Shown here in pieces: positions 1 through 64,000 of a DNA stretch of 64,000 bases. The DNA is from an uncultured virus (IMG/VR IMGVR_UViG_3300025769_000088) (Duplodnaviria > Heunggongvirae > Uroviricota > Caudoviricetes). The stretch lies in the IMG/VR virus record IMGVR_UViG_3300025769_000088, one strand, 5' to 3'. A program made the position numbers and the translations under genes. Within the stretch, counting starts at the first letter, position 1. Every line of letters begins with the position of its first letter. The notes beneath the pieces were generated by a model, which was not told the origin of the DNA, did no database searches, and saw nothing but the letters and a program-made list of their open reading frames with translations.

Positions 1-237
1 CAGCTGATGCTGCAGCCATCATCGAGCAGGCTCTCGACAGTCTCGACCTGTGCCATAGGGCCAGAATCTGGTCCTATGCAGGTCAACGTCCGATAATCAT
101 CGTTATGTATCGATAGGACCAGAATCTGGTCCTATGTGCAGTGTGCAGGCTCGACGGGCAGGACTCGCAGGCTCGACGGCAGTTCGGCTATTGGCCATTG
201 CGGACCTCGGACTTCTCGACCTGAGGATCGGAAAAAG

Positions 238-432
238 TGACCCCCCTGGTATGACTTGGCCCCTGGTCCCGTTTGAAGTTGCCCCTGGTAGGACTTGACC
301 CCTGGTACGACTTGACCCCCTGGTGCGACTTGAAATCGACCCCCGGTCGCGCTTGAAGTTGACCCCCTGGTGCCGATTGAAAATCAGGTGGGATTCCTGA
401 TTTTTCGGCGACCCCCGGTGCGGTTTGAAATT
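238..432. repeat. About 8 imperfect direct repeats, consensus TGACCCC(C)TGGT-N-(GACT/TTGAA), iteron-like
   Basis: Copies start near 238, 257, 280, 296, 313, 337, 360 and 409, mostly 16-24 bp apart, in DNA with no convincing gene. Confidence 0.85.
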
Positions 433-629
433 GAGTACGGATGTTTTCTTTTGAGGGTCGTAATCGAGGGGCGGGAAATCGGATTTTTCGAGATGTAAAC
501 TGGACATTCAGGTCCAATTTCAACTTTCAACAACTTATCAACAACTTTTGAACGCCGATTTTCGCAGTCCAGTACAACACCTGAACACGCACATCGTAGC
601 GGTCCCCGTAAGCCCAGAAGGGGCAACGA

Positions 630-700
630 CTTATCTTTTTCTGAATTCTTTTATATATAAATTTAGATATTAGATAAGAATTATAAAAAAATCCCCCATT
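630..700. other. Strongly AT-rich tract (possible unwinding element or packaging-site region)
   Basis: ttttatatataaatttagatattagataagaattataaaaaaa within an otherwise GC-rich genome, lying between two repeat families. Confidence 0.6.
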
Positions 701-763
701 ACGGGGGGTTTGAAAAGTACGTTCAGAATGAGTCTTCCGTAGTCGCGCATCCATCTCACAGCC

Positions 764-1033
764 TAAAACGGTAGGTTTGCTTGAAACGGGTATCATATTC
801 CGGCAAAATCAGACCTTCACCAAACCTACCGTTTTAGGCAGCCGTTCCGATTTCTCGTCGACTATTGACTCACTTTGAAAACTCGCCCCCCACCAGAACT
901 TCAATCTCACTGCGTAAAACGGTAGATTTGCTGCCAAAATCCCCCATTCAGCGATTTTCTCAAACCTACCGTTTTACAGCATATCCTGCACTATTGAAAA
1001 CATCTGCACACTCGCAGCAAACCTACCGTTTTA
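764..1033. repeat. Five 16-bp repeats CAAACCTACCGTTTTA (two inverted pairs plus one direct copy)
   Basis: Reverse copies at 764-779 and 915-930 (1 mismatch); forward copies at 821-836, 961-976 and 1018-1033. Confidence 0.9.
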
Positions 1034-1290
1034 CGGCACTTCAGGAATCGCCTTCCGACCATGTTCACGATGAACACTCTTCCACCCACCAAAAAGTAAA
1101 CACATGGCCTCAGAAACCCGAGGTTTTGACTCATCAAAACCTGAGCACATTCATTCACATCACCCCCAGATCGACTTGAAACTTGACTTCGAACCCTCAT
1201 CTCGGTCAGGATATCGGCGCAAAAACAAAGCCCAGGAAGGTTTGCCGACCTTCTGGGCTTCTATCACCATTCCCTGAAGTGGAGAGAACG

Positions 1291-2031
1291 ATGACTGATC
1301 AGAGCGTACCTGAGCCTCGCGACGATGCCAACCTCATTGAAGTGGCGGCATTCCTTTCGAACCTCTACGGCACACCGCGAGAGACGATCCACAAGCGTCT
1401 GGCAGCAGGCTGGTCCCCCGAGAAGGCCGCGAAGACTCCTGTCTTCTCGTTGACCACTCCCCTCCCCACCTCTGCACCAGCACAAGGCTCTGTCAGCCGC
1501 AAGCAGCTCCTTGAGTACAAGGGGGAGAAAAGGACAGTGTCCAGCTGGGCCGTGCGGATGCACATGTCGCCCCAGACACTCACGGCACGACTCAATGCAG
1601 GCTGGTCGATCAAAAGGGCACTCACTCAGCCACTCCGCACGAAGAAAGAGGCAGCACGTAGGGCCAGAAACAATAGGGCCAGAAAAAAATCCAACAAACC
1701 AAAAAAAATGCTCTTCAGACGTTTCGGCAGGCTGATGGTTGCCGACCAGTCAACTCCCGACCGCCACGGCAATCGACGATTTGAGTGCCACTGCGACTGC
1801 GGAAACACAGTATTCCTTCTCGGCTCCAATCTTCGAAGCCGATTCACCCAAAGCTGCGGATGCCTCCAGCGAGATAAGATCAGGAAACGTCAAGCCCAGG
1901 AGATCGAGCAGTTGGAGCAGCAGATCAGCATGCTGGAATGGTCCGAAGAGCCTGACGACAAGAAACTACTCCGCAAGCTGGTCGTCAGGCTCCGCAAGTG
2001 GCGAGCCAAGGTCCGAGTCTTTGAGGAGTGA
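1291..2031 (+). CDS. HNH-homing-endonuclease-derived DNA-binding protein (two HTH-like 'RL..GW..EKA..TP' repeats plus Cys-rich 'FGRL.V...C.CDCG...SCGC' module, no nuclease core); only plus-strand gene
   Basis: GGAGAG RBS before ATG 1291; modules align by eye with those of 7616..8281 and 14660..15019. Confidence 0.75.
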   Translation: MTDQSVPEPRDDANLIEVAAFLSNLYGTPRETIHKRLAAGWSPEKAAKTPVFSLTTPLPTSAPAQGSVSRKQLLEYKGEKRTVSSWAVRMHMSPQTLTARLNAGWSIKRALTQPLRTKKEAARRARNNRARKKSNKPKKMLFRRFGRLMVADQSTPDRHGNRRFECHCDCGNTVFLLGSNLRSRFTQSCGCLQRDKIRKRQAQEIEQLEQQISMLEWSEEPDDKKLLRKLVVRLRKWRAKVRVFEE

Positions 2032-2114
2032 CCTCAGTACCACGGCATCCCGTCGTACTCCGCACCCATCGTGCCCTGCGTTCGCCGCGCAGGTCGGACA
2101 TTCCAACGTGAACG

Positions 2115-2372
2115 TCATTCATCGATAAGATTCCCAAATTTACGCACGACAAGATGACTCGGCTCTGGCCGGTACGACGAGCACCACGAGAGCACCTGCC
2201 ACGTCTGCTGTCGAGTCAAGGCTCTCAGCGAGTCTTTGTTGTTCAGCATCTTGCACAGGGCATCTTCAAACGCCATGCCTGCAGCCTCGCGACGAGCAGT
2301 CGCCGACTTAGCTGTCGACTTACTTGCCGACTTCAGGACATGATGCAGCCTATTCAATTCTTTGTACGTCAT
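2115..2372 (-). CDS. Hypothetical protein (paralogue of the upstream gene)
   Basis: GAGG RBS, ATGA-type overlap, similarity to 2369..2647. Confidence 0.75.
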   Translation of the reverse strand: MTYKELNRLHHVLKSASKSTAKSATARREAAGMAFEDALCKMLNNKDSLRALTRQQTWQVLSWCSSYRPEPSHLVVRKFGNLIDE

Positions 2373-2647
2373 TCCTCAACCTCTTCGAGTGACGCCCGAC
2401 TCGCCCGAGCAAACGTCTGCAGCACTTCTTTCGGAGACATAGGGCCATACGCCGAGCACCAGAACAGCAGCTTCAGCACCTGAGCCTTGCTCAACGGCAC
2501 CAGGCATTCACGATCGCTCAGGAAGTCCCGCAGCGAGTTCACAAACTGCTCCCGCAGAGACCAATAGTTCGAGCAGCACCCGGTACGAGACTTCTGCCGT
2601 GCCTCATTCACCGCCGCGTGCAACGTCTTCAATTCTTGAAAACTCAT
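2369..2647 (-). CDS. Hypothetical protein (start MSFQELK)
   Basis: ATGA overlaps at both ends; paralogy to 2115..2372. Confidence 0.75.
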   Translation of the reverse strand: MSFQELKTLHAAVNEARQKSRTGCCSNYWSLREQFVNSLRDFLSDRECLVPLSKAQVLKLLFWCSAYGPMSPKEVLQTFARASRASLEEVEE

Positions 2648-3015
2648 CTGAAAACCCCCACCCAGTAATGCCCACCAAGCCCCACCGCATGTCCCCACCC
2701 AGCTCGACGATTCCCACCGAGCAGCCAGGCCGCATGCGGCCCACTGCGAATCCAGCCTGAGACAGCCCCACGAGCCGTCACAGGGCCACGATGTATCACC
2801 TGGTCCCAACTTCCATGATCATACCTGCCAGTGGCAGCCATCCACTCTGCATGCTGCTGAGCGAGATCACACAGGTCGGCATCGAGCACCTGGCCGAAGA
2901 GTCCGTACCGCCCTCGCCATTCCTGGGCAGCGTCATGCATGTCCTGCACCACAGGATCGACATCCGCAGGAATCCCTGGGCACAACGTCATCAGCAAAAG
3001 CAGTCCGGCTCTCAT
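2644..3015 (-). CDS. CAP/SCP-domain protein with N-terminal signal peptide
   Basis: LD..L...AQ.HAEWMA......H and W..S..H...LL CAP motifs; hydrophobic N-terminus MRAGLLLLMTL. Confidence 0.8.
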   Translation of the reverse strand: MRAGLLLLMTLCPGIPADVDPVVQDMHDAAQEWRGRYGLFGQVLDADLCDLAQQHAEWMAATGRYDHGSWDQVIHRGPVTARGAVSGWIRSGPHAAWLLGGNRRAGWGHAVGLGGHYWVGVFR

Positions 3016-3203
3016 CTTCCTGTTCCCTTCAAAACCAGAGCAGACACACTGCCCACAACACAGACCAGACCGACATCTTCGAGATGCCGATACTTCCGAG
3101 CAGAGATTTTCTCCCACGGTCCACGAGCCATGCCGGAGTACGGCATAGAGACTTCGGACTCGAAGCGGAAGACGTCGCCCACATTCAGATCAGCAAATGT
3201 CAC
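3012..3203 (-). CDS. Hypothetical protein
   Basis: Coupled overlaps with both neighbours. Confidence 0.6.
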   Translation of the reverse strand: MTFADLNVGDVFRFESEVSMPYSGMARGPWEKISARKYRHLEDVGLVCVVGSVSALVLKGTGR

Positions 3204-3550
3204 GACGTCACCTCACAATCAACTTCTTCCTGGGCATCCCAGGTCAGCCACGAGAACGTCCCTTCGACAGCAGGCGAGCCGTCCATCATCGTCCGGCTGA
3301 GCAGTTCCCTCAGCTTGGCATCCGCCGGCACACGACACGACGGGCAGCAGGCCACGACATGCGACGTCCGACCATCGGTCCACAGTCGCTCCAGCACGCA
3401 GATCGTCGACTGGTCAAAGATGCTGCCGCATTCACACATGATGTTGTGTGAGGCAGCCAGCTTGCAGGTCATCTGCCGCTCGGCGTCAGCACGAGCAGCA
3501 GAACCTTCAGGGGCGAGAATCGCTTCAGCGACAAGGTTTGAGAATGACAT
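3200..3550 (-). CDS. Hypothetical Zn-finger-like protein (CECG...CCPSC)
   Basis: GAGGTATGTC-ATG leader; Cys pairs. Confidence 0.65.
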   Translation of the reverse strand: MSFSNLVAEAILAPEGSAARADAERQMTCKLAASHNIMCECGSIFDQSTICVLERLWTDGRTSHVVACCPSCRVPADAKLRELLSRTMMDGSPAVEGTFSWLTWDAQEEVDCEVTS

Positions 3551-3610
3551 GACATACCTCAGATCGTTGGGAGTTTTTTGGAACAAAAAAATTTTCGACG
3601 GTCTAATCTT

Positions 3611-3898
3611 TCACTCACCCCAGGCAACGCACCCGTGATCTTCAGGCGTCACGAACATGCAGTGACCGGAAGGCATCGGCTGCGGAGCGAGTCGGTCAGT
3701 CTTCAACGCCTTGACCCACGCGGCGAAGGCAGGCTTCCACTTGTCTTCGAGGCAACGGTATCGCAGCACGTCACCTTGACGTTGCTTGCGAATAACGACC
3801 GACACACATTCCTCGCCGTACTTATTGAGCAGAGAGTCGTCAAGAAACTCAGCAGGCACGCCAGGCTTCGCCTGGGCAGTACTGAATAGTGAGTTCAT
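3611..3898 (-). CDS. Hypothetical protein
   Basis: ORF in operon, GGAAGG RBS, TGATG overlap. Confidence 0.65.
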   Translation of the reverse strand: MNSLFSTAQAKPGVPAEFLDDSLLNKYGEECVSVVIRKQRQGDVLRYRCLEDKWKPAFAAWVKALKTDRLAPQPMPSGHCMFVTPEDHGCVAWGE

Positions 3899-4137
3899 CA
3901 GACCACCTTCCCGTTCTTCCGAGTCACTCGGCCACAGCAGTCAATCGTGTCACCGACATGTACCGCAACGGCAGTGAATCCTTCGCCCCCCAGACGAAGC
4001 AGGCGTCGAGTCGCGTTGCCTTCACGACGATACGTCTTGAAGTTCTCGATGGGAGTCATGCGATAGAACTTCCCGTCGTTGCCCAGGGTGGTTCCGAATC
4101 GATCGCAACGAATAATCCAGTAAGCAGGCTTTGTCAT
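3898..4137 (-). CDS. Hypothetical protein
   Basis: GGAGTCACTGCG-ATG leader directly downstream of a promoter. Confidence 0.7.
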   Translation of the reverse strand: MTKPAYWIIRCDRFGTTLGNDGKFYRMTPIENFKTYRREGNATRRLLRLGGEGFTAVAVHVGDTIDCCGRVTRKNGKVV

Positions 4138-4180
4138 CGCAGTGACTCCGAAAAAAGATGTCGTTGACTTGTATGGCCCT

Positions 4181-4208
4181 ATCATAGGGCCAGAAGTATT
4201 GTCGTCAA
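4181..4208 (-). promoter_or_regulatory. Sigma70-type promoter TTGACG-N16-TATGAT with TGGCCC abutting the -10 box; palindrome TGGCCCTATGATAGGGCCA centred on the -10
   Basis: Direct reading of the reverse complement. Confidence 0.7.
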
Positions 4209-4309
4209 GCCTGTAACAAGAACTTCAGTCGAATTCTGAGAAATTTATTTCGCAGGATTCGACAAGCTCTCACTCCACCCGATGCACGCCACGCGGATAA
4301 AAATTCAGG

Positions 4310-4669
4310 TCAATCGTCATCTTCAATCTCCTCGCGGACATCATCGTCCGACTGCCTGGGTGAAAAGTCTTCGTACCAGTAGGTCACATAAACCCCGATG
4401 CCAAACGGCGACTTACCGCAGGCAGGAGCAGGCAGGTCGACACCATCCCACGTCCGCTGCGCTTCCCGCAAAGCTTTCAGCTCATCGTCCGAGCAGCACT
4501 CCCTATCCGGATGAAAGTCGCAAGGGTTGCCACCCTTGAAGCCGCCGTAGCCGGTCTCCTGCTGCGGATGCGGGCACCGATAAGTACCGATCGAATCCGG
4601 CACGTAATTGTGATCAGCGAACTCCGCCCCGCAGTGACGGCAAATGTCAGTAGCGTTAAATGACGTCAC
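4310..4669 (-). CDS. Hypothetical Cys-rich protein
   Basis: ORF with RBS, in operon. Confidence 0.65.
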   Translation of the reverse strand: MTSFNATDICRHCGAEFADHNYVPDSIGTYRCPHPQQETGYGGFKGGNPCDFHPDRECCSDDELKALREAQRTWDGVDLPAPACGKSPFGIGVYVTYWYEDFSPRQSDDDVREEIEDDD

Positions 4670-5121
4670 GAGGCATCCCCCTTAAAACATTCGCCCAGGT
4701 CAATCTCGCAGCCTTCGCGAAGTCGCGAACCATCGTCCCCATACCGCGAAGGCACCGAGACCGTCATGCGAACATCCTCACCACACTCAGCATACCCTGA
4801 GTAATGATCCTCAGATTCAAGAGTCGCATCATACTTCGCCAGCAACGACGTCAGCTCTGCTTTGAACTGCGTCGAGATATCTGCAGCCTTGACCGGCACG
4901 AAGATGCCTAAGTGCTTCTCCAGAGCCTCAAGAGCCAGCTCCCGCGTTTTGAAGTAGGCGTCGATCGGAAAGTCGCCTATGAAGAACGCCCACGTCCCGT
5001 TGCGTCTGTGCAGCACCAGCTTGACATCTGTGCCTTCGAAGGTGCCGGTCCAATCCCAGTTCGGATCGTCCGAAGGAGTATTCCACTTGATCTCTTTACG
5101 AGTCATCTTCCACTTAGCCAT
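4666..5121 (-). CDS. Hypothetical protein (start MAKWK)
   Basis: Overlaps with both neighbours. Confidence 0.65.
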   Translation of the reverse strand: MAKWKMTRKEIKWNTPSDDPNWDWTGTFEGTDVKLVLHRRNGTWAFFIGDFPIDAYFKTRELALEALEKHLGIFVPVKAADISTQFKAELTSLLAKYDATLESEDHYSGYAECGEDVRMTVSVPSRYGDDGSRLREGCEIDLGECFKGDAS

Positions 5122-5707
5122 CGTCACCACCGCCTTCCCGAAAAGTCTCAGCACCATGCGACCCGCTCCCCATCGTCTGATTCTCAGCGAGCCACTGGAT
5201 GCGGCCCCAGTGCAGCACGTTGGCGGAGAGTTTCGTCTCACGGTAATCATCGAACAACGGAGTCACGATCCAGTACCGCAGGTCACCGTCAGCCACGTCA
5301 GGCGGGAACTCACGCTGCACCACAGCCACTTCGGTCAGCTCCCCTTCGAACGCCGAGTCGTCATCGAGCCAATCGGACGGTAAAAGCACATGGTCGCCAG
5401 CCTTCAAGTCAATCCGCTTCGCAGGCTCCCGTTCCCAGGCAGCCCGAGACGACTCGCAGCCGTCTTCTTCGCACCATGCGCGAGTCGATTCATGAATGTA
5501 ATGCGGAGCAGGACCAGTCTCTGTCTCAGGCACATTGCGTCGAACAGTGAAATGCGAAACGGTCTGTAAGGCAGGCCGATCGATTTCCGGAGAAAACCCA
5601 CCTTTCAAATTCCATTCCCGCAAAGATTCCAGACAATCGTTAATTGCCTGCCGATCATTGCGGCTGTACGCCTCAAGTAAATTCCAAAGCGTTGTCTGAG
5701 GACACAT
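5114..5707 (-). CDS. Hypothetical protein (start MCPQ)
   Basis: GGAG RBS before ATG 5707. Confidence 0.65.
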   Translation of the reverse strand: MCPQTTLWNLLEAYSRNDRQAINDCLESLREWNLKGGFSPEIDRPALQTVSHFTVRRNVPETETGPAPHYIHESTRAWCEEDGCESSRAAWEREPAKRIDLKAGDHVLLPSDWLDDDSAFEGELTEVAVVQREFPPDVADGDLRYWIVTPLFDDYRETKLSANVLHWGRIQWLAENQTMGSGSHGAETFREGGGDDG

Positions 5708-5760
5708 TTTAATTCTCCAGCAAGAACAAGGAACAGTAACAGGTAGGGCCACATTCTACT

Positions 5761-5934
5761 TCAAAACCCGACAATATCGATCGAGTCGATGCCGGAGTAC
5801 TTCCGCTGAGCGTTGAACGCTGCAGCAGCAGCCTGCTGAGCGTCAACGCAGTTGATGTTGACCACGATGCCGTCCCCTTTGAGGACGACACGGTGACCGT
5901 GGTCGAGGTCAGGTCCGAGGTTGATGACTTTCAT
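5761..5934 (-). CDS. Small hypothetical protein, 57 aa (MKVINLGPDLD...), below the ORF-track cutoff
   Basis: ATGA overlap with the upstream gene; fills the gap in the operon. Confidence 0.55.
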   Translation of the reverse strand: MKVINLGPDLDHGHRVVLKGDGIVVNINCVDAQQAAAAAFNAQRKYSGIDSIDIVGF

Positions 5935-6131
5935 CGCGTTGTCTTTCCAGTCTCAATAAAGTTCTTCGCCGAGTTGAACGAGCCAAACGTCCGAGTCTGA
6001 GTGATCGTCGGACGGTACGCCACGACGTGAAACTCGTACGAAACACATCCGCAGTACTGAAACCCGCGAGGCGTGATCCAGCCGATGGTGACGCCCCGTG
6101 AATCCTTAACTTCCGTTGGTGTGGTCTTCAT
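5931..6131 (-). CDS. Hypothetical protein
   Basis: AGGAGTCACTACG-ATG leader. Confidence 0.7.
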   Translation of the reverse strand: MKTTPTEVKDSRGVTIGWITPRGFQYCGCVSYEFHVVAYRPTITQTRTFGSFNSAKNFIETGKTTR

Positions 6132-6181
6132 CGTAGTGACTCCTGACATGAAACATTAACAACTAACCCCTTACATCGACC

Positions 6182-6210
6182 ATCTTAGGGCCAGACGATA
6201 ACCACGTCAA
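6182..6210 (-). promoter_or_regulatory. Sigma70-type promoter TTGACG-N17-TAAGAT, spacer ends CTGGCCC
   Basis: Direct reading. Confidence 0.8.
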
Positions 6211-6228
6211 CTGTTATTCTGAAAGATT

Positions 6229-6552
6229 TTACAGCTCTTCAGTCTCCAGCCAGGCCTGCAGTCGCTCCACGAGACCTTCGACCTGCTCAACGGTCAGATG
6301 CATGCGAGTCGTCATCTGCACTTCCGCAGGAACTTCGAACGGCATCCAGCCACTGATCTCTCCAGGCGGCAGAGGCAGCCCCATGCGCTGGGCATCTGAC
6401 TTCATGATGATCGGCTCAGCATCGTCAACGCCGAGCCACAGGCAGCTCTCCGTCGCGATTGAGGATTGCTGAATCGAGCACTTCTTTCCGTAACAGTCTT
6501 CGAACTCGATGAGTCCGAAGCCTCGGTTTGTTTTGCTTTCAGTACCTAACAC
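6229..6552 (-). CDS. Conserved hypothetical phage protein (RGF...EF.D.YG..CSIQ.SS.A....LWLG)
   Basis: Familiar phage hypothetical motif; GGAG RBS. Confidence 0.7.
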   Translation of the reverse strand: MLGTESKTNRGFGLIEFEDCYGKKCSIQQSSIATESCLWLGVDDAEPIIMKSDAQRMGLPLPPGEISGWMPFEVPAEVQMTTRMHLTVEQVEGLVERLQAWLETEEL

Positions 6553-6593
6553 GAATCGTCTCCAGTAAGAGGTTGGTCATCAGAGTCTTTGTG

Positions 6594-6630
6594 GTGACCG
6601 GCAGCTTCGTAAAGAGAAGCTGCCGGTCAT
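6594..6630. terminator. Long hairpin TGACCGGCAGCTTC / GAAGCTGCCGGTCA
   Basis: 14-bp perfect stem directly after the stop of 6641..7228. Confidence 0.6.
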
Positions 6631-6640
6631 CACGGAAAAG

Positions 6641-7228
6641 CTAATCCCAGTAAGCAGCAGGCGACGTCCAGTCCGGGTAGTTCTCATTGAGCCAGGTCTC
6701 GGCGATAAACGCCACCCTGTCTCGCACGTCCCAGTCGTTTTCCCCTTCCGCCTTTAGCTGCACTTCAGTCTTTAACTCCACCTCGCCCTTGGCGTCGATC
6801 ACCGAGGCGGCAAACTCCCCAGGGTGGGCCTGGGAGTGTCCGTAGCGATCCACACTGAATCGTCGAGTCACTTCCAGGAACGCCACACGATCGTAGAAGG
6901 CAGCCTTGTAGAAGATCGTCGCCCGCAGGTGTCCGTTGGCATCGAGCAGCTTGATGTGCATCGCGTGACCTGTGGCTTCCTTCTTCCAGCCTTCCGGCAA
7001 CGTCGCATCGCAGAAGATCGGGTCACCCGGCGCCACTTCGCCGAACACGACACCTGCAGCTTCCAGGACAGCCTTGCTGTCGTCCCGCATCTCAGTCGGC
7101 AGTTGCGTGCTGTTGACCAGTTGCTTCTGACCACGCTGCTCCTGGGCCGCGATGGCGGCAGGGTTGCCGCCCATCACCCACTCTTGATGTCGTTCGTCTT
7201 TCGCCGTGTTGGTTACATTCTTCGTCAT
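6641..7228 (-). CDS. Conserved hypothetical phage protein
   Basis: 195-aa ORF, GAGGT RBS. Confidence 0.75.
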   Translation of the reverse strand: MTKNVTNTAKDERHQEWVMGGNPAAIAAQEQRGQKQLVNSTQLPTEMRDDSKAVLEAAGVVFGEVAPGDPIFCDATLPEGWKKEATGHAMHIKLLDANGHLRATIFYKAAFYDRVAFLEVTRRFSVDRYGHSQAHPGEFAASVIDAKGEVELKTEVQLKAEGENDWDVRDRVAFIAETWLNENYPDWTSPAAYWD

Positions 7229-7232
7229 GACA

Positions 7233-7293
7233 TACCTCTGATTGTTGGTTGTAATTTTGGGATAAAATTGCCAGCGGCAATCCGATACTTCAA
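7233..7293. repeat. 61-bp intergenic repeat, copy 1
   Basis: 58/61 identical to 9332-9392. Confidence 0.9.
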
Positions 7294-7532
7294 ATAATCC
7301 CCGCCAGAATCATCGCCGAGTCAACCGAGTCGCAGTCACACTCCTCGCAGAGCCCTGCTTCGCAATCTGGCTCCCAGTCAAACGTCGCATCGCAATCCGG
7401 CATCGTGCAGATCGCAGGACAGATCGAGTCGCAAGCAAACGCCTCAAGCATCTCCTGGGCATCTTCGAACCCGTTGATCTCGGCGAGCGTTTCCAGCTTC
7501 GCAGCCTTCTCAGCTTCGGTCAGAGCAGCCAT
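7290..7532 (-). CDS. Acidic Cys-rich hypothetical protein
   Basis: GGAG RBS; several CxxC-like pairs. Confidence 0.7.
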   Translation of the reverse strand: MAALTEAEKAAKLETLAEINGFEDAQEMLEAFACDSICPAICTMPDCDATFDWEPDCEAGLCEECDCDSVDSAMILAGII

Positions 7533-7615
7533 CGCAGGTCTCCCTTCAAAGTTCAGTAAGGTGGTCAAGCCCGACCCCTGCGATTCAGACAGGGAGCGGA
7601 GAGAACAACTTATTG

Positions 7616-8281
7616 TCAGACAGGGCGTAGAGCATCTTCGTCAGAATCTCCGCGAGCCAGTCTGGAATGGATTGTGCTTTTACACAGCCCAAGTTCTTCG
7701 GCCCAAGCTGTTAAAGGGCGTTGTTTCCCATCGCGAGTCAGCATGCGAGTTCTTCGTGTGTTTCGCTGCTGTTCTTTTCGAGTCGCCCAGCAGCAATTGT
7801 TGGGTTCGTATCCTTTGGAATTTTTAAGACGTTCGATGGAATGGTGCTTGCTGGGACGATGTCCCATATCTGCGAAAAAATTATCAAACGATTTCCAGCG
7901 ATCGCAGACACGAATGCCTCTTGCTCCGTAATACCTATAGTGTGTGTTTCTTGGATTGCAGCATCTCTGAAAAATGGCTTGCCAAACTTTGTATTCTGCG
8001 GTCGCTGCTTTTCCATGAGTCGTTAAATTGGCAATGCTTTTCTCAGACTTGTTTCGCTTGACTAATGCTTCTCGCTTGATGCATCCGCAACTTTGCGTCC
8101 TGTTGGCCAATAGATTCTTTCCAGCGACAAGCTTCTTACATCCGCAGGAGCAAAGACAATTCCACATTTGTCGGCTGGACGTAGCTTTTCCGGCGTAGGA
8201 AATCACCGTGAGCCGCCCAAACGTCTGGCCCTCTAAGTTCTTGAACTGAGGGTGCGTAGGCATTACGATAGCGTCAGTCAT
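7616..8281 (-). CDS. HNH homing endonuclease with N-terminal Cys-rich and C-terminal HTH-like modules
   Basis: YGARGIRVCDRW.SF.NF.ADMG.RP...HSIER..NSKGYEPNNCCWAT..EQ.RN; lower GC than neighbours. Confidence 0.9.
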   Translation of the reverse strand: MTDAIVMPTHPQFKNLEGQTFGRLTVISYAGKATSSRQMWNCLCSCGCKKLVAGKNLLANRTQSCGCIKREALVKRNKSEKSIANLTTHGKAATAEYKVWQAIFQRCCNPRNTHYRYYGARGIRVCDRWKSFDNFFADMGHRPSKHHSIERLKNSKGYEPNNCCWATRKEQQRNTRRTRMLTRDGKQRPLTAWAEELGLCKSTIHSRLARGDSDEDALRPV

Positions 8282-8310
8282 CGCGTCTCTCCTGTCAGGG
8301 ATGCGGGATA

Positions 8311-8344
8311 AAAGCCCAGGAAAGTTCCACCTTCCCTGGGCTTT
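8311..8344 (-). terminator. Hairpin AAAGCCCAGG...CCTGGGCTTT
   Basis: Inverted repeat between 8360 and 8281. Confidence 0.6.
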
Positions 8345-8359
8345 GTTTGTCCCTGCATT

Positions 8360-8929
8360 CTACGCCTGCGAGACGATAATCTCCACTCCGCTAGCTCGCA
8401 CTGACTCGAAGCTGGTGAACTTCACAGTCCGCCAGATCACCTGGTCTTCGGTTCCCTGACGAGACGACGTTGACTTCTTCGGCAGGTAGTCGACCAGCTC
8501 AGCAGCATCGATTGGCTGACCGTCCTGCAGGTACTCAACGCTCTGGACGCCCAGCACTCGCAGGTTTGCGTAGAAGGTGTCGCCTGCTTTGTTGGTGCAA
8601 ATCGCAGGCTTGTCTTCGACACGGTCAGCCCAGGCATGGGGCATAGCTTGAAACTCAGGAGACGACCCCTCCTTTTCCAACCTCCTATTAACCCCTCGCT
8701 CGTAGTCGGTGCCAAATGCACAGCTCATGACCGTGCGTTTACTGATTTTCCCCAGAACACAGGGCGACTTGTCCTTCCTACTTCTCTTCAGCATCTTGAC
8801 CGGAGTCTGAATCGTAACTCCCACAATCGTCGATGCCTTGATCTCACTTACCCGAGCCATCAGCTCAGCAGGCGTGACAGTCACACGAGGAACAGCACTC
8901 GCAACAGCAGCATTTGATACGTTAGTCAT
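8360..8929 (-). CDS. Conserved hypothetical phage protein
   Basis: GGAG RBS; first gene after a promoter. Confidence 0.7.
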   Translation of the reverse strand: MTNVSNAAVASAVPRVTVTPAELMARVSEIKASTIVGVTIQTPVKMLKRSRKDKSPCVLGKISKRTVMSCAFGTDYERGVNRRLEKEGSSPEFQAMPHAWADRVEDKPAICTNKAGDTFYANLRVLGVQSVEYLQDGQPIDAAELVDYLPKKSTSSRQGTEDQVIWRTVKFTSFESVRASGVEIIVSQA

Positions 8930-8995
8930 CGCATCGATCTCCAACAGCAGGAACAGCAAACATCAAACGGCCCAAGGCCACAACTCATGAGGCCC

Positions 8996-9024
8996 ATCTT
9001 AGGGCCAGACAACACTCACGTCAA
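8996..9024 (-). promoter_or_regulatory. Sigma70-type promoter TTGACG-N17-TAAGAT, spacer ends CTGGCCC
   Basis: Direct reading. Confidence 0.8.
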
Positions 9025-9045
9025 GCAAGTTTCTAAAAATAATTC

Positions 9046-9327
9046 TCAGCCCGCACAAGTCACGTCGAGCCGCCACGTCATACCTTCTTCGGTGCCAAGG
9101 TCGCAGGCCCAGACATCGACGACGCCGTCGAGTTCAACCCACTCAATGTCAGACTCCTCGTCGAGGCTTTCGAGCATCTCGATGAGGCTCGCACGATCGC
9201 CGTAGAAATCGACCTTGACGATCTCGTTGTGAGAGATCGAACGCTCGACCGCATCGGCCAGGAGCATCTCCAGCTCCTGCTTGAGGTCATCCTGTTTTTC
9301 GTCAGTAGTTCTTGAAGTGAAGGACAT
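9046..9327 (-). CDS. Acidic hypothetical protein
   Basis: GAGGT RBS inside the 61-bp repeat. Confidence 0.7.
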   Translation of the reverse strand: MSFTSRTTDEKQDDLKQELEMLLADAVERSISHNEIVKVDFYGDRASLIEMLESLDEESDIEWVELDGVVDVWACDLGTEEGMTWRLDVTCAG

Positions 9328-9331
9328 GATT

Positions 9332-9392
9332 TACCTCTGATTGTCGGTTGTAATTTTGGAACAAAATTGCCAGCGGCAATCCGATACTTCAA
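9332..9392. repeat. 61-bp intergenic repeat, copy 2
   Basis: 58/61 identical to 7233-7293. Confidence 0.9.
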
Positions 9393-9799
9393 CTTTCTAG
9401 AAGATTGCTGAACGGCTCGTGCCCCTGGAAATCGACACCACGTCCATCGCGACCGATGTGAGAATCATCGTGCCCGGTCAGGACTCCGCCCTTGGCCACA
9501 GCAGTGGCAGGATCGCAGAGAGCGAAGACCTCGTTGTATTCGCGAACCGGGAACCAGGTCTTGACCATGACAGGTCCACCGAAGTCCTCTTCGTTGAGGA
9601 CAAACGAGTGAACGTCCCCACGACTGTCTCGTCCCGAGACGAACACACAGCGGTGACACCGGATTTTACCCAGCATCGCCACGGTGCAGCCGTTGCCCGT
9701 GAAGGACATGCCGTTGGCTGGATGGGCTGTAAGCTCCACGCCGTCACGGCTGAAGTAGATGCGGCCCGTTCCAACTTTTCCGAGTGATGCAGCTTTCAT
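9389..9799 (-). CDS. Hypothetical protein
   Basis: AGGAGATCACTACG-ATG leader after a promoter. Confidence 0.7.
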   Translation of the reverse strand: MKAASLGKVGTGRIYFSRDGVELTAHPANGMSFTGNGCTVAMLGKIRCHRCVFVSGRDSRGDVHSFVLNEEDFGGPVMVKTWFPVREYNEVFALCDPATAVAKGGVLTGHDDSHIGRDGRGVDFQGHEPFSNLLES

Positions 9800-9848
9800 C
9801 GTAGTGATCTCCTGAGGGAGTACAGTTGAACTGGTTACTTCATCGGTC

Positions 9849-9877
9849 AGCTTAGGGCCAGAACTTGAGAGTGTCAA
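9849..9877 (-). promoter_or_regulatory. Sigma70-type promoter TTGACA-N17-TAAGCT, spacer ends CTGGCCC
   Basis: Direct reading. Confidence 0.8.
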
Positions 9878-10014
9878 GCCTTTCTCTCAAACTTTTTCAT
9901 CATTACCCAGATGGCAGTTCTGGTAGGCCCGACCATGTACTCGCAGACCTGAAGAAAAAGGGCCAGATTCGAAAAGTTTTTCAAATCCGGCCCCGGAAGC
10001 AAACCCGCCGAGGA

Positions 10015-11190
10015 TCATCTCCGCAGAATCAAGTTCATCAAGCACAGAACTTTTTGTTCCTGCAAAAGATTGCAGACGTCGCTCGCCAGGATGATGTGAT
10101 GCGCGAGCCGAGAGCAGATTTCTTCCCGCACCAGCGTACCGCCGGTCACCGGATCGCATTCCTTCAGATGCCACTCCCCGTCACGATCGCACGAGAGGTA
10201 ACAATCGACGATCTCCGGGCCTGTCTCTAAAAGACGACCCTTTCCACTAAACCAGGATTGAACCTCTTCCAGCAGCCGCTCACGCAGCCTAATCATGTGC
10301 TTCCGCAGGTTCTTCTCGCAATCTTCCAGTCCGAGCTGCAGATTGTCGCCCATCAACTTCAAAACAGCATCGCCGTAGCCGTAGTCGACACCGACCAGCA
10401 ACTCTCGCAGGTACTCGTTGCCTTGCTTCTGCAGGTGCTCGGAGAGCGTGGATGGAGCAGGGGCAGGCACCTTGACCACCTTGGCACCGAAGGTCTTGAC
10501 GACGTCCGCCACAAAGTTGTTTTGACCACCAACGATCGCCGAGTGTGCAGGCACCTCTGGCTGAGGACCATTCACGAAACCCGCATCGTAATTATCGACG
10601 GTCGTCGTCTCGGACTTGTGCGTCGGTTCAACCGCCAGCTTCGCATTCTCCTGCTTCTGCCACAGGGCTACGCAGCCGAGCAGGTAGGCATAGAGCCTCG
10701 GCTCTGCGGTCTTCAGATCGATCGCTCGATCGCTCTGCAGCATCTGTAGGTGCAGTGCATCCCAGAATCCGCAGGCAGGTGCCGTGGCGGCTCCCCAGTC
10801 GAACGCAGCCATCAGATGCTTCGCCTGATGTGCTCCAGTCATCCCTGCCAGTCCATGTACGGTGCCAATGACACATTCCACCTCAAACACATCGAATCCC
10901 CCAGGCAGCTCACTGGGGACTTCTAACGGCACACGAGTCTCCGGCGGTGGCTCCGGAGAATCCTTTTCTAAATCGAGTTCTTTATCTTCCCGCATGTCCC
11001 ATTCCTCTTTCAGTGAGTCGTTGTAAGCCACGAGCACCGCAGCATCTTCGTGCTTCTCCCACGGCTCTTTGCGAATCGTGTTGATCGGACCTGGCCTGCA
11101 GAAGTTAGGAGAGACCTGCTCGCCTTTCGCGAACTCCACATAGTCATCCTCATCCACCGACAGGCAGAAGAATTTCTCAAGCCATCCCAT
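10015..11190 (-). CDS. Hypothetical protein, 391 aa
   Basis: Long ORF, GGAGG RBS. Confidence 0.75.
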   Translation of the reverse strand: MGWLEKFFCLSVDEDDYVEFAKGEQVSPNFCRPGPINTIRKEPWEKHEDAAVLVAYNDSLKEEWDMREDKELDLEKDSPEPPPETRVPLEVPSELPGGFDVFEVECVIGTVHGLAGMTGAHQAKHLMAAFDWGAATAPACGFWDALHLQMLQSDRAIDLKTAEPRLYAYLLGCVALWQKQENAKLAVEPTHKSETTTVDNYDAGFVNGPQPEVPAHSAIVGGQNNFVADVVKTFGAKVVKVPAPAPSTLSEHLQKQGNEYLRELLVGVDYGYGDAVLKLMGDNLQLGLEDCEKNLRKHMIRLRERLLEEVQSWFSGKGRLLETGPEIVDCYLSCDRDGEWHLKECDPVTGGTLVREEICSRLAHHIILASDVCNLLQEQKVLCLMNLILRR

Positions 11191-11191
11191 C

Positions 11192-11719
11192 TCACATCAC
11201 CTCCTTGAAACTGGTCAGCCGCCACTGGTCAACAGGCTTCACAACACCGTTTGACGAGCTGAATAAATGAAACGACGTAACAACCATCCGACCCCACTGA
11301 TGGCCGTTGTGCTTGTCCCTGAACGCGAGCATCTCTTTGTAGGCAGCACTCTCTCCACGCATGTCACTCGGTGCTGAGATGACCGTCATGTGTGGCGTGT
11401 AGTTGCGGTCAGGAACCTTCCCGCCTTTCCGCAGATGCGCGTTGAGAATCTTCAACTTCCCAGCCCCCTGGGCTACCGGCAGGACCAGATGAGTTGTCTG
11501 CTGATTGCGAAAGATTCGCACCCCTTCGATCGAGATTTCGAACGGTTGACAACTGTCGCCGACATCCTGAAACCGTTCGGTGTCTGGACGTTGTTTGCCC
11601 AAATGACACAGCGTGATGTGCGGCGTTCTGGGATGCTCTTCTGCGGAGATCGACTCCGCGAGTGACTTGATGATCGTTTTGAATTCTTCGCTTGCGGCGA
11701 TGCCGATGAAATAACCCAT
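11192..11719 (-). CDS. 2H phosphoesterase (LigT / 2'-5' RNA ligase-like)
   Basis: Two HxT motifs, PHITL and PHMTV, about 75 aa apart. Confidence 0.85.
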   Translation of the reverse strand: MGYFIGIAASEEFKTIIKSLAESISAEEHPRTPHITLCHLGKQRPDTERFQDVGDSCQPFEISIEGVRIFRNQQTTHLVLPVAQGAGKLKILNAHLRKGGKVPDRNYTPHMTVISAPSDMRGESAAYKEMLAFRDKHNGHQWGRMVVTSFHLFSSSNGVVKPVDQWRLTSFKEVM

Positions 11720-11774
11720 GCTGTTCCTCGTGTGGTTGTGATTTTTCTTTACAAAATTTCAAGCAGACGAACCT

Positions 11775-12383
11775 TCACCCTTTCAAAGCTTCCTGCACAT
11801 CTCGCAACTTCAACAACGCATCCTGAAACAGCGTACCGATGGACGGAACATTATCTCCTCTGGAGATGAGCTGAGTACTCGACGTAGCCGGAGTCTGCAG
11901 CTCCATAACCATCTCACGAGACGAATCCTGTTCGTACGGAATGTGCTCGTACCGACGAGAGAACTTCAGCGAGACTTCATGCTTCGCTGCCCAGCAGGCG
12001 AGGCTGTATGTCTGCTTGTCGGCAGCTCGCTGCTCGTGCACCGTGTCCTTCAGAGATTTAATCTGAGCGACCTGCTGCTTGATCAGCTTCTGATCACTCT
12101 CCGCCTTCACCTGCATGCCAACGATGTGAGATTCCAGGTCTGTGATTCGATCGGCAGCCATCTGCTCGGCAGAACGAATCGATCGCTTCGCCGCCGCCTC
12201 AGAACTGAAGACCGGATAATCAACGAGACGTTGATACGAGTAGACGTTGTCCACTCGCCAGGCGTTGCCGTCTTCGATCATGCCTTGAGGATCGATCTGC
12301 CACAGATCAGTCTGCGGCGTGATGTACTCGCCGTCTGCGGTCTTTTCGAGTTGTGAGAGAATCTCTTCGTCTGTGAATGACAT
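11775..12383 (-). CDS. Hypothetical coiled-coil protein
   Basis: AGGAACAGCCAG-ATG leader. Confidence 0.7.
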   Translation of the reverse strand: MSFTDEEILSQLEKTADGEYITPQTDLWQIDPQGMIEDGNAWRVDNVYSYQRLVDYPVFSSEAAAKRSIRSAEQMAADRITDLESHIVGMQVKAESDQKLIKQQVAQIKSLKDTVHEQRAADKQTYSLACWAAKHEVSLKFSRRYEHIPYEQDSSREMVMELQTPATSSTQLISRGDNVPSIGTLFQDALLKLRDVQEALKG

Positions 12384-12393
12384 CTGGCTGTTC

Positions 12394-12615
12394 CTATTGA
12401 TCGAGGTCTTCGAGTGATTGATCTTCGTGGAGATACTTTCCGTTGTGTCGTCGATCGACCCCCTTGGGCCGCAAGGCAGGTCGGTTCTCCCCCCTCTGAC
12501 ATTTCAGACAAACCGTTCGCCAGGTTTTGCAGTTGCAGCTGATGCAACGGCTCTCCGAAAGTTCTGGCAGACGGAAGTGATTAACGTCAGACATGTGTTC
12601 GATGACCTTTGTCAT
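12394..12615 (-). CDS. Small Cys-containing hypothetical protein
   Basis: ORF in operon. Confidence 0.5.
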   Translation of the reverse strand: MTKVIEHMSDVNHFRLPELSESRCISCNCKTWRTVCLKCQRGENRPALRPKGVDRRHNGKYLHEDQSLEDLDQ

Positions 12616-12943
12616 CCAAGTAGTAAGACGCGAGTCGCGGATGAGGGTATCCGTAGTGCTCCAGGTTCAAATCAGTGATCCATGTCGCAAGCTTCTTGAA
12701 GCCACGTTTGTTGGGAATGTCTTTCTGCGTCCGACTAAGCTCCTGGGTCCAGCAGTGCTTCTCTTTGTCGTAGCCGCTGAGCCTGGCGATCTCAACCCGC
12801 ATCAGACGGAAGTCGACCCGGTAAACTGTGCGCAGGTCTTTCTCCATGTCGTCGATGAAGATGTCCAGGTCATGGCTCGTCGCCATGAAGTGTCCCGCCT
12901 TCTGTAATAGGACCAGAATCTCGTTGTACGTCATGGTCAGCAT
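12587..12943 (-). CDS. Hypothetical protein
   Basis: GGAG RBS. Confidence 0.65.
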   Translation of the reverse strand: MLTMTYNEILVLLQKAGHFMATSHDLDIFIDDMEKDLRTVYRVDFRLMRVEIARLSGYDKEKHCWTQELSRTQKDIPNKRGFKKLATWITDLNLEHYGYPHPRLASYYLDDKGHRTHV

Positions 12944-13448
12944 CGGAATCTCCCAGCTCTAGCTCTGTCGCCAGCTCTTCTGCCGTACGCAGCACAAATG
13001 CAATGGTCGAAGGATTTAGTCGACCTTCTCCGAAGTGAATGGTTGCTGTTTTTATCGCTCTTTGAATTATTTCTGAAGGAGTTACTTTGACTAATGTCGT
13101 CTCAGAGAAAGGCTGTCTGCCAAACATCCTTTCGAATTCTTCGATTCCTCGAATCGTCCAGAAACTGTCGTAGAAAACAGCTCTCTGAGATTGAATCCAT
13201 ATCCACATTGCTTCAGGGTCATTTACGTTGGGAGCTTCTCTGTGGCACCTCTTGCAGAGCAGCACGAGATTCTCAGGAATGTCTTCTCCGCCCAAAGATT
13301 CAGGAATTATGTGGCAACGATCTAACGCTGCTTTGTACGCACATCTCCAGCAACGCTCATGTGCGTCTGTCCAATCTACGCTGACATGACACTCGTCTTT
13401 TACATGGGACCAGTGCCAAACAATGTCAAGCAGAGTCGTCTTCGGCAT
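12870..13448 (-). CDS. HNH endonuclease
   Basis: CWRC...RCHIIPESLGG.D.PENLVLLCKRCH. Confidence 0.85.
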   Translation of the reverse strand: MPKTTLLDIVWHWSHVKDECHVSVDWTDAHERCWRCAYKAALDRCHIIPESLGGEDIPENLVLLCKRCHREAPNVNDPEAMWIWIQSQRAVFYDSFWTIRGIEEFERMFGRQPFSETTLVKVTPSEIIQRAIKTATIHFGEGRLNPSTIAFVLRTAEELATELELGDSDADHDVQRDSGPITEGGTLHGDEP

Positions 13449-13890
13449 TTAGGCTTCCCAACGTCTTTCCGGTAGGAACCGCCACAGGCTCGACATCCTC
13501 TTCTGCTTCGAGCCATCCACTAACAGTCGGCAGATCGCCGTTCTGAATCTGCCTGCAAACTCTGTCGACGTACGCCGGGCTGAACTGCCACTGCCGACCC
13601 TTGGCATCCAGGTTCTTAACCCAAGAGTCCAGCTTGCGGAGTTGCGAGACAACGACCCAGTACATCTGGTCGTCGTACTCGATGGGAGCAGGCTCCTCAC
13701 CGCTCAGCTCCTGCAGCAAATCCCAGTAACGCTCGGGGGAGAAGACCATCTCACCCTTAGCGATCAGAATGGCCAGGATGTTTCGCTGCAGCTCCAGCAT
13801 CGCATCGAGAGCCTGCTTCGCCGCGCGTTGATGATTGACACGCTTTTTGATCAGCCGTTTTTTCCGCTTCTGCTTTTTTTCAAAGCTCAT
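13426..13890 (-). CDS. Hypothetical protein (start MSFEKK)
   Basis: ATGA overlap with the upstream small gene. Confidence 0.65.
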   Translation of the reverse strand: MSFEKKQKRKKRLIKKRVNHQRAAKQALDAMLELQRNILAILIAKGEMVFSPERYWDLLQELSGEEPAPIEYDDQMYWVVVSQLRKLDSWVKNLDAKGRQWQFSPAYVDRVCRQIQNGDLPTVSGWLEAEEDVEPVAVPTGKTLGSLNAEDDSA

Positions 13891-14045
13891 TTGAAAATCC
13901 TTCGATTGTTTTGTTTCTCTCGTCGTTCCCACTCTTCGCGATACACCCGATCGTTCTCTTCGAGAACCGCATTCGCTTGAGAGACAAGCAGCATGAAAAA
14001 TCCCACTGCTGCGATCAGCATTCCGCCGTAGATGAAAGCTCCCAT
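13887..14045 (-). CDS. Small membrane protein
   Basis: GAGG RBS; single hydrophobic segment followed by a charged tail. Confidence 0.6.
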   Translation of the reverse strand: MGAFIYGGMLIAAVGFFMLLVSQANAVLEENDRVYREEWERREKQNNRRIFK

Positions 14046-14103
14046 TGCATTTCCTCTGATTGTTGGAGAGTTTTTGGTACAAAAAGTTTTCAGCAATCAG
14101 AAA

Positions 14104-14544
14104 CTACAGGGAGTACGCCACGCACCCTGACTGACAACCGAGGAATCCGCACTCAGGACAGCAGGTCACCTCAGTGCCTGGGTCCGGCATCATCTTCGTC
14201 CACTGCGAGTTCTGCTCGACGACAATGAAGTCAGTGAGGTTATGCAGCTCAGTATCGAACGTGTGAACGGTGACGACTTCGCCGCCAACGACGGAAACGT
14301 CATGCGTCTTCACGAACTCGTGCAGAGTCGTGCCGGTACGATCCGGAAGCAGGTCGATAAGCACTTCCAGGCAGCACTGTGCGCGGAAGATGTCGCCTCG
14401 GTCGAGGCTGTGCAGGATTTCCTGCCGAACTTCCTTGCGGCTCGCAGTGAGCAGGAAGTTGTGAATGTTGCTTCGCAACTGTCGCTGATCCTTCGTCTGC
14501 AGCAGTGTAATTTCCGGCTGAGCGTTTTCGTTGAAAGAAACCAT
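14104..14544 (-). CDS. Hypothetical protein with C-terminal Cys cluster
   Basis: GGAG RBS before MVSFN. Confidence 0.65.
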   Translation of the reverse strand: MVSFNENAQPEITLLQTKDQRQLRSNIHNFLLTASRKEVRQEILHSLDRGDIFRAQCCLEVLIDLLPDRTGTTLHEFVKTHDVSVVGGEVVTVHTFDTELHNLTDFIVVEQNSQWTKMMPDPGTEVTCCPECGFLGCQSGCVAYSL

Positions 14545-14659
14545 CTCGAATCTCCACAGGTAAAGGCTGGTCACCAAGTTTGTTGCGTCTCTTATGATGT
14601 TGAGTGTATCGTCCATAGGGCCAGCGTCAATCCACTATCTGGTCCTATTTCAGAAAGTT

Positions 14660-15019
14660 TCAGGAATTGACTGCTCTTTTTCTGACAGGCGTCGTCAGAG
14701 CTTTTTCCAGTTCCCAACCACGATGCAGTCGCACGCTCAACACCGACCGACTCATTCCCATCTCGCGAGCCCAGGCACTCAAGGACTGCGTCCGACCGTC
14801 ATATGTGAGCAGCGTCCGAGCGTTGAAACCTTCCACTTGACGAGAGCATCCGCAGCTTTTGGTATTTCCGTGTTTCAGACACACTCCACGCACCGTGACA
14901 GCTTTCCCGCAATCACACCTGCACTTCCAATGTGTAAATGGCGATCCGTCTTTCGGAGTCGCTTCGCCGATTACTGTCAAGCTTCCGAATCGTTGGCCTT
15001 TAAGTGTTAATTTTTTCAT
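14660..15019 (-). CDS. Nuclease-less HNH-family derivative (Cys-rich module fused directly to HTH-like module)
   Basis: GQRFGSLTV...WKCRCDCG...TKSCGC then LTYDGRTQSLSAWAREMG...RL.RGW..EKALTTP; the central HNH is absent. Confidence 0.8.
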   Translation of the reverse strand: MKKLTLKGQRFGSLTVIGEATPKDGSPFTHWKCRCDCGKAVTVRGVCLKHGNTKSCGCSRQVEGFNARTLLTYDGRTQSLSAWAREMGMSRSVLSVRLHRGWELEKALTTPVRKRAVNS

Positions 15020-15147
15020 CGTGTTGCTTTCAATAATTCGACAGTCCAGTCGATGAGGATGTTTCCAATGGCAGCCAAAGCCACCAGGCCCAGGAAGGTC
15101 AGCCCTGTCAGTGAGACAGCGACCATGATCCAACTGAGATATTTCAT
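15016..15147 (-). CDS. Small membrane protein, 43 aa (MKYLSWIMVAVSLTGLTFLGLVALAAIG...), below the ORF-track cutoff
   Basis: ATGA overlap with 15019; one transmembrane segment. Confidence 0.55.
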   Translation of the reverse strand: MKYLSWIMVAVSLTGLTFLGLVALAAIGNILIDWTVELLKATR

Positions 15148-15209
15148 CACCCTGCCTTTCTAAGTCAGGAGTCCTGAGAGAACCGCCCCTGGTGACCAAC
15201 AGCCACTTT

Positions 15210-15358
15210 AGCTGCCGGACGTCGCAGGGAATCTTCCGGGTTTTCCCCGGATGTTTTATCTCGCCTTGTAGCTCCGCTCTCCGTCGAGACCGGCACCCAG
15301 CAAACAGTTTGCAACCTGCCTGCTGATCCCACTGCGAGCCCAGGTCACACCCTGGGTT
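15210..15358 (-). ncRNA. Candidate structured RNA (multibranch fold with possible pseudoknot)
   Basis: Five or six complementary segment pairs; mismatches read as G-U only on the minus strand. Confidence 0.45.
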
Positions 15359-15373
15359 AGAACTACGGCACTC

Positions 15374-15634
15374 TCAAGACTCCTGTCTCACAAATCCGAT
15401 CCCAGGAATGCACCGATACAGCATCACTCGCGGCACACCGTATCTGTCATTCCACTTGTAAAATTCCTGCATGTAAAATCTGGCAGCTTTTTCGTCTCGC
15501 CACGTCTCAATCGGTTTTCCGTCCCAGGAAAAAATCCACCACTCGTTGCCCTGATTGTCGATCGTTGTCGACTGGTTCCAGAGACGAACTTTTTTAAGCA
15601 TTGGCCCTTCGTGGGACATTCTCACAGCAGCCAC
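15374..15634 (-). CDS. Hypothetical protein (true start may be at 15601)
   Basis: ORF in operon. Confidence 0.55.
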   Translation of the reverse strand: MAAVRMSHEGPMLKKVRLWNQSTTIDNQGNEWWIFSWDGKPIETWRDEKAARFYMQEFYKWNDRYGVPRVMLYRCIPGIGFVRQES

Positions 15635-15885
15635 CTTTCTCCACAGCTCATGCAGTTTGCGAAGTCACTGTTGTCAGCAGCGACTTCGGACCCGACTTCG
15701 CTGCAGGTTGGGCAAGGTCTGTTGACATAGGTGTCCGCAGGCGGACCCTGGGCCTCAAGAAACGCTTCGAGCAGAATGCATGCGGCACGCTCCGCCTGCT
15801 TCAGTGTCATGGCATCAGGACCATGCTCGTGGATAAAGTTGTTGATCTCGCGTTTCAGCGAGGTGATCTTGTCGTCGTCCATCAC
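15622..15885 (-). CDS. Hypothetical protein with C-terminal Zn ribbon (CPTC...CMSC)
   Basis: Cys pairs; gene overlaps. Confidence 0.65.
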   Translation of the reverse strand: MMDDDKITSLKREINNFIHEHGPDAMTLKQAERAACILLEAFLEAQGPPADTYVNRPCPTCSEVGSEVAADNSDFANCMSCGERWLL

Positions 15886-16061
15886 AGTTTCCCCCGGCTT
15901 GCCTGGATTCGAATGTCATCAATCTGCTTCAACATGTCGGCACACTTCGTCAGGCTGAAGCCTGTCTGCCGCTGAATGTCCTGCGGATGCAGGAAGTCGC
16001 CGTCCGTCAGGTCGAGCACCAACTGCTTCAGGGCAGTGATCTGAATGTCTTTATCGGTCAT
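15882..16061 (-). CDS. Small hypothetical protein
   Basis: ORF in operon. Confidence 0.55.
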   Translation of the reverse strand: MTDKDIQITALKQLVLDLTDGDFLHPQDIQRQTGFSLTKCADMLKQIDDIRIQASRGKL

Positions 16062-16071
16062 TGGACTTCTT

Positions 16072-16347
16072 TCAATTATCAAACAGCTCATCGATTTCAG
16101 TAATCAGCCACTCGCGCATCTCTGCAGGCTGCATGTCGCCGAGCCGCTGTACAACATTGATTCCTCGCCAGAACAGTCGCCACTCGATCTCGTCAGTCAT
16201 CAGGACGACACGCTCCGCCTGCCAGCTCTGCACCGAGCGATAAATCTGCTTACCTTTGTGCAGAGCCATGCCTTTCGATGGCCCCGTCTCTTTCCAGAGC
16301 ACGAAGTTGTCGGCGATTTCAGAGGCTGATGTTCTTGGACGTCCCAT
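16072..16347 (-). CDS. Hypothetical protein
   Basis: GAGG RBS. Confidence 0.65.
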   Translation of the reverse strand: MGRPRTSASEIADNFVLWKETGPSKGMALHKGKQIYRSVQSWQAERVVLMTDEIEWRLFWRGINVVQRLGDMQPAEMREWLITEIDELFDN

Positions 16348-16356
16348 CTTAAATCC

Positions 16357-16809
16357 TCATTCTCCGTCGTAAGATACGCCTTGCAGTAAAGTCAGTTTTT
16401 CTTCGCCGTCATTTCCGTCTTTGGCAGCTTCGAGGTCGTCCCCCATCTGTTCGCAAGCCGCAACACGGGCTTCCAACAGCTCACCTGTTGGACCCATCTG
16501 AAGACCTTCTGGCATGTTATTGAAGGATTCGTCGGCAGCATCTCGCAACGCTTCAACGCGACTCACAAGATCGTTGATAAGGTCGTCGGCACCCTCACCT
16601 CCCAAGTCCTCCTGGGACATGTCTTCGACTTCTTCAATGATCGAATACATCTCTGAAAGAAACTCAGAACGAGTCAACTGTGAGGCTCGTGGTCGAGTTC
16701 TGCTGTAGCTCTTCGAGCTGTAGGCAAATTGCCACCAATAGTAAGGCTCGCCTTTTTTGACGGCAGGATTATCTTTACGGGCTTTTTGGACGTAGTTGAC
16801 TCGTGGCAT
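16357..16809 (-). CDS. Conserved hypothetical phage protein (KKGEPYYWW...NMPEGLQ.GPTG)
   Basis: AGGAGTCACTGCG-ATG leader; familiar phage hypothetical motif. Confidence 0.75.
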   Translation of the reverse strand: MPRVNYVQKARKDNPAVKKGEPYYWWQFAYSSKSYSRTRPRASQLTRSEFLSEMYSIIEEVEDMSQEDLGGEGADDLINDLVSRVEALRDAADESFNNMPEGLQMGPTGELLEARVAACEQMGDDLEAAKDGNDGEEKLTLLQGVSYDGE

Positions 16810-16841
16810 CGCAGTGACTCCTGGGTTAGTTGTTTCAGAAA

Positions 16842-17020
16842 GAAAAGAGCGAGCAGGGAACTCCGGGTTTCGAACCCGGTTTCCTCAAACTCTTAGCTGC
16901 CCGTTTACTTTGAGGATATCACTCAAAGTAGAAAGCCACCTTGCGTACGACTCGGTATAGCCTTCGACAGTCAGGGGGGATGCACGATGCCAAACCGTCC
17001 AGTTCCCTGCTCGCCCTTTC
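16842..17020 (-). ncRNA. About 180-nt RNA with a tRNA-like domain (acceptor-like stem plus T-arm) and a long insert
   Basis: 14-bp perfect closing stem GCGAGCAGGGAACT; T-arm CCGGG-TTCGAAA-CCCGG abutting its 3' strand; fills the intergenic gap. Confidence 0.6.
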
Positions 17021-17022
17021 CT

Positions 17023-17214
17023 CTACTTGTCGCCGAAACCGCATCGGCAACCCTTAACGCAGGTCTTGATTCCTGCTTTGTTGTTCTTCATGAATTTGAC
17101 ATGTGCCCAGTCGACACATCGCATGCAGAAGCAGTCCACACCAAACTGATCGAAAGTCTTCTGATCGATCTGATGATGCTTTCCGCAGTCAGGGCAGGTC
17201 GCGTTCTTCATCAC
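17023..17214 (-). CDS. Small Cys-rich protein
   Basis: CAACTAACCCAGGAG leader; CPDC, CMRC. Confidence 0.65.
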   Translation of the reverse strand: MMKNATCPDCGKHHQIDQKTFDQFGVDCFCMRCVDWAHVKFMKNNKAGIKTCVKGCRCGFGDK

Positions 17215-17633
17215 ATCTCTCCTGGGTTAGTTGCCGCGAAAAAGAAAAGTCACATCCTGGGGGTCTTAGGAATCCTTGCTGGCTTTTCGCCTGCCCCCTT
17301 CAGCCAATCATGATGGTCACCGCTTTCATCTCAAAGGAAGTTTCAGTCATCGCCACGAAGCAAGTGGGTTGTGTTTGTCACCGCTCCGAGTCAGTCATTG
17401 TTGCGTCTTGTATGATGTTATCGTACAAAGCATAGGGCCAGATGCAACCCATCTGGCCCTAATCGGAAAAGATTTTCAAAAGATTTATTTTACCTGTTCA
17501 TTTGTCAGTATAGTTGCGGCGGGGAAATTTTTTCTGAAGTGCTCTTCTGTCTGCGAGAAAGAACAGCAGCTTGATCGTATCACGCAGCACCATGAAAAGT
17601 ATCAGGTGCCACAGCAAAATAGGCATGTCCATG

Positions 17634-17900
17634 TCACCACCACTGCTCGTCGGTTCCAGATTTCCGTTTCTCTTCTTCAATTTCCCGGTCAACTTTTCTT
17701 GCTATGCAGATCACCCAGGCAATGAACGCCAGGGTGAATGCAGCTCCCCAGAACAGGACGACCAGTGTGACGGGAGTCAGGATCAGCCACAGAGGGATCG
17801 GCATGTAGCCGTAGGCTCGACACACCCATCCCCAGAAGCAGATCAGCAGGATGAGGCCACTGACCTCTCGGACTCTTGAAGCCACTGCGGAGTCATTCAT
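17634..17900 (-). CDS. Small two-TM membrane protein
   Basis: Two hydrophobic segments; ATGA overlap. Confidence 0.6.
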   Translation of the reverse strand: MNDSAVASRVREVSGLILLICFWGWVCRAYGYMPIPLWLILTPVTLVVLFWGAAFTLAFIAWVICIARKVDREIEEEKRKSGTDEQWW

Positions 17901-18394
17901 TGTACCAGCTCATCTTTCGGGAACGTGTCGATCGGAAACCACTCAGCGATCCGATAACCTGCCAGGTCACACAACTCGTCCTTCACCGCATTACTCGGAT
18001 CACGAACCCCCTGGGCTTCATTGTCATACACCACAGCATGCGTCACACCGTCCCCTTCGGCTCCCTCACTTCGAACAATCACCAGGGCAGGTGCTTCATC
18101 CAACTTATGAGTGACGTCGTACGAGAGCAACTCATTGAACCTGATGTCCATCTCATCGCCACTGTTCCACCAACTGCCCAGGCGGAAGTTGCGTAGTGCC
18201 AGGACGATGGTCAGGTCAGACATCTCCATGTACCGGCGATCGGTGAGATACGGACAGAGTCCTGCAGGCATCTTTCGGATGTAGCCGGACAACGACCAGG
18301 CATTGAAGGCAGACTTGTTCTCGCCGAGCAACGTAGCGGCGCAGGCTGCCAGACAGAGACCTGAGCTGACTGGCTGCTTGATGGTTCGCCTCAT
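17897..18394 (-). CDS. Peptidase C39-like (papain-fold) protein
   Basis: Q.....LCLAAC.A.LLG, HAVVYD and VRDP give the Q/C/H/D catalytic pattern; start uncertain. Confidence 0.65.
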   Translation of the reverse strand: MRRTIKQPVSSGLCLAACAATLLGENKSAFNAWSLSGYIRKMPAGLCPYLTDRRYMEMSDLTIVLALRNFRLGSWWNSGDEMDIRFNELLSYDVTHKLDEAPALVIVRSEGAEGDGVTHAVVYDNEAQGVRDPSNAVKDELCDLAGYRIAEWFPIDTFPKDELVQ

Positions 18395-18413
18395 GCCAAG
18401 CTTGACGAGAAAT

Positions 18414-18890
18414 TCATCGGACACGTCGTTGTGCTCCTGCGATGTACTCGGACTCTTCCATCTCTTCCACGGTCTCAGGTCGAGCCGGAATCGGCAACTC
18501 CTGATCGAGAATAATTGGAGCAGATCCACACACCTCAGCCCCACCTGCACGCATTCGGGCAATCACCCAGAGGAGCAGGTAGGCTGAGGCGTCATGGCCT
18601 GTGTCTGTAATCGACTCGGCGACCTGTTGGTTGCCGGGTTGACCGACCAGATTATTGATGCGCGACAACTTGTCGCCCAACCGAACACGGATACCTGCTT
18701 CCGGCGAGACGTCAGGAGAGATGGCTCCGATGTTGAACACAGAGGAGCCGTAGTCCTGATTTTTCTTCACCATGATGGCGATCGTCTGCAAACCCAGGAA
18801 CGCGATCTCGCGTTGATCCTGATTGCTGCCTGCCAGGGCATCCGTGATAATTCTGAGATTGTCTTCGACCGTATTCAGCTCGTGGAACAT
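18414..18890 (-). CDS. DUF1599 / nucleotide-modification-associated domain 1 protein
   Basis: KKNQDYG...GIRVRLGDKLSRINNL...ESITDT..D...Y. Confidence 0.75.
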   Translation of the reverse strand: MFHELNTVEDNLRIITDALAGSNQDQREIAFLGLQTIAIMVKKNQDYGSSVFNIGAISPDVSPEAGIRVRLGDKLSRINNLVGQPGNQQVAESITDTGHDASAYLLLWVIARMRAGGAEVCGSAPIILDQELPIPARPETVEEMEESEYIAGAQRRVR

Positions 18891-18891
18891 G

Positions 18892-19218
18892 TTACTTTTT
18901 CTGTGATGCCGGGTTCCCTCGCACCGGTCGCTCCGGCAGTTCAATGTCGTTGTCCTTGAGGTGACGTTTCACCGCAGGACAGGTTCGCAGGCAGTGCTCG
19001 ATGAATGTGCGAAGGTCCATCTCTGCCTGCTTCGCCATGATGGATAGCTCAGCGTACAGCATTGAAGACAGCGTCTGGTCGTAGCGTTTGAGGTCGGACC
19101 TCTTGCGTCGACTCAGTCGCTTGTCTTCCTTCTTGGCAGCCGCCTTTTTCTTCAACGGCTGTCGTTTCTTCGTCGATGTCGTTCGTGGCTTTGGTGCCGC
19201 TGCTTTCTTCTTAGCCAT
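18892..19218 (-). CDS. Basic protein, possible ribbon-helix-helix DNA-binding protein
   Basis: Lys/Ala-rich N-terminus; RHH-like pattern in the C-terminal half. Confidence 0.6.
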   Translation of the reverse strand: MAKKKAAAPKPRTTSTKKRQPLKKKAAAKKEDKRLSRRKRSDLKRYDQTLSSMLYAELSIMAKQAEMDLRTFIEHCLRTCPAVKRHLKDNDIELPERPVRGNPASQKK

Positions 19219-19283
19219 GGCTGGCTCCTATGGTTAAAACTAACGATAGGACCATAGCATTGTTAAGGGCCAGAAGGCAACGG

Positions 19284-20351
19284 TTAATCGGAGATCAGCC
19301 CGAGAGCCTGCATCTTTCCAATGAACTCGTCACGCTCACGGTTCTTCTCGTTGCCCCAGTCTTTGGGCATGTCAGGAGAAAAGGAGCCGTTCCTCATAAG
19401 CATCAAAGATTCTTCTCGGGAACAGCTTCGATGTTCTCCGTTGGGATCGGTGTAGGGAATAATTTCTTTCAGCATTTTGCGATCTATGCCCGTCAAAAAC
19501 ATCCCGTGCAACCGGTAGTCCGAGAACGCATCCCACACCTGAGGAAACAGCGGTGCGATGATCTGCTCACCGATAATCGTGGCGTAGTCACGAATCTCTT
19601 TCTGGGCATGCGAGTCCATCCTCAAGCCCAGGAAGTGTAGGACGTTTTTGAGGTCACACTTCCAGTACGCCTCGGTGTACGTCGAGAGCGGCAGGTCTTT
19701 TCGGGCGACTTCGCGAGCGACTCCGAGTTCGAGGCGGACGTTGTAGTCGTACTGCATTGCTTTCTGATTCTTCTTCTCCCAGAGCGACAGGAATTGCCCA
19801 GGGGTCATGGGCTTTGTGAAGTTGTAAGACGACTTGCCGAACTCCCACGAACGACCGTTGGCTGCGGTGATTCTCCAGTACTCATCTCCCTCTTCGTCGG
19901 TGCTTTCCTCCGACGACCACCCTTCCGGCCACTCCCGCAGAATACCATCGGACCCCTGCTTGTTGTTCGACGCCTGCAGCCGCCACTCGTCAGGGGCAGT
20001 CACCGCCATCGAGTCGATCGCAGGTTGATACCGTGTCGAGTACTCATTGACGTTCGCCGTGCGATGTCTGATCCACTGCCGCCACGCATCCATCGGCACA
20101 CGAACGAGCAGCTTGACTTCAGCCATCTCGAACGGCGTGGAATGCGCCATTCGCATGAGGTAGCGGATCAGGTTGCGATCCCCAGCTCCATCGGACCCCT
20201 CTTCACGAGCATCGTTCCCGTAACTCACTCTCGCTGCTTGCGTCACCGAAGCGTCGTCGCCCATGCAGTCGACCAGGCAGACGAATCCATCGGACCCCAC
20301 AGGGAACTTTTTCCACCGCAGGTCTTCCACTTGTTGGCTGTTGCTGTTCAT
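19284..20351 (-). CDS. thyX: FAD-dependent thymidylate synthase
   Basis: QAARVSY, H.TPFEM, RHRTANVNEYSTRY (RHRx7S), RE.AR..LP, HAQ.EIR. Confidence 0.95.
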   Translation of the reverse strand: MNSNSQQVEDLRWKKFPVGSDGFVCLVDCMGDDASVTQAARVSYGNDAREEGSDGAGDRNLIRYLMRMAHSTPFEMAEVKLLVRVPMDAWRQWIRHRTANVNEYSTRYQPAIDSMAVTAPDEWRLQASNNKQGSDGILREWPEGWSSEESTDEEGDEYWRITAANGRSWEFGKSSYNFTKPMTPGQFLSLWEKKNQKAMQYDYNVRLELGVAREVARKDLPLSTYTEAYWKCDLKNVLHFLGLRMDSHAQKEIRDYATIIGEQIIAPLFPQVWDAFSDYRLHGMFLTGIDRKMLKEIIPYTDPNGEHRSCSREESLMLMRNGSFSPDMPKDWGNEKNRERDEFIGKMQALGLISD

Positions 20352-20560
20352 TGCTCGATGTACTTCCCATCTTCAGTGAGTAAGCCCCGTTCAACGAGAG
20401 CGTCGAACACAGCAGGGTGACGACGCTCCACGCAGCCGCCTTTCTTTGATCGTTGCTTCGCGATGTCCAGCAGGCGTTCCTGCTTTTTGCTCAGCGGTAC
20501 TTCATGCTTCTGATGAAGCATGGCTCGTTCGAGCTCTTCCATGCGTTTCATGTCAGGCAT
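20348..20560 (-). CDS. Small hypothetical protein (start MPDMK)
   Basis: GGAG RBS; gene overlaps. Confidence 0.55.
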   Translation of the reverse strand: MPDMKRMEELERAMLHQKHEVPLSKKQERLLDIAKQRSKKGGCVERRHPAVFDALVERGLLTEDGKYIEQ

Positions 20561-21086
20561 GCTCCGCCCTTTCTTTTGTCCAGTCACGCTCGCGGACCTT
20601 TTCCCAAACCGGATACACAACATCATCGAACAGGCTCATTCGCCAGTTCTCTACACAGTAAAACTCCAGGTGATCGAAGCAGGCTGACATGTGCCGAGTC
20701 GCATTCAGTACATGGTTCTCGTTCATGCGAATCCCCTGCCCCTGCTTGAGGATGCAGTGCGACAACGCCCCCATCGACTTGATCATCATGATGCAGAAAT
20801 TTCCAGGCGGGTACGGCTTCTTCTGACTAAACCGCAGGTCGAGCAACGGCAGCTCGATGCGATTGCAGACGTCGGTCAGGTAGATGGCCATGTCCGCCAC
20901 GGCATCCTGCTGCTCGTGGACATCTTCCTGCCCGCGTGCCGTGACGAGTTCACCGAACTCTTCGAAGGCTCCGGCCAACGGCGCAAGAGCCTCAACCCAG
21001 CCCGGCAGTACGTCGAAGTTTCGGCGTGTCCAGGACCACTGATCGGCCTGGTACTCGTTGAGGTTCTTGAATCGTTGTTCGGTCAT
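20553..21086 (-). CDS. MazG-like nucleotide pyrophosphohydrolase
   Basis: EEFGEL...DAVADMAIYL; C-terminal WEKVRERDW. Confidence 0.75.
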   Translation of the reverse strand: MTEQRFKNLNEYQADQWSWTRRNFDVLPGWVEALAPLAGAFEEFGELVTARGQEDVHEQQDAVADMAIYLTDVCNRIELPLLDLRFSQKKPYPPGNFCIMMIKSMGALSHCILKQGQGIRMNENHVLNATRHMSACFDHLEFYCVENWRMSLFDDVVYPVWEKVRERDWTKERAEHA

Positions 21087-21149
21087 GCTTACCTATTCAT
21101 TTGTTTATTAGTTTGCGGCGGGGGAATTTTTCACCAGACACCAGGACTC

Positions 21150-21311
21150 TCAGTCCTGGGGTCTCTTCTCTTTGTGTTCCACTTCGAGTTGAAAGTAATT
21201 CGGATTGGCACCAGCGAACAGCAGGAGATACCGAAACGAGATTCCAACACCAATCCAGAAGCCAGCCCACGCTATACCGCTGCCGATTGCTTCCGCCGCT
21301 TCAACTTCCAT
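21150..21311 (-). CDS. Small membrane protein, 53 aa (MEVEAAEAIGSGIAWAGFWIGVG...), below the ORF-track cutoff
   Basis: AAAGGA RBS; transmembrane segment; stop lies in the loop of the palindromic repeat. Confidence 0.6.
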   Translation of the reverse strand: MEVEAAEAIGSGIAWAGFWIGVGISFRYLLLFAGANPNYFQLEVEHKEKRPQD

Positions 21312-21363
21312 CCTGTGATCCTTTCTATGACACCCGGACTCTCAGTCCGGGTGTCTACGCGAT

Positions 21364-21438
21364 TGACTCCGGCAGGTGTCGAACCTGCACTGACACGGAT
21401 TAATGTTCCCGCCGCTCTGCCAATTAAGCTACGGAGTC
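21364..21438 (-). tRNA. tRNA-like gene with aberrant anticodon arm (identity undetermined)
   Basis: Acceptor GACTCCG/CGGAGTC, D-arm GCTT-AATTGGCA-GAGC, T-arm GCAGG-TTCGACA-CCTGC; anticodon loop AACATTAA is 8 nt and lacks U33. Confidence 0.75.
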
Positions 21439-21453
21439 TTGACCCCAGGACTC

Positions 21454-21939
21454 TCAGTTCGGGTGTCTTTCAGTAGGAATAGATTCAGCTTGAAGTTCAG
21501 CCTCAGTGCAGCGGGACATGTGACCCACTCTCCCCAGGGGGCAGTCGAAGATTACGTTGCAAGTGCAACGCCCGTCTTTTCCGATTTGTATCGGATCAAC
21601 AATCCCTCGGACCCTCTTCGTCAACGCTTCCCAGTCGCTCTGATTCAACGGACGATGTCCGTCCGGTGTGACGTGAACGTAGGACAGACTGTGCAGCGTC
21701 ATCTTCTCGCCACCTTCGACGATGACATGGTGCGAATGGTAAATCTGCGTCCACGGCGAGTTGAGGATCGTGTTGCCTTCGCCGTGATAGATCGCCGCGT
21801 GATCGCTCTTTCCAAGGATGTGATTGTTGAAGCCGTCAATGTACGTGTAGGACGAGCCTGCCACGTCCTGAGGGCCGGGATCAATCTTTGAGTGCTCACT
21901 CATTATTCGAAACTCGGGATAATCTGTCAGTGAGAACAT
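21454..21939 (-). CDS. Hypothetical protein
   Basis: AGGA RBS after a TATAAT box. Confidence 0.65.
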   Translation of the reverse strand: MFSLTDYPEFRIMSEHSKIDPGPQDVAGSSYTYIDGFNNHILGKSDHAAIYHGEGNTILNSPWTQIYHSHHVIVEGGEKMTLHSLSYVHVTPDGHRPLNQSDWEALTKRVRGIVDPIQIGKDGRCTCNVIFDCPLGRVGHMSRCTEAELQAESIPTERHPN

Positions 21940-21984
21940 GGCATTTCCTGAAGGGCCAGAGATTATAGGTAGGACCAGAGACTG

Positions 21985-22467
21985 TCAACTATGTTTTCGA
22001 CGTCGCTCTTCAGCAGCATCCACTTCTTCCTGGGTTATCAGACCCTGCATGGAGTCAGGATGCACACCCATCGGTCGACGCACTGCGTCTGCCAGGGCGA
22101 TCTTCAATTTGAAGATGCGTTCCTGCAGAGCCAGCAGTGTGCCTGCCTCATTCAACTCGTACCCGTATTTGCCTTCCCACATGGTCTCATCGACCTTGTC
22201 CGGCAACGCCTCGTACGCATTGACTAGGAACGTCCTGAACAACTCGATGTCTTTCTTCGACATGCGAGCAATCACATGGCAGATGTGCTTCGGCCAATCG
22301 ATGTCGAGCGACTCCCAGCTCGGCAGGATACGCATCAGTGATACCAGCATCGCCGCATGCAGGTCCGCATCCTGGGTATCGCCGACCATCGCTGCAAAAT
22401 CACCAGCAGTGATATCCACATTGATCATTCTTCGAGCGACTCTTTTTTCAAACAAGTCAGTCATCAC
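21985..22467 (-). CDS. Hypothetical protein
   Basis: GAGG RBS; overlap with the primase gene. Confidence 0.7.
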   Translation of the reverse strand: MMTDLFEKRVARRMINVDITAGDFAAMVGDTQDADLHAAMLVSLMRILPSWESLDIDWPKHICHVIARMSKKDIELFRTFLVNAYEALPDKVDETMWEGKYGYELNEAGTLLALQERIFKLKIALADAVRRPMGVHPDSMQGLITQEEVDAAEERRRKHS

Positions 22468-24872
22468 ATCACATCCTCAATAGAGTCTTCGGGATACGCA
22501 GCAACAGTCTTTGGCTTCGAGTCTTCCGGCCAGACCTCGTCACCGATATTCAAGTCCCATGCCTTTCGACATGTCTCCAGACTGGGGAATGTCCACACAC
22601 CTTTCTTGACGTGCCGGTCGACTTCTTTCTGATAGATGTTCAGTCCAGTCACCACGACGGACTTCTGCCTGCGGCTCAGCCCAGGGCACATGCGTTTGAG
22701 GAATTGCCCGATCTGGGCGGGCACCACTCGATGCTTGATGCCGAACTCCTGAGCCCATCGAACAAAGTCTTTCATCAGATCGTCGCAGACGATGTCTTTA
22801 CGCCACGTCGGCTCGTCGCCCATCTGATGACCGTCGACCAGCTTGCCGAACCACCATGACTCGACAGGGTCTCGTGTCAGGTGCTTCTGGTCTCGCAGAG
22901 CCTCGGTCGTTGGCACCGTGCGGACCTCGTAATTCGAGATGTCGTAGTTGAGCAGGTAGTCCAGCAGAGCTTCTCTGCCACCGTTGTCCATCTGCTTGGC
23001 GATCTCTGCAAAGTGCTCTGAGTTCTGACGAAACTGTGTGCCGACATCCAGACAAAAGAACCGTCGCTCGTTCGCTCCCGCAGGCACCACCCATTGACTG
23101 TTCGATGCCATGATCAGGTGTGTGTAGTTCGGCGACTGTTCGACGTCGAATCCTTTGCGTTCAATCTGCATGTTCTCTTCAGTGATCAACGTCTTCAGTA
23201 CCGACTCGTGACTCTTGTCTCCGGCGAAGAATGCTTCGTCGCCGAACAGGATCACACAGTCGCGCAGATGAGCATTGAATGAGCCTACCAGATGCTTTGG
23301 GTCAGAGACCTGCAGGAAGTGTCGACCAAACAGCTGCCCAAACACCTTCGCGAAGAACGACTTCCCCGTCCCCTGGGCTCCACGCAGCACAACGGCGACC
23401 TGCCCAGGGGAGTCGGGGAATTGGACGGCTCGCGCCATCCAGCCGATCAGATATTCGAAGTGCTGTTCGTTGCCCTTGCAGATCACGTCCCTGAGGTGCG
23501 TCAGATACATGCTGCAGTCCCCTGGCACTGCCTGGACGGCAAATCCTCTCCACAGATTGTAAAAGCCCTCGACGTCGCGACCAGGGGCGAAGGTGAGACC
23601 GTGATACTGTCTGCGATGCGGCGACTTCAGCCACCATACCCCTGCGGACTCCGTAACCTCACTGCCATCTTTCTTTTGACCCACGATAACACTCCGGTTC
23701 ATGTAACGATTCTTGAAGTCCGCGAACGACTGCACGACCAGTCGTGACCGCCACTTACCTTCAGCGACAGGCTCCTGAACTTCTTCGATCGTGACGCACT
23801 TGCCTGCCAGACTCTCGACGACGGCATGCCGGTCATTCAGTTCCTGCAGCAACGGCTCTTCTACATGCTCTTTGGCTCGACTGAGTTGCCGCAGCGCGTA
23901 GTTCTCGGCTTCGGCCCCCTTATCCAGTACGGACTCACTGATCTTGAAGTCCGGGTCAAGCAGAATGGCCATGGTCGTTTCGTCAGGCACTCCAGCTCTT
24001 GTCAGCCCACACAGACAATCGAACAGCCAGGCAGACCTGCTGTCATCCTTAAGCTTCAAATTGTCTGGGTCTCTGCCGTTGACCACGATCACCTTGATGC
24101 GATCCGGTACGTTCCACTCATCGAGATCGTCTACGGTGTCGAGCCGTGGCACCGTAGTTGTCAGAACGACGTTGTTACGAGGAGCTGATTGCAGCGAACC
24201 CCCGCCACCGATCTGAGATGTTCGAGGCGACTGCTTGAATGCCGTTAAAGGGTAAACATTCTCTTCGTCGAACGAGACCAGATTCGCTAACGCAGGGACT
24301 CGACCTTTGGCTGCCTTCCTTTTGTCGGGAACATTAACGGTCCCTGGCAATCGCATGATGCGATCAACGTTGTGGCAATTGTCTGCATGGAAAACTATTT
24401 CGAGCTGCTTGTTGTAGCGGGCAGCCTCTTCGTAATTTTCAGCAAGTCCAGCAATTGCGAATGGCACTTCGAGTGCCCAGAAGCCTTGATACCCTCCGCC
24501 CGAATCAATGATGACCGTAGGCTCGGGAACTCCAGCAGGCGGGTTCTGCAGCAGTCCGAGGGCTCGCTCTCGTTCTTTGCCATGGTCCTCCCCCGCCCTT
24601 GGGTCGATATCAACGTGCAGCCAGGCCAACGCTTCCACGTTGGCTCGCTCGGACTTCTTGTCCATCAGAATTCGCGACGGATTTACGTTGAAGTAAATGT
24701 TTCGCTTGCCGTTGTACTGCTCAATCCATGGTCCTATTTTCTCCAGATCATCTTCTTTGAACGCCTTTGTAATAATTGATTTTTTGTCTGTGCTGATGGC
24801 CGTGAGAACCCATGGCCCTATCACTTCCCATTTCTGTAGAAAGTCAAGGGCTGCCTGTGTGTCGCCCTGCAT
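22464..24872 (-). CDS. Primase-helicase (RepB-like AEP primase N-terminus, DUF5906/SF3-type P-loop C-terminus)
   Basis: HVDID, DSGGGYQ.FW, RIMRLPGTVN; Walker A GAQGTGKS; FGDEA; ASN...ERRF. Confidence 0.9.
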   Translation of the reverse strand: MQGDTQAALDFLQKWEVIGPWVLTAISTDKKSIITKAFKEDDLEKIGPWIEQYNGKRNIYFNVNPSRILMDKKSERANVEALAWLHVDIDPRAGEDHGKERERALGLLQNPPAGVPEPTVIIDSGGGYQGFWALEVPFAIAGLAENYEEAARYNKQLEIVFHADNCHNVDRIMRLPGTVNVPDKRKAAKGRVPALANLVSFDEENVYPLTAFKQSPRTSQIGGGGSLQSAPRNNVVLTTTVPRLDTVDDLDEWNVPDRIKVIVVNGRDPDNLKLKDDSRSAWLFDCLCGLTRAGVPDETTMAILLDPDFKISESVLDKGAEAENYALRQLSRAKEHVEEPLLQELNDRHAVVESLAGKCVTIEEVQEPVAEGKWRSRLVVQSFADFKNRYMNRSVIVGQKKDGSEVTESAGVWWLKSPHRRQYHGLTFAPGRDVEGFYNLWRGFAVQAVPGDCSMYLTHLRDVICKGNEQHFEYLIGWMARAVQFPDSPGQVAVVLRGAQGTGKSFFAKVFGQLFGRHFLQVSDPKHLVGSFNAHLRDCVILFGDEAFFAGDKSHESVLKTLITEENMQIERKGFDVEQSPNYTHLIMASNSQWVVPAGANERRFFCLDVGTQFRQNSEHFAEIAKQMDNGGREALLDYLLNYDISNYEVRTVPTTEALRDQKHLTRDPVESWWFGKLVDGHQMGDEPTWRKDIVCDDLMKDFVRWAQEFGIKHRVVPAQIGQFLKRMCPGLSRRQKSVVVTGLNIYQKEVDRHVKKGVWTFPSLETCRKAWDLNIGDEVWPEDSKPKTVAAYPEDSIEDVM

Positions 24873-25287
24873 TCGATAATTCCTTTATCTTCTTTAAGAG
24901 TCGGTCACCGTCAAATCCTTCGCTCATGTAAAGAATCGCTCTGCCTTTCAGTTCTTCTCTGGTCAGAGTCCCCACCACCTCAGCCGCTACGGCACCGTGC
25001 AGCAGTAGCCATTCGCGATGAACACGAAGCAGCCAGTAACATTGACCGCCTCGGTGATGATGCATCCTCGCCCATGCTCGTTGCTGCAGCGTGTAGTGAT
25101 CCAGTCGGACCTTTGTCGTCGGTCTGACGGGCCACGCATCCAGCTTCTTCAACTCAATCCAGCCGCCAATGTAAGCAATGTCAGGAGTCCCTGGGTGGAC
25201 CGGATTCTCGACGGCAAAGGCATGCAATGACTTCAATGCCTTGACGACGTCTTTCCGATCCTTGCCTTCTGACTTGGTCTTCCTCAT
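24844..25287 (-). CDS. PD-(D/E)XK nuclease, VRR-NUC / Holliday-junction-resolvase-like
   Basis: GTPDI...WIELK...Q..W. Confidence 0.8.
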   Translation of the reverse strand: MRKTKSEGKDRKDVVKALKSLHAFAVENPVHPGTPDIAYIGGWIELKKLDAWPVRPTTKVRLDHYTLQQRAWARMHHHRGGQCYWLLRVHREWLLLHGAVAAEVVGTLTREELKGRAILYMSEGFDGDRLLKKIKELSNAGRHTGSP

Positions 25288-25598
25288 TACAGCCTGCCTG
25301 CCAACTTCGTGAACTCTTGGTCTCGATCTTTTCTGCCTTCGGCATTTTCAGAATACGTGACGTGAAAGCTGGCTCCTCGTATGTCTACGAAAAATATGCA
25401 GGGGATTTGTCGACCGGCTTGCTGCTTATCGTCCTTCCAGAACCGGGCAATGTCATCCAGCACGATACCTTGACGATTATTGAACAACATTGATTCGCTA
25501 CTCACTGTAATTTCTCCAAAAGCTTTCAACACGAACGGGTTTCTTCTTCGCAGAACTGGAGTTGGCTTGCGTCGTGACGTCGTGACGTTCCCAGCCAA
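25287..25598 (-). CDS. Hypothetical protein (start uncertain)
   Basis: TAATG overlap with the downstream gene; overlaps the MTase 3' end. Confidence 0.45.
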   Translation of the reverse strand: MAGNVTTSRRKPTPVLRRRNPFVLKAFGEITVSSESMLFNNRQGIVLDDIARFWKDDKQQAGRQIPCIFFVDIRGASFHVTYSENAEGRKDRDQEFTKLAGRL

Positions 25599-26349
25599 AT
25601 ATCTCTGCAGCGTTGTCGTACGGCTCGCACAGGTATCCGGACAGCAGGAACTTTCCCTTGAACTTGCCCAGGTAGGTCAGGAGTTTGGCATGGTCCGCTT
25701 CGGACATCTCATGCTCGTAATCTCCGGCCACGCGAGTCGAAGGATGATAGGGAGGATCGAGATAAGCGAAAGCGGACGGCTTCGAGAATGCTCTCAGTAC
25801 TGACAGGGCAGGTCTGGAGTAGACCATGGTCCTGCTCAGCCGGTGAATGCACTCTTCGAGACCGTCGATGGCGGACAGCCAGGCGGACGTCTGCTCGTTT
25901 CCTTTACGCCGAGTCCTGGTGCAGGTCGGAGTCGCAAAGTCTTTCCCCAGAGCCTGCCGAGACATGCGATACTTGACGAAGAACGCCCAGGCCCTGCCGA
26001 CTCTGCCGTGCAGATCAGGGCTGCCGGACAGCGCGTAGTTGAAGTCAGACTCGTGGAACGGAGTCAGCCTCAGCTGCTCCAACAGCTCTTCTTTCTGCGA
26101 CGATCTCAGCACCCGGTAGAAGTTGATCAGCTCTTCGTTGATGTCGTTAATGACCTCGGCCACACCAGGACAGTCGTCGACATGGTCAGGTGGAACGACT
26201 CCGCAGTGAGGACAGGTCCAGTCCCAGTACTCGTTGATCGCTCCGGCAAACGGGATGATCCTGGTCACGTATTGTGCCGGAGCCAGTTCCCAGATTTTCT
26301 TGCGGAGGTAATGTTTCCCACCATGATATTTCAGGGGAGCCGTTGTCAT
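25498..26349 (-). CDS. D12-class (Dam-like) N6-adenine DNA methyltransferase
   Basis: LKYHGGK, PFAG, EVINDIN..L.NFY.VL, YLDPPY. Confidence 0.9.
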   Translation of the reverse strand: MTTAPLKYHGGKHYLRKKIWELAPAQYVTRIIPFAGAINEYWDWTCPHCGVVPPDHVDDCPGVAEVINDINEELINFYRVLRSSQKEELLEQLRLTPFHESDFNYALSGSPDLHGRVGRAWAFFVKYRMSRQALGKDFATPTCTRTRRKGNEQTSAWLSAIDGLEECIHRLSRTMVYSRPALSVLRAFSKPSAFAYLDPPYHPSTRVAGDYEHEMSEADHAKLLTYLGKFKGKFLLSGYLCEPYDNAAEIFGWERHDVTTQANSSSAKKKPVRVESFWRNYSE

Positions 26350-26382
26350 CTCAGTGTGCCTGTGTGAGTGTTTTGATTCGAC

Positions 26383-26417
26383 AAAAAAGGGCCAGAGCAT
26401 GGCTGCTCTGGCCCTTT
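26383..26417 (-). terminator. Intrinsic terminator after csrA
   Basis: AAAGGGCCAGAGC / GCTCTGGCCCTTT stem followed by a T-run on the minus strand. Confidence 0.75.
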
Positions 26418-26435
26418 CCATGGGTGACCAAACCC

Positions 26436-26612
26436 CTACTGCTGCTCGCGCTCTTTGGACTCTCGCACCTCTCGCCGGTCAATGGCTATGTTTCGTGGAG
26501 CCTCAATTCCCAAACGGACCTGCCCGTTGGTTCGGTTGACTCCCACGACTTTGATGACGATGTTGTCGCCAATCAGAATGTCTTCGTCTTCTTCTCGCGT
26601 CAGCACCAGCAT
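26436..26612 (-). CDS. csrA: Carbon storage regulator CsrA/RsmA homologue, 58 aa (absent from the ORF track)
   Basis: MLVLTREEDEDILIGDNIVIKVVGVNRTNGQVRLGIEAPRNIAIDRREVRESKEREQQ; GGAGG RBS. Confidence 0.9.
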   Translation of the reverse strand: MLVLTREEDEDILIGDNIVIKVVGVNRTNGQVRLGIEAPRNIAIDRREVRESKEREQQ

Positions 26613-26635
26613 CTTACATCCTCCGTGAAAACAAC

Positions 26636-26695
26636 AAAAGAAAAACCAGCCTGCGTCACCTCGGAGTCACTACAAACCTGATTCCGCAGGCTGGT
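26636..26695 (-). terminator. Terminator-like hairpin with a 29-nt loop, upstream of csrA
   Basis: 11-bp perfect stem ACCAGCCTGCG/CGCAGGCTGGT followed by TTTTCTTTT. Confidence 0.65.
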
Positions 26696-26811
26696 CGTCT
26701 CGGATTCCAAGAAACGATTTCAAAAACCACCCGAAGGCATTCTGCAATAACAGAAGAATCGGACTGGTGTCTGAGCACGAACTCAGAATTTCTCACCCGA
26801 CAAGGTGAGAG

Positions 26812-26880
26812 TGGAGCGACAGGATTCGAACCTGAATTTCCCCGCGAGGCGGGGCGACTTATCCGTTAGTCGATGGCTCC
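26812..26880 (-). tRNA. Degenerate tRNA-like element (CTC at the arm apex, collapsed anticodon loop)
   Basis: GGAGC/GCTCC acceptor, D-arm GACT-AACGGATA-AGTC, CCCCGC-CTC-GCGGGG, CAGG-TTCGAAT-CCTG. Confidence 0.65.
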
Positions 26881-26889
26881 TGACGCCTG

Positions 26890-27174
26890 CTATCTGCATC
26901 CTCGAAGCCTGCGTCCGAGGTTGTATCCCCACTGGTAGCTGGGAGAGTACCTGTTGACGTACCCGTAATTGGAGTACTGCGGAGCGTACCGATTGATTCC
27001 GAGAGCGTAGTCGGTTCGGTTGTATGCTTGGGAGTAGTCGCGGGAGTAGACGGCCTGCGGATACTGGTACGCAGGCTGAACGTAAACATAACGACCGTGC
27101 TGCCACACGACGTCTGCATTGCAGACGGCAGGCATCAGGGCCACAGCAGCAATCAACATCAACAGAGTTCTCAT
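26890..27174 (-). CDS. Small secreted Tyr-rich protein
   Basis: AGGAG RBS; signal peptide MRTLLMLIAAVALMPAVCNA; Y/Q/R-rich mature part. Confidence 0.75.
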   Translation of the reverse strand: MRTLLMLIAAVALMPAVCNADVVWQHGRYVYVQPAYQYPQAVYSRDYSQAYNRTDYALGINRYAPQYSNYGYVNRYSPSYQWGYNLGRRLRGCR

Positions 27175-27221
27175 CAGTCTTCTCCTGGTCAAAGTGAAGT
27201 GAAATAAGCAGCTTTGCAAAG

Positions 27222-27250
27222 AGCATAGGGCCATGGGAGTTGTGTGTCAA
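27222..27250 (-). promoter_or_regulatory. Sigma70-type promoter TTGACA-N17-TATGCT, spacer ends ATGGCCC
   Basis: Direct reading. Confidence 0.8.
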
Positions 27251-27482
27251 GTTCCGATTGAGAATTTTCTTGTTAGATAATTACGTCGGAATTATCCATC
27301 GCAGAGAATCAGTAGTTATGTTGCAAAGTGCCGGTTACCAGCGTCCGGCGATGATGTTTAGCCTCATCGGTTTACAGCAGCCCTGATGTGCTCAGTGCCA
27401 CTCACACGGCGCGTCACGCTTCCGACTCAGATTTAGTCGGAATGGGCCACTGATTTTGGGCGTTCTGTCAGTAATAGGGTCG

Positions 27483-28016
27483 TTATGCCGTCTTCGGCAC
27501 TTTCATGAACGTCACCCATATTGTCTTGCCTGTCTTCCCTGTGAAGTCACCGAATAGTGGCTCAACTGGAAATTCCCGCAGCAATTCCTTTGCTTTTATG
27601 TTGGCTTCGTTCCACTTGAAAACCAGCACTCCGAAGTCATCAAGCACACGCCAGCACTCTGAGAAACCGGCGACAATATCCGCCTTCCATGTTTCCTTGT
27701 TGAGTAATCCATACTTCATGTTAATCACACTCTTCTCGCTGCCAGAAGTTAAATGCGGCGGGTCAAATACAACCATTTTGAAGGTCTTGTCTTCGTAAGG
27801 CATGTTTCTAAAATCATGGATTCCATCAGGCTTTACACACCATCCAGGATTCCAGTTATTTTTGAATGCCCCTTTTTCAACCTCCCTTCTATCTGCAAAA
27901 AAGGCGTTTTCGTTTTCTTTGTTCCACCAAAACATTCTCCCGCCACAACAGGCATCGAGAATGGGCGGCATAACAAGTCGGTCAACCGGAGTTGCCGTCG
28001 TCGCGTTTTCTGTCAT
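27483..28016 (-). CDS. SAM-dependent methyltransferase, probable DNA amino-MTase
   Basis: ILDACCGGRMFW (motif I), DFRNMP, VVFDPPH (motif IV-like), LVFKW.E. Confidence 0.85.
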   Translation of the reverse strand: MTENATTATPVDRLVMPPILDACCGGRMFWWNKENENAFFADRREVEKGAFKNNWNPGWCVKPDGIHDFRNMPYEDKTFKMVVFDPPHLTSGSEKSVINMKYGLLNKETWKADIVAGFSECWRVLDDFGVLVFKWNEANIKAKELLREFPVEPLFGDFTGKTGKTIWVTFMKVPKTA

Positions 28017-28068
28017 CAAAAGTCCCTCCCGGTTACCCGGTTACCCGGTTACCCGGTTACCTTAATCG
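27483..28068 (+). mobile_element. Integron-type gene cassette (G/TTATGC ... GCATAAC-attC-G/TT)
   Basis: Cassette start TTATGC is the exact complement of its own R'' GCATAA; lower GC than flanks. Confidence 0.75.
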
Positions 28069-28074
28069 TTATCT
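27968..28074 (+). other. attC recombination site
   Basis: R'' GCATAAC, 5-bp spacer, L'' GGT[C]AAC-CGG[A], L' CCG-GTTACC, 6-bp spacer, R' GTTATCT; the extrahelical bases read G and T on the bottom strand. Confidence 0.75.
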
Positions 28075-28237
28075 GGATTGTCCTGCGATTATATCTTTGT
28101 CTGCTTTTCGGCACCATTCACTCCAAGTTGTTATCCAACACCTCTTGTTTGTGACATTTTCCGTCTGGTAGCGGACATCCTTGCCAATTCGCTCAATAAC
28201 AGTTCTCGTTCTAGTGCCCTTGATTATTGCCGGGGCG

Positions 28238-30253
28238 TTATTTTATCTCACCCCAATTCGGCCCGATTTCTACGTCAACCACACTCGGCACACGCAGCGG
28301 AGCACACTCTCGCATGATCTCTGCCAACTCGTCTGCCTCTTTCCGTTCGTAGATTGTCAGGTCCAGCTCATCGTGAACCTGAATGCCGACCTTGATTCCA
28401 TTCTCGTAGGCTTCCACCAGAGCCATCTTCGTCTGATCGGCTGCCGAGCCTTGAATCAATTTGTTGAGTGCCTTGTACCCGTCCAGATAGTTGCCGGTCC
28501 AAATCTGCGGACCCCCATCAGGGTTGTCTTTCATTTCCTTCGGGAAATGACAGTGACGACCGAGCAGCGTCTTGATGTAGCCCTTCGAAAGACCTTGCTC
28601 TTCAGCGATCTCCGCCAGCTTGTCAACGTACGGCGCACCCTTCTTGAAAGCATCCAGGATCGCCTTCGCTTCCGGACCTGCCGTCTCATATTTCTGACCC
28701 TTACGTTCTCCAAAGTCGTACTCTTTGACGACAGTCGGTAAGCCCAAGGAACGGGCGAACTTTGCGCCGCCCATGCGATAGCATTTGCCGAGGTAAATCA
28801 CCTTCGCAATCTTCCGCTTCAATCCAGTCAGGTCAGCCATCATCTGATGGTTGTCACACTTCGGATCGTCCCGATACTTCTGAGCAGCCGCCCTCGCCCC
28901 TGGGCAACCGCACATCTCAGCATAATGATGCAGAATCCTGGGCTCTTGTTGCGAGTAGTCGAGACAGGCCCATTCACCACCCTCGTCAGGGACGTAGACC
29001 TGTCGCCACATGAGGCTCAGGTGATCCTCTACGTGCATGGTGTCAGGGTCTGTGTCTTTTGGCGAAGGCTGCTGCTGGATGTTGACATGCGACGAGCTGA
29101 GCCGTCCTGTGGCAGCTCCTGTCTGCCCCTTACCCCCGCCCGTCTTCTCGCCTTTCAATTGATGGAAAGTGCAGTGCAATCGATCACCGATCGCATGTTC
29201 TCGAATACCGGCAATGAAGTCTCGCCGGACCTTGTTGACCTTTCGTGCCGTCAGAATCGCATCGGCCACAGGATGCTTGAGTTTTCTCAACACCGACTGG
29301 TCGATGTTGTATTGATCGTTCTTGACGTTGCGTTTCAACTTCGCACCGATTTGCTGCAGAGGCTTCGCCACAGCATTCGGCTGAGCCAAATCATCAGCAG
29401 ACAATCGGATGCCCGTCTGCTGATGCACCAAGGCCAACGCCACCTCTTCCTGGGCAAGAATCCACTCCTCAATTTTCGACATCTTATCGAAGTCGATACG
29501 GACCCCTCGTCGCGTCATGTCAACCAGAGCAGGCAGGCACCGAGACTCCAGTCGGAAAATCTGCCACAGATCATTGTCGTCAATGATTCGTTCCTGTTTC
29601 CGCATGACACGGCACGGCAACTCGGCGTCCCACTCTCCGTAGGGGCCAACATACTGTGGCGGCAGTTTGTGCAGGTCGCCCTTGGCACTCAGCGGCTTGC
29701 GTTTTCCTTTACCTCGTTTGCCGTTGTGGCTTCCGAACTCATAGGTCACTTCACGCAGCAACGTCTCTTCTTTCTGCGGCAGGCCGTGACGCAGAGCCAC
29801 CGCATCCAGACCAAATTTGAACTGGTTCTCATCAATCAACGGCTCGGCAATCTGCGTGTCGAGAAATGTCTTGACCTTCGGAAAGAGTTCTTTGATTTCC
29901 AGTCCAAACTCCTGGCACAGGTAGTCCAGGTCGTACGCCAGATTGGCTCCGACGATGGACCCTTCGAACTTTTTCAGATTGTCTCGGACGTAGTTCAGTA
30001 CAGGATCGAGTGGCAGGTTCTTTCCGTTGCTGTGACGGATCGGCAAGTAGAAAGAACGGAAGTATTCGAAGTGCAGGCAGAAGCCCACGATCTTTCCGCC
30101 ACGTCGCGCACCTGGACCCAACCCCCTGCCCAGGGACGAGTCGTGTGTTTCTACGTCGGTGCCTACACGCGGAAAGTTATTCCAGTCTGGCAGCTCTTCC
30201 ATCGAGGGAAGTTGCCAGTCGGTCTCTGGTGGGAACAATGTGGTCTGCAGCAT
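28238..30253 (-). CDS. polA: Family A DNA polymerase with 3'-5' exonuclease domain
   Basis: DVET, NLAYD, TGRLSS..NIQQQP, DYSQQEPR, K...LG..Y.MG, IQGSAAD.TK, QVHDE. Confidence 0.95.
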   Translation of the reverse strand: MLQTTLFPPETDWQLPSMEELPDWNNFPRVGTDVETHDSSLGRGLGPGARRGGKIVGFCLHFEYFRSFYLPIRHSNGKNLPLDPVLNYVRDNLKKFEGSIVGANLAYDLDYLCQEFGLEIKELFPKVKTFLDTQIAEPLIDENQFKFGLDAVALRHGLPQKEETLLREVTYEFGSHNGKRGKGKRKPLSAKGDLHKLPPQYVGPYGEWDAELPCRVMRKQERIIDDNDLWQIFRLESRCLPALVDMTRRGVRIDFDKMSKIEEWILAQEEVALALVHQQTGIRLSADDLAQPNAVAKPLQQIGAKLKRNVKNDQYNIDQSVLRKLKHPVADAILTARKVNKVRRDFIAGIREHAIGDRLHCTFHQLKGEKTGGGKGQTGAATGRLSSSHVNIQQQPSPKDTDPDTMHVEDHLSLMWRQVYVPDEGGEWACLDYSQQEPRILHHYAEMCGCPGARAAAQKYRDDPKCDNHQMMADLTGLKRKIAKVIYLGKCYRMGGAKFARSLGLPTVVKEYDFGERKGQKYETAGPEAKAILDAFKKGAPYVDKLAEIAEEQGLSKGYIKTLLGRHCHFPKEMKDNPDGGPQIWTGNYLDGYKALNKLIQGSAADQTKMALVEAYENGIKVGIQVHDELDLTIYERKEADELAEIMRECAPLRVPSVVDVEIGPNWGEIK

Positions 30254-30256
30254 GCC

Positions 30257-31210
30257 CTACTCCACAAAATGATTGTTGACCCAGTTGGTGACGTGCCCTC
30301 GCCACCCAACGTCACTGATTCTCTGGGCAGCTTCACAGGCGAGTTGTTTGCGATCGTGCAGGTCGACTTTCTCTTTCTTCAGTGCCTGCGTCACCATCGC
30401 CATGGGAAGCACGGTGTGTCGAAAGAAGTCAGACTTGTATCCCTTGCCCGCCACTCCCACCATGGGCCAGGTTCTGAAGTCGGACATCAGAATCTCTGGG
30501 TCCGACTCGTTTCCCATGACAGGCAGATTCTGAAGTTCTGGTGACGTGTCCCCATCCACAATCTGTCGAAACGCCGGAGAGTCAGACTGCATGGCAGCAG
30601 TCGCTCCACAGACGACGTCCATGCTGCCGATGCGTTTGCCCAGGTAGGCACAGAGCATTTCCTGCCAGACTGAGATCACCGACAGCTCAGAATGAAACGG
30701 AACCTCATGCAGGAGCATCGCATCTATGTTCACCACGACGTTGACGTCTCCGCCGAACATCGAGAACACCACCGAGAGAGCTGACGGACGATGCTGCAAC
30801 GCATGGTCTTTCTCCACGTCGAAGATGGCGACCGGCACGACCTGCATGCCCAGGCGGAGAGTCTCGTGTACGAGGTTGAACTGATCGAACCCTGCGTACT
30901 CTCGGAACCGTGCTCCCATCGCCAAGGAGAAGCAGTTGGACTGATCTCTGAATTCCGCGATCTCGGGAACGTACTGCTGGATGACAGCCGGGTCTTGATC
31001 CTGCTCGGTCATTGCCAGGACGGACAGCCAGAACGGAATCAACGGATTCGTTGCAACGCTCGGCACACGTCGCCACGGCTGAGCGATGCTCAGACAACAC
31101 GCCGGACCTTTGCTGATGTCCGAGTCCATGACGAACTGACAGTTCTCAACGTGATGGTAACAGGCATGCTTCCATGCTTCTTCGATGGACTTTACAGAGT
31201 AGTGCTTCAT
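30257..31210 (-). CDS. Divergent thymidylate-synthase-fold protein, probably catalytically inactive
   Basis: NP..F, G.R.R...GFDQ, D.EKD and QE.....LG..IG layout as in phage ThyA/hydroxymethylase homologues, but PC reads PS and RSxD is absent. Confidence 0.6.
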   Translation of the reverse strand: MKHYSVKSIEEAWKHACYHHVENCQFVMDSDISKGPACCLSIAQPWRRVPSVATNPLIPFWLSVLAMTEQDQDPAVIQQYVPEIAEFRDQSNCFSLAMGARFREYAGFDQFNLVHETLRLGMQVVPVAIFDVEKDHALQHRPSALSVVFSMFGGDVNVVVNIDAMLLHEVPFHSELSVISVWQEMLCAYLGKRIGSMDVVCGATAAMQSDSPAFRQIVDGDTSPELQNLPVMGNESDPEILMSDFRTWPMVGVAGKGYKSDFFRHTVLPMAMVTQALKKEKVDLHDRKQLACEAAQRISDVGWRGHVTNWVNNHFVE

Positions 31211-31392
31211 TCTTCTCTTTCCGAACCCTCTCGGGCACTTCTGGACCTATGTATCTTCGGGAACATCGTCTTCGTCAAGTAGTTCGACTCTTCCATTGCT
31301 TTTTCGGTTTGAACTTTGCAAACGGAACAAAGCCGAAACCCCTTCTGGACAAAATACTTCTCGCATTTCTGACAGTACTTTGGCTCCGCCAT
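31207..31392 (-). CDS. Small Zn-finger-like protein
   Basis: CQKC...CSVC; ATGA overlap. Confidence 0.55.
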   Translation of the reverse strand: MAEPKYCQKCEKYFVQKGFRLCSVCKVQTEKAMEESNYLTKTMFPKIHRSRSAREGSEREE

Positions 31393-31406
31393 AGTCGCAT
31401 CCCCTA

Positions 31407-31616
31407 CTATTCAATGACCTCACAGTCACTGTCTGACACTTCGGCGTATATTTCAGCCCACGCTGTTCGATCGTAGTTCTCTCCAATGTCTCTGCCGCAA
31501 GCAACTTCGTGTCTCTGCGTCACCGCTGACATTGCCAACTCGATCGCCTGCTGCGTATTCAGCGTCTGACCTTTCGGCGGGGTCACTGTGACGGTCACTT
31601 CCATTTTCACGATCAT
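31407..31616 (-). CDS. Small hypothetical protein
   Basis: GGAG RBS. Confidence 0.55.
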   Translation of the reverse strand: MIVKMEVTVTVTPPKGQTLNTQQAIELAMSAVTQRHEVACGRDIGENYDRTAWAEIYAEVSDSDCEVIE

Positions 31617-31619
31617 TTT

Positions 31620-32375
31620 TCAACTCCCATGCTCAGGATCGTTTACCGCATGAACAGCCGCCGCGAACCCTCGCGGTGTCAGGCTCCGAATGATTTTTGT
31701 CTTGAGTGAGCTGCCGCCGAGTTTCAGGAACTGCGTCGAGAATCTTCGCGACTCGTCCTGGGCCTGCCACTTGGGAAATGAGATGCGTTGTCCGTCAGGC
31801 ATCACACGAGCAGGTACGACGTCCGGCATGTGGAATCCGTTGCCACACCAGATGCCGGTACGCTTCGGATAGCAGTCTCGCTTGGCAATAAATTCTGGCC
31901 AGTCAGGGTGGACGGATTCCTTACCCTGCAGCATGCCGCCGTATTCCCATGGATGAAATAACCAGTCAGGCTTTCTCCAATGAGTCGACAGGCAGCCAAG
32001 CGGATTCTCAACCATCCAGGGACAGCCGCACGAGTTGCCGAGCCGTTCAGCAAGTCGGCACAGCTCGACTGCCTTCTTCTGGAAGTCAGGGTCAACGGCA
32101 GATTTCTTTGCGAAGTGCTTGGCACCTGACACAGCGAGGTCGGTGCAGGGTGGAAAGGCCAGAATCAGGTCAGGCTTGAGATTGGCGACTTCAGGAAAAG
32201 TCTCAGGCAGCAGCAAATTCCAGTTGTATCTTTCCAATGCCCAATTGGAAGCAGGCTTGAAAGGTATCGACGCTGCAGTCTGGTACAGCTCATCGATCGC
32301 GATCGTCTCGTGACCTGCTTCGAACCACGGCTTCAAAGCGTACGTTGAGAAATCAAACAGGCTAACAACACGCAT
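31620..32375 (-). CDS. Phage C5-cytosine DNA methyltransferase-like protein
   Basis: VSLFD, AFPPCT, VENP, K.T.IW, RSLTP.GFA. Confidence 0.85.
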   Translation of the reverse strand: MRVVSLFDFSTYALKPWFEAGHETIAIDELYQTAASIPFKPASNWALERYNWNLLLPETFPEVANLKPDLILAFPPCTDLAVSGAKHFAKKSAVDPDFQKKAVELCRLAERLGNSCGCPWMVENPLGCLSTHWRKPDWLFHPWEYGGMLQGKESVHPDWPEFIAKRDCYPKRTGIWCGNGFHMPDVVPARVMPDGQRISFPKWQAQDESRRFSTQFLKLGGSSLKTKIIRSLTPRGFAAAVHAVNDPEHGS

Positions 32376-32431
32376 CAAACTCTCCTGGCGGGATTAGAAT
32401 CAGGAGAGAGTATCCGGCCCTATATCTCGCG

Positions 32432-33223
32432 TCAACCTTTATGCTTCAAAATTGATTTGTGATACGCCTCGCGACAATGGTCGGACCCAAAGTCGCCGGT
32501 TTTGTAACTCACGATTCGCAAAGCCAGTGCGACCCACTTCCCCACATTGTAGATGTAGCCTGCCGTTTGCCGGACGTAGATCGGCACACCGACATGCTTG
32601 AACCGAAACGGCAACGGTGTCCTGGGCACAATGTCGTTGCTATGAAACAGTCGGTACGTCTTTGAGCCCAGGTGGGCCTTGTATTTCTTCGCCGAAGGAT
32701 GGTCGAGAACTCTCGGCGAGCCGAAGGTATAGATGCCAAAGATGTCAATGTTGAGCCACTTACAGTCGATGGCACAAAGTGTCGTCAACGCACCACCTTT
32801 GGAATGCCCGGCAATGGTTACCGGCTTTCCAGACTCTTTGAGAACACCGGTCAACTGATCTCGGATCGAATAGTACTCTTCGACGAATCCTTTGTGTGCC
32901 TCACCGTCGTACCATGATGTTCGAGACATCTTGAAATTCTGCCACCAGTCAAGAGCCATGGCTTTCAAATTCCAGAAAGGCTGCGACATGTCCGGCATCT
33001 CAGTGCCGCGAAAGAACACATGACACTCGTCCGGACCCTCGGCGACAAAAAGCTGCACGTCGCAGCCATAATCGTCATCTTTGCTCGACTCGATGAAATG
33101 AATCTTCCAGCCCGCAGGCTCACAGCATTCTTTGATCGTCTCTTCGTCACGATATGCCAGGATCGATCCTTGAATGGCGGACAGTGCAGCTTTCTTCGTG
33201 AACATCGGTGCGGAAGTAAACAT
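32432..33223 (-). CDS. Lipase class 3 family protein
   Basis: FRGTE, AHKGF, GHSKGG, YTFGSPRV, DIVPRTP, FKHVG, DH. Confidence 0.9.
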   Translation of the reverse strand: MFTSAPMFTKKAALSAIQGSILAYRDEETIKECCEPAGWKIHFIESSKDDDYGCDVQLFVAEGPDECHVFFRGTEMPDMSQPFWNLKAMALDWWQNFKMSRTSWYDGEAHKGFVEEYYSIRDQLTGVLKESGKPVTIAGHSKGGALTTLCAIDCKWLNIDIFGIYTFGSPRVLDHPSAKKYKAHLGSKTYRLFHSNDIVPRTPLPFRFKHVGVPIYVRQTAGYIYNVGKWVALALRIVSYKTGDFGSDHCREAYHKSILKHKG

Positions 33224-33317
33224 GGCAACTCCAATGAAAAAGACGCTGCACACCTTAACGGCATGCAGCGTCTCTCAACATCCCAAGCGAAGGGACTGGC
33301 CTGGCACGGTCGCAGTG

Positions 33318-34007
33318 TTACGCATTAGGAGTTGAATTGGACCTTTCACCCAGAATGTTGGGTGAGTCCGTTGAGCCCAGAGGCTCGTCTGAGGGTAGTA
33401 CGCCTGCGACGTCAACACGGTTCTCGTCGCCGAGGTACATGTCGATGAAGCCGAGGATTTCCTGGTAGCCACCGTAGACACGCATGCTGTCGAACCGTGT
33501 GATGAACTTGGTTCGGTCACGGCTGTTGAGCCGAGTCCAGTTAGTGATGCTGCGGTCGATGGCACCGAGCAGGATGCCGCCGGTCGAGCCTCGGAACTTG
33601 CTGTTGAGCTGACTCATCAGAGGGATGTCAGGATCGGTTCCGTCCAGCTCCCAGATGAGATCGATCAGTCCGCCACTCGCCCCTTGGATGTCATCGCCAC
33701 CGAACGGCTTCTCACCGATCTCCGCAGAGCCTTCAGGGTCAATGGCCTTGGCAATCAGGTCTCCAAGGTCTTCGTTGTCTGGGTTGTGAGTCACATGTCG
33801 ACGGACCTTGTCACAGTCCAGTAGCAGCTGCTTGAGGTGATGTCGTGTCGGGTTATCGGTGCCGCCACGGTCGCTGAACTCGTCATTGACGATCAGCTCA
33901 GCTCGCATGGTCATCAACGGTCGCAGCGCGGCGATGATGTGTAGGTTTCGGAATTCCGTGATCGCTCGACGGAACTGTTCTTTGCCTGGGTTCATAGCGG
34001 TCTCCAA
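33318..34007 (-). CDS. Hypothetical protein (start may be 33995)
   Basis: 229-aa ORF coupled to the protease gene. Confidence 0.75.
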   Translation of the reverse strand: METAMNPGKEQFRRAITEFRNLHIIAALRPLMTMRAELIVNDEFSDRGGTDNPTRHHLKQLLLDCDKVRRHVTHNPDNEDLGDLIAKAIDPEGSAEIGEKPFGGDDIQGASGGLIDLIWELDGTDPDIPLMSQLNSKFRGSTGGILLGAIDRSITNWTRLNSRDRTKFITRFDSMRVYGGYQEILGFIDMYLGDENRVDVAGVLPSDEPLGSTDSPNILGERSNSTPNA

Positions 34008-35503
34008 TTGTCTGAGTATTCAGAGCCTGTGCTTAAGGGAGCAGCAGATTCTACACGGGCAGTGACTCGATCCCACAAGGATCGAGCGTAAGAATTTATT
34101 TCTGGGGAGAGTTGCTGTTCTCCCTCGATGTCGTTTTTGAGCATGTCCTGGAAAGTGATTCCCACAAAACTGTCGAGTAGCGGGTCACGTCCTTCCAGTC
34201 TCCCAAGTCGTATGAGTTGTGCGGCCTCCGTTGTGTCTCGTGTGTGCAGTTGTCTCGTCTCGGCTCGGGCTTGAAACCCAGAGGGAGGGTTTTGCCCCAC
34301 GACACCTCCCTGCTTTTCCTTCCGCCGACGTCGCCAGGCCAACAACGCACCAGCGATCTTCAATCCACCGTACGCTCCAGCGAGCCCTGTGCCTGCTGTA
34401 GTGATCCCGAGTGCCGTCGCGACAAATGGGTTGCCCAAGAGGGCTGTTGCTATTCCTACGGCACCCTCGGCTGCATTAAGTACCTTCTCCCCCGTAGCAG
34501 GCTGGGAACTCGGCGATTGGTCGGCAGTAGATTCTTGTGTCGAGCTTCCAGAACCACTTGAGTCCCCAGAGGCTGCCTGTTGGGAAGTGTCGTCGGTGGC
34601 TGGCGATTGCTTGCCAGTGTCGAACACAGTCGTTCCGGAACTGGATTCCTGGGTGGACTTTGTCTTCGCTATCCATGCTTCCTTTTCCTTCTTCAGTTGA
34701 GCAATTTCTTTCTGCTTGGAATCGCTCTCTTTGGCCAGCCTGTCGATCTCGGCCTGCAGCTTCTGATCTGCCGTCTTGTCGACCAACGAATCTTTCGGAG
34801 GATCAGGCACCCCGCGAGTGAACTTCGCCGGGTTCGGCGGTGGCAGGTTAGCGTCTCGCAACAGCTGCTTGATCGATTGTCGGAATCCGATGTTCGGCAT
34901 AATGCTCGACGACCAGACGAGGATGCCCGCCAGGTTGCCTGCGGAGTCAATCGCCGGACCCCCACTGACTCCGACCGCTGACGTGAAGTCCAAGTCAGAC
35001 ATCTCACCACGCTGAACCTTGACGATGCGTCCGGTCCTGGTCGACAGTTGAGGGTCTTTGCTGACCGCGTAGTCCCAGCCGTAGACCGTCACCCTGTCAC
35101 CAGCCTTCGGCGGCAGTCCGATCGGCACAACCTCGTCGAACAAGATGTCGACCAGCAGGATGGCAAAGTCATTCGCCTTGTTGTCGACCCATGAGCCGAG
35201 CACCCTGCCGGGGATGCCGTTGACCGTCAGCTTGAGCAGCTTCGCTTTGCACGGAACACCCTGCTTGTCGTGACCTTCGAACAGGTGACCTGCCGTCAGC
35301 ACGATCGACTTGCCTTTGTAATCTCCGACCACCACTCCGGACCCGTAAGACCCCTGCACCTGACAGAAGACTGTTCCTGGGCAGACCTGCAGATCAGCTC
35401 TGACCTTGACCAGTCCACCTTGTGCTTCCTGCCAGCAGACCACGAATACGCAGATCAAGAACAGCAAGATGAGCCAGAGCATTTCTTTGAGTGTGAATTT
35501 CAT
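33992..35503 (-). CDS. Exported trypsin-like serine protease with coiled coil, Ser/Thr linker and hydrophobic segment
   Basis: N-terminal hydrophobic anchor; LTAGH, DFAIL and GVSGGP triad motifs. Confidence 0.85.
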   Translation of the reverse strand: MKFTLKEMLWLILLFLICVFVVCWQEAQGGLVKVRADLQVCPGTVFCQVQGSYGSGVVVGDYKGKSIVLTAGHLFEGHDKQGVPCKAKLLKLTVNGIPGRVLGSWVDNKANDFAILLVDILFDEVVPIGLPPKAGDRVTVYGWDYAVSKDPQLSTRTGRIVKVQRGEMSDLDFTSAVGVSGGPAIDSAGNLAGILVWSSSIMPNIGFRQSIKQLLRDANLPPPNPAKFTRGVPDPPKDSLVDKTADQKLQAEIDRLAKESDSKQKEIAQLKKEKEAWIAKTKSTQESSSGTTVFDTGKQSPATDDTSQQAASGDSSGSGSSTQESTADQSPSSQPATGEKVLNAAEGAVGIATALLGNPFVATALGITTAGTGLAGAYGGLKIAGALLAWRRRRKEKQGGVVGQNPPSGFQARAETRQLHTRDTTEAAQLIRLGRLEGRDPLLDSFVGITFQDMLKNDIEGEQQLSPEINSYARSLWDRVTARVESAAPLSTGSEYSDNWRPL

Positions 35504-35506
35504 AGA

Positions 35507-35848
35507 TCACCGACTCTCAATGATGCGGTTGTGCCAGTAAGCGATGTCCGCATCGACCGACACGTTGATGCGTTGCCAATTTCCGAGATGACAGATCAAA
35601 AGATGGCAATTTATTCCGTAGCGCTTCGCTTCGCAGATGGCGATCAGATTTTCTTCAGACAATTCCAAATGGGGCGCAAGCGAAAATGGGATGCGATGAT
35701 GCGCAACTAACTTTCTACGACCCCCACACACGGCACATGACTTGCCTCGCAGAAACTCATCCCTCACACGTCGCCACTGGGGCGACCTGCGTTGGCCCGG
35801 CAGTGCTTTGCCGGGCAGGGTGTCTGCAAGGTCTCGCCATGCACTCAT
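35507..35848 (-). CDS. HNH endonuclease
   Basis: W..VR, CAVCG, HHRIP....P.LEL.EENLIAIC...CH. Confidence 0.85.
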   Translation of the reverse strand: MSAWRDLADTLPGKALPGQRRSPQWRRVRDEFLRGKSCAVCGGRRKLVAHHRIPFSLAPHLELSEENLIAICEAKRYGINCHLLICHLGNWQRINVSVDADIAYWHNRIIESR

Positions 35849-35865
35849 GCTATTCTCCGGTCCTA

Positions 35866-37104
35866 TCAAATGGCAATCAGAACCTGATCTGAGAACCTGG
35901 TCAACGCCGTGTAGAGATGGTTGCTTTCGTTCCCCCGGAAGCATTCTGACTCGTCAATGACCAGTCCAGATTCCCATTGACTTCCCTGCGACTTGTGGAC
36001 CGTCAGGCAGCTTCCGAAGTCGAACCAGTGTGCCGATGCAATGGTAAAGTAGTCAACTGCATTGGTGTCTTCGCCTCGAAAGATCATGGACAACGCCTCG
36101 ACGTCGACCGTCGAAGGCTCGTCATTGCTCGCGACTCGCATGTACCGTCGCAAGTCATCCGAATGATCATCCACATCCTGCACCGTCCACAGCCCCCCAT
36201 TCAGCAAACCTTCCTGGGCATTGTTCTTCAGACACACCAGCTGCTCACCAGGCGTCGGGTACATCTCCTCAATGCCTGCCAGGTCACGCAGTCGCTGATT
36301 GGTCGTTCGTCGCGTCTTGTTGCGTCCGCAGAGAATCATGTCCAGCTCCTGGACCTGCTGCGTCCGTTCCTTCAGCTCGACCATGGAGATGACTTCGGAC
36401 TTCCCGTATTTGCCCAGGGGGAGGGGTTGTTTCTTACGGACCTGTGTCGCGAGTCTCAGGATCGGATCGTCTTTCGCCTGACGATGAATCTCTGTCAGCA
36501 GAATGTCAGGTCGCTGCTTCGTGAAGTATCCTGCCCCACCCACAGGTGGCAATTGCCCAGGGTCTCCGAGCACCAGTATCGGGACGCCGAAGCTGCAGAG
36601 GTCTTCGCCCATCCTTGTGTCGACCATCGTGACCTCGTCTACGATGATCAGGTCACAAGACTTGATGTCTGAGTTTCGATTGAGCGTGAATCGAGGCTGA
36701 CTCAGCCTCGCATTCTCGTCAGTGATCTGCTCCTGCAGGAAGGTGACTCGGCGATGGTTGATAATGTCGTCGTCTTCGAGACCTTCGGCTGCCAGACTGA
36801 GCTTCAGCTTGAACAGTTCTTCCCGCATCTCGGCGATGTCGGCTTCGCTCTTTGGCGACGGCAGGTAAATCATCGAGTGCAGAGTCGCAGCGTTCAGGCA
36901 GCCCTTCTGACGCAGCACCAGAGCCGCTTTGCCGGTGTACGCTCCGAAGGCGACTCGACCTGCACCTTCGGCAAAATGTCTCGCGAGAGTCGTCTTGCCG
37001 GTGCCCGCAAAGCCGAACAGTCGGAAGACCTGCTGATCTCCAGGATTCTTGAGCCAGGCGGCGACCTTGGACAATGCCTTGTCCTGTTGTAAACCCCATT
37101 GCAT
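35866..37104 (-). CDS. RecD/Dda-like SF1B helicase
   Basis: GFAGTGKTT, AYTGKAA, IVDE, GDPGQLPPV, IHRQ, TVHKSQGSQW, YTALTR. Confidence 0.92.
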   Translation of the reverse strand: MQWGLQQDKALSKVAAWLKNPGDQQVFRLFGFAGTGKTTLARHFAEGAGRVAFGAYTGKAALVLRQKGCLNAATLHSMIYLPSPKSEADIAEMREELFKLKLSLAAEGLEDDDIINHRRVTFLQEQITDENARLSQPRFTLNRNSDIKSCDLIIVDEVTMVDTRMGEDLCSFGVPILVLGDPGQLPPVGGAGYFTKQRPDILLTEIHRQAKDDPILRLATQVRKKQPLPLGKYGKSEVISMVELKERTQQVQELDMILCGRNKTRRTTNQRLRDLAGIEEMYPTPGEQLVCLKNNAQEGLLNGGLWTVQDVDDHSDDLRRYMRVASNDEPSTVDVEALSMIFRGEDTNAVDYFTIASAHWFDFGSCLTVHKSQGSQWESGLVIDESECFRGNESNHLYTALTRFSDQVLIAI

Positions 37105-37135
37105 GGTGGGAACTCCATGGTTGGGAACTGACATT

Positions 37136-37178
37136 AAAAAAGACCAGGGGGGCCAGTTCCCACAGCCACCCCTGGTCT
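37136..37178 (-). terminator. Intrinsic terminator-like hairpin
   Basis: AGACCAGGGG/CCCCTGGTCT stem followed by a T-run on the minus strand. Confidence 0.7.
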
Positions 37179-37223
37179 CAACGGAAACCCTATGCCTCAT
37201 TCACCACTGCTGGAGACAAGTGC

Positions 37224-38078
37224 TTAGAAGGCAGGCTCTCCGTTTTCATCGACCGGCAACCCCTCGCTTGATGCAGCTGAGCTGTAGGCCGCTTTTGCTT
37301 CACCGCTGTCGATGCTCTTCTTGAGCATGACGGCTTCCTGGAACCGAGCGTCTTCCGCATCGATCAGAGAGCCTCGCAGGTCACCCTGTGACGGCACGAT
37401 GTTGAAGTTCTGGAACTCGCCCTTGTTGTTCTTGTCGTCGCACGAGCAGACGACAAGAGAGTGAGCATAAAGTGGCGGAGTGATGCGGCGAGGCTGACCG
37501 TCTTCGCCAGGCACCTTCAGCTGGAAAGATCGCAACGCAGACATCAGGCGTTTGTACCGCTTGATCTTCGTCTTGCTGAACGAGATGACGGCTGGTCCCA
37601 GGGAGTCTCCTGTTTCCACGTCATACAGGACGCCGTAGATGTAATACGTCTCGATGAGATTGTTCTCACCGTGCTTGTACTCGCCGAACTTCTGTGTCGC
37701 CTTGGCTTCGAGGATCAAAGGATCGTCACAGTCGTAACGTCCGATGAAGCCTCCGTCACCTTCACGCGGAGCCCACTCGACCCACTCATGTTTTGTGATG
37801 GAAGGGACCAGTCCAACACCGTCTTCGCCGTCGAACGCTTCCTGCGTCACCGTGTTGAAGAGCTGACCGATCTCCAAGCCGAGACCGCCTTTGGATTCCG
37901 GCTTGATCTCCGGAGAGTTTGACTGCATGACAGTCAGAAACGGAATGGACAAGTCGTCCGAAGTAACATTGTCGAAGCCGTCGTTCTCGTACTCGCCGTA
38001 TCCCGCAGCCAGAGCGAGTTCGCCCTGTTCCTTGACTGCCAGTGCGTTCTTTTCTGCTGCCGATTTTCGCTTAGCCAT
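37224..38078 (-). CDS. Putative single-stranded DNA-binding protein
   Basis: DL.IP.L..MQ.NSP, EW.PR...GG, acidic tail ending in F; replication context. Confidence 0.65.
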   Translation of the reverse strand: MAKRKSAAEKNALAVKEQGELALAAGYGEYENDGFDNVTSDDLSIPFLTVMQSNSPEIKPESKGGLGLEIGQLFNTVTQEAFDGEDGVGLVPSITKHEWVEWAPREGDGGFIGRYDCDDPLILEAKATQKFGEYKHGENNLIETYYIYGVLYDVETGDSLGPAVISFSKTKIKRYKRLMSALRSFQLKVPGEDGQPRRITPPLYAHSLVVCSCDDKNNKGEFQNFNIVPSQGDLRGSLIDAEDARFQEAVMLKKSIDSGEAKAAYSSAASSEGLPVDENGEPAF

Positions 38079-38195
38079 AGCCGTAACTCTCCGAAAGAAG
38101 TTTGTGTCGTGATTTTACTTTCCCTGGCTCACGACGGTTACACCGTGGGAACGCGAAGCTTCGCTACTCCTCACCACTGGGTAGGTGACACCAAG

Positions 38196-38254
38196 TGCGG
38201 CAGTAGGAGTCGAACCTACTTATCCCTCTCAGAGTGATCAGCTCTGAGTACCGC
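38196..38254 (-). ncRNA. 59-nt D-armless tRNA-like element
   Basis: GCGGTA/TGCCGC acceptor, CTCAGAG-CTGATCA-CTCTGAG arm, GTAGG-TTCGACT-CCTAC T-arm. Confidence 0.65.
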
Positions 38255-38333
38255 TCCTTCAAAACCTGCTGCAGAACCGTTCTACCCCACGTCGGGCCAG
38301 ATCACAGGGCGACAGCGTTCTGCAGCAGGTGTC

Positions 38334-38939
38334 TCAAACTTTAATCTTCGCCTTTCTCTGGCGGTGTACATTGAACAAGTCTTCGGGGACTGGCCGACCT
38401 TCCTTCAGTTCCCCTCGGACGAAAGCGGACAGCGTGCCTGGGTTAACGTCGGTCTTATCCTCGACCGAGATGCTCCAGGCTTCGTTCTCTTCGCCGAGCC
38501 GCTCGTTCAATGCTTCGAGTTCTTCAAGCAACTTGTCTCCCAAATCCTGCTGACCAGCGGTCAGCGGAATCGTCAGATTGTGCTTGATGAGATGCGGATG
38601 GTTGTTGCTGATCAGCCAGGCAATTGCCTGGGCAGCTTTCTCTTCATCCTTCGATCGACCGAGGCTCGCTCTGATCGTGGTGTCGATCTTCAGCGTGCCG
38701 CCTCCGGCCATCTTCAGTTCAGAAATGCCGAGGTCATCCATCAGATCAGGTAGGGCCACGTCTGATATGGACTCCAATTCCTTTTTGACCTGTTTCAGCA
38801 GCTCCTCTGCTTCGGCATGTTTTCGCTCAAGCATCAACTGTCGCTGAACCAGCGCATTGATGCGAGACATTTTATCTTCAGGAAGAGGACCGGCCTCTTC
38901 AATGAATTCAGAATAATCAGGGACAGCTGTCTCGGGCAT
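38334..38939 (-). CDS. Conserved phage replication-module protein
   Basis: LPDLM..LG, A.AWL, V.PGTL.AFVR..L.EG..VP.DLF; a type often seen beside SSB genes. Confidence 0.75.
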   Translation of the reverse strand: MPETAVPDYSEFIEEAGPLPEDKMSRINALVQRQLMLERKHAEAEELLKQVKKELESISDVALPDLMDDLGISELKMAGGGTLKIDTTIRASLGRSKDEEKAAQAIAWLISNNHPHLIKHNLTIPLTAGQQDLGDKLLEELEALNERLGEENEAWSISVEDKTDVNPGTLSAFVRGELKEGRPVPEDLFNVHRQRKAKIKV

Positions 38940-39022
38940 GAGTGGGAACTCCTGTGTGAGGGAACAACAACTTGCTTGGCTGTGAATCGAAGAGCAGAGT
39001 GTGATGGCCCTATCTGCGAAAG

Positions 39023-40603
39023 TCAACCATTAACTCGAAAAAATTTCATATAAGCTTCCGCATCGTCTTCAGCTGTCAACGGAGCATCATCCAACGGAGA
39101 CGTTTCCTGGGCCTGGCCCAGGAGATACTTGTTGCCGATCCATGCTTTGGAATCGTCGCCGAGAATGATGCAGGCGATCTCGATCTTCTTCTGCAGAGCC
39201 TCGACGATATCCATGTCTTTGGTGCCGAGCGCGCAGATGTCAACGTACGTCACCGGGTTGAATTGTCCGATGCGATGGTTGCGGTCTTCGCTCTGCAGCC
39301 TTGCTCCCAGGGGCCAGTCGTTGGAGTAGTAGAACGACGTCGTCGCCTCAACGATCGTCAAGCCTTCGCCTGCTACTGACTGCTTCGTGACGAACAGCTC
39401 GATGGAAGAATCGTTGCGAAAGTCGTTCAGGTTTTGTCGACGTTCAAACGTCGGCACCTCTCCGTCATACCGCACTGCATTGATCTTCAGTTTCCGGGCT
39501 CGCTCCATGATCAGGTCGACGTCTTTGGTCCACTTGCACCAGACAATCTTCTTGCCGTCGTAGTCCGGCAGAGCATCGAACAGACAGTCGAGTCGTGGAT
39601 TCTTTTCACCGATCAGTTTCAGGTTGTCCCCACTGTCATCTTCGGTGGGAAGGTATCCACAGAGAACCTGGTACTGACGAATCATGCGAACGATCGGCAG
39701 CGTGCCGTCGATCATGTCATCGTCATGAATGGCGATCGCCGTTTCCTCCAGCTCGTCGTACAGCTTCTTCTGTGCCGGAGTCATCTCGTAGTAGCGTCGT
39801 TGATAAAGCTTCTCCGGCAGGTCGAGCACATCCTTCTTCAGGAGTCGCTCCATGTCATCCTTCATCAGCGATCGCAGGTACGGCAGATTCCTGTACGCCA
39901 CGCACTGCTTGAAGAGCCTGCCGGTTGCCGGGTTCGTTGAGTCTTTGAAAACGCCGAAGCAGTTCTTGAACTCGCCGAACGATCCGAAAGGGCCGTGCTT
40001 CTTCCAGAAGTCCGGGTCAACGAATTTCATCTGGCTGTAGACGTCGAACGGACCATTGGCGACCGGCGTGCCGGAGAGGATGCGTCGGTACGGTGCGTAC
40101 TTCGAAGAGGCCAACGCCCGCTTCGTCCGCTGGGCTGTCGGGTTCTTAATCCGAGTCGACTCGTCAGCGACGTAGTAAGCATGCCTCTTCGTCAGGAATG
40201 TCTTCGCCGCCGTCTTGCCGCCGTCCGTCATCAGGGCGTCGTAAGACATGACCAGTACAGCGAGTCCCTTAGCATCAATGCAGGCTTGCAACGACTTCTT
40301 CGCTTTGATCGTCTTCGCCTTCTGCGAGTAGTACGTGTGCGTTGTACGCTCAACAGACTCGTGAAGGTGCTTGGGTATCTCGTCGTCGATCCAGTTCGCA
40401 TGAACGCCGTTCGGTGCGAGAACCAGCAGACCATCGATCAAGCCTTTGCTGTAAAGCCAGGCGACTTCGTCAATGCAACATTTCGATTTGCCGAGTCCCT
40501 GCTCCCAGTTGTTCGAGAAATACTCTAGCTCTCGAATGCGACTAAAGTACGACTCCTGGTGAGACAGTGGCTCCGTGGCAAATCTGAATTCTTCTCGCGG
40601 CAT
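39023..40603 (-). CDS. SNF2-family (SF2) helicase
   Basis: EQGLGKS, DESTRIKN, LSGTP, GEGLT, QSEDRNHRIGQ. Confidence 0.92.
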   Translation of the reverse strand: MPREEFRFATEPLSHQESYFSRIRELEYFSNNWEQGLGKSKCCIDEVAWLYSKGLIDGLLVLAPNGVHANWIDDEIPKHLHESVERTTHTYYSQKAKTIKAKKSLQACIDAKGLAVLVMSYDALMTDGGKTAAKTFLTKRHAYYVADESTRIKNPTAQRTKRALASSKYAPYRRILSGTPVANGPFDVYSQMKFVDPDFWKKHGPFGSFGEFKNCFGVFKDSTNPATGRLFKQCVAYRNLPYLRSLMKDDMERLLKKDVLDLPEKLYQRRYYEMTPAQKKLYDELEETAIAIHDDDMIDGTLPIVRMIRQYQVLCGYLPTEDDSGDNLKLIGEKNPRLDCLFDALPDYDGKKIVWCKWTKDVDLIMERARKLKINAVRYDGEVPTFERRQNLNDFRNDSSIELFVTKQSVAGEGLTIVEATTSFYYSNDWPLGARLQSEDRNHRIGQFNPVTYVDICALGTKDMDIVEALQKKIEIACIILGDDSKAWIGNKYLLGQAQETSPLDDAPLTAEDDAEAYMKFFRVNG

Positions 40604-41023
40604 GTGGCTGTTCCTTCTGAAAGTGAGGTCGGCCACAACCCTAATAACTCATGGCCCTAAGCACAAGAGGTGCCTCGTACGTGTACATTTTTATAGGGCC
40701 GGACAACTACTGAGCATACGCATCGTAGCGGTCCCTGTAACTTCTTCTGGCCCTAGAACTTAGAGTAAACTACTACCCTATATTAACTATTTAGAGTATT
40801 AGAGAATCGAGAAATAAAAACGTTCTATTATGGAGCGATTTATTTCGTACTGAAAAACGAAGCCAAAGAATATAAGTCCCCCACCCTTCTGGGCTTGCGC
40901 GTCTCTGTCGGGTTTCCGCCAAACGGTCCATTTCGATATAAGCCCAGGGGGCGTCTGGGTTTGTGGGGAACGCGCGGAATTCGAATGTTCAGTGTCACAA
41001 CTCTGTGAATCGAGGCGTTTCGG

Positions 41024-43099
41024 TCAAAGTACTGGAACTCTGACCATTACTTGATGGCCTGATGGCGTATCTTCGCCGTACATCTGGTTGCCGATCCCGA
41101 CCGAGGCGATGTTGCCGGAAGCGAAGAGTTTTCCATCGGCGTCGAGCATGAACATCGCTGCCTGGTTGCTGCCGAGACCTATGTCTGACTCGGCAATTAC
41201 GAAGTCACTGACTGCCACGCTGCCTGGTCGCTTCAGAGCCGTGAAGCTCGACAGGTTGGACGTGTTGCCCTGGCACAGGATTCCGGTAGAGTTGGCTCCG
41301 GTGCCGTACAGTTCGCCGTCTGCGCCCAGGAAGACGCAGGCTCCAGAATCTCCGTTTCCGGCGAACATGCGGTGCTTGGTGGCTGTCGTCGAGGGCATGG
41401 TGACGGCAGCCCACTCATCTCGATTGGACGTGTCCCCCAGACCGAGCTGTCCGGACCCGTTGCGACCGACTGAGTAGAGGTTGCCGGACGTGTCTCGCAG
41501 GATGCAGGCTCCGTAGGCACCCAAAGTCTGGAACTCAGCGACAGCCGCTCCAGCGTACACCGTAGAGGCGGTCCAGCTGGTTTGCTGTGTTGTGTTGTTG
41601 ATCGCCAATTGACCGTGGACATTGTATCCGCAGGCTTTGATGGACGTGCCGTCTGCCACGTACGAGTGACTTCCTGTGCCGCCATTGAAGGAGCCGACTC
41701 CGATCGCATCGACACTTGTCGGAGTCAGCGTCACAGGCGACGTACGTTGCGTCGTGGTGCCGTCTCCCAGTTGTCCGTGACCATTGTATCCCCAGCCTTC
41801 CAGGTTGCCGGACGTGTCGATGGCGAGCCCGTGAGCATAAGCTCCTGAGTTGCTCAACTTGAGCGAGGCAATGCTGGTCAGCCCAGAAACGAGGACGGCT
41901 GTGTCCTGCTGAGTCGTGGAGCCGACGCCGAGTTGGCCCAGGGCATTGGAGCCTGAGGCGTAGACGGCTCCGGTGTCCGTCAAAAACATTACGCTGTCCT
42001 CAGTTCCGTAGCCTGCCTCAGGCACGATGACGTCCGCAATGTTGACGCTGGACAGAGCTGAAATCTGAGTCGCGAATTCTCTTCGAGTCGTGTTGCCATG
42101 GCCGAGCTGACCGTACGTGTTGTCGCCCCACGACCAGACGTCGCCTGCGTCGTCCACCGCGAAACCTGACCGGTGTGTCAGGTAAATGTCGACGATCGTA
42201 CCTGGCGTGCCGTTAAACAGCACCTGCGTCCAGTTGTAGGCGTAGCTTCTGCCGGTGTACTTCGGGACGGCAAATGACGTCGTGCCGCCGATCATCCAGA
42301 TTTCATTGTCGTTGGTCAGTACCGCCATGGCCTGGCAGCCCAGGGACATCTTTGTGGGGAGTGCTGCAATGATCCGGCCTGCTCCACCCTGGATCGCTGT
42401 GAGCGGAACTTCAGTGGGCACCGAGTCTGTGGACCTCTTGCCGTAGACAAACGGGTCGGAGCCCGTCGCCTTCAACTTCGCTGCCGTGATCTGATTGTCC
42501 TTGACCTTCGCCGTCTCAATAGCATCCGTACCCAGCTTGTTGACCGTCACTGAGGCGGTGCCGAGCTTGGCTTCGGTGACTGCTGCTGCATTGATCTTGT
42601 CAGTCGTCACTGCGTTGGATGCAATCTTAGCCGCCTCGACGGCAGAGGCTGCCAGTTGAGCGGTGTCGACAGCCAGTAGAGCCAGCTTGCCGGTGGTCAC
42701 ATTCAGGTCAGCGATCTTCGCCGTCTCGACAGCGTCCGCTGCCAGCTGAGCCGTGTCGACTGCCAGCAGAGCCAGCTTCGCCGTGGTGACGTTCAGGTCC
42801 AGAATCTTCGCCGTCTCCACGGCATCCGCTTCCAGGGTGGCAGCATTGACCTGCCCGTCCCCTTGTGTCGGAACGACTTTCCAGACGTCCGGAGACTTAC
42901 TCTCCAACGTCTTGATGACAGGTGGAGATGTGGACGTGTCGACCCAGAACTGTCCGATGACGGTGACGGTGTCGGAAGGCGCAGTGGCTCCCGACCAGTT
43001 GCTTTGCAACGTGCTTGCTTTGGCATCGTTATTGACGATGCCTGTTTTCACCGTGTCGCCTGCCGCTCCGGTATCTGTCGCAGTAAATGTCTGGGCCAT
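41024..43099 (-). CDS. Tail fibre / receptor-binding protein with VTTAKLA-type shaft repeats and RCC1/BLIP-II beta-propeller
   Basis: Repeated A.AV.TAK(I/L)A; several WG.N.YGQLG.G repeats. Confidence 0.85.
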   Translation of the reverse strand: MAQTFTATDTGAAGDTVKTGIVNNDAKASTLQSNWSGATAPSDTVTVIGQFWVDTSTSPPVIKTLESKSPDVWKVVPTQGDGQVNAATLEADAVETAKILDLNVTTAKLALLAVDTAQLAADAVETAKIADLNVTTGKLALLAVDTAQLAASAVEAAKIASNAVTTDKINAAAVTEAKLGTASVTVNKLGTDAIETAKVKDNQITAAKLKATGSDPFVYGKRSTDSVPTEVPLTAIQGGAGRIIAALPTKMSLGCQAMAVLTNDNEIWMIGGTTSFAVPKYTGRSYAYNWTQVLFNGTPGTIVDIYLTHRSGFAVDDAGDVWSWGDNTYGQLGHGNTTRREFATQISALSSVNIADVIVPEAGYGTEDSVMFLTDTGAVYASGSNALGQLGVGSTTQQDTAVLVSGLTSIASLKLSNSGAYAHGLAIDTSGNLEGWGYNGHGQLGDGTTTQRTSPVTLTPTSVDAIGVGSFNGGTGSHSYVADGTSIKACGYNVHGQLAINNTTQQTSWTASTVYAGAAVAEFQTLGAYGACILRDTSGNLYSVGRNGSGQLGLGDTSNRDEWAAVTMPSTTATKHRMFAGNGDSGACVFLGADGELYGTGANSTGILCQGNTSNLSSFTALKRPGSVAVSDFVIAESDIGLGSNQAAMFMLDADGKLFASGNIASVGIGNQMYGEDTPSGHQVMVRVPVL

Positions 43100-43128
43100 G
43101 ATTCACTTCCTCGGGAAATAACTGCAGT

Positions 43129-43419
43129 CTACTCGATCGTCACCTGCACTTCTGCGCGTCTTGCCGTCAACGCCTCACGCTGAACCTTCGCCGCTTCACG
43201 ATTCGCCAGTCGGCTCTCTCGTGTTGCCGCATGAAGGGCTTCGTTGGCCTGCTGCTCCGCGTGAGCCACCACCTCGTCACCGAAATGATCAACGATCATT
43301 TCAATCGCCAGTTCTTCATCGGTCTGCCCGTCTTCGGGTCGACCCTTCGCCGCATACGCGGCGACCACGGCGTCGAGTAGTTCTTCCGGTGCTGTGATAG
43401 TCAATGTCTTGTCAGCCAT
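43129..43419 (-). CDS. Small tail-fibre-associated protein
   Basis: Position between fibre genes; TAATG overlap. Confidence 0.65.
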   Translation of the reverse strand: MADKTLTITAPEELLDAVVAAYAAKGRPEDGQTDEELAIEMIVDHFGDEVVAHAEQQANEALHAATRESRLANREAAKVQREALTARRAEVQVTIE

Positions 43420-46400
43420 TATCCCACTTCTCCTGTTCGAAGTTCTGCAACCCAGTTAACGGTTTCGCCTGAGCCACCTTTTGCTTGAATCGCCACGCCA
43501 GATGAATACACAATCACCTGGCAATCCCACGTTGCGTCGTCTTCAAAGTCTGCGGTCACTGAATTGTAAGCCAGCGTCGTGACCGCAGACACCCGTTTGA
43601 CCAGTGCCTTAACGGTGTATGTGGCGACCTTCGCCCCGGTAGACAGGTAGCCGGTCACCGTCCCTGTGATCCTCATGCAACTGTTGTTGGGAATCTGCAA
43701 CGAATCCGTCGCACTGTCTGCTCCGCCGTCTGCCGTCAGGCTCAGGAACGTGTCAGTTGTCGTCTGTCGCCGCAGCACCACGTCACGGCTTTGGGCGTCA
43801 CCGTCTGTGGCGAATGAACCCGACGCTCTGGCGACTGCACCCCGCATCGTGCGAGTCGTCGCTTTGTCGCCCATCGCCGTACTGACAACGCCGTCCGCAA
43901 GATTGTCGAGTCCGCCGGGAACGCACGAGTCAGTCCCGCTGGCCGTGTTGGAATGCCCACCACCGATATGACTTCCGTCACCACTGGCTACGTTAAGTTC
44001 GCCGCCGCAGATAGATGCGTGGTCATCAGTGGCGTCGTTGTCGTATCCTCCGCCGACAAACGCACCTGTACTGGATACCAGGTTACGCAGACCGCCACCA
44101 AGAAACGAGTAGTTGCCTCCTGTGTTAGTATTAAGATATCCGCCAACTATGACTCTTGCTGACGCTAAACCTGTGATGGAGTTAGTCCATCCTCCACATA
44201 TCACATTGTATTCATAGGTGCTTGTAATAGCATTACTTCTGCCACCGCCAATGTAGGAGTAGTTAGACGTAGTACCAGATATTGAGTTCGATTTGCCACC
44301 ACCGATTCCCGCAACCGCAACGTTGCCAGATATCGTGTTAGTTGCACCACCACTGATGACGTTGGATGCGTTGGTCGAACTGATGGTATTGTCTGCACCT
44401 CCGCCGATAGCGTTGTTGACTGCTGTGCCCGTGATGTCATTATTGTTCCCGCCAGCGACTGTCTGGTAATTTCCGCTCGTCAAGTTCCCCAGACCGCCGC
44501 CGATAGTCGAATCAGTCCCGCCCGCTGCATTGGAATGCCCACCACCGATATGACTTCCGTCACCACTGGCTACGTTAAGTTCGCCGCCACCGACTGATGC
44601 GTGGTCATCAGTGGCGTCGTTATTCTGACCGCCGAGAACGCAGGAGTAGTTCGACGAAGTGTTGTTCGTGTATCCGCCGCCGATGAAACACCCAGAGCCG
44701 TTGTCAGATAGGTTCCCGTTCCCGCCAACAATAACGTTGTAGAGTCCTGCGGTGATCGAGTTGGTTGTGCCACCACCGATGAAGCACTGGTCCGATGGGT
44801 TGGTCGTGATCGTGTTGTCTTCGCCACCGCAGATCACGGCATCATCAGCACCGGCAGCCATCGTGTTGCGAAGACCGCCACCGATGAAGCCACGGAGGGC
44901 ATGGACTTCATTATTTTGCCCGCTGACGATACCACAGACGTGAGCGGAGATTATGTTTTCACTGCCACCTCCGATGAACGACTCATCAGAACCAACAGAA
45001 GCACCGACACCACTGATCGTGTTCAACGACCCGCCCACGATAGCTGAACTGAGTCCATACACTTCGTTGTTTTGTCCGCCGACGATGGATGACGCTGTTT
45101 CCACCAGTACGTCGTTGTTGAGACCTCCGCCGATAAAGCCGTACTGGCTGGAGACCGTGCCGCCCGATCCACCCGCAATAGTTGCCGAATCCGCCGTCAC
45201 GGAGTTGGTAATACCACCACAAACAACAGCGTTGTCTGCGGTTAAAGTGTTGTTGACCCCGCCACCCATGAATGAGAAACTGGGGGCACCAGTGATGTCG
45301 TTGTTCTGACCACCGACAACGACATTGGCCCTGCCGTCCGTGATGTTACCCCATCCACCGCCGATAAAATTATGCTCATTCGTTCCTGTTATCTCGTTGG
45401 CTTCCCCACCCACGATGATGTTGTGGCTGTTGGTGGACGTGATGTCGTTGGAGAAGCCACCCACAATGCTGTTGTATGATCCGCCCGTGATCGTACAAGT
45501 GTTGCCGTTGACAATCGTGTTGTAGCTGTTGGTGGACGTGATGTCGTTGTTGTAGCCGCCACCGATGAATCCACGAGAACCTGCCACACTGCTAAAGCTA
45601 CCACCCACAATGACGCTGTGGTTGCTACTGCCGCTAATCTCGTTGGCTTCACCTCCCACGAGTACGTGGTAGTCACCTGTGGACGTGATGTCGTTGGTGC
45701 GGCCCCCTCCCATAAATCCCCAACTACTTGCCAGGGTATTGAGTTCGCCGCCGACGATGACACCGTTTTCTTTGGTGCCTGCCACGATCTCATTGTCTTG
45801 GCCGCCCACGATGATGTTGTAAGCACCCGTGGCGACGATCGCGTTCGAGAGGCCACCACCGACGAAGGCGTAGTTGCTCGACCCCGCAGAGTTGGACTGC
45901 CCACCGACGACGACTGCTGCTGAGCCTGACAGGCTGTGTCCAAACCCACCGCCAATAAAACCATGCTCTCGGGTGCCACTGATCGTGTGGGCCTCACCAC
46001 CGACGATGGTGTTGTAGTCGTTCGTGCTGCTGATCGTGGAGTTGTAGCCACCGACGATGATGCCGTAGTTGCCGCTGACTGCGTTCACGTCGTTGCTCAG
46101 ACCGCCGACGATAACGTGCCGGACGCCTGGGCCTGTTGTGTTGGTTGAGCCGCCACCGATGAATCCTGTGTCTCCAGCGATGACGTTGGATGTACCACCA
46201 GCTATCGTGGATGCGAGTGCTGTCGTTGTGATCTGGTTGGCGTTGCCACCACCAATCGTGTTGTCGTCAGCAGTGGACGTGATGTCGTTGTTGTTGCCGC
46301 CCACAATCACCGAGTGATCCGCACCCGATGCGATCGAGCAGTTCTGCCCGCCGCCGAGGAATCCGTAGTTAGCAGCATTCGAGTTCGACGCACCACCTGC

Positions 46401-47753
46401 CACACTCGCCAGCGTGCCGGATACCGTGTGGCCTGTGCCGACTGAGAGCGTGCCGACCATCGCGACGTTGCCGCTGTCGTCTTCAGTCGTCTGTCCGTCC
46501 TGCAACACCTTTCCAGTTGTGGAGTCGTAACGGGCGACCGCATTGTCTGTTGATGTTGCTGGGCCTGACACGTCGCCTGCTGCGACTCCACTGCTCGGGG
46601 ATGTCGACGGCTGAAGTCCGCGAAGGTCTGTCTTCAAACTCTGCACCCATGCTCCAGAATTCTTCGCCTGAACGGTGTAGCGTGCGATCAGAAAACCGAC
46701 GCCAGTGTACTCAGACGGAATCGTATAGTTCGCAGTCGCCTGATCATCTGACTGGGCTGACGCTTCTGAAGTGTAAACGTCAGAAGGCAAGTTGATCATC
46801 AGCTTGCAGTCTGCCTGCTCCTGACTGACCACTCCCCACAAGACCAGATTCATATACTTGTTGTTGATCGTGTTCCCTGCAGCATCCTGTGTAATGTCGT
46901 CGAACGTCGTGATGCGTTTGAAAGCTGTTGTCGGATCGTTGGTCAGGTAAGCTGGATCGCCCAAACTCATATCGCGGGCTGGCATCGTCTGGTCGTGCAA
47001 CTGAAACACTGTGCCAGAAGTCACTGAGACGTACGCATCTGGACTTACAGCAGACAGGTCAGACGGAACTACACCGTCAGACCACGTCGCCGGAAGCGAT
47101 CGCAGCTTCTTGTTGATGTGGGCGAGGTGTCCGTTCTCAGTCTCCGACGATATATGGTCCGTCCATGAGTGAACCTTGAAAGCACCGTCAGTTGCAAGGC
47201 TTGCTGCTGACTGACAGTAGGCAGTGGCGACCGGAGCATGAGCCGTGGCAGGCCAGCCGCTCGTCGAAGCAGCCAAAGTCAGCGTTCCACCGGACTCTGT
47301 GACGTAGATCCAGTTCTGCACCGGAACTGTATCCGTGCCTGCTGTCAGCGTAACTTCTGCCGCTGGTGTGCAGTCGAGCGTGTAGAACGAGCCGCCGAAT
47401 TGAATCTCAAGATCGCCCCCGCCCTGTAACTGGAGTTGAAGTTTGATGCTGCCAGTGTCCTCGATCACGTCGATGTCGATGGTGCCCTTCATCGCACCGT
47501 CGAGCAGCGGCAGTATGTTCGCCAGGTTGCCTGGGCTAAGCCCAGAGTCGATCCAGCCTCCGCCGACACCGTCGTTGGTTTCGAAGACGATCGACCCGTC
47601 ACTGGGCTCCAGACGCATTCGCGCCATCTGGCCAGTAGCTGTTTCGAACAGTTCCCACGAGGGATCAACTCCGCGCGTACGCTGAGTTTCGATGCGGACT
47701 TCTTTGATCGTCTTGTCGGAACTGGGTCGTTCTGAAATCGTATCCACAGGCAT
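43419..47753 (-). CDS. Long tail fibre with many Gly-rich 'I.GG..N' repeats
   Basis: Long run of 13-16-aa (F/V)IGGG..N.I repeats; follows the J gene. Confidence 0.85.
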   Translation of the reverse strand: MPVDTISERPSSDKTIKEVRIETQRTRGVDPSWELFETATGQMARMRLEPSDGSIVFETNDGVGGGWIDSGLSPGNLANILPLLDGAMKGTIDIDVIEDTGSIKLQLQLQGGGDLEIQFGGSFYTLDCTPAAEVTLTAGTDTVPVQNWIYVTESGGTLTLAASTSGWPATAHAPVATAYCQSAASLATDGAFKVHSWTDHISSETENGHLAHINKKLRSLPATWSDGVVPSDLSAVSPDAYVSVTSGTVFQLHDQTMPARDMSLGDPAYLTNDPTTAFKRITTFDDITQDAAGNTINNKYMNLVLWGVVSQEQADCKLMINLPSDVYTSEASAQSDDQATANYTIPSEYTGVGFLIARYTVQAKNSGAWVQSLKTDLRGLQPSTSPSSGVAAGDVSGPATSTDNAVARYDSTTGKVLQDGQTTEDDSGNVAMVGTLSVGTGHTVSGTLASVAGGASNSNAANYGFLGGGQNCSIASGADHSVIVGGNNNDITSTADDNTIGGGNANQITTTALASTIAGGTSNVIAGDTGFIGGGSTNTTGPGVRHVIVGGLSNDVNAVSGNYGIIVGGYNSTISSTNDYNTIVGGEAHTISGTREHGFIGGGFGHSLSGSAAVVVGGQSNSAGSSNYAFVGGGLSNAIVATGAYNIIVGGQDNEIVAGTKENGVIVGGELNTLASSWGFMGGGRTNDITSTGDYHVLVGGEANEISGSSNHSVIVGGSFSSVAGSRGFIGGGYNNDITSTNSYNTIVNGNTCTITGGSYNSIVGGFSNDITSTNSHNIIVGGEANEITGTNEHNFIGGGWGNITDGRANVVVGGQNNDITGAPSFSFMGGGVNNTLTADNAVVCGGITNSVTADSATIAGGSGGTVSSQYGFIGGGLNNDVLVETASSIVGGQNNEVYGLSSAIVGGSLNTISGVGASVGSDESFIGGGSENIISAHVCGIVSGQNNEVHALRGFIGGGLRNTMAAGADDAVICGGEDNTITTNPSDQCFIGGGTTNSITAGLYNVIVGGNGNLSDNGSGCFIGGGYTNNTSSNYSCVLGGQNNDATDDHASVGGGELNVASGDGSHIGGGHSNAAGGTDSTIGGGLGNLTSGNYQTVAGGNNNDITGTAVNNAIGGGADNTISSTNASNVISGGATNTISGNVAVAGIGGGKSNSISGTTSNYSYIGGGRSNAITSTYEYNVICGGWTNSITGLASARVIVGGYLNTNTGGNYSFLGGGLRNLVSSTGAFVGGGYDNDATDDHASICGGELNVASGDGSHIGGGHSNTASGTDSCVPGGLDNLADGVVSTAMGDKATTRTMRGAVARASGSFATDGDAQSRDVVLRRQTTTDTFLSLTADGGADSATDSLQIPNNSCMRITGTVTGYLSTGAKVATYTVKALVKRVSAVTTLAYNSVTADFEDDATWDCQVIVYSSGVAIQAKGGSGETVNWVAELRTGEVG

Positions 47754-50700
47754 CAGGCAAACTCCCTCACGTAAATATCCGCAATCCAATTGATGGTCGT
47801 AGCTGCCACACCCGTCACCTTGATGGCGATTCCGCCGTTTGTCGTATCAGCGGCAATCTCCACATCCCAGGCTTCGACGTCTTCATGCAGCACCGTCAGC
47901 ATGCTGGTGACTTCTGCCACAGACGCTGCTCCTGTACCACGTTCGAAGATGCCTTCAATGAAGTACTTGGCTCGCTCAGTATTGTCACTCTTCTTGGCAA
48001 TTAGCGTGCCTTCGAATCGCAGCGTATTGTCGTCTGTCAACACAATGATGTTCGTGGCAGCGGCAGCGTCCCCATTGGTGGTCAGCGTGGTCTGAGTGTC
48101 ATTAGTCGTCTGCGTCTGCAGGGTGACCTGGTCACCGTCGTTGTGGAAGTAGACCGTGAAGTCTTCGAGCAGAGGAATCGTGTCGTCGACCGGGTCGCGC
48201 TGAAGAACGATGCGGAACTTCGACGTGATAAATTCGTACGTGGCTTCTTCGAATGGCAGGAACTCTCCGGTGCCATCGAGCTGAATGAAGACTGACAGGT
48301 AGGGCGTGTTTTCCGGGTAGTCCAGTGTGATTGGATAGTCAGCATCATTGATCAGGTCTACAGCATCATTGATCAGCAGCACATCATCCGCCACTGAGGA
48401 CACGGTGTATTCAACCCAGAGACGGCCTTTGCGGAGACCTGCGAAGTCGAAGTCGAAGTCGTACTGACCGTAGTTGGCGGTGCTGGTAAGTGTCAGTTCA
48501 TCGGACACATTGACTTCCAGCGGAGCAACTACTTCTTGAGTTTTCCAGTAACTGAGATCGGAGTTCAGTGTGACCTCTGCTCCCACAGCATCTGTGAAAG
48601 CTGTGCCCAATTCGCCATCAAAGTTGGTAGTGCCAGAAGTATGGAAAGAGCCGTCTCCTTCGATCCAGTCTCGCATTCCAGGTGAGGTTGCGTAATCAAT
48701 CTCTTGCCTGAAAGCATTTCCGCGAACACTCCCTTTCATGCGACAGCCATTGGGATCAGTGTGGGAGTACAACGTGCCGTTCAGCCAGACATCAATCGAG
48801 GCTGCAGTGTCGAAGTCACCCTGGTTCACTTTGACCACCAGGTCCATGGCGGTGTCTTTAGGAACAGTGCCTGCAGCGATCTCCACCCGAGGTGACTGAA
48901 TCGGGTCCATGTGATGATGCAAGTTCCAGCGTTCGTCTGATGTGGCTACGCGATCCATCAAGACAACCTTCCGAAGCACGCCGTAGAAGGGAGTGCCTGT
49001 CCTTGAGCCCAGGTAGAGGCTGGGGGATGCGACGTCGGAAATGCTGCTGGCAATCGTCGTGGAGTTGCTGGACAGTCCGTACACGTTGTCTCGATCGAAA
49101 TTTCTGAGTTCTCCGCTCAACAGTTTGGTTGACTCGGTGTACCAGATAACGGCGGTGCCTGAGGCAATACTGCTGTCAACTCCAGTCACATCCAGCTCAG
49201 TGGTAGAGCTGTCGTTGACCGTAACTTTCATCTTGCTGCCGGACTCAAAGAACTGGACAATGACTGTGGCACCACCAGCACCTCCCACCTCGAACACTGT
49301 GCCTTCATAATCTTGGTCGGGGTCCATGTACCACTCGAAGGACAGTGTCCAGTCCTTGCCCGCAAATGTGTGTCCTGAGCCTGTCAAATAAGCCCCATTG
49401 CCAAAGACCGCACCTACCCCCATTGTTGGGCAGTAGTGCAGAGTTTCTGCGGTCACTCCACCTGTCACTGTCAGATCATTGGAACCGAAACTGTCCAACC
49501 TGTTGCCGGATGTTTCGTACAAGGGCCAATGCCCGACCATGCTTGTGGTATCGGCAAGTTGGTACAGCAGAGGATCGGTAGAGCCTGCGCGAACGATCAG
49601 ACTGCCTGCAGAGTCAAATGCTGCAATGATGCCTTTCTGCTCATTGTCTGCAGTAGGGCCAGCTTGCCAGATAGCTCCTTCCGCAGTTCCTACGCTGGAG
49701 ACAGTCAAGTTGACGTGGAAAGTAGGGTCTTCATGACTGCTGATTTGATCAGAGTCGCTACTTGGAGTCGATGTCGTATCTATGACATCGGTGTCTTGAA
49801 AGACGGAATACGCATCTGGCCCATGCAGCAAGAAGCCTGCTGCAGCCGCAGAATCCACTTCGCTCCACGCCGGATGCTCCGCCTGACTCTTCACTCGATA
49901 TCCACTGACGACCGGGAACTGAGTGTGGGATACCGTGGTCTCTGGTCCGTAATGTTTTCTGCCAGACGTCAGCAACACGAACGGCTTGACTCGAATCGTG
50001 ACTGTGGATTCGGCGTCCACCGAGAATGGAGCTTCCACGTACGGAGTCGCCACCGTACTCAAGAGCTGAGCAGTCTCCCAGTTAGTGCCTCGATGCCGTA
50101 CTTCGTACTGCACGTTGGCTACGCCTGTCAAAGGTGTCCATCGGACTCGGATGTTGTGCAGTCGCTGGTAGGAGATCAACGAAGTGACTGCAGAAAGAAC
50201 CTGCACCGAAGTTGTCACGGACGTCGAGAACTCTGACTCGTTGCCTGTCGTGTCAATCGCTTTGATGAGGTACGTCACCTCGTCTGTGGTGTCGACGTCC
50301 ACGATGTATTTGGTTCCGGCGAATCGTTCGACAATCGTCGTCGCCTCTTCCCACGACTGACCTTCTTTAATGTTGTAGCCCAGCAGGTCGATGTCGGTCG
50401 CCTGATCCCAAGAGAGGGTGACGGTGACGAAGCCTCGCACTGCCGTGAAGTTCTCAACCTTGCCGGGCTTGACGGTTTTTCCAAGCACCGTCTGATTCAA
50501 CAGCTCAGCGGTGGAGACGATGTGAGTCGCCGCCAAGGCATCAGAAGTCGAGCTGACCCAGAAGGACCAGACTCCTTCTTCTGCAGGTTGGATGGTGATG
50601 TTCGGAATGGCTGTCAACGCAATCATCTCGCGGTTGCCGGAAGGCGACAGTGCCTCGACCTGATACAGCATAACCCGAGCATCCTTGGCAGGACTCCATG

Positions 50701-53700
50701 ACAGATTGATTCTCGTGAAGACCGTTCCGTTGGTCACGTACAGCGATTCGTCGAATGCGAGATTGGTCGGCGGCAGAAGAGTGCCTGTCGGCAACAGGCT
50801 GGTACGCTCCGGCTCAATGATGATGCCCTCTTCAACTCGATCGAATTTCGTGCGATCGAATCGCAGAGCCGTGATCTGGTACTGATGAGTGTCCGCCTCA
50901 CGATTATTCAACACCGTCCATTCCTGGGCACCTACTGCTCCCTGGATGAAGAAGATCGCATTCAGCAGGACGTCTTTACGAGTCCTGCCTCGCAGGGTGA
51001 CGGACGTGCCGGACGTCCCTGGGACCAGAGGTATTGTGTCCGGAGCATTGTCTGCCACGACCACCACAATGCTGTCGCCAGGTTCTGTCGTCCATGTCTG
51101 GTCCAGTGTCAGCGTGCCTGCATCAAAGGCGTTCTCTGACTCAATCAGTTCGACGTCTCGATAATAGTCGAGAGTGCTTGTGAGCGTTCCATTGAACGCA
51201 GCATTGAAGTTTCCAGTAAGGTCTGAAGTTGAGAGCGTTGCTCCGTTGAGGGCACCGTAGGCTCCGCCATCTGCATCTGCCCATTGACCATTTTGGAACG
51301 GTCCAAGGTCACTGGTTTGAGCCCACTCTCGGAACGTGTGATTGATCCAGAGTCCGACTTCTCCCGTGGCAGGCAAGAGTTGCACGGTGAGATGATACCA
51401 GGTGTCTGCCGTCCACTCGGAAGCTGGAACGACGATGCGAGCAGCTTCCGCTGTGTCTGGAGAAGCTCCTCCAGCACCTGCGTGGACAACGAGGTCTCCC
51501 GTGCCGTCGAATCCGAGGTAGAATGCTTCGTCACTGGCTAACGTCCCTTCTCCAAGCTCAACAATGATGCCGACAGGGGTGGTGCCTGCAGCAGGCGTCT
51601 TGATGGCGCAGGAGATCACCGCATTCGTGTTGCGGTCCATGCCACCTGCTGTCGTATCCGTGACAGAGGTAATAGTATCTCCGTCAGAGAAACTCTCTTT
51701 GATCGTGTGAGGCTGAGTCGGAGTGAAGACGTCAGTGTCCCGCCAGTACTCCAGCGTCGATTTCAGAATGACACCTGAGTCCTGCACGTCCTGTGAAAAG
51801 TTGCCTGACTCTCCCACCACCGTTGTGCCGTTGAGAGTTCCGTAGCCACCGCCGCCCGTACTCGCCCACACCGAGCCCAGGAGATCGGCTCCTGCTGATG
51901 TGCATTGCTCGGCGACGTATTGGTTGTTGATCCACACTCGGATTCTGCCGGGACTGATTCGGTAGTCCCACAGGATGTCCAGCTCCTGGTCCTTGGCGAG
52001 ACTTGCATACGGAATAACGATCCTGGCACTGGTGGCGGCTGCAGGCGGAGTTGCCGAAGCGTCCCCAGCGCGAAAGACCAAGTCGCCGTCACCATTGAAT
52101 CCGACATACGCACCAGTCGTGCTGTCCCCGACTTCGAAGATCAGTCCTTCCGGAACGATCGCTGAAGGAATCTTGATCGTGCATTTGAAGACAGCGTCAG
52201 CATCACTCTCGACTCCGGTGTCCACGTACGTGGTGACCGAGGTGAACGTCGTCTCTTTGGCAATGGCGTCGGTAGGAATGCTCGTCGTCAAGGCATGCAG
52301 GGACTTGCCCATGATGCGTCCAGCAATCCGTGCTCCGACTCGATGCTCATCACTGATCTGAATGATCTGCCCAGGGGTGGTGTCTGCGTGGTCCCAGCCT
52401 GCCTCGTACGTGACAGTCTCGGTCTCGGTGGCTTCAGCCTGCAGGAGCCATTTGCCCATTCGAATAGCTTGTGCTCGGGACGTCGTGCCGAACGCAACCA
52501 GCTCGATTTGACGCCACCCAAAACGCTGAATCAGGGCAGGGTCTTCGACGACTTCGATCTGCTGCTTGTAAAAATCCAGAGGATCGTTCCACGTTACCAG
52601 TACGGCTGAGTGACGAGCCTTCAGTCCAATGCCGGAGTACGTGAAGTCTCCATCTTTGACGTTGGCATTCGTCACGACACGGGAAGGGTCTTTCGGCTGA
52701 TCGTTGCTGAAAGAAACTCCGCCAGCTGACCAGAACGCCATGCCTCGAAAGACTGAGGCAATCGCATTGATGACGGTGTACGCCTCTTTGCGCTGAGTGA
52801 TCACAGCATTCAACGTGAACCTGGGCTCTTCCCCGCCTTTGCCGTCATCGACCAGCTCGTCGCAGTAGATGCCGATCTGATACAGGGCTGCTTTGTCGAC
52901 CTGCGTGGCGTCGATGTCGTCGCCGAGTCCGTAGCGACTGTTCGTCAGCATGTCGTACATGACCCAAGCAGGGTTGTTGCAGTAGCCTTCACTGAACGTG
53001 CCGTCCCAGATGCCGGTGTAAACTCTGGTCTCGGGATCGTAGTTGGAAGGATGCTGAATCTTCAGACCTTCGATCTCATACGACCGCTTCGGAATCTTTC
53101 CGCCGAACAGTTCAGAATCTACCGAGATGGCCACGTACGCAGAATCCGGATACTCGAACTTCTGCTCCTGAATCTCGATGTAAGAGTCGACGAAAATCTG
53201 GTCCTGAGTCGTCGTGGCTTCTGACTCGGGAGTCGTTCGACTGACTTTGAAGATCAATGGGTAGTCACTGGGAGCGTCGGTCGTGTAGCTGCTCAGATCG
53301 ATTCGATAGGCTCGCTGGTAGGCTGACTTTGTCTTACCGGTAATCTCGTCCGTCAAGACTTCCGTAAAGGCTCCGCCTGCGTGATTCTCGGAGACCTCGA
53401 TCTTGATGCCGACTGTGTGAGGATTCAGGTCACCGTTCTCTGTGTTCTGCGTCATCAGGGAAGGCAGTTGAAGGATGACTCGAATCGCATCAATGCTGGT
53501 CTCAGTAATCGTGAATTGCGGAGACGAGATGTCCGTGACTTCCTGGTTGATTGCGACTGTCGATTCAACCTGGTCGAAGCCTTTCGCAGCAGCCTGTGTC
53601 GGCGTGCCCACTTTCTCTTCGATGACAACACCTTCAAAGTTGAAGGAGTTGTCATCGTTCTGAACTCTCACCTCATCAAAGAAGATGGACTTGGAACCGT

Positions 53701-53851
53701 CGACCAGTCCGTTGATCTCCCCTTCACAGAGCAGGTCCAGAATCTGAGCCGTGGCGCGAGAGAACAATGTCGCCGCATGATCGATCGGCGCACGCTGCTT
53801 CTTTCCGCTTTTGCCGGAGCCTGTGAGTATCAGCTGAGTAGGTTCAGTCAT
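47753..53851 (-). CDS. Tail tip / central fibre protein (lambda gpJ-like) with inserted lectin-like domains
   Basis: DLLCEGEI.GL, NNPAW..YD.LTN.RYGLG, YCDELV.DG.GG.EPRF, FN3-like regions. Confidence 0.92.
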   Translation of the reverse strand: MTEPTQLILTGSGKSGKKQRAPIDHAATLFSRATAQILDLLCEGEINGLVDGSKSIFFDEVRVQNDDNSFNFEGVVIEEKVGTPTQAAAKGFDQVESTVAINQEVTDISSPQFTITETSIDAIRVILQLPSLMTQNTENGDLNPHTVGIKIEVSENHAGGAFTEVLTDEITGKTKSAYQRAYRIDLSSYTTDAPSDYPLIFKVSRTTPESEATTTQDQIFVDSYIEIQEQKFEYPDSAYVAISVDSELFGGKIPKRSYEIEGLKIQHPSNYDPETRVYTGIWDGTFSEGYCNNPAWVMYDMLTNSRYGLGDDIDATQVDKAALYQIGIYCDELVDDGKGGEEPRFTLNAVITQRKEAYTVINAIASVFRGMAFWSAGGVSFSNDQPKDPSRVVTNANVKDGDFTYSGIGLKARHSAVLVTWNDPLDFYKQQIEVVEDPALIQRFGWRQIELVAFGTTSRAQAIRMGKWLLQAEATETETVTYEAGWDHADTTPGQIIQISDEHRVGARIAGRIMGKSLHALTTSIPTDAIAKETTFTSVTTYVDTGVESDADAVFKCTIKIPSAIVPEGLIFEVGDSTTGAYVGFNGDGDLVFRAGDASATPPAAATSARIVIPYASLAKDQELDILWDYRISPGRIRVWINNQYVAEQCTSAGADLLGSVWASTGGGGYGTLNGTTVVGESGNFSQDVQDSGVILKSTLEYWRDTDVFTPTQPHTIKESFSDGDTITSVTDTTAGGMDRNTNAVISCAIKTPAAGTTPVGIIVELGEGTLASDEAFYLGFDGTGDLVVHAGAGGASPDTAEAARIVVPASEWTADTWYHLTVQLLPATGEVGLWINHTFREWAQTSDLGPFQNGQWADADGGAYGALNGATLSTSDLTGNFNAAFNGTLTSTLDYYRDVELIESENAFDAGTLTLDQTWTTEPGDSIVVVVADNAPDTIPLVPGTSGTSVTLRGRTRKDVLLNAIFFIQGAVGAQEWTVLNNREADTHQYQITALRFDRTKFDRVEEGIIIEPERTSLLPTGTLLPPTNLAFDESLYVTNGTVFTRINLSWSPAKDARVMLYQVEALSPSGNREMIALTAIPNITIQPAEEGVWSFWVSSTSDALAATHIVSTAELLNQTVLGKTVKPGKVENFTAVRGFVTVTLSWDQATDIDLLGYNIKEGQSWEEATTIVERFAGTKYIVDVDTTDEVTYLIKAIDTTGNESEFSTSVTTSVQVLSAVTSLISYQRLHNIRVRWTPLTGVANVQYEVRHRGTNWETAQLLSTVATPYVEAPFSVDAESTVTIRVKPFVLLTSGRKHYGPETTVSHTQFPVVSGYRVKSQAEHPAWSEVDSAAAAGFLLHGPDAYSVFQDTDVIDTTSTPSSDSDQISSHEDPTFHVNLTVSSVGTAEGAIWQAGPTADNEQKGIIAAFDSAGSLIVRAGSTDPLLYQLADTTSMVGHWPLYETSGNRLDSFGSNDLTVTGGVTAETLHYCPTMGVGAVFGNGAYLTGSGHTFAGKDWTLSFEWYMDPDQDYEGTVFEVGGAGGATVIVQFFESGSKMKVTVNDSSTTELDVTGVDSSIASGTAVIWYTESTKLLSGELRNFDRDNVYGLSSNSTTIASSISDVASPSLYLGSRTGTPFYGVLRKVVLMDRVATSDERWNLHHHMDPIQSPRVEIAAGTVPKDTAMDLVVKVNQGDFDTAASIDVWLNGTLYSHTDPNGCRMKGSVRGNAFRQEIDYATSPGMRDWIEGDGSFHTSGTTNFDGELGTAFTDAVGAEVTLNSDLSYWKTQEVVAPLEVNVSDELTLTSTANYGQYDFDFDFAGLRKGRLWVEYTVSSVADDVLLINDAVDLINDADYPITLDYPENTPYLSVFIQLDGTGEFLPFEEATYEFITSKFRIVLQRDPVDDTIPLLEDFTVYFHNDGDQVTLQTQTTNDTQTTLTTNGDAAAATNIIVLTDDNTLRFEGTLIAKKSDNTERAKYFIEGIFERGTGAASVAEVTSMLTVLHEDVEAWDVEIAADTTNGGIAIKVTGVAATTINWIADIYVREFA

Positions 53852-54456
53852 GCCTGAAAATCTTCTACTTTGATGCCGCCACTGATGACCGTGGAGCCTA
53901 CGATGACTCGACCGTAAACCACAGGCACAGGTCCGCCCTGAGAACTCTGATTCACAGGACCGTTGAACAGGAAGGAAGATTTTTCGTCTTCTTCCGTCTT
54001 CTCTTCCTCTTTTGGAGAAAGTGCTCCAGAGATAAGAGCAAGCACTCCAAGTAAAGCCAGGCCAATGGCAATCTTACCAAAGCCTCCCAACGCACCGCCA
54101 AACCCAAGGACTCCTGCTCCCCCGCCCCCAAGAACAGGAAGACCAAGAGGGGTAAAAATAGAACCAAGCCCCGTGCCTCCTAAGAACAGTCCGAAGATGG
54201 CTTTGAATCCGCCCTGAGTTATCGGCTCAATATGAAATTCTTTCGCCGCAGTCGGCATGTGCAGTTCGCATTCATTCATGCAGGGTCCAGTTGCCCTTCG
54301 AGAAATCCTCCACCATTTATCTTTCATCGCATTCGCGAATTGCCCAGGATAGTTGGCTTCCAGGAGTCGGATTGCTTCCGCCGGAGTCTGGACGTCGAGC
54401 ATGTACTTTGGCTCGAACTTGTCTGCCAGAAATCCATACAGGTGGATCGTTTTCAT
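53848..54456 (-). CDS. Tail assembly protein I (lambda gpI-like)
   Basis: I.LYG.LA..F, TPAEAIR.L, SF.FNGPVN...QG.PVPVVYG. Confidence 0.9.
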   Translation of the reverse strand: MKTIHLYGFLADKFEPKYMLDVQTPAEAIRLLEANYPGQFANAMKDKWWRISRRATGPCMNECELHMPTAAKEFHIEPITQGGFKAIFGLFLGGTGLGSIFTPLGLPVLGGGGAGVLGFGGALGGFGKIAIGLALLGVLALISGALSPKEEEKTEEDEKSSFLFNGPVNQSSQGGPVPVVYGRVIVGSTVISGGIKVEDFQA

Positions 54457-55205
54457 CTCATCACCTCTTTCGGATCAGGCAACTCTTCGAGGGTCTTGTC
54501 TTTCAGTTTGACGTGTCGCAGGAAATATCTGATACGTTTGAGCCAAGGATTCAGAATGACTCTGGTCGAGAGACAGTCTTCTGTGTGATGAAGGATGATA
54601 TCTCCTCCAAGGTAAATCCCACAGTGGTTTGTTACTTTCGATCCGATCGTTCCCAAAACGATGTCCCAGGGTCGCAGTTCGTTGCTACTGATTCTTTCGA
54701 ATCCTGCCTCCTCAATGTTCTGTCGGGACAGCAGGTCTTTGGGATTCTTGCCTCGAAACCAGTTGTCATCACGGGGCAGGTTGGGGAGAGTTGTGATGCC
54801 AAGCTCGGCTCGATAAATGTCTCGAATCAGACACCAGCAGTCACGATGTCCGCTGAGGAAGGTGCGTCCCACGTACGGAGCGATCGGAGCAGCATCCCCG
54901 AACCACTCAATGCCTTTGCAGGTTCTGCCGTTGCAGCTCAGGATGCCCCACAGTCGCTTGGGATCATCGGCCTGCTGGCTTCGCATGTCGTCTTCGCTGG
55001 GAGCCAGAGAAGGTGTCCGGGTGTGGCTGTGAATGATCGCTTCAGCGTCTTCCGGGTAACTCTTCAGACGAAAAGACGACTCTGGATCGGGAGCTGTGTT
55101 TTCCAGTGGAATGTATTTACCGTCGTAGACTGCCCCTACGGATTCACACGGAAATTCTTCCAAGGCATGAGCCTTGGCATCTGCAGTGACCTGTGCGTCG
55201 AACAT
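54453..55205 (-). CDS. Tail assembly protein K (JAB/MPN plus NlpC/P60)
   Basis: HA....P.E, HSH....PS..D; DCW.L.RD, NHCGIYLG...LHH. Confidence 0.9.
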   Translation of the reverse strand: MFDAQVTADAKAHALEEFPCESVGAVYDGKYIPLENTAPDPESSFRLKSYPEDAEAIIHSHTRTPSLAPSEDDMRSQQADDPKRLWGILSCNGRTCKGIEWFGDAAPIAPYVGRTFLSGHRDCWCLIRDIYRAELGITTLPNLPRDDNWFRGKNPKDLLSRQNIEEAGFERISSNELRPWDIVLGTIGSKVTNHCGIYLGGDIILHHTEDCLSTRVILNPWLKRIRYFLRHVKLKDKTLEELPDPKEVMR

Positions 55206-55206
55206 C

Positions 55207-56013
55207 TCATCTCCTGGCCTTAATGCGGGCGACTCCGGGAAATGCTCGCGTCGGAAGATCAAGTCTTATCGGACCATCTTCCGGAGCATGCCTTACTTCG
55301 CAGGATCGTAACCTCTTGCCGCAGCTGTCCAGGGACGGGTCGTTGGTCTCAGTGTCGTCGTTCAGGAAGTAGGGTGCCTCTAAATCTGCAGGCTCCCTGA
55401 CTTGTTGATCTCCCTGCCAGGGGCAGGTTGCTTTGCTGTAATCAAACGCAGGTGGAACCGCTGAGGCATCCCAGCGTCGGTAGATGTGGCTGCAGGCATC
55501 TCTCAGAATCTGTCGCTTGGGAAGCATGCGGCCTGCCTGGTCCATCGAAGCCGACAGTTCGAACTCGACCATCTGCCGAGTCTCTTTGACCTTTCGATCA
55601 ATCAGATAAATCTGAGGCAGGAAGATCGCTTCGGGATCAGGCTCAGCTCCGTCATCCAGATACGGCTCGAACGTCAGGAACCGAGTCAGCCTTGCACCCA
55701 CCGGGTCTCCCAAGTCCTGCATGATGGTCGTCATTTCCAGATTCGTGTTGGCAATCTTCAGTCTCGGCGACGGCAGAACCCCTTTGCCCAGGGTCTCGAA
55801 GCCTGTGGCTTCGATGGCGATCGGAGTGTAGCTCAATGAGTTGAACGTGATCGTTCGAGATGACTCGCGGAAGCTTGAGCAGAATCGATACACGCTGCCG
55901 TAGCCTGAGCCGTCCAGCTTCTCAATGGCTGACGTGTCCAAGGTGAAGAGCTGAATTTCTCGGCCCGGTGTGAGCGACTGCTGCCGTCGAAGCAGACTGG
56001 CATTCTGTGTCAT
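55207..56013 (-). CDS. Minor tail protein L
   Basis: Y...PI.A.GFE, P.P.L.IAN, C...YR, D.CGK....C. Confidence 0.9.
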   Translation of the reverse strand: MTQNASLLRRQQSLTPGREIQLFTLDTSAIEKLDGSGYGSVYRFCSSFRESSRTITFNSLSYTPIAIEATGFETLGKGVLPSPRLKIANTNLEMTTIMQDLGDPVGARLTRFLTFEPYLDDGAEPDPEAIFLPQIYLIDRKVKETRQMVEFELSASMDQAGRMLPKRQILRDACSHIYRRWDASAVPPAFDYSKATCPWQGDQQVREPADLEAPYFLNDDTETNDPSLDSCGKRLRSCEVRHAPEDGPIRLDLPTRAFPGVARIKARR

Positions 56014-56363
56014 GAGTCATCTGCTCCAAACCATCTCGTGTAGGTGACCGAGGCAGTCTCGTGAGTGGCCCGCATTGACGATCTCCCACGCTTGTCGGTC
56101 GTGAACAACAAAGGTGTCGTGTGTCGAGGCGGCGTCCAGTAGAACGGCAGTCCGTTCCGCTCATCTAGGAAGTCGTTCAGTATCTTGATTGTCGCCAGGC
56201 TGAGATCGGTACAGCTCAGGTTCCATACACTCTGTTGATTGTTCGTGCCGACAATCGCTCGCTGGCGATAGCCCGCGAACTGCATCTCTTTGAACATGTA
56301 ATTGACTTCCTCACCCCCCGAATCCTGGGTGAACTGGATGTCAGGATGGGTTGGGTATGTCAT
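56010..56363 (-). CDS. Minor tail protein M (distal tail)
   Basis: F.GY.QR...G.N, FL....G.PF.WTPP. Confidence 0.85.
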   Translation of the reverse strand: MTYPTHPDIQFTQDSGGEEVNYMFKEMQFAGYRQRAIVGTNNQQSVWNLSCTDLSLATIKILNDFLDERNGLPFYWTPPRHTTPLLFTTDKRGRSSMRATHETASVTYTRWFGADDS

Positions 56364-59200
56364 ATCACATCCTCATTGGTCTTGCTGAACGCTCCGCCAG
56401 GACGCTGCTCCTGAGCAACGAACTCATTGAACTGGGCTCGCATCTGCTGCTCAAAGTCTTTGGCGATCTGGGCTCCGTTGCCTGCAGCATTGTCGCTGTT
56501 GCCTTCGACCGTAATGCTGACGTTCGGAGCATACGCGACTGAGGTCACATTGCCACCGCCCGGCATCCGGCCAGTCTGGTTGAGATATTCCAGGCCAGCC
56601 ATGTTCGGACGACTCGCGGCAGCGTTGACCACAAACTCATCGCGAGACAGTAACGCATTCACTGAGTCACTGACTCCTGTGCCGGGACCATGGACTCGAC
56701 CGCCTGTGGCGAACCGTGCAGGCACTGCAGGATTGTCCTGCACGAATCCTCCGCCGCTGAACCCAGGGAGGCCGAAGGCGTCTCCTACTGAACCTCCGCC
56801 CGAGAAGCCGAAGATGCCGCCGAAGAATCCGCCGAAGAACCCCATCAAAGGCTTGATGATCAGCATTCTCACGACCATGCGGGCAAGGTCGGCGATGATG
56901 CTGTTGATCAGCGACTTGAAGTCCAGCTTACCGGTTGTAACGAAGCCGACGAGCGCGTCTTCCAGACTACTGAAGATGGAGTTGAAAGCCTGTCCCATCT
57001 CATTGCCCGCTGCTTGAGCGGTTTGTCCAAAGCTCCTGGCGGCTTCCCCGACTCGCTTAAATTGAGCGACTCCTGCATTTCCGAAGTCATCTACTTTAGT
57101 TTTGGCTTCAATTAACTTGTCTACTGTTCCCTGAAGTTCATCCGTTGAGCTGCTGCTGCCTCCTGGACCAATGTCTCCTCCACCTGCACCTATCGTCACA
57201 GTGTCTGACTCTGTCCTTGCAGCAGCACCTGCACCTGCAGCAATGGCACTAAGTCTCTGCAGCACTCCTGCATAAGCATTGGTCAAGGCTTCTGCCGTCT
57301 TTTGCGCAGCAGCAACCAGGATGGTGTCTGCTTCAGTGGCAACTTCATCCACCTTGCTGAGTGCGGCTGTCTTTTCATCCGCTCGCAGGGTCTCTGCCTT
57401 TTTCTTAATCTCGTCCAGTTTGATAATCGAAGAGGTCACTGCTCCCTGCAATGCAACAGACTGCTCTGCCAGTGCTTTGTCATTTTGAAGTTTGTCCAGC
57501 AACGGCTGAAGCTCTTCCAGAAGCAACTTGTAATTCTTCAGACCCTCTCCCGGCTTAATGCTTTCCAAGGCTTGATTTATCGTTCCTACCTTTTCAGCGA
57601 TCTGTGCCTGAACTTCCAGATTTTTAGTGCCTGATCTTTCTGAGATTGACTCTATCTGAGTCAGTACGCCTTTCACTTCCTTCTGAAGGCTCAGCTTCCT
57701 GTTCAAGGCTTCTTCTTCTCGGCGATCCATCTCAAGCCCGCCGCCGACAAGAGTATCCTGGCCCGTCATCTTCTTGTTCATTTCCAGAACCCCTCGTCTC
57801 GCATCTTTTTCGACTTTGTTGTACGCCTCTATGTACAATTGGCCGATCTTTGTGCGCACGTCCGCCGCAAAAGCACCTACTCCTGGTTTCCACATTTGAA
57901 GCTGCCCATTAGACATGAGCTTCTGCATACCTTCCCTGTCTTCAGGCATTTCCAGTCCAGACTTACGCAACGTCTCCGGAGTATCTGGGTCATTCATAAT
58001 CGCTTCCAAGCCCTTTATCCGGCCCCTCTCCTGCAGCTGCTTTTGGATCGCCGGTTCTTTGAGGGCAAATCCTGCAAGGTAGTCGTCGAACAGTCCTCCC
58101 AATCCTCCCGCTCCTTGGAAGTGCATGAAATGTGAGATGATGTCCGCCAATGCGTTTGCGATCCTCATCATGAAGTCCGCAACTTGTCCCAGCCCTTTCG
58201 CCAAGAGATGAAAGGCACTTCCTAAATTGAAGCTGCCTCCCGTCATTCTTCTCAGAACAGCGTCAATGCCTGCCAATGTCAGCAGCAGTGCCCCTAAAGG
58301 GCCAGTCTTAATAACTGTCTTTGCGAAAGACGCTGCAAAGAATAGAGCGGCTCCTCCAGCCAGGCGGAGAGCATCGTGAAGGACACTTCCTGCGTTCTCC
58401 GCGACATTCAGCATTGTTCGACTCAGTGACTGAGTGATGTCGTTGGCTTGATCAAACTCACCAATCACTTCTGTGAGTTCATCTTTAAGACGTACGAAGG
58501 ACTGAGACAGGGTAGGCAAGGAGCCTGCGAACCTGTTCGCAATGGCATCTTCCGCCTTCAGGAAAGCATCGATAATAACCTCTCCTGTCAACTCTCCTTG
58601 CTCTCCCAGTTTTCTAAGTTCTCCAATAGAAACTCCCAGACTGTCAGCAATGATTTCAGCGACGGTCGGCAACTGCTCAAGTACAGAACGAAGCTCTTCA
58701 CCCTTCAGTCCTGCCGCCCCCATGCCCTGCGTCAATTGACGAATAGCATTCTCCGCTTCAATCGTCGTGGCTCCTGAAAGAATGGTTTCCTGGGAAAGTG
58801 CCTTGGTGAATCGGAGCAAATCATTTTGAGTCTTGCCGAGTCCTTTTGCGTTTCGAGTAGTTCGCGTGTAAAGCTGAACTACGGACTCCATAGAAGTCCT
58901 GGTCTCTCGGGATACTGCCAGCAGCTTTTTTCGAACTACCGTCAATTCTTTTTCCGAGTTGATCACTGTGCGAATCTTATTGTTCATCACAGTGAAGCTC
59001 TCAGCCATTCGAAGGGCGGCACGAATACCTGCCGCCGCAAACAATGTCTGAACAGCTCTTCTCAGCAGAAAGATTTGACGAGAAGCTAAGTTGGCTTTTT
59101 CTCCAAGTTTACCAGCAGCTCCTCCTAGAGCATTAAGGTCTCTGCCAACGACTCGTGTGCCGTCAGACCGAACTCTGATGTGCAGTGTGTTGGTGGCCAT
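56360..59200 (-). CDS. Tape measure protein
   Basis: A..QL.QG....L.GEE..SV.EQ.P tape-measure domain; FV.TGKLDFKSL..SI.ADL; GPGT..SDS. Confidence 0.92.
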   Translation of the reverse strand: MATNTLHIRVRSDGTRVVGRDLNALGGAAGKLGEKANLASRQIFLLRRAVQTLFAAAGIRAALRMAESFTVMNNKIRTVINSEKELTVVRKKLLAVSRETRTSMESVVQLYTRTTRNAKGLGKTQNDLLRFTKALSQETILSGATTIEAENAIRQLTQGMGAAGLKGEELRSVLEQLPTVAEIIADSLGVSIGELRKLGEQGELTGEVIIDAFLKAEDAIANRFAGSLPTLSQSFVRLKDELTEVIGEFDQANDITQSLSRTMLNVAENAGSVLHDALRLAGGAALFFAASFAKTVIKTGPLGALLLTLAGIDAVLRRMTGGSFNLGSAFHLLAKGLGQVADFMMRIANALADIISHFMHFQGAGGLGGLFDDYLAGFALKEPAIQKQLQERGRIKGLEAIMNDPDTPETLRKSGLEMPEDREGMQKLMSNGQLQMWKPGVGAFAADVRTKIGQLYIEAYNKVEKDARRGVLEMNKKMTGQDTLVGGGLEMDRREEEALNRKLSLQKEVKGVLTQIESISERSGTKNLEVQAQIAEKVGTINQALESIKPGEGLKNYKLLLEELQPLLDKLQNDKALAEQSVALQGAVTSSIIKLDEIKKKAETLRADEKTAALSKVDEVATEADTILVAAAQKTAEALTNAYAGVLQRLSAIAAGAGAAARTESDTVTIGAGGGDIGPGGSSSSTDELQGTVDKLIEAKTKVDDFGNAGVAQFKRVGEAARSFGQTAQAAGNEMGQAFNSIFSSLEDALVGFVTTGKLDFKSLINSIIADLARMVVRMLIIKPLMGFFGGFFGGIFGFSGGGSVGDAFGLPGFSGGGFVQDNPAVPARFATGGRVHGPGTGVSDSVNALLSRDEFVVNAAASRPNMAGLEYLNQTGRMPGGGNVTSVAYAPNVSITVEGNSDNAAGNGAQIAKDFEQQMRAQFNEFVAQEQRPGGAFSKTNEDVI

Positions 59201-59664
59201 TACTTGAAAATCTTTCTGGCGTTCTTGATTACTTCCAACGTGCCAAACTGAAGTGCTCTTTCGGCAAATCTCGGATAAGGAGTTCTGTCAGGAGGGGGAG
59301 CACTTCGAGGCTTAATGTTACCGACATTCAAATCATTGATGTAGGGCAGACTGTTGCTGATCCAGACATCCTGTCCAGTACGTCGGCCCTTGATAGCAGC
59401 GTTCACTGCCACTTGTGCGGCTGCCCCAGAAGCCGACGCAGTGCTGCCGTATTCCCCAGGGGAATACGGCAGTCGAGTCACCGTAGAGGGACTGCCCAGG
59501 GAGCCGGTCCAGTTGCTGAGTGCCTGGCTGGTGTCGACCGGAGTGGTCGCGATGACTTCCTTCGCGATGGCACGTCCGGCCAACTCCACAATTCGGTTGA
59601 CGGACTTTTCAACCTCCTCTGCCCTGCCGATCATTTCAATTCTAAATCTTGCAGGACTAGCCAT
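59200..59664 (-). CDS. HK97 gp10-like tail completion protein
   Basis: TPVDT..A.SNW, I.N.LPYI..LN.G. Confidence 0.8.
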   Translation of the reverse strand: MASPARFRIEMIGRAEEVEKSVNRIVELAGRAIAKEVIATTPVDTSQALSNWTGSLGSPSTVTRLPYSPGEYGSTASASGAAAQVAVNAAIKGRRTGQDVWISNSLPYINDLNVGNIKPRSAPPPDRTPYPRFAERALQFGTLEVIKNARKIFK

Positions 59665-60018
59665 TAGAACTTCCTTTTATCTTACGGTTCTTCTTCGACT
59701 GCTTTTCCTGCCACTCCAAAAATAGTCCGTCCATTTTTCGAATGAGCTTCAGCATGAGATAAGACATCTCTTCGTCCAGATTCCATTCTTTGCAATAAGT
59801 GATGATCGAAGAGTATGGAATAGGTCCAGTGCTCATGCCTAGTTGCCTGTCAGGAAAAATTTCCCAGAAGGCGTCGTAGTAAATGCTCAGTCCTTGAAGC
59901 AGCTCAGGCTCATCGAGAAGGGCCGCAGGTATCTCAGATTCATCTTTGTCCTGATACCTCATGTGCATCACTTCTCGATGCTTTCCATACGCCAGTTGCC
60001 ACTTCAGGACTTCTAGGA
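59657..60018 (-). CDS. Tail assembly chaperone, -1 frameshift extension (gpT-like)
   Basis: Open -1 frame from the slippery GGGAAAC; RQ.GMS.GPIP..I..Y. Confidence 0.75.
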
Positions 60019-60510
60019 GTTTCCCTCCATGATTTCTAACATCTCATCCTTGAAGGCTGCCGCTTCTCCGCACAGCTCCATGATCGTCGTAAAGGCTTCC
60101 GGATAATCCTCCAGAAGCTTCGTCAGATTCTTTTCAGTGATCGGAAGCAGCTCACTCGCTTCCTCATACGGAGTTGCTATAGGAGCACCTTCGTCATTCA
60201 GAGTGTACGGCTCGATGCCGTCGCACCACTGCTCGTTCACCTTTGTCTGCCACCCGGCAACGACCGTTCGTGCGTAGCAGGTTCTTTGAATCGCCTTCAA
60301 CGGCTCTTCCAGTCCCGGCGGGATTCTATTGCCGTGTGCCAGGCGTAGACGTCGCATGTGGGGCTGCAGCAGCTTCGAATGCAGTTTGTCATACTCTTTG
60401 TTGCCGCCGCCTGCTCGACGAAGCTTGACCTTCGTATCTTCGTCCAGTTCGAACCACGCTCCGTCCGCCTCTCGTGCAGGGTCCGTCCCGAAATTACTGT
60501 TCAATCCCAT
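60013..60510 (-). CDS. Tail assembly chaperone (gpG-like)
   Basis: Between tail tube and tape measure; ends G-N-S-stop with a slippery heptamer. Confidence 0.85.
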   Translation of the reverse strand: MGLNSNFGTDPAREADGAWFELDEDTKVKLRRAGGGNKEYDKLHSKLLQPHMRRLRLAHGNRIPPGLEEPLKAIQRTCYARTVVAGWQTKVNEQWCDGIEPYTLNDEGAPIATPYEEASELLPITEKNLTKLLEDYPEAFTTIMELCGEAAAFKDEMLEIMEGNS

Positions 60511-60537
60511 CTCAATCTCCTGTGTGCATCACTCAAT

Positions 60538-60569
60538 AAAAAAGGCCCGGCCCTACAATGGACCGAGCC
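60538..60569 (-). terminator. Intrinsic terminator after the major tail gene
   Basis: GC stem followed by TTTTTT on the minus strand. Confidence 0.65.
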
Positions 60570-60591
60570 CGAAGTCCTCGTCGAAGTTCAA

Positions 60592-62136
60592 TTAGCTGCC
60601 TGCGGCTGTCGGCAGGTAGTCAAAGAACACGGCAGCCAGAATATGATTCAAAGTGCTGGCGACATCAATGCCGTTGGCACCTTCACTGGTCAGTGGAAGC
60701 TTGATCGGAGAATCTGCTTCAACGTTTGCCAGTGCTCCTGAGCCAGCCAGTAGTGGGATGTCGAAACTGATTCCCGTGTTCTGGTGGTACAAACTGAAGT
60801 CGACCGTCAGGTCACTGTTGGATCGCACCGAGGCCAATGCCGAAACATTGGCAAAGAAGGCTTCGAGTTCCAGCTGAACTCCGAAGTCACCTTCCGACAT
60901 CTCAAAGGCACCTGTCGTACCAATCGCGAGGTTGCGCGACAGGTTATTGTTGATCGTCAATGTCAACTCACCGATCTGAGCAAACAGTGCCGCAGGATTA
61001 CTGTCCGTCGAAGAGACCACATTGATCTTGATGCGAGGCACGCTCGACGAAGAGTTGAAGGCGTCTTCAGCAACCAAGGCAGGACGAGTGCCTGACTTGA
61101 TGTTGCCTGCTGTCACCGTCTCATGATCAAGACCCATGAACGCGGCGTCGACAGTGACCTTCTCGGCCTCAGGAATGTTCAGAGCCAATTCACTGCAGAC
61201 GGCACCCGTGATGTACTCGGCCTGCACATCTCCTGGGCTGGAATCGTTCGGAGCACCGAGCTGGCGCTCGACCTGAAACGTCTTGCGAACGATCAGTGAT
61301 CCGACCTCGTTCTTGAGCAGTCGCCCCAGGAAGATGCGGATTGTTTTGCCGGTGCCGTCATCGGTGACCATCGTGCCTTGCGTCTTGTCGAAGGTCATGA
61401 CGTTGGCAGCCACCGATCGAACGCGGGCATAGCCATTGTTCGCTGCCGTCGCGAATTGTTCGGCGGTCAGGTCACCACCAATGTAGACCATCTCTCCCGG
61501 CAGAATGCCGAGTTCTGTTAGGTCTTTGGTGGTCGTAATCAGCGTTGGAAATCCGGACGTTGTCAGGATTTCGGCATCGCCAGAAGCGAACTCGTGTCCG
61601 ACCACAACCAGGCTGGCGTCAGTCGGAGGAGTCTCGTCGACAGTTACGTCTTCATCGACAACCACCGTGGTCGTTGTAGAGCTGGCAACTGTGAACAAGG
61701 CATTATTCGCAGAATTAGTGAAGCCCGACGCAAGTACCAGGTCGTTGACCAGGAAATCGTCACCATCGGCATCGACCGTGAAAGTCTCGGTGGCTGCATC
61801 CACATCCGTGATCTCGGTGTCGTTGGCGTTGATCTTCTCCGCCTTACGCCGGGCAACCGAGTACAGGTAGCCTTCCAGCAGAGCAAACATGTTGCTGTAG
61901 GTCAGGTCGCTGTTGAACCCAGCCTTGGCCTCAACGTCGACCACCGGTCCTTTGCGGCCCATGCGGTCAGACTTGATCGGCTTACGTGGAGCCGTGGTAA
62001 TATCACCCCCGACGTCGTCGTAGCCGTTCGGCTCGTAAGGAGTCCATACAGGAGTTCCTGGCAAAACACCGATCGAGTCTTCGACCGCGATGCTGAGCTG
62101 TGTTTTATTACTGGAGATCGCTTGTAGTTCAGCCAT
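60592..62136 (-). CDS. Major tail (tube) protein with an inserted domain
   Basis: Position; EPN.Y.D.GG.IT...R.PI...R...KG. Confidence 0.85.
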   Translation of the reverse strand: MAELQAISSNKTQLSIAVEDSIGVLPGTPVWTPYEPNGYDDVGGDITTAPRKPIKSDRMGRKGPVVDVEAKAGFNSDLTYSNMFALLEGYLYSVARRKAEKINANDTEITDVDAATETFTVDADGDDFLVNDLVLASGFTNSANNALFTVASSTTTTVVVDEDVTVDETPPTDASLVVVGHEFASGDAEILTTSGFPTLITTTKDLTELGILPGEMVYIGGDLTAEQFATAANNGYARVRSVAANVMTFDKTQGTMVTDDGTGKTIRIFLGRLLKNEVGSLIVRKTFQVERQLGAPNDSSPGDVQAEYITGAVCSELALNIPEAEKVTVDAAFMGLDHETVTAGNIKSGTRPALVAEDAFNSSSSVPRIKINVVSSTDSNPAALFAQIGELTLTINNNLSRNLAIGTTGAFEMSEGDFGVQLELEAFFANVSALASVRSNSDLTVDFSLYHQNTGISFDIPLLAGSGALANVEADSPIKLPLTSEGANGIDVASTLNHILAAVFFDYLPTAAGS

Positions 62137-62636
62137 CAGGTCACCTCGTCAAATTGAAATTCGGTAAGGAAGTCCACGCGAAATACGAGACCACCTCTGA
62201 TTTTACCAATTACTTGAGTCCGAGGATTCTTGAAGAAGACCCCGCCAGAAGTACTCGTCCCTTTGAACGCCTTGCCTGCCATTGTAGCCAGTGCCATTGC
62301 CAGAAAAAGCCCATCTCCAGCAGGCACATTGATCTGCAATGTCAGTGTTCCGGTGTGCTCGAATCGATTCGCTCCCGAGTTGCGACCTACGTTTGTCTGA
62401 CGACTGGTAGCAGGTTGCCATAGCAGTTGAGCCCAGGGGGCGATGTTGTTTCCTGTTGCCGACTCGCGGTCGCGAACTACCGCATCTACTTTGTTCGGAA
62501 ATTGAATGGGGACGCCGTCAATGACAAGGTCTCCATCCACATGGTCCAGCGTCCAGGTTGCTTCAGGGTCGTGTTCCCAGACACTCAGCAGCTGGAGCAC
62601 CGATTGGTCGTATGCTTGTGACTCAGAGGCAGGCAT
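62136..62636 (-). CDS. Tail terminator-like protein
   Basis: Position; G...LQI.VP.GDG. Confidence 0.7.
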   Translation of the reverse strand: MPASESQAYDQSVLQLLSVWEHDPEATWTLDHVDGDLVIDGVPIQFPNKVDAVVRDRESATGNNIAPWAQLLWQPATSRQTNVGRNSGANRFEHTGTLTLQINVPAGDGLFLAMALATMAGKAFKGTSTSGGVFFKNPRTQVIGKIRGGLVFRVDFLTEFQFDEVT

Positions 62637-63061
62637 CAGGCTTCTACCTCCAGCCAATAAAACAGAACTGTTCCACCAGGATTTGGTCCGTAGACTGATT
62701 TAATGGCCCATGTCTTTTCTCCCTGCTGAACTGAAGTAAAATCGTCGAGCGTGACTCCTAACGCCGCTGGTCCTTTAGTGAGCCAGCCATCCGTCTGCGT
62801 CTGAATCAAATCCTGCAGAGCCTGCTGAATAAACTGCCCTTGAACCGTTGAGCGTATCTCTCCGATGGATACCGCGTTGGCAGTGACGAAGTGTCCCGCC
62901 GGAGCATTTGCCAGGTCCCATACTTCTACAGCAGGCTTTCGATGAGGAGCATCATTATCCACGACCGTTCGAGGAATCTTCAGGAAGGATACTTCCTGCC
63001 CAAACTCGTCGACCAACTCATTCACCAGCTCAGTGAATTCTGTGTAGTCGAACGTGGCCAT
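62636..63061 (-). CDS. Head-tail joining (stopper-like) protein
   Basis: Position; FDY......EL..EFG, P.PGG..L.Y. Confidence 0.7.
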   Translation of the reverse strand: MATFDYTEFTELVNELVDEFGQEVSFLKIPRTVVDNDAPHRKPAVEVWDLANAPAGHFVTANAVSIGEIRSTVQGQFIQQALQDLIQTQTDGWLTKGPAALGVTLDDFTSVQQGEKTWAIKSVYGPNPGGTVLFYWLEVEA

Positions 63062-63138
63062 GGAACGCTTTCTTAAAGGAGGCAGCCCGACAAGCAACAG
63101 CCAAGAAGCAGCCTGACTGCCTCCCTCACACAGGAATC

Positions 63139-63699
63139 TTAAATTCTAGTCATTCGTTTGGAGCTGGTACGTGCCAGAAACTTTTCAAGTAACAGATCAG
63201 CTGCCGGGTATTCTTTGAAGACCGAGTCGCGAACCAGAGAGGACTTCTGACGCAGCCCTCCGTTCTTCATGAACTTCTCACGCTTCTCGATCGGCCCAAT
63301 TTTCTTTTCGACTTCTTCAACTTCGAGACCTTGTGTTGAAGGATCAGCAATCAGCGCGGCAGTGATGGCCCTCACAGCGTACTCGCCAACCGCCTTCTGT
63401 AACTCTGGTGGAATCTCGACATTCGAATAGAGCAGCCGCTGATGCCGGTCGTAGACATTGTACCTGGGCCAGGACAACTCGTTGGTGTTATCGTTTTTGT
63501 CGCCGATCCACTTTTCACTGAACCGTTTTTCGATGTAGTCCGTCGCTTTGATCAGGATGTATTCCTTCTCAGCCTCGGTCGCCAGAGCATCCCACGCGGT
63601 ATTGCCGCCTCGGTCATCGAAGTAGGCTTGGACGAACGCCACGGTGGTGTAGGAGTTGGCATTTGCCACACCCGTCCCATCTTCGACGATCATTGTCAT
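63139..63699 (-). CDS. Head-tail adaptor (DnaT-like ssDNA-binding family)
   Basis: IVEDGTG..NANSY, L..ATDYI, L.WPR, IP..L..A..E.A, K.GPIE. Confidence 0.85.
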   Translation of the reverse strand: MTMIVEDGTGVANANSYTTVAFVQAYFDDRGGNTAWDALATEAEKEYILIKATDYIEKRFSEKWIGDKNDNTNELSWPRYNVYDRHQRLLYSNVEIPPELQKAVGEYAVRAITAALIADPSTQGLEVEEVEKKIGPIEKREKFMKNGGLRQKSSLVRDSVFKEYPAADLLLEKFLARTSSKRMTRI

Positions 63700-63740
63700 G
63701 GCGTTCTCCCAAGCTGATTACTTCGTTGACTGCTTCGCGA

Positions 63741-64000
63741 TTACGCCGTGCGGTTAAGCCCAGGGAAGGCTTCGTCCACTTCCTTGCGAGTGACGTTGGG
63801 AACGACTTCTCGCAGACCAGTGATGTTGACTTCGCCGTTCGACTTCCAGTACTTGTCCTCGTCGCGAGGAAGCTCTTCGAGCGTCTTGCGAAGTTCAGCG
63901 ACAGGTCCGGGGACTTCCCATGGGTTGGGAGTTGTGGCAGCCTCTTCCAACTTCTCTGCATCCTGCTTCACGACTTCTTTGACCGGCTCTTCTTTGACCG
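63741..64000 (-). CDS. Virion-region hypothetical protein, truncated by the window edge
   Basis: Open frame runs off the window end. Confidence 0.55.
   Translation of the reverse strand, partial: VKEEPVKEVVKQDAEKLEEAATTPNPWEVPGPVAELRKTLEELPRDEDKYWKSNGEVNITGLREVVPNVTRKEVDEAFPGLNRTA

Follow-up and report, generated by a model that had tools for sequence, protein, structure and literature searches.

A conserved phage hairpin with a loop antisense to a start-associated leader: a candidate anti-RBS RNA for a class of phage genes

To our knowledge, the known cases of translational control over whole gene classes in phages depend mostly on proteins, T4 RegA being one, and most described phage antisense RNAs have a single target. 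RegA occupies the ribosome-binding sites of a class of early phage mRNAs and thereby switches them off. Among bacterial regulators, Hfq-type and 3'UTR-derived small RNAs combine a terminator hairpin and a U-tail with a short seed directed at the ribosome-binding sites of several mRNAs, and are released from longer transcripts. The phage c4 RNA is likewise cut from a longer transcript, by RNase P. In P1 and P7 this small RNA has loops that are complementary to a phage mRNA at its ribosome-binding region and block its translation, and the specificity of loop and target differs between related phages (PMC12197685). A different kind of signal is found in the Cluster K mycobacteriophages, where a 13-bp sequence, the SAS (GGGATAGGAGCCC), precedes 11-19 non-structural genes. 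This repeat is asymmetric and includes the SD core, it marks a subset of genes that follow intergenic gaps, its conservation extends beyond the bases that pair with 16S rRNA, and its role was stated as unknown in 2011, 2024 and 2025 (PMC3203893, PMC11373665, PMC12699233). The K1 phages carry a single reverse copy of the SAS that is not at a gene start (PMC3203893), and a protein reading the SAS is suspected by the authors (PMC11373665). Term searches of the main texts of PMC3203893, PMC11373665 and PMC12699233 found no mention of an antisense RNA.

The locus described here lies in a stretch of 64,000 nucleotides from an uncultured virus of the Caudoviricetes, referred to in its whole length as the window. 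As in the c4 RNA of P1 and P7 (and the CI RNA of P4), a loop is complementary to ribosome-binding sites, and it can form 11-15 bp with four leaders of the window and seven leaders of a related genome, G002. The targets of c4 are in its own operon, within one gene block, whereas those of the window (genes 4137, 6131, 9799 and 16809) lie 10-22 kb off, behind other promoters and terminators. Moreover, a single loop of the window type would address four to seven dispersed genes via a common leader, and its seed is located inside a terminator hairpin, the tRNA-like part being separate and upstream. The hairpin has no match to the Rfam C4 family (RF01695) at gathering score or, in the interval 26400-27300, at E<=10. 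With the SAS of Cluster K the leader of the window shares an asymmetric repeat with an SD core, a position few bases before the start, the restriction to a gene subset and the single orientation. It differs in sequence (GGAGTCACTRCGATG versus GGGATAGGAGCCC) and occurs in an unrelated phage group, so that it is an analogue and not a member, and the parallel is only partial. The terminator hairpin with its U-tail recalls bacterial small RNAs, as does the position of the corresponding element of distant relatives between a stop codon and a terminator; in contrast to those RNAs, the seed of the window is within the loop of the terminator hairpin, and the regulon would be set by an identical leader instead of by loose seed matches. 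RegA is a protein, whereas the effector proposed for the window is an RNA. Searches of the literature for a class-wide phage anti-leader RNA found no equivalent among the sources covered, which is not proof of absence. The statement of a first-pass annotation of this DNA that no phage system built in this way had been described was nevertheless too strong, given the c4 loops complementary to ribosome-binding sites (PMC12197685) and the SAS of Cluster K (PMC3203893).

The hairpin upstream of csrA and its putative transcript

Credible genes are confined to the minus strand of the window, where they are ordered from tail genes (64-41 kb) through replication genes (40-22 kb) to an arm of small genes (20-0 kb), the latter without assigned function and accompanied by several HNH endonucleases. 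The large-loop hairpin is located 33 nt upstream of a csrA gene that has the SD GGAGGAUGU (Table 1). Its predicted minimum free energy is -34.3 kcal/mol (z -3.5, none of 200 shuffles being as good), and a second fold gave a z of -4.6. It shares with intrinsic terminators the succession of a G+C-rich stem and a U-tract, which would constitute the terminator tail and possibly an Hfq site. It departs from them in that its loop is of 29 nt instead of 3-8 nt, and it is absent from the terminator scan list. An ordinary terminator of this phage, distal to csrA, has a loop of only 4 nt; hence a 29-nt loop is not needed for termination. Since csrA is closed by that terminator of its own, the hairpin falls in the csrA 5' UTR of any read-through transcript. 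The promoter scan found no promoter-like site in the interval between hairpin and csrA, and csrA is therefore presumably expressed by read-through.

Table 1. Positions of the features of the hairpin region and of the leaders in the window
Feature	Position	Strand	Remarks
Promoter-like site, sigma-70-like (TTGACA-17-TATGCT)	27250..27222	minus	10/12 matches; GGCCCTA class
ORF94, 94 aa, hydrophobic N-terminus	27174..26890	minus	no Pfam or PHROG family
tRNA-like element	26880..26811	minus	acceptor-like stem, D-arm, GGTTCGAATCC T-arm
First hairpin of the non-coding RNA, UCUCACC/GGUGAGA	26810..26791	minus	stem covaries between lineages
Second small hairpin, CUGAG/CUCAG	26787..26770	minus	from the fold
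Invariant box ACCAGUCCGA	26768..26759	minus	conserved across lineages
Large-loop hairpin	26694..26646	minus	10-bp G+C-rich core stem; 46/49 columns invariant in four lineages
Core stem	CCAGCCUGCG 26694..26685 with CGCAGGCUGG 26655..26646	minus	
29-nt loop GAAUCAGGUUUGUAGUGACUCCGAGGUGA	26684..26656	minus	26/29 columns invariant; variable positions all 3' of the seed
Seed GUAGUGACUCC	26673..26663	minus	exact antisense of leader GGAGUCACUAC
U-tract UUUUUCUUUU	26645..26636	minus	directly after the stem; U-rich in all four lineages
csrA, 58 aa	26612..26436	minus	Pfam CsrA (PF02599), 70.2 bits (gathering cut-off 27), E 1.4e-19
Canonical intrinsic terminator after csrA, 4-nt loop	26414..26383	minus	z -4.3
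Leader GGAGUCACUGCGAUG of gene 16809 (150 aa)	16821..16807	minus	11 pairs including one G-U
Variant leader GGAGAUCACUACGAUG of gene 9799 (136 aa)	9812..9797	minus	one extra A, giving a 1-nt bulge
Leader GGAGUCACUACGAUG of gene 6131 (66 aa)	6143..6129	minus	11 Watson-Crick pairs with the loop
Leader GGAGUCACUGCGAUG of gene 4137 (79 aa)	4149..4135	minus	13 pairs including one G-U

The promoter-like site at 27250 belongs to a class, named here GGCCCTA, with a conserved TCTGGCCCTA spacer and -10 region that recurs before many small genes, and it is the presumed starting point of the RNA that would terminate at the hairpin. The first element of this putative transcript, ORF94, has a candidate signal peptide and homologues of 71% (L005) and 39% (L006) identity. 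It is followed by a tRNA-like element that folds with a 6-bp stem and a 3-nt loop where the anticodon arm belongs, and that is presumed to act as a processing signal. The RNA of about 170 nt after this element is predicted to be structured (z -4.5); according to RNAalifold, the ACCAGU of its invariant box ACCAGUCCGA pairs with the csrA start region AUGCUGGU, a tentative interaction of 6 bp. The order of promoter, ORF, tRNA-like element and hairpin reported in the first-pass annotation is thus present in the window, and from ORF to hairpin it recurs in relatives. The tRNA-like element itself was upheld only in part, as ARAGORN called it under relaxed settings and neither ARAGORN with default settings nor the Rfam tRNA model did, and it has no 7-nt anticodon loop.

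The csrA gene is the most variable one of this neighbourhood, the CsrA of the window being 48-53% identical to those of L005 and L006, and the others 56-75% identical among themselves. A general association of this hairpin with the csrA genes of phages was rejected, because four other phage csrA loci (CsrA 33-53% identical) have no such hairpin upstream. A CsrA sponge of the CsrB/RsmZ type was discarded as well: the 171-nt RNA contains only two GGA motifs and has no Rfam match. In a near-identical contig (L003/L136) an HNH/AP2-type endonuclease gene lies directly upstream of csrA, whose 5' part has diverged; the contig ends at the endonuclease gene and is therefore outside the count of hairpin conservation given below.

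Complementarity between the loop and the leaders

The loop sequence GUAGUGACUCC is the exact antisense of GGAGUCACU(A/G)C, which is placed directly before the ATG in three genes of the window. There are four exact occurrences of GGAGTCACTRC in the 64 kb. The minus strand has three of them (4139, 6133 and 16811), all directly ahead of G and ATG (genes 4137, 6131 and 16809), and the fourth, on the plus strand at 26663-26673, is the antisense of the loop. In gene 9799 the motif reads GGAGATCACTACGATG, and the orthologue of this gene in G002 has the canonical leader. The central claim of the first-pass annotation, a loop antisense to a leader common to early genes, is confirmed by the exact GUAGUGACUCC/GGAGUCACUAC match with three leaders and one variant. 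The coordinates and pair counts that it gave for genes 6131, 4137 and 16809 hold (Table 1), and the pairing covers the SD and spacer, as it had anticipated, reaching also the first base or bases of the AUG. The designation of these genes as early would follow from their host-type promoters and their location in the non-structural arm.

The same arrangement is found in G002, which is 75% identical to the window. In seven of its genes (G)GAGUCACU lies three bases ahead of the ATG, the exact 11-mer being present in five, and the antisense of the 8-nt core GAGUCACU is present there in a single copy, located in the hairpin. When one mismatch at most was permitted, G002 contained 11 forward versus 2 reverse occurrences (1 and 1 for the reversed-pattern controls). 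Orthologues keep the motif while the remaining 5' UTR cannot be aligned, as in gene 6131 and its counterpart at 44324 of G002. Moreover, the distance from motif to ATG is fixed, whereas that from motif to promoter ranges from about 9 to 54 nt and three leaders have no adjacent promoter. These features argue that the leader is a signal recognized on the RNA at the start site, and not a DNA site. The products of the leader-bearing genes are small and without families, except for a methyltransferase-like protein in G002. The fixed distance and the restriction to a subset of non-structural genes bear out the earlier proposal that the leader marks a gene class.

The energetics of the pairing are favourable. 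The duplex of loop and leader has -25 to -33 kcal/mol in 10 of the 11 motif leaders, the remaining one (G002 32343) having -21.0, versus -11 to -14 kcal/mol for the non-motif leaders of csrA, ORF94 and 5707. The predicted opening costs are 3.8 kcal/mol for the seed and 5-13 kcal/mol for the mRNA sites. The 5' two-thirds of the seed is predicted to be unpaired, and its CC would be weakly paired in a 2-bp helix that is not supported by the L217 sequence.

The contribution of chance was analyzed in several ways. With one mismatch at most and on both strands, GGAGTCACTRC has 7 matches in the window against a mean of 2.59, and 7 was reached by 2 of 100 shuffles. All 16,384 7-mers placed 5' of the anti-SD CUCC were enumerated against GGAG-type start candidates, with one G-U pair at most; GUAGUGA was the sole 7-mer pairing with at least 3 of the 78 start candidates of the window, and in G002 it was tied for the top with 6 of 74. 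When the loop was shuffled, the 5 exact 11-nt sites of G002 (mean 0.23) were reached by none of 300 shuffles. In the window, 5 of 300 shuffles reached the 6 site bins found with one G-U at most (mean 2.0, with a coarse merging of sites), and the 2 site bins of exact 11-nt matches (mean 0.30) were reached by 12 of 300, which is not significant. The genome-wide chance of one antisense copy of the 11-mer in 64 kb is estimated at about 0.03; chance is unlikely, because the seed sits in a conserved loop and recurs in relatives.

Two further counts went against the antisense reading. Scanning the full 29-nt loop over the whole coding strand was too noisy, sites in coding regions scoring as well as leaders, and this duplex scan was replaced by the contiguous-helix and enumeration tests. 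Antisense copies of repeated SD-containing 8-mers in 63 related loci gave 234 site clusters on one strand versus 607 reversed-motif control hits on two strands, without excess, in a crude count whose definition of start sites let in many false starts. A 16S mimic, with the leader spacer pairing with rRNA, was also considered and set aside: when compared with the 16S 3' end, only GGAG fits, plus AGAAA in relatives, and neither UCACUAC nor CAC does.

Conservation of the hairpin and a second loop-leader pair

The hairpin is present in four lineages, namely the window (identical in G001), L005/L218, L006/L244 (G002) and L217, which have primases 81-86% identical and DNA about 75% identical. The invariant columns are 46 of 49 in the hairpin, 40 of 121 in the upstream RNA and 7 of 33 in the stretch before csrA. 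The three variable positions of the loop are all 3' of the seed (CCGAGGUGA, CCGGGGUGA, CCGAAGUGC), and the change in L217 adds a closing G-C pair. In the first small hairpin the pairing is kept by double changes (CUCACC/GGUGAG, CCAUG/CAUGG and CCGUC/GACGG), with UA to CG and CG to UA covarying pairs, each in 2 of 4 sequences; from these double changes it follows that the region has evolved as RNA. At the place of the tRNA-like element L006 and L217 carry another one, Leu-like and called by relaxed ARAGORN with an 'intron'. Both the loop seed and the leader are unchanging within this clade, so that base-by-base covariation is absent from it.

Outside the clade, blastn of 26300-27400 against 50,697 phage records gave no match, and the loop 21-mer had none in GTDB genomes. 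Rfam at gathering score found in the whole window one tRNA and nothing else, and at E<=10 in 26400-27300 only noise around the hairpin. Scans of IMG/VR with a 14-mer and a 15-mer recovered 95 and 22 stretches, respectively, the hairpin being present in three contigs only; judged by context, the other stretches are mostly chance. Scanning GTDB genomes with a primase profile yielded relatives at no more than 56% identity, in MAGs of many phyla.

By means of the primase profile, some 150 related loci with primases 40-56% identical were collected. In the distant loci of IMG/VR (tblastn) the csrA block between polA and primase is missing, and csrA was matched in a single one of some 60 distant loci (L182), at another place. 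Many of these distant relatives have a start-associated leader of their own, agaaAUGGAG(C/A/G)AC N3-6 AUG, and a second hairpin was found in seven loci (L180, L181, L185, L199, L248, L249 and L254). Six of these are distinct, L185 being equal to L249 in that region, and have primases about 47-50% identical. The hairpin is intergenic, just past the stop codon of an AAA-ATPase-like ORF and ahead of a canonical terminator. Its stems differ widely, whereas its loop GUGCUCCAU is invariant and is the exact antisense of AUGGAGCAC, which in every one of those loci is the most frequent leader 9-mer or shares that rank, at 2-4 copies per locus. Ranking of the 1024 possible XXXCUCCYY loops by the number of GGAG-type start candidates matched placed the observed loop at the top in 4 of the 6 loci (once tied) and second in the other 2.

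Compared with the GGAG-CAC/GUG-CUCC pair of the distant relatives, that of the window clade is GGAG-U-CAC/GUG-A-CUCC, the extra U of the leader being matched by an extra A of the loop. Since GUGCUCCAU is antisense to AUGGAGCAC, the commonest leader of its own clade, the difference between the clades affects loop and leader together. The covariation in relatives that had been put forward as a check of the first-pass annotation is thus positive at the clade level (GUAGUGACUCC/GGAGUCACUAC versus GUGCUCCAU/AUGGAGCAC). Neither the window nor G002 has a homologue of the AAA-ATPase ORF of the second-hairpin loci, and the two hairpins are therefore not syntenic and may be non-homologous. A covariance model of the second hairpin (R1) found, in 59 long loci plus the window, only its six seeds (E 7e-18 to 2e-9), and Rfam returned for it a sub-threshold NsiR1 hit only (E 0.059), so that neither hairpin matches an Rfam family. 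Loci with AUGGAGAAC leaders had no GUUCUCCAU in the locus stretches examined, and L190, which has AUGGAGCAC leaders, had no such hairpin within its 22-kb locus.

A putative trans-acting RNA and the competing explanations

On balance, we favour, without great assurance, the reading in which the hairpin forms the active part of a trans-acting anti-RBS small RNA encoded by the phage, a candidate function proposed from sequence and folding models. From the complementarity, the conservation, the clade-level co-variation of loop and leader and the favourable energetics, which are observed, we infer the transcription, processing, repressive direction and timing of this RNA as follows. The host-type promoter at 27250 would drive the small ORF, the tRNA-like element and the structured RNA of about 170 nt. 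The transcript would end at the large-loop hairpin and its U-tract, with partial read-through into csrA, and cleavage at the tRNA-like element would free an RNA of about 170 nt (26810..26640). The apical loop would expose UUUGUAGUGACUCCGA, able to form 11-15 bp with the SD, the spacer and the first base or bases of the AUG. Every mRNA with the start-associated leader GGAGUCACU(A/G)CGAUG would be a target, contacted by a kiss and then a zip. The pairing would exclude the 30S subunit, bringing down together one class of non-structural, mostly promoter-proximal small genes. Besides the two counts above, the weak pairing of the CC in the seed, the absence of base-by-base covariation within the clade, the leader-bearing loci in which no hairpin was found and the Cluster K phages that keep the SAS without an intact loop, two points count against such an RNA. 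The stem is invariant, which simple RNA pairing does not require, and an RNA produced from the same promoter class as its targets can act as a timer only with an extra assumption, for instance a delay by accumulation or processing.

The invariance of the stem and of the 5' half of the loop suggests recognition of something besides the seed, and speaks for a reading of the hairpin as primarily a cis element of the csrA leader, either a leaky terminator or attenuator or a site of CsrA autoregulation, or both. The leader shared by the genes would then be a separate signal for translation, recognized by the ribosome or by a protein, as suspected for the SAS (PMC11373665), and the complementarity would be functionless. 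The location 33 nt before csrA with no promoter-like site in between, the own terminator of csrA, by which the hairpin is in the 5' UTR of read-through transcripts, and the GGA motifs at the 5' edge of the loop (GCGGAAUC), in the preceding small hairpin (UUGGAAUC) and in the csrA SD (GGAGGAUGU) are consistent with that explanation. We regard it as unlikely, however, because it accounts neither for the loop being the unique best antisense of the leaders nor for a leader-matched, non-syntenic hairpin in relatives without csrA. Moreover, the four other phage csrA loci lack such a hairpin, there are just two GGA motifs in the 171-nt RNA, and the loop pairs only weakly (-10.9 kcal/mol) in cis with the csrA SD. 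The suggestion of the first-pass annotation that CsrA targets the same GGA gained no support apart from the GGA being there; CsrA is the most variable neighbour, and other phage csrA loci have no such hairpin. The pairing could also be real and work in the reverse direction or locally. Abundant leader mRNAs would then bind the loop in the csrA 5' UTR and thereby adjust termination, read-through or the translation of csrA; alternatively, the main action of the loop would be in cis, on starts nearby. This agrees with the hairpin belonging to the csrA leader and with the distant relatives, in which the nearest gene downstream of hairpin and terminator bears the leader (L180) or a leader at 16790 follows the hairpin at 16637 (L199). 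It is rather improbable all the same, since the targets of the window are 10-22 kb away in other transcription units, there are several of them per genome, and binding of the loop should not melt a 10-bp G+C stem.

An ordinary terminator could by chance hold in its loop the antisense of a repeated leader, and the estimate for one antisense 11-mer genome-wide as well as the non-significant exact matches of the window leave some room for it. The conservation of the loop in four lineages, the second matched pair in other relatives and a loop length atypical for the terminators of this phage make coincidence very unlikely. The least probable reading is that of a DNA-level site present in both orientations, for protein binding, for recombination at a module boundary or as the target of a homing endonuclease, or that of a plus-strand RBS remnant. 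The whole 49-bp element, stem included, is indeed invariant beside highly mosaic flanks, and the near-identical contig has an endonuclease gene directly upstream of its diverged csrA. Nevertheless, the fixed distance to the ATG together with a variable distance to the promoter and the strong orientation bias are opposed to a DNA site, and in the second clade the loop is kept without the stem, which argues for RNA. As to a remnant, the plus-strand motif is not followed by ATG, GTG or TTG and all credible genes are on the minus strand.

Whether this design is general can be put forward only tentatively: it is possible, though doubtful, that start-associated leaders are RNA address tags read by dedicated hairpin-loop RNAs in several unrelated phage groups. 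If this were true, the clade pairs GUAGUGACUCC/GGAGUCACUAC and GUGCUCCAU/AUGGAGCAC would be the specificity determinants by which a phage shuts off a whole class of its own non-structural genes. A further effect might be an RNA-based exclusion of superinfecting relatives with the same tag, a multi-gene version of the P1/P7 heteroimmunity. One loop matched to an identical leader on dispersed genes would be a simple and portable design of post-transcriptional regulon. It would also provide a mechanism for the SAS of Cluster K, at least in the K1 subcluster, turning the long open question of its purpose into a directly testable hypothesis. In phage Anaya the reverse copy of the SAS is located in a 385-nt gap in which the coding strand reads GGCCUCCUAUCCC, and CCUCCUAUCC is the 10-nt loop of a predicted hairpin. 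A hairpin of this type with its anti-SAS loop is kept in 6 of the 8 Cluster K phages aligned. The other two, SirPhilip with an unrelated loop and Amohnition with a degenerate one, have 11 and 13 exact copies of the SAS, respectively; hence an intact anti-SAS loop is not needed for keeping the SAS.

Hairpins antisense to start-proximal leaders

Distant relatives (primase about 47-50% identical) carry an intergenic hairpin that has an AAA-ATPase-like ORF on one side and a terminator on the other, and across these hairpins the loop GUGCUCCAU is invariant while the stems differ. The loop is antisense to the leader agaaAUGGAGCAC of the same viruses. No Rfam family scored above threshold for this hairpin, and it is uncatalogued.

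A partial parallel is found in the Cluster K mycobacteriophages, whose start-associated sequences (SAS) are repeated just before the start codons of a subset of genes. In the K1 phages the single reverse-orientation SAS occupies the loop of a hairpin predicted within a 385-nt non-coding gap (Anaya, JF704106). This hairpin is conserved in six of the eight Cluster K phages aligned; in SirPhilip and Amohnition the SAS copies are kept and the reverse SAS in the hairpin loop is absent or degenerate. At a metagenome locus of 15.4 kb (L255), the leader GAAAAGGAGCA precedes 10-15 candidate starts in 15 kb, and no antisense copy of it occurs within the 15.4 kb. This leader looks like a lengthened SD that fits the 3' tail usual for 16S rRNA, which would account for a repeated leader in another way.

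Divergence of csrA and its 5' surroundings

Between lineages of the window clade, CsrA (homologues in L005, L006, L217 and L218) shares 48-75% amino acid identity, its neighbours being much less divergent (methyltransferase ~80%, primase 81-86%, polA ~84%), whereas the main hairpin, only 33 nt upstream of csrA, is nearly invariant. With divergent CsrA so close to a nearly invariant hairpin, there is either a sharp mosaic boundary here or fast csrA evolution. In a near-identical contig with a 100% identical primase (L136/L003), an HNH/AP2-type endonuclease ORF ends right at the csrA SD, the 5' part of csrA has diverged (79% identity) and its start seems to be a non-canonical codon. The arrangement has the appearance of an inserted homing endonuclease and an accompanying co-conversion tract; the contig ends short of the hairpin region.

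For each of the four lineages, RNAalifold predicts that ACCAGU, part of an invariant box ACCAGUCCGA in the non-coding RNA upstream of csrA, pairs with AUGCUGGU at the start of csrA, a pairing of only 6 bp and without compensatory change.

Promoter-like class and other window genes

Many small window genes are preceded on the minus strand by a promoter-like class, TTGAC(A/G)-N11-TCTGGCCCTA(A/T)G(A/C)T, with about 20 occurrences of the GGCCCTA class in another lineage of the clade (G002). The GGCCCTA copies at 4191 and 17439 each have an inverted TAGGGCC as partner, which suggests an operator for a regulator.

Coordinates of the features (window positions unless a locus is named)
Feature	Position	Strand	Basis
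Hairpin with reverse SAS, Anaya	L296 39850-39905 = JF704106 record 59849-59904		predicted
Intergenic hairpin, distant relatives	L180:16146-16219; L181:14300-14379; L185 ~5824; L199:16611-16686; L248:16144-16215; L249:15326-15400; L254:16411-16482		predicted
csrA	26436-26612		
csrA start region	26605-26612	-	
Invariant box	26759-26768	-	non-coding RNA
HNH/AP2-type endonuclease ORF + csrA	L136:1-330 (same contig as L003)		
GGCCCTA of promoter class	27232, 17439, 14622, 9859, 9006, 6192, 4191, 1680/1665, 62	-	
tRNA gene	21364-21438	-	Rfam 44.2 bits
HNH-endonuclease-like ORFs (four)	7619-8281, 12873-13448, 14663-15199, 35510-35944	-	PHROG matches
1456-aa ORF	43422-47789		
D12-class methyltransferase, longest ORF	25498-26421	-	

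The HNH-endonuclease-like ORFs are spread across the non-structural arm, and the 1456-aa ORF is without a PHROG family. For the tRNA gene, ARAGORN reads a four-base anticodon, 'taat', and gives no amino acid; either an 8-nt anticodon loop or a miscall may lie behind this. For the methyltransferase, the longest ORF begins at ATG 26421, a start that overlaps with the terminator of csrA, and the ATG at ~26347 is more likely the true start.

Follow-up and report, generated by a model that had tools for sequence, protein, structure and literature searches.

A probable integron-type gene cassette, its attC site ahead of a putative DNA methyltransferase gene, in a variable slot of a siphovirus-type phage genome

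The window analysed here, a stretch of 64,000 nucleotides of an uncultured virus, comes from a tailed phage of the siphovirus type with almost all of its genes on the - strand. Its structural genes encode a tape measure protein, a central tail fibre, minor tail proteins and a head-tail adaptor, and its other genes include a primase, two helicases, a family A DNA polymerase, a thymidylate synthase and three methyltransferases; the tail, head-tail and replication genes bear out the claim of an earlier note on this DNA that an integron gene cassette is located in a phage. A 24-kb fragment of the same phage is also on record (G001). Two of the methyltransferase genes (D12 class, and phrog_757) lie at 25498-26421 (-) and 31620-32378 (-), and the attC model described below gives no match at either. 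The third lies next to the polymerase gene, whose stop codon marks the start of a variable slot, among the following features.

27320-27481, no strand: gene-free stretch of 162 nt, from the cassette to the point where similarity to the related phage L003 resumes, with an 8-bp hairpin (27420-27442) and a fifth copy of CCGGTTACC
27482-27488, +: left core G/TTATGC (R'-type), crossover predicted between 27482 and 27483
27483-28019, -: SAM-dependent methyltransferase gene, 178 aa from TTG at 28019, likely start ATG at 28016
27968-28074, + (top strand): attC site, full-length match of covariance model R1, geometry scan R 5/7 and L 7/7
27968-27974, +: R'' GCATAAC, followed by a 5-nt spacer
27980-27987, +: L'' GGTCAACC, with C 27983 bulged
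27988-28054, +: variable central part of the attC
28014-28029, -: ribosome site GGAGG and ATG of the methyltransferase gene, in the variable centre of the attC
28028-28061, +: tandem repeat CCCGGTTA, 4.2 copies of an 8-bp unit with 100% matches, containing the L' box in four copies
28055-28061, +: L' GGTTACC, followed by a 6-nt spacer
28068-28074, +: R' GTTATCT, crossover predicted between 28068 and 28069
28194-28243, +: possible remnant of a second attC
28238-30253, -: family A DNA polymerase gene (PF00476, E 3.3e-43)

The product of the cassette gene is a putative DNA methyltransferase, assigned from its motifs and modelled fold to the amino-methyltransferases of the D/N/S-PP-Y/F/H type. Residues 17-175 match phrog_954 ('DNA methyltransferase', E 1.3e-63); the cassette methyltransferase itself has no Pfam match, and nine of ten aligned homologues match Methyltransf_11 weakly. 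The SAM-binding motif I (ILDACCGG) and motif IV (FDPPH, of the DPPH form) are invariant in this alignment, in which conservation starts at ILDACCGG (residue 17-20), as the earlier note had expected of homologues. The preceding leaders of 2-36 aa are not conserved, so that the conserved N-terminus of 16 residues that the note had named as evidence against its reading is not seen. The predicted structure (pLDDT 67) matches class I SAM methyltransferase folds, M.TaqI included, at TM 0.35-0.46, and a sequence search of solved structures returned no informative relative. The gene is compositionally foreign: its GC content is 46% against 54.3% for the window, a value as low being reached in only 0.9% of equal-sized windows, and its GC3 is 52% against 63-68% in four other genes. 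No convincing sigma-70 promoter precedes it, and an Rfam search of 25000-30000 found nothing at gathering score, its three matches (E 0.05-0.6) all being well below.

Canonical attC geometry had been claimed for 27968-28074, and every element named in that claim is found in its place, with boxes in the order 7-5-8...7-6-7. The L boxes (GGT[C]AACC and GGTTACC) pair at 7/7 positions around the extrahelical base, and the spacers of 5 and 6 nt are those of the aadA1 attC of plasmid R100. The core sites R'' and R' keep AAC and GTT and pair at only 5/7 positions, R'' GCATAAC having one mismatch to RYYYAAC and R' GTTATCT two mismatches to GTTRRRY; genuine attCs near intI also use R'' GCATAAC and R' GTTATGC. 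On the mRNA the tandem repeat at 28028-28061 corresponds to the 5' leader just before the ribosome site. The 9-mer CCGGTTACC occurs five times in the window against 0.14 expected, and CATAACG, ATAACGCCC and TTGTTATG show no enrichment across the window. The fifth copy of CCGGTTACC (27331-27339) lies 150 nt past the left end of the cassette in a layout that matches neither end of an attC. A reading as a tandem repeat with chance inverted repeats, the 45-nt leader being a repeated phage promoter or leader that recurs in L003, was considered and dropped, as attC geometry and model fit both.

Strand and score were calibrated on integrons with an integrase. The polarity reference was the aadA1 attC of R100, which lies on the gene strand and whose top strand is that strand; the reference sample was 80 loci around IntI1-like integrases, of which 393,669 nt upstream of intI genes were scanned. 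The geometry rule asked for R'' (7 nt), a 5-nt spacer, L'' (8 nt, bulged at its fourth base), L' (7 nt), a 6-nt spacer and R' (7 nt); AAC and GTT were required throughout, and the minimum pairing was 5/7 for R and 6/7 for L; in those 393,669 nt the expected strand yielded 71 sites, of which 56 were unique, and the other strand 4. A home-made covariance model, R1, was built from 55 of the 56 unique sites, one dubious site being dropped. R1 matches 27968-28074 on the + strand with 40.1 bits and E 1.7e-6; the E-values come from a shortened calibration, and the geometry rule used to select the training sites is one that the window site also passes. The earlier note had named such a score as a check, and the match falls on exactly the coordinates that it gave. 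When the window was searched together with 13 phage loci (156,942 nt in all), this was its single match at E <= 10, and with filters off R1 finds no match on the opposite strand at this site. As a control, R1 was applied to phage TJE1, where it gives two + strand matches of 29.5 and 29.8 bits, both below the score of the window site, at the genome start, where the text of Qi et al. 2023 (PMC9892861) places an attC cluster tested for recombination; these matches are co-oriented with the TJE1 genes, which is the canonical polarity.

The cassette extends from the TT at 27483 to the G at 28068. Its left core lies in a perfect 9-nt inverted repeat with 27966-27974 (9/9), which upholds the claim that the cassette start G/TTATGC is complementary to R''; the left core together with the G of R' is thus complementary to R'' at 9/9 positions, as a cassette that had once been circular, with its closure at R', should show. 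The GGGTC before the left core resembles the spacer before R' in the attC of the related L003, and the left boundary reads GGGTCGTTAT against GGGGCGTTAT at 28232-28241. R1 finds neither an intact attC ending at the left boundary (27482-27488) nor any match in the gene-free stretch of 27320-27481. The gene lies on the bottom strand of the attC, with the attC at its 5' end, so the arrangement is not the classical one of a top-strand gene with a 3' attC. The model puts the top strand opposite the gene, in agreement with the earlier statement that the methyltransferase runs against the usual cassette orientation. That statement had gone on to place the ribosome site, the start and the first 16 codons of the gene inside the attC, and indeed GGAGG (28029-28025), ATG (28016-28014) and the codons MTENATTATPVDRLVM all fall within 27968-28074, the L'' and R'' arms encoding residues of the non-conserved 16-aa leader. 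At the other end, the TAA stop (27485-27483) is, as had been noticed, complementary to the left core, namely to its TTA, the first three bases of the cassette. The opposite polarity, with the attC after the gene, had been suggested by a hairpin of L003; it was given up because both R100, as the reference, and the model make the bottom strand the coding one.

The attC is somewhat decayed: R' is off consensus, L' is expanded fourfold and the probability of the hairpin is low. When the DNA is folded without constraint, neither strand takes up the attC hairpin (z -0.93 for the bottom strand and -0.07 for the top strand). The constrained fold probability of the bottom strand is 0.002, and the 55 real sites have a median of 0.19, a 10th percentile of 0.005 and a minimum of 2e-6; one real site of 112 nt has 0.0018, so that 0.002 is within the range of real sites though below 90% of them. 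The window contains no second intact attC, and the CALIN definition asks for at least two. A possible remnant of a second site at 28194-28243 is weak, scoring 7.3 bits (E 0.5 in 2 kb) when R1 is run without filters; in it, a GTTATTT resembling R' (28237-28243) shares bases with the polymerase stop codon (28240-28238, - strand).

Phages whose polymerases are 82-92% identical to that of the window show the space after this gene to be a variable slot. It is empty (95 nt) in L106 and L109, holds 217 nt without an attC in L004, L105 and L108, and in L003 and L104 carries three other small genes and an attC (5230-5321) with a score of 25.5 bits and a good fold (z -3.3). The similarity of the window to the end of the L004 polymerase gene breaks off right after the TAA. 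L003 retains a 44-nt remnant of the window attC (80% identical), which makes it probable that a common ancestor already had the cassette. L107 equals L003 minus one cassette; the crossover falls within 20 nt of attC centre that the two have in common and not at G/TT, which points to homologous recombination. No clean empty site can be reconstructed from these relatives, since the space is taken up by 217 nt of unrelated sequence in L004 and by 95 nt in L106 and L109. The contig of L106 begins within a slot on the upstream side of the polymerase gene, where relatives carry other genes, and L106 has two strong attC sites upstream of its polymerase. A duplication of the polymerase end, hinted at by a MAFFT alignment, was also considered and dropped, the signal being too weak.

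Sites of the same polarity recur in other phages. Nineteen attC matches (E <= 0.05) in five phage contigs are all inverted relative to the genes; polarity is common within arrays, so that the 19 matches amount to about four independent arrays. They score 25-59 bits on one strand only with a model trained solely on bacterial attCs. L100 has at least 15 matches over 9 kb (8245-17172, to the contig end), all on the - strand; every gene in this array with a PHROG match is on the + strand, and three ORFs on the - strand have no match. The genes of the array are mostly for DNA modification and encode five methyltransferases and PAPS reductase-like, HNH endonuclease, MazG-like and DpdA-like proteins. 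The array adjoins genes for Gam, Bet/RecT and RecE-like proteins, and a polymerase-exonuclease gene is also present in L100. L101, which carries portal and terminase genes, has two methyltransferase genes with an attC ahead of each. L100, L101 and L106 each contain at least two attCs without an integrase, which is how a CALIN is defined. On the coding strand the phage sites start with xxxTAACG, often with the stop codon of the previous gene inside, and end with GTTAxxx, and a ribosome site and start follow within 14-26 nt of each site or lie inside it. The attCs ahead of the homologous methyltransferase genes of L100 and L101 contain GGTAACCGG and TTGACCGAC, both of them L-arm 9-mers of the window attC, and likewise have the ribosome site and ATG in their centre; homologous methyltransferases with homologous attCs imply that gene and attC travelled together. 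Across the 19 phage attCs, in an alignment fitted to the model, which favours high pairing, the paired share of cells is 90.8%, compared with 70% in shuffles, with 0 of 500 shuffles reaching the observed value and controls slid along the sequence giving 25-43%; changes on both sides (compensatory changes) occur in 12 of 20 pairs.

The reading judged probable, its proposed history included, is that 27483-28068 is an integron-type gene cassette of an 'attC-first' design, inserted in a variable slot of a siphovirus at the stop codon of the polymerase gene. On the phage coding strand the order is attC, ribosome site and gene, with the TAA stop fused to the recombination point (AA/C). The data show the identity and polarity of the attC, the cassette boundaries, the phage setting and the recurrence in other phages; the action of an integrase, expression and anti-restriction are inferred. 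An integrase of the IntI type supplied by the host is proposed to have used a GTT-type site at the stop codon of the polymerase gene to insert the cassette, or an array holding it, an event that may be dated to the ancestor shared with the L003 lineage. The methyltransferase gene would be transcribed by read-through from the replication operon, and its product is predicted to methylate phage DNA against host restriction. The site may have decayed afterwards, with later changes in the slot occurring by homologous recombination between attC-derived repeats.

The same observations can be read without an integron integrase. In such an account, attC-derived or convergent hairpins now serve the phage as intergenic modules (leader, ribosome site, RNA hairpin), and accessory genes are swapped by homologous recombination of the phage or the host, much as proposed for PeSL elements. 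The crossover between L107 and L003 within the shared 20-nt attC centre would be expected, and the Gam, Bet/RecT and RecE-like recombination genes beside the L100 array also speak for it. Translation signals inside the sites also fit, as do the searches for an integrase: neither a tyrosine recombinase nor an integrase was found among the scanned ORFs of the window, and the TIGR02249 profile has no match in four related viral records. Modules of this kind do not explain why a model of bacterial attCs matches one strand only, including the bulged base and the 5- and 6-nt spacers that set the strand choice of the integrase, or why the boundaries lie at AA/C beside stop codons; and IntI1 recombined five of six tested attCs from virulent phages in the text of Qi et al. 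2023 (PMC9892861). The account is considered improbable, and insertion as a cassette is preferred.

A second alternative concerns the unity of gene and site, and holds that the methyltransferase gene is native to the phage and that an attC, either solitary or left over from a neighbouring cassette since lost, landed by chance just upstream of it. Cultured phages commonly carry members of the methyltransferase family (251 records, none reaching 60% identity), and of nine distinct homologue loci only two have an attC in their fetched flanks and seven have none. Such a landing would leave unexplained that the stop codon coincides with a core site complementary to R'' at 9/9 positions, that the foreign gene is absent from the same slot in relatives, and that homologous attCs occupy the same position at homologous methyltransferase genes of unrelated phages, and it is considered very unlikely. 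Least credible of all, and hardly worth retaining, is a chance resemblance in which a tandem repeat and short inverted repeats mimic attC geometry: the loose geometry rule does match shuffled windows 1.08 times on average and the fold z-scores are not significant, but the L 7/7 setting matches shuffles only 0.075 times on average, the score is 40.1 bits where apparent noise peaks at about 14 bits across the approximately 310 kb of phage DNA searched, the site stands exactly at the gene start with a matching core at the gene stop, and homologous sites exist in other phages.

Names already exist for single attCs without an integrase, namely 'attG' and 'SALIN'. Classical cassettes such as aadA1 (In2, R100) share with the cassette of the window the box geometry, the bulged L'' base, the AAC and GTT cores, the single gene and a stop codon close to or inside the core; they differ in that the R100 gene is on the top strand with its attC after it and an integron promoter beside intI1, whereas the window has the attC before the gene and neither intI nor attI. 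In sedentary chromosomal integrons, inverted cassettes do exist and are mostly toxin-antitoxin pairs with their own promoters. Like them, the methyltransferase gene is antisense to the top strand of its attC; unlike them, exceptions within bacterial arrays, whole phage arrays are inverted here and apparently read through from phage promoters. PeSL elements, said to have been described by Arbiol and colleagues in 2010, are reportedly mobile regulatory cassettes of T4-type phages that combine a promoter with a stem-loop and act by homologous recombination. The phage sites resemble them as repeated intergenic stem-loop modules that flank small accessory genes in variable phage regions and undergo modular shuffling, but PeSL elements are unrelated to attC, whereas the sites described here match the attC model.

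Clusters of attC sites and methyltransferase cassettes in phages have already been published. In the text of Qi et al. 2023 (PMC9892861), 17 attC clusters and 3 integrons are reported from phages, virulent and temperate, and their cassettes include five methyltransferases, one of the class Methyltransf_11, for which anti-restriction is proposed. The window resembles those phage CALINs in having an attC in a phage genome with no integrase nearby, and differs from them in having one intact site, at least two attCs having been required in that survey (PMC9892861, text). TJE1 and PH101 are given there a typical structure and direction (PMC9892861), whereas the gene of the window is on the bottom strand of its attC and starts inside it. 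The text of that paper (PMC9892861) makes no mention of the inverted design; the words 'reverse' and 'opposite' are absent from it, and it speaks only of 'divergent directions' for one phage. No description of an inverted 'attC-first' design was found in the literature searched, and the variant appears to be new. Cassettes inserted outside integrons, as far as they are presented in a preprint (bioRxiv 10.1101/2022.09.11.507474), offer another likeness: a single cassette, one attC, a GTT boundary and the need for a neighbouring promoter. The window differs from that preprint (bioRxiv 10.1101/2022.09.11.507474) in that the target is a stop codon in a phage operon, the gene is inverted and insertion is a proposal.

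A wider proposal is put forward tentatively, with doubt outweighing confidence: phages may keep a pool of their own 'attC-first' cassettes, in which the gene is on the bottom strand of the attC, AA/C is fused to the TAA stop of the gene before it and the translation signals lie in the attC. Host integron integrases could then drop or swap genes for DNA modification and other anti-defence functions behind any phage gene ending in TAA-C, with the operon unbroken; such genes would be silent in bacterial integrons, and bacteria could also draw cassettes from phage arrays. The usual view of integrons is as devices of bacteria, with cassettes that face one way for reading from a single promoter. If phages hold inverted arrays, integron integrases would shuffle phage counter-defence as well as bacterial defence and resistance genes, and the polarity of a gene would mark the side of the arms race to which its cassette belongs. 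One stretch of DNA would serve at once for recombination, for coding and for the start of translation, which is a constraint so far unconsidered for the evolution of attC, and surveys that demand at least two attCs or the canonical orientation would undercount phage cassettes.

Several other features of the window were recorded. The slot is adjoined by a gene (26890-27234, -) for a small, tyrosine-rich, secreted-looking protein that has no family match and is conserved in all relatives, and just upstream of this gene is a promoter-like TTGACA-17-TATGCT (27250-27222). A CsrA homologue (26436-26612, -; PF02599, E 1.4e-19), two genes downstream of the cassette, is kept in the relatives L003, L004, L106 and L109. 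A 121-nt element at 914-1034 has terminal inverted repeats of about 21 nt (GTAAAACGGTAG...CTACCGTTTTAC) and an internal direct copy of its right arm; it passes the attC geometry rule on both strands, yet has no attC model match. ARAGORN predicts a tRNA-like gene at 21364-21438 (-) whose four-base anticodon is left undetermined (taat), and a normal tRNA-Ile at 38195-38273.
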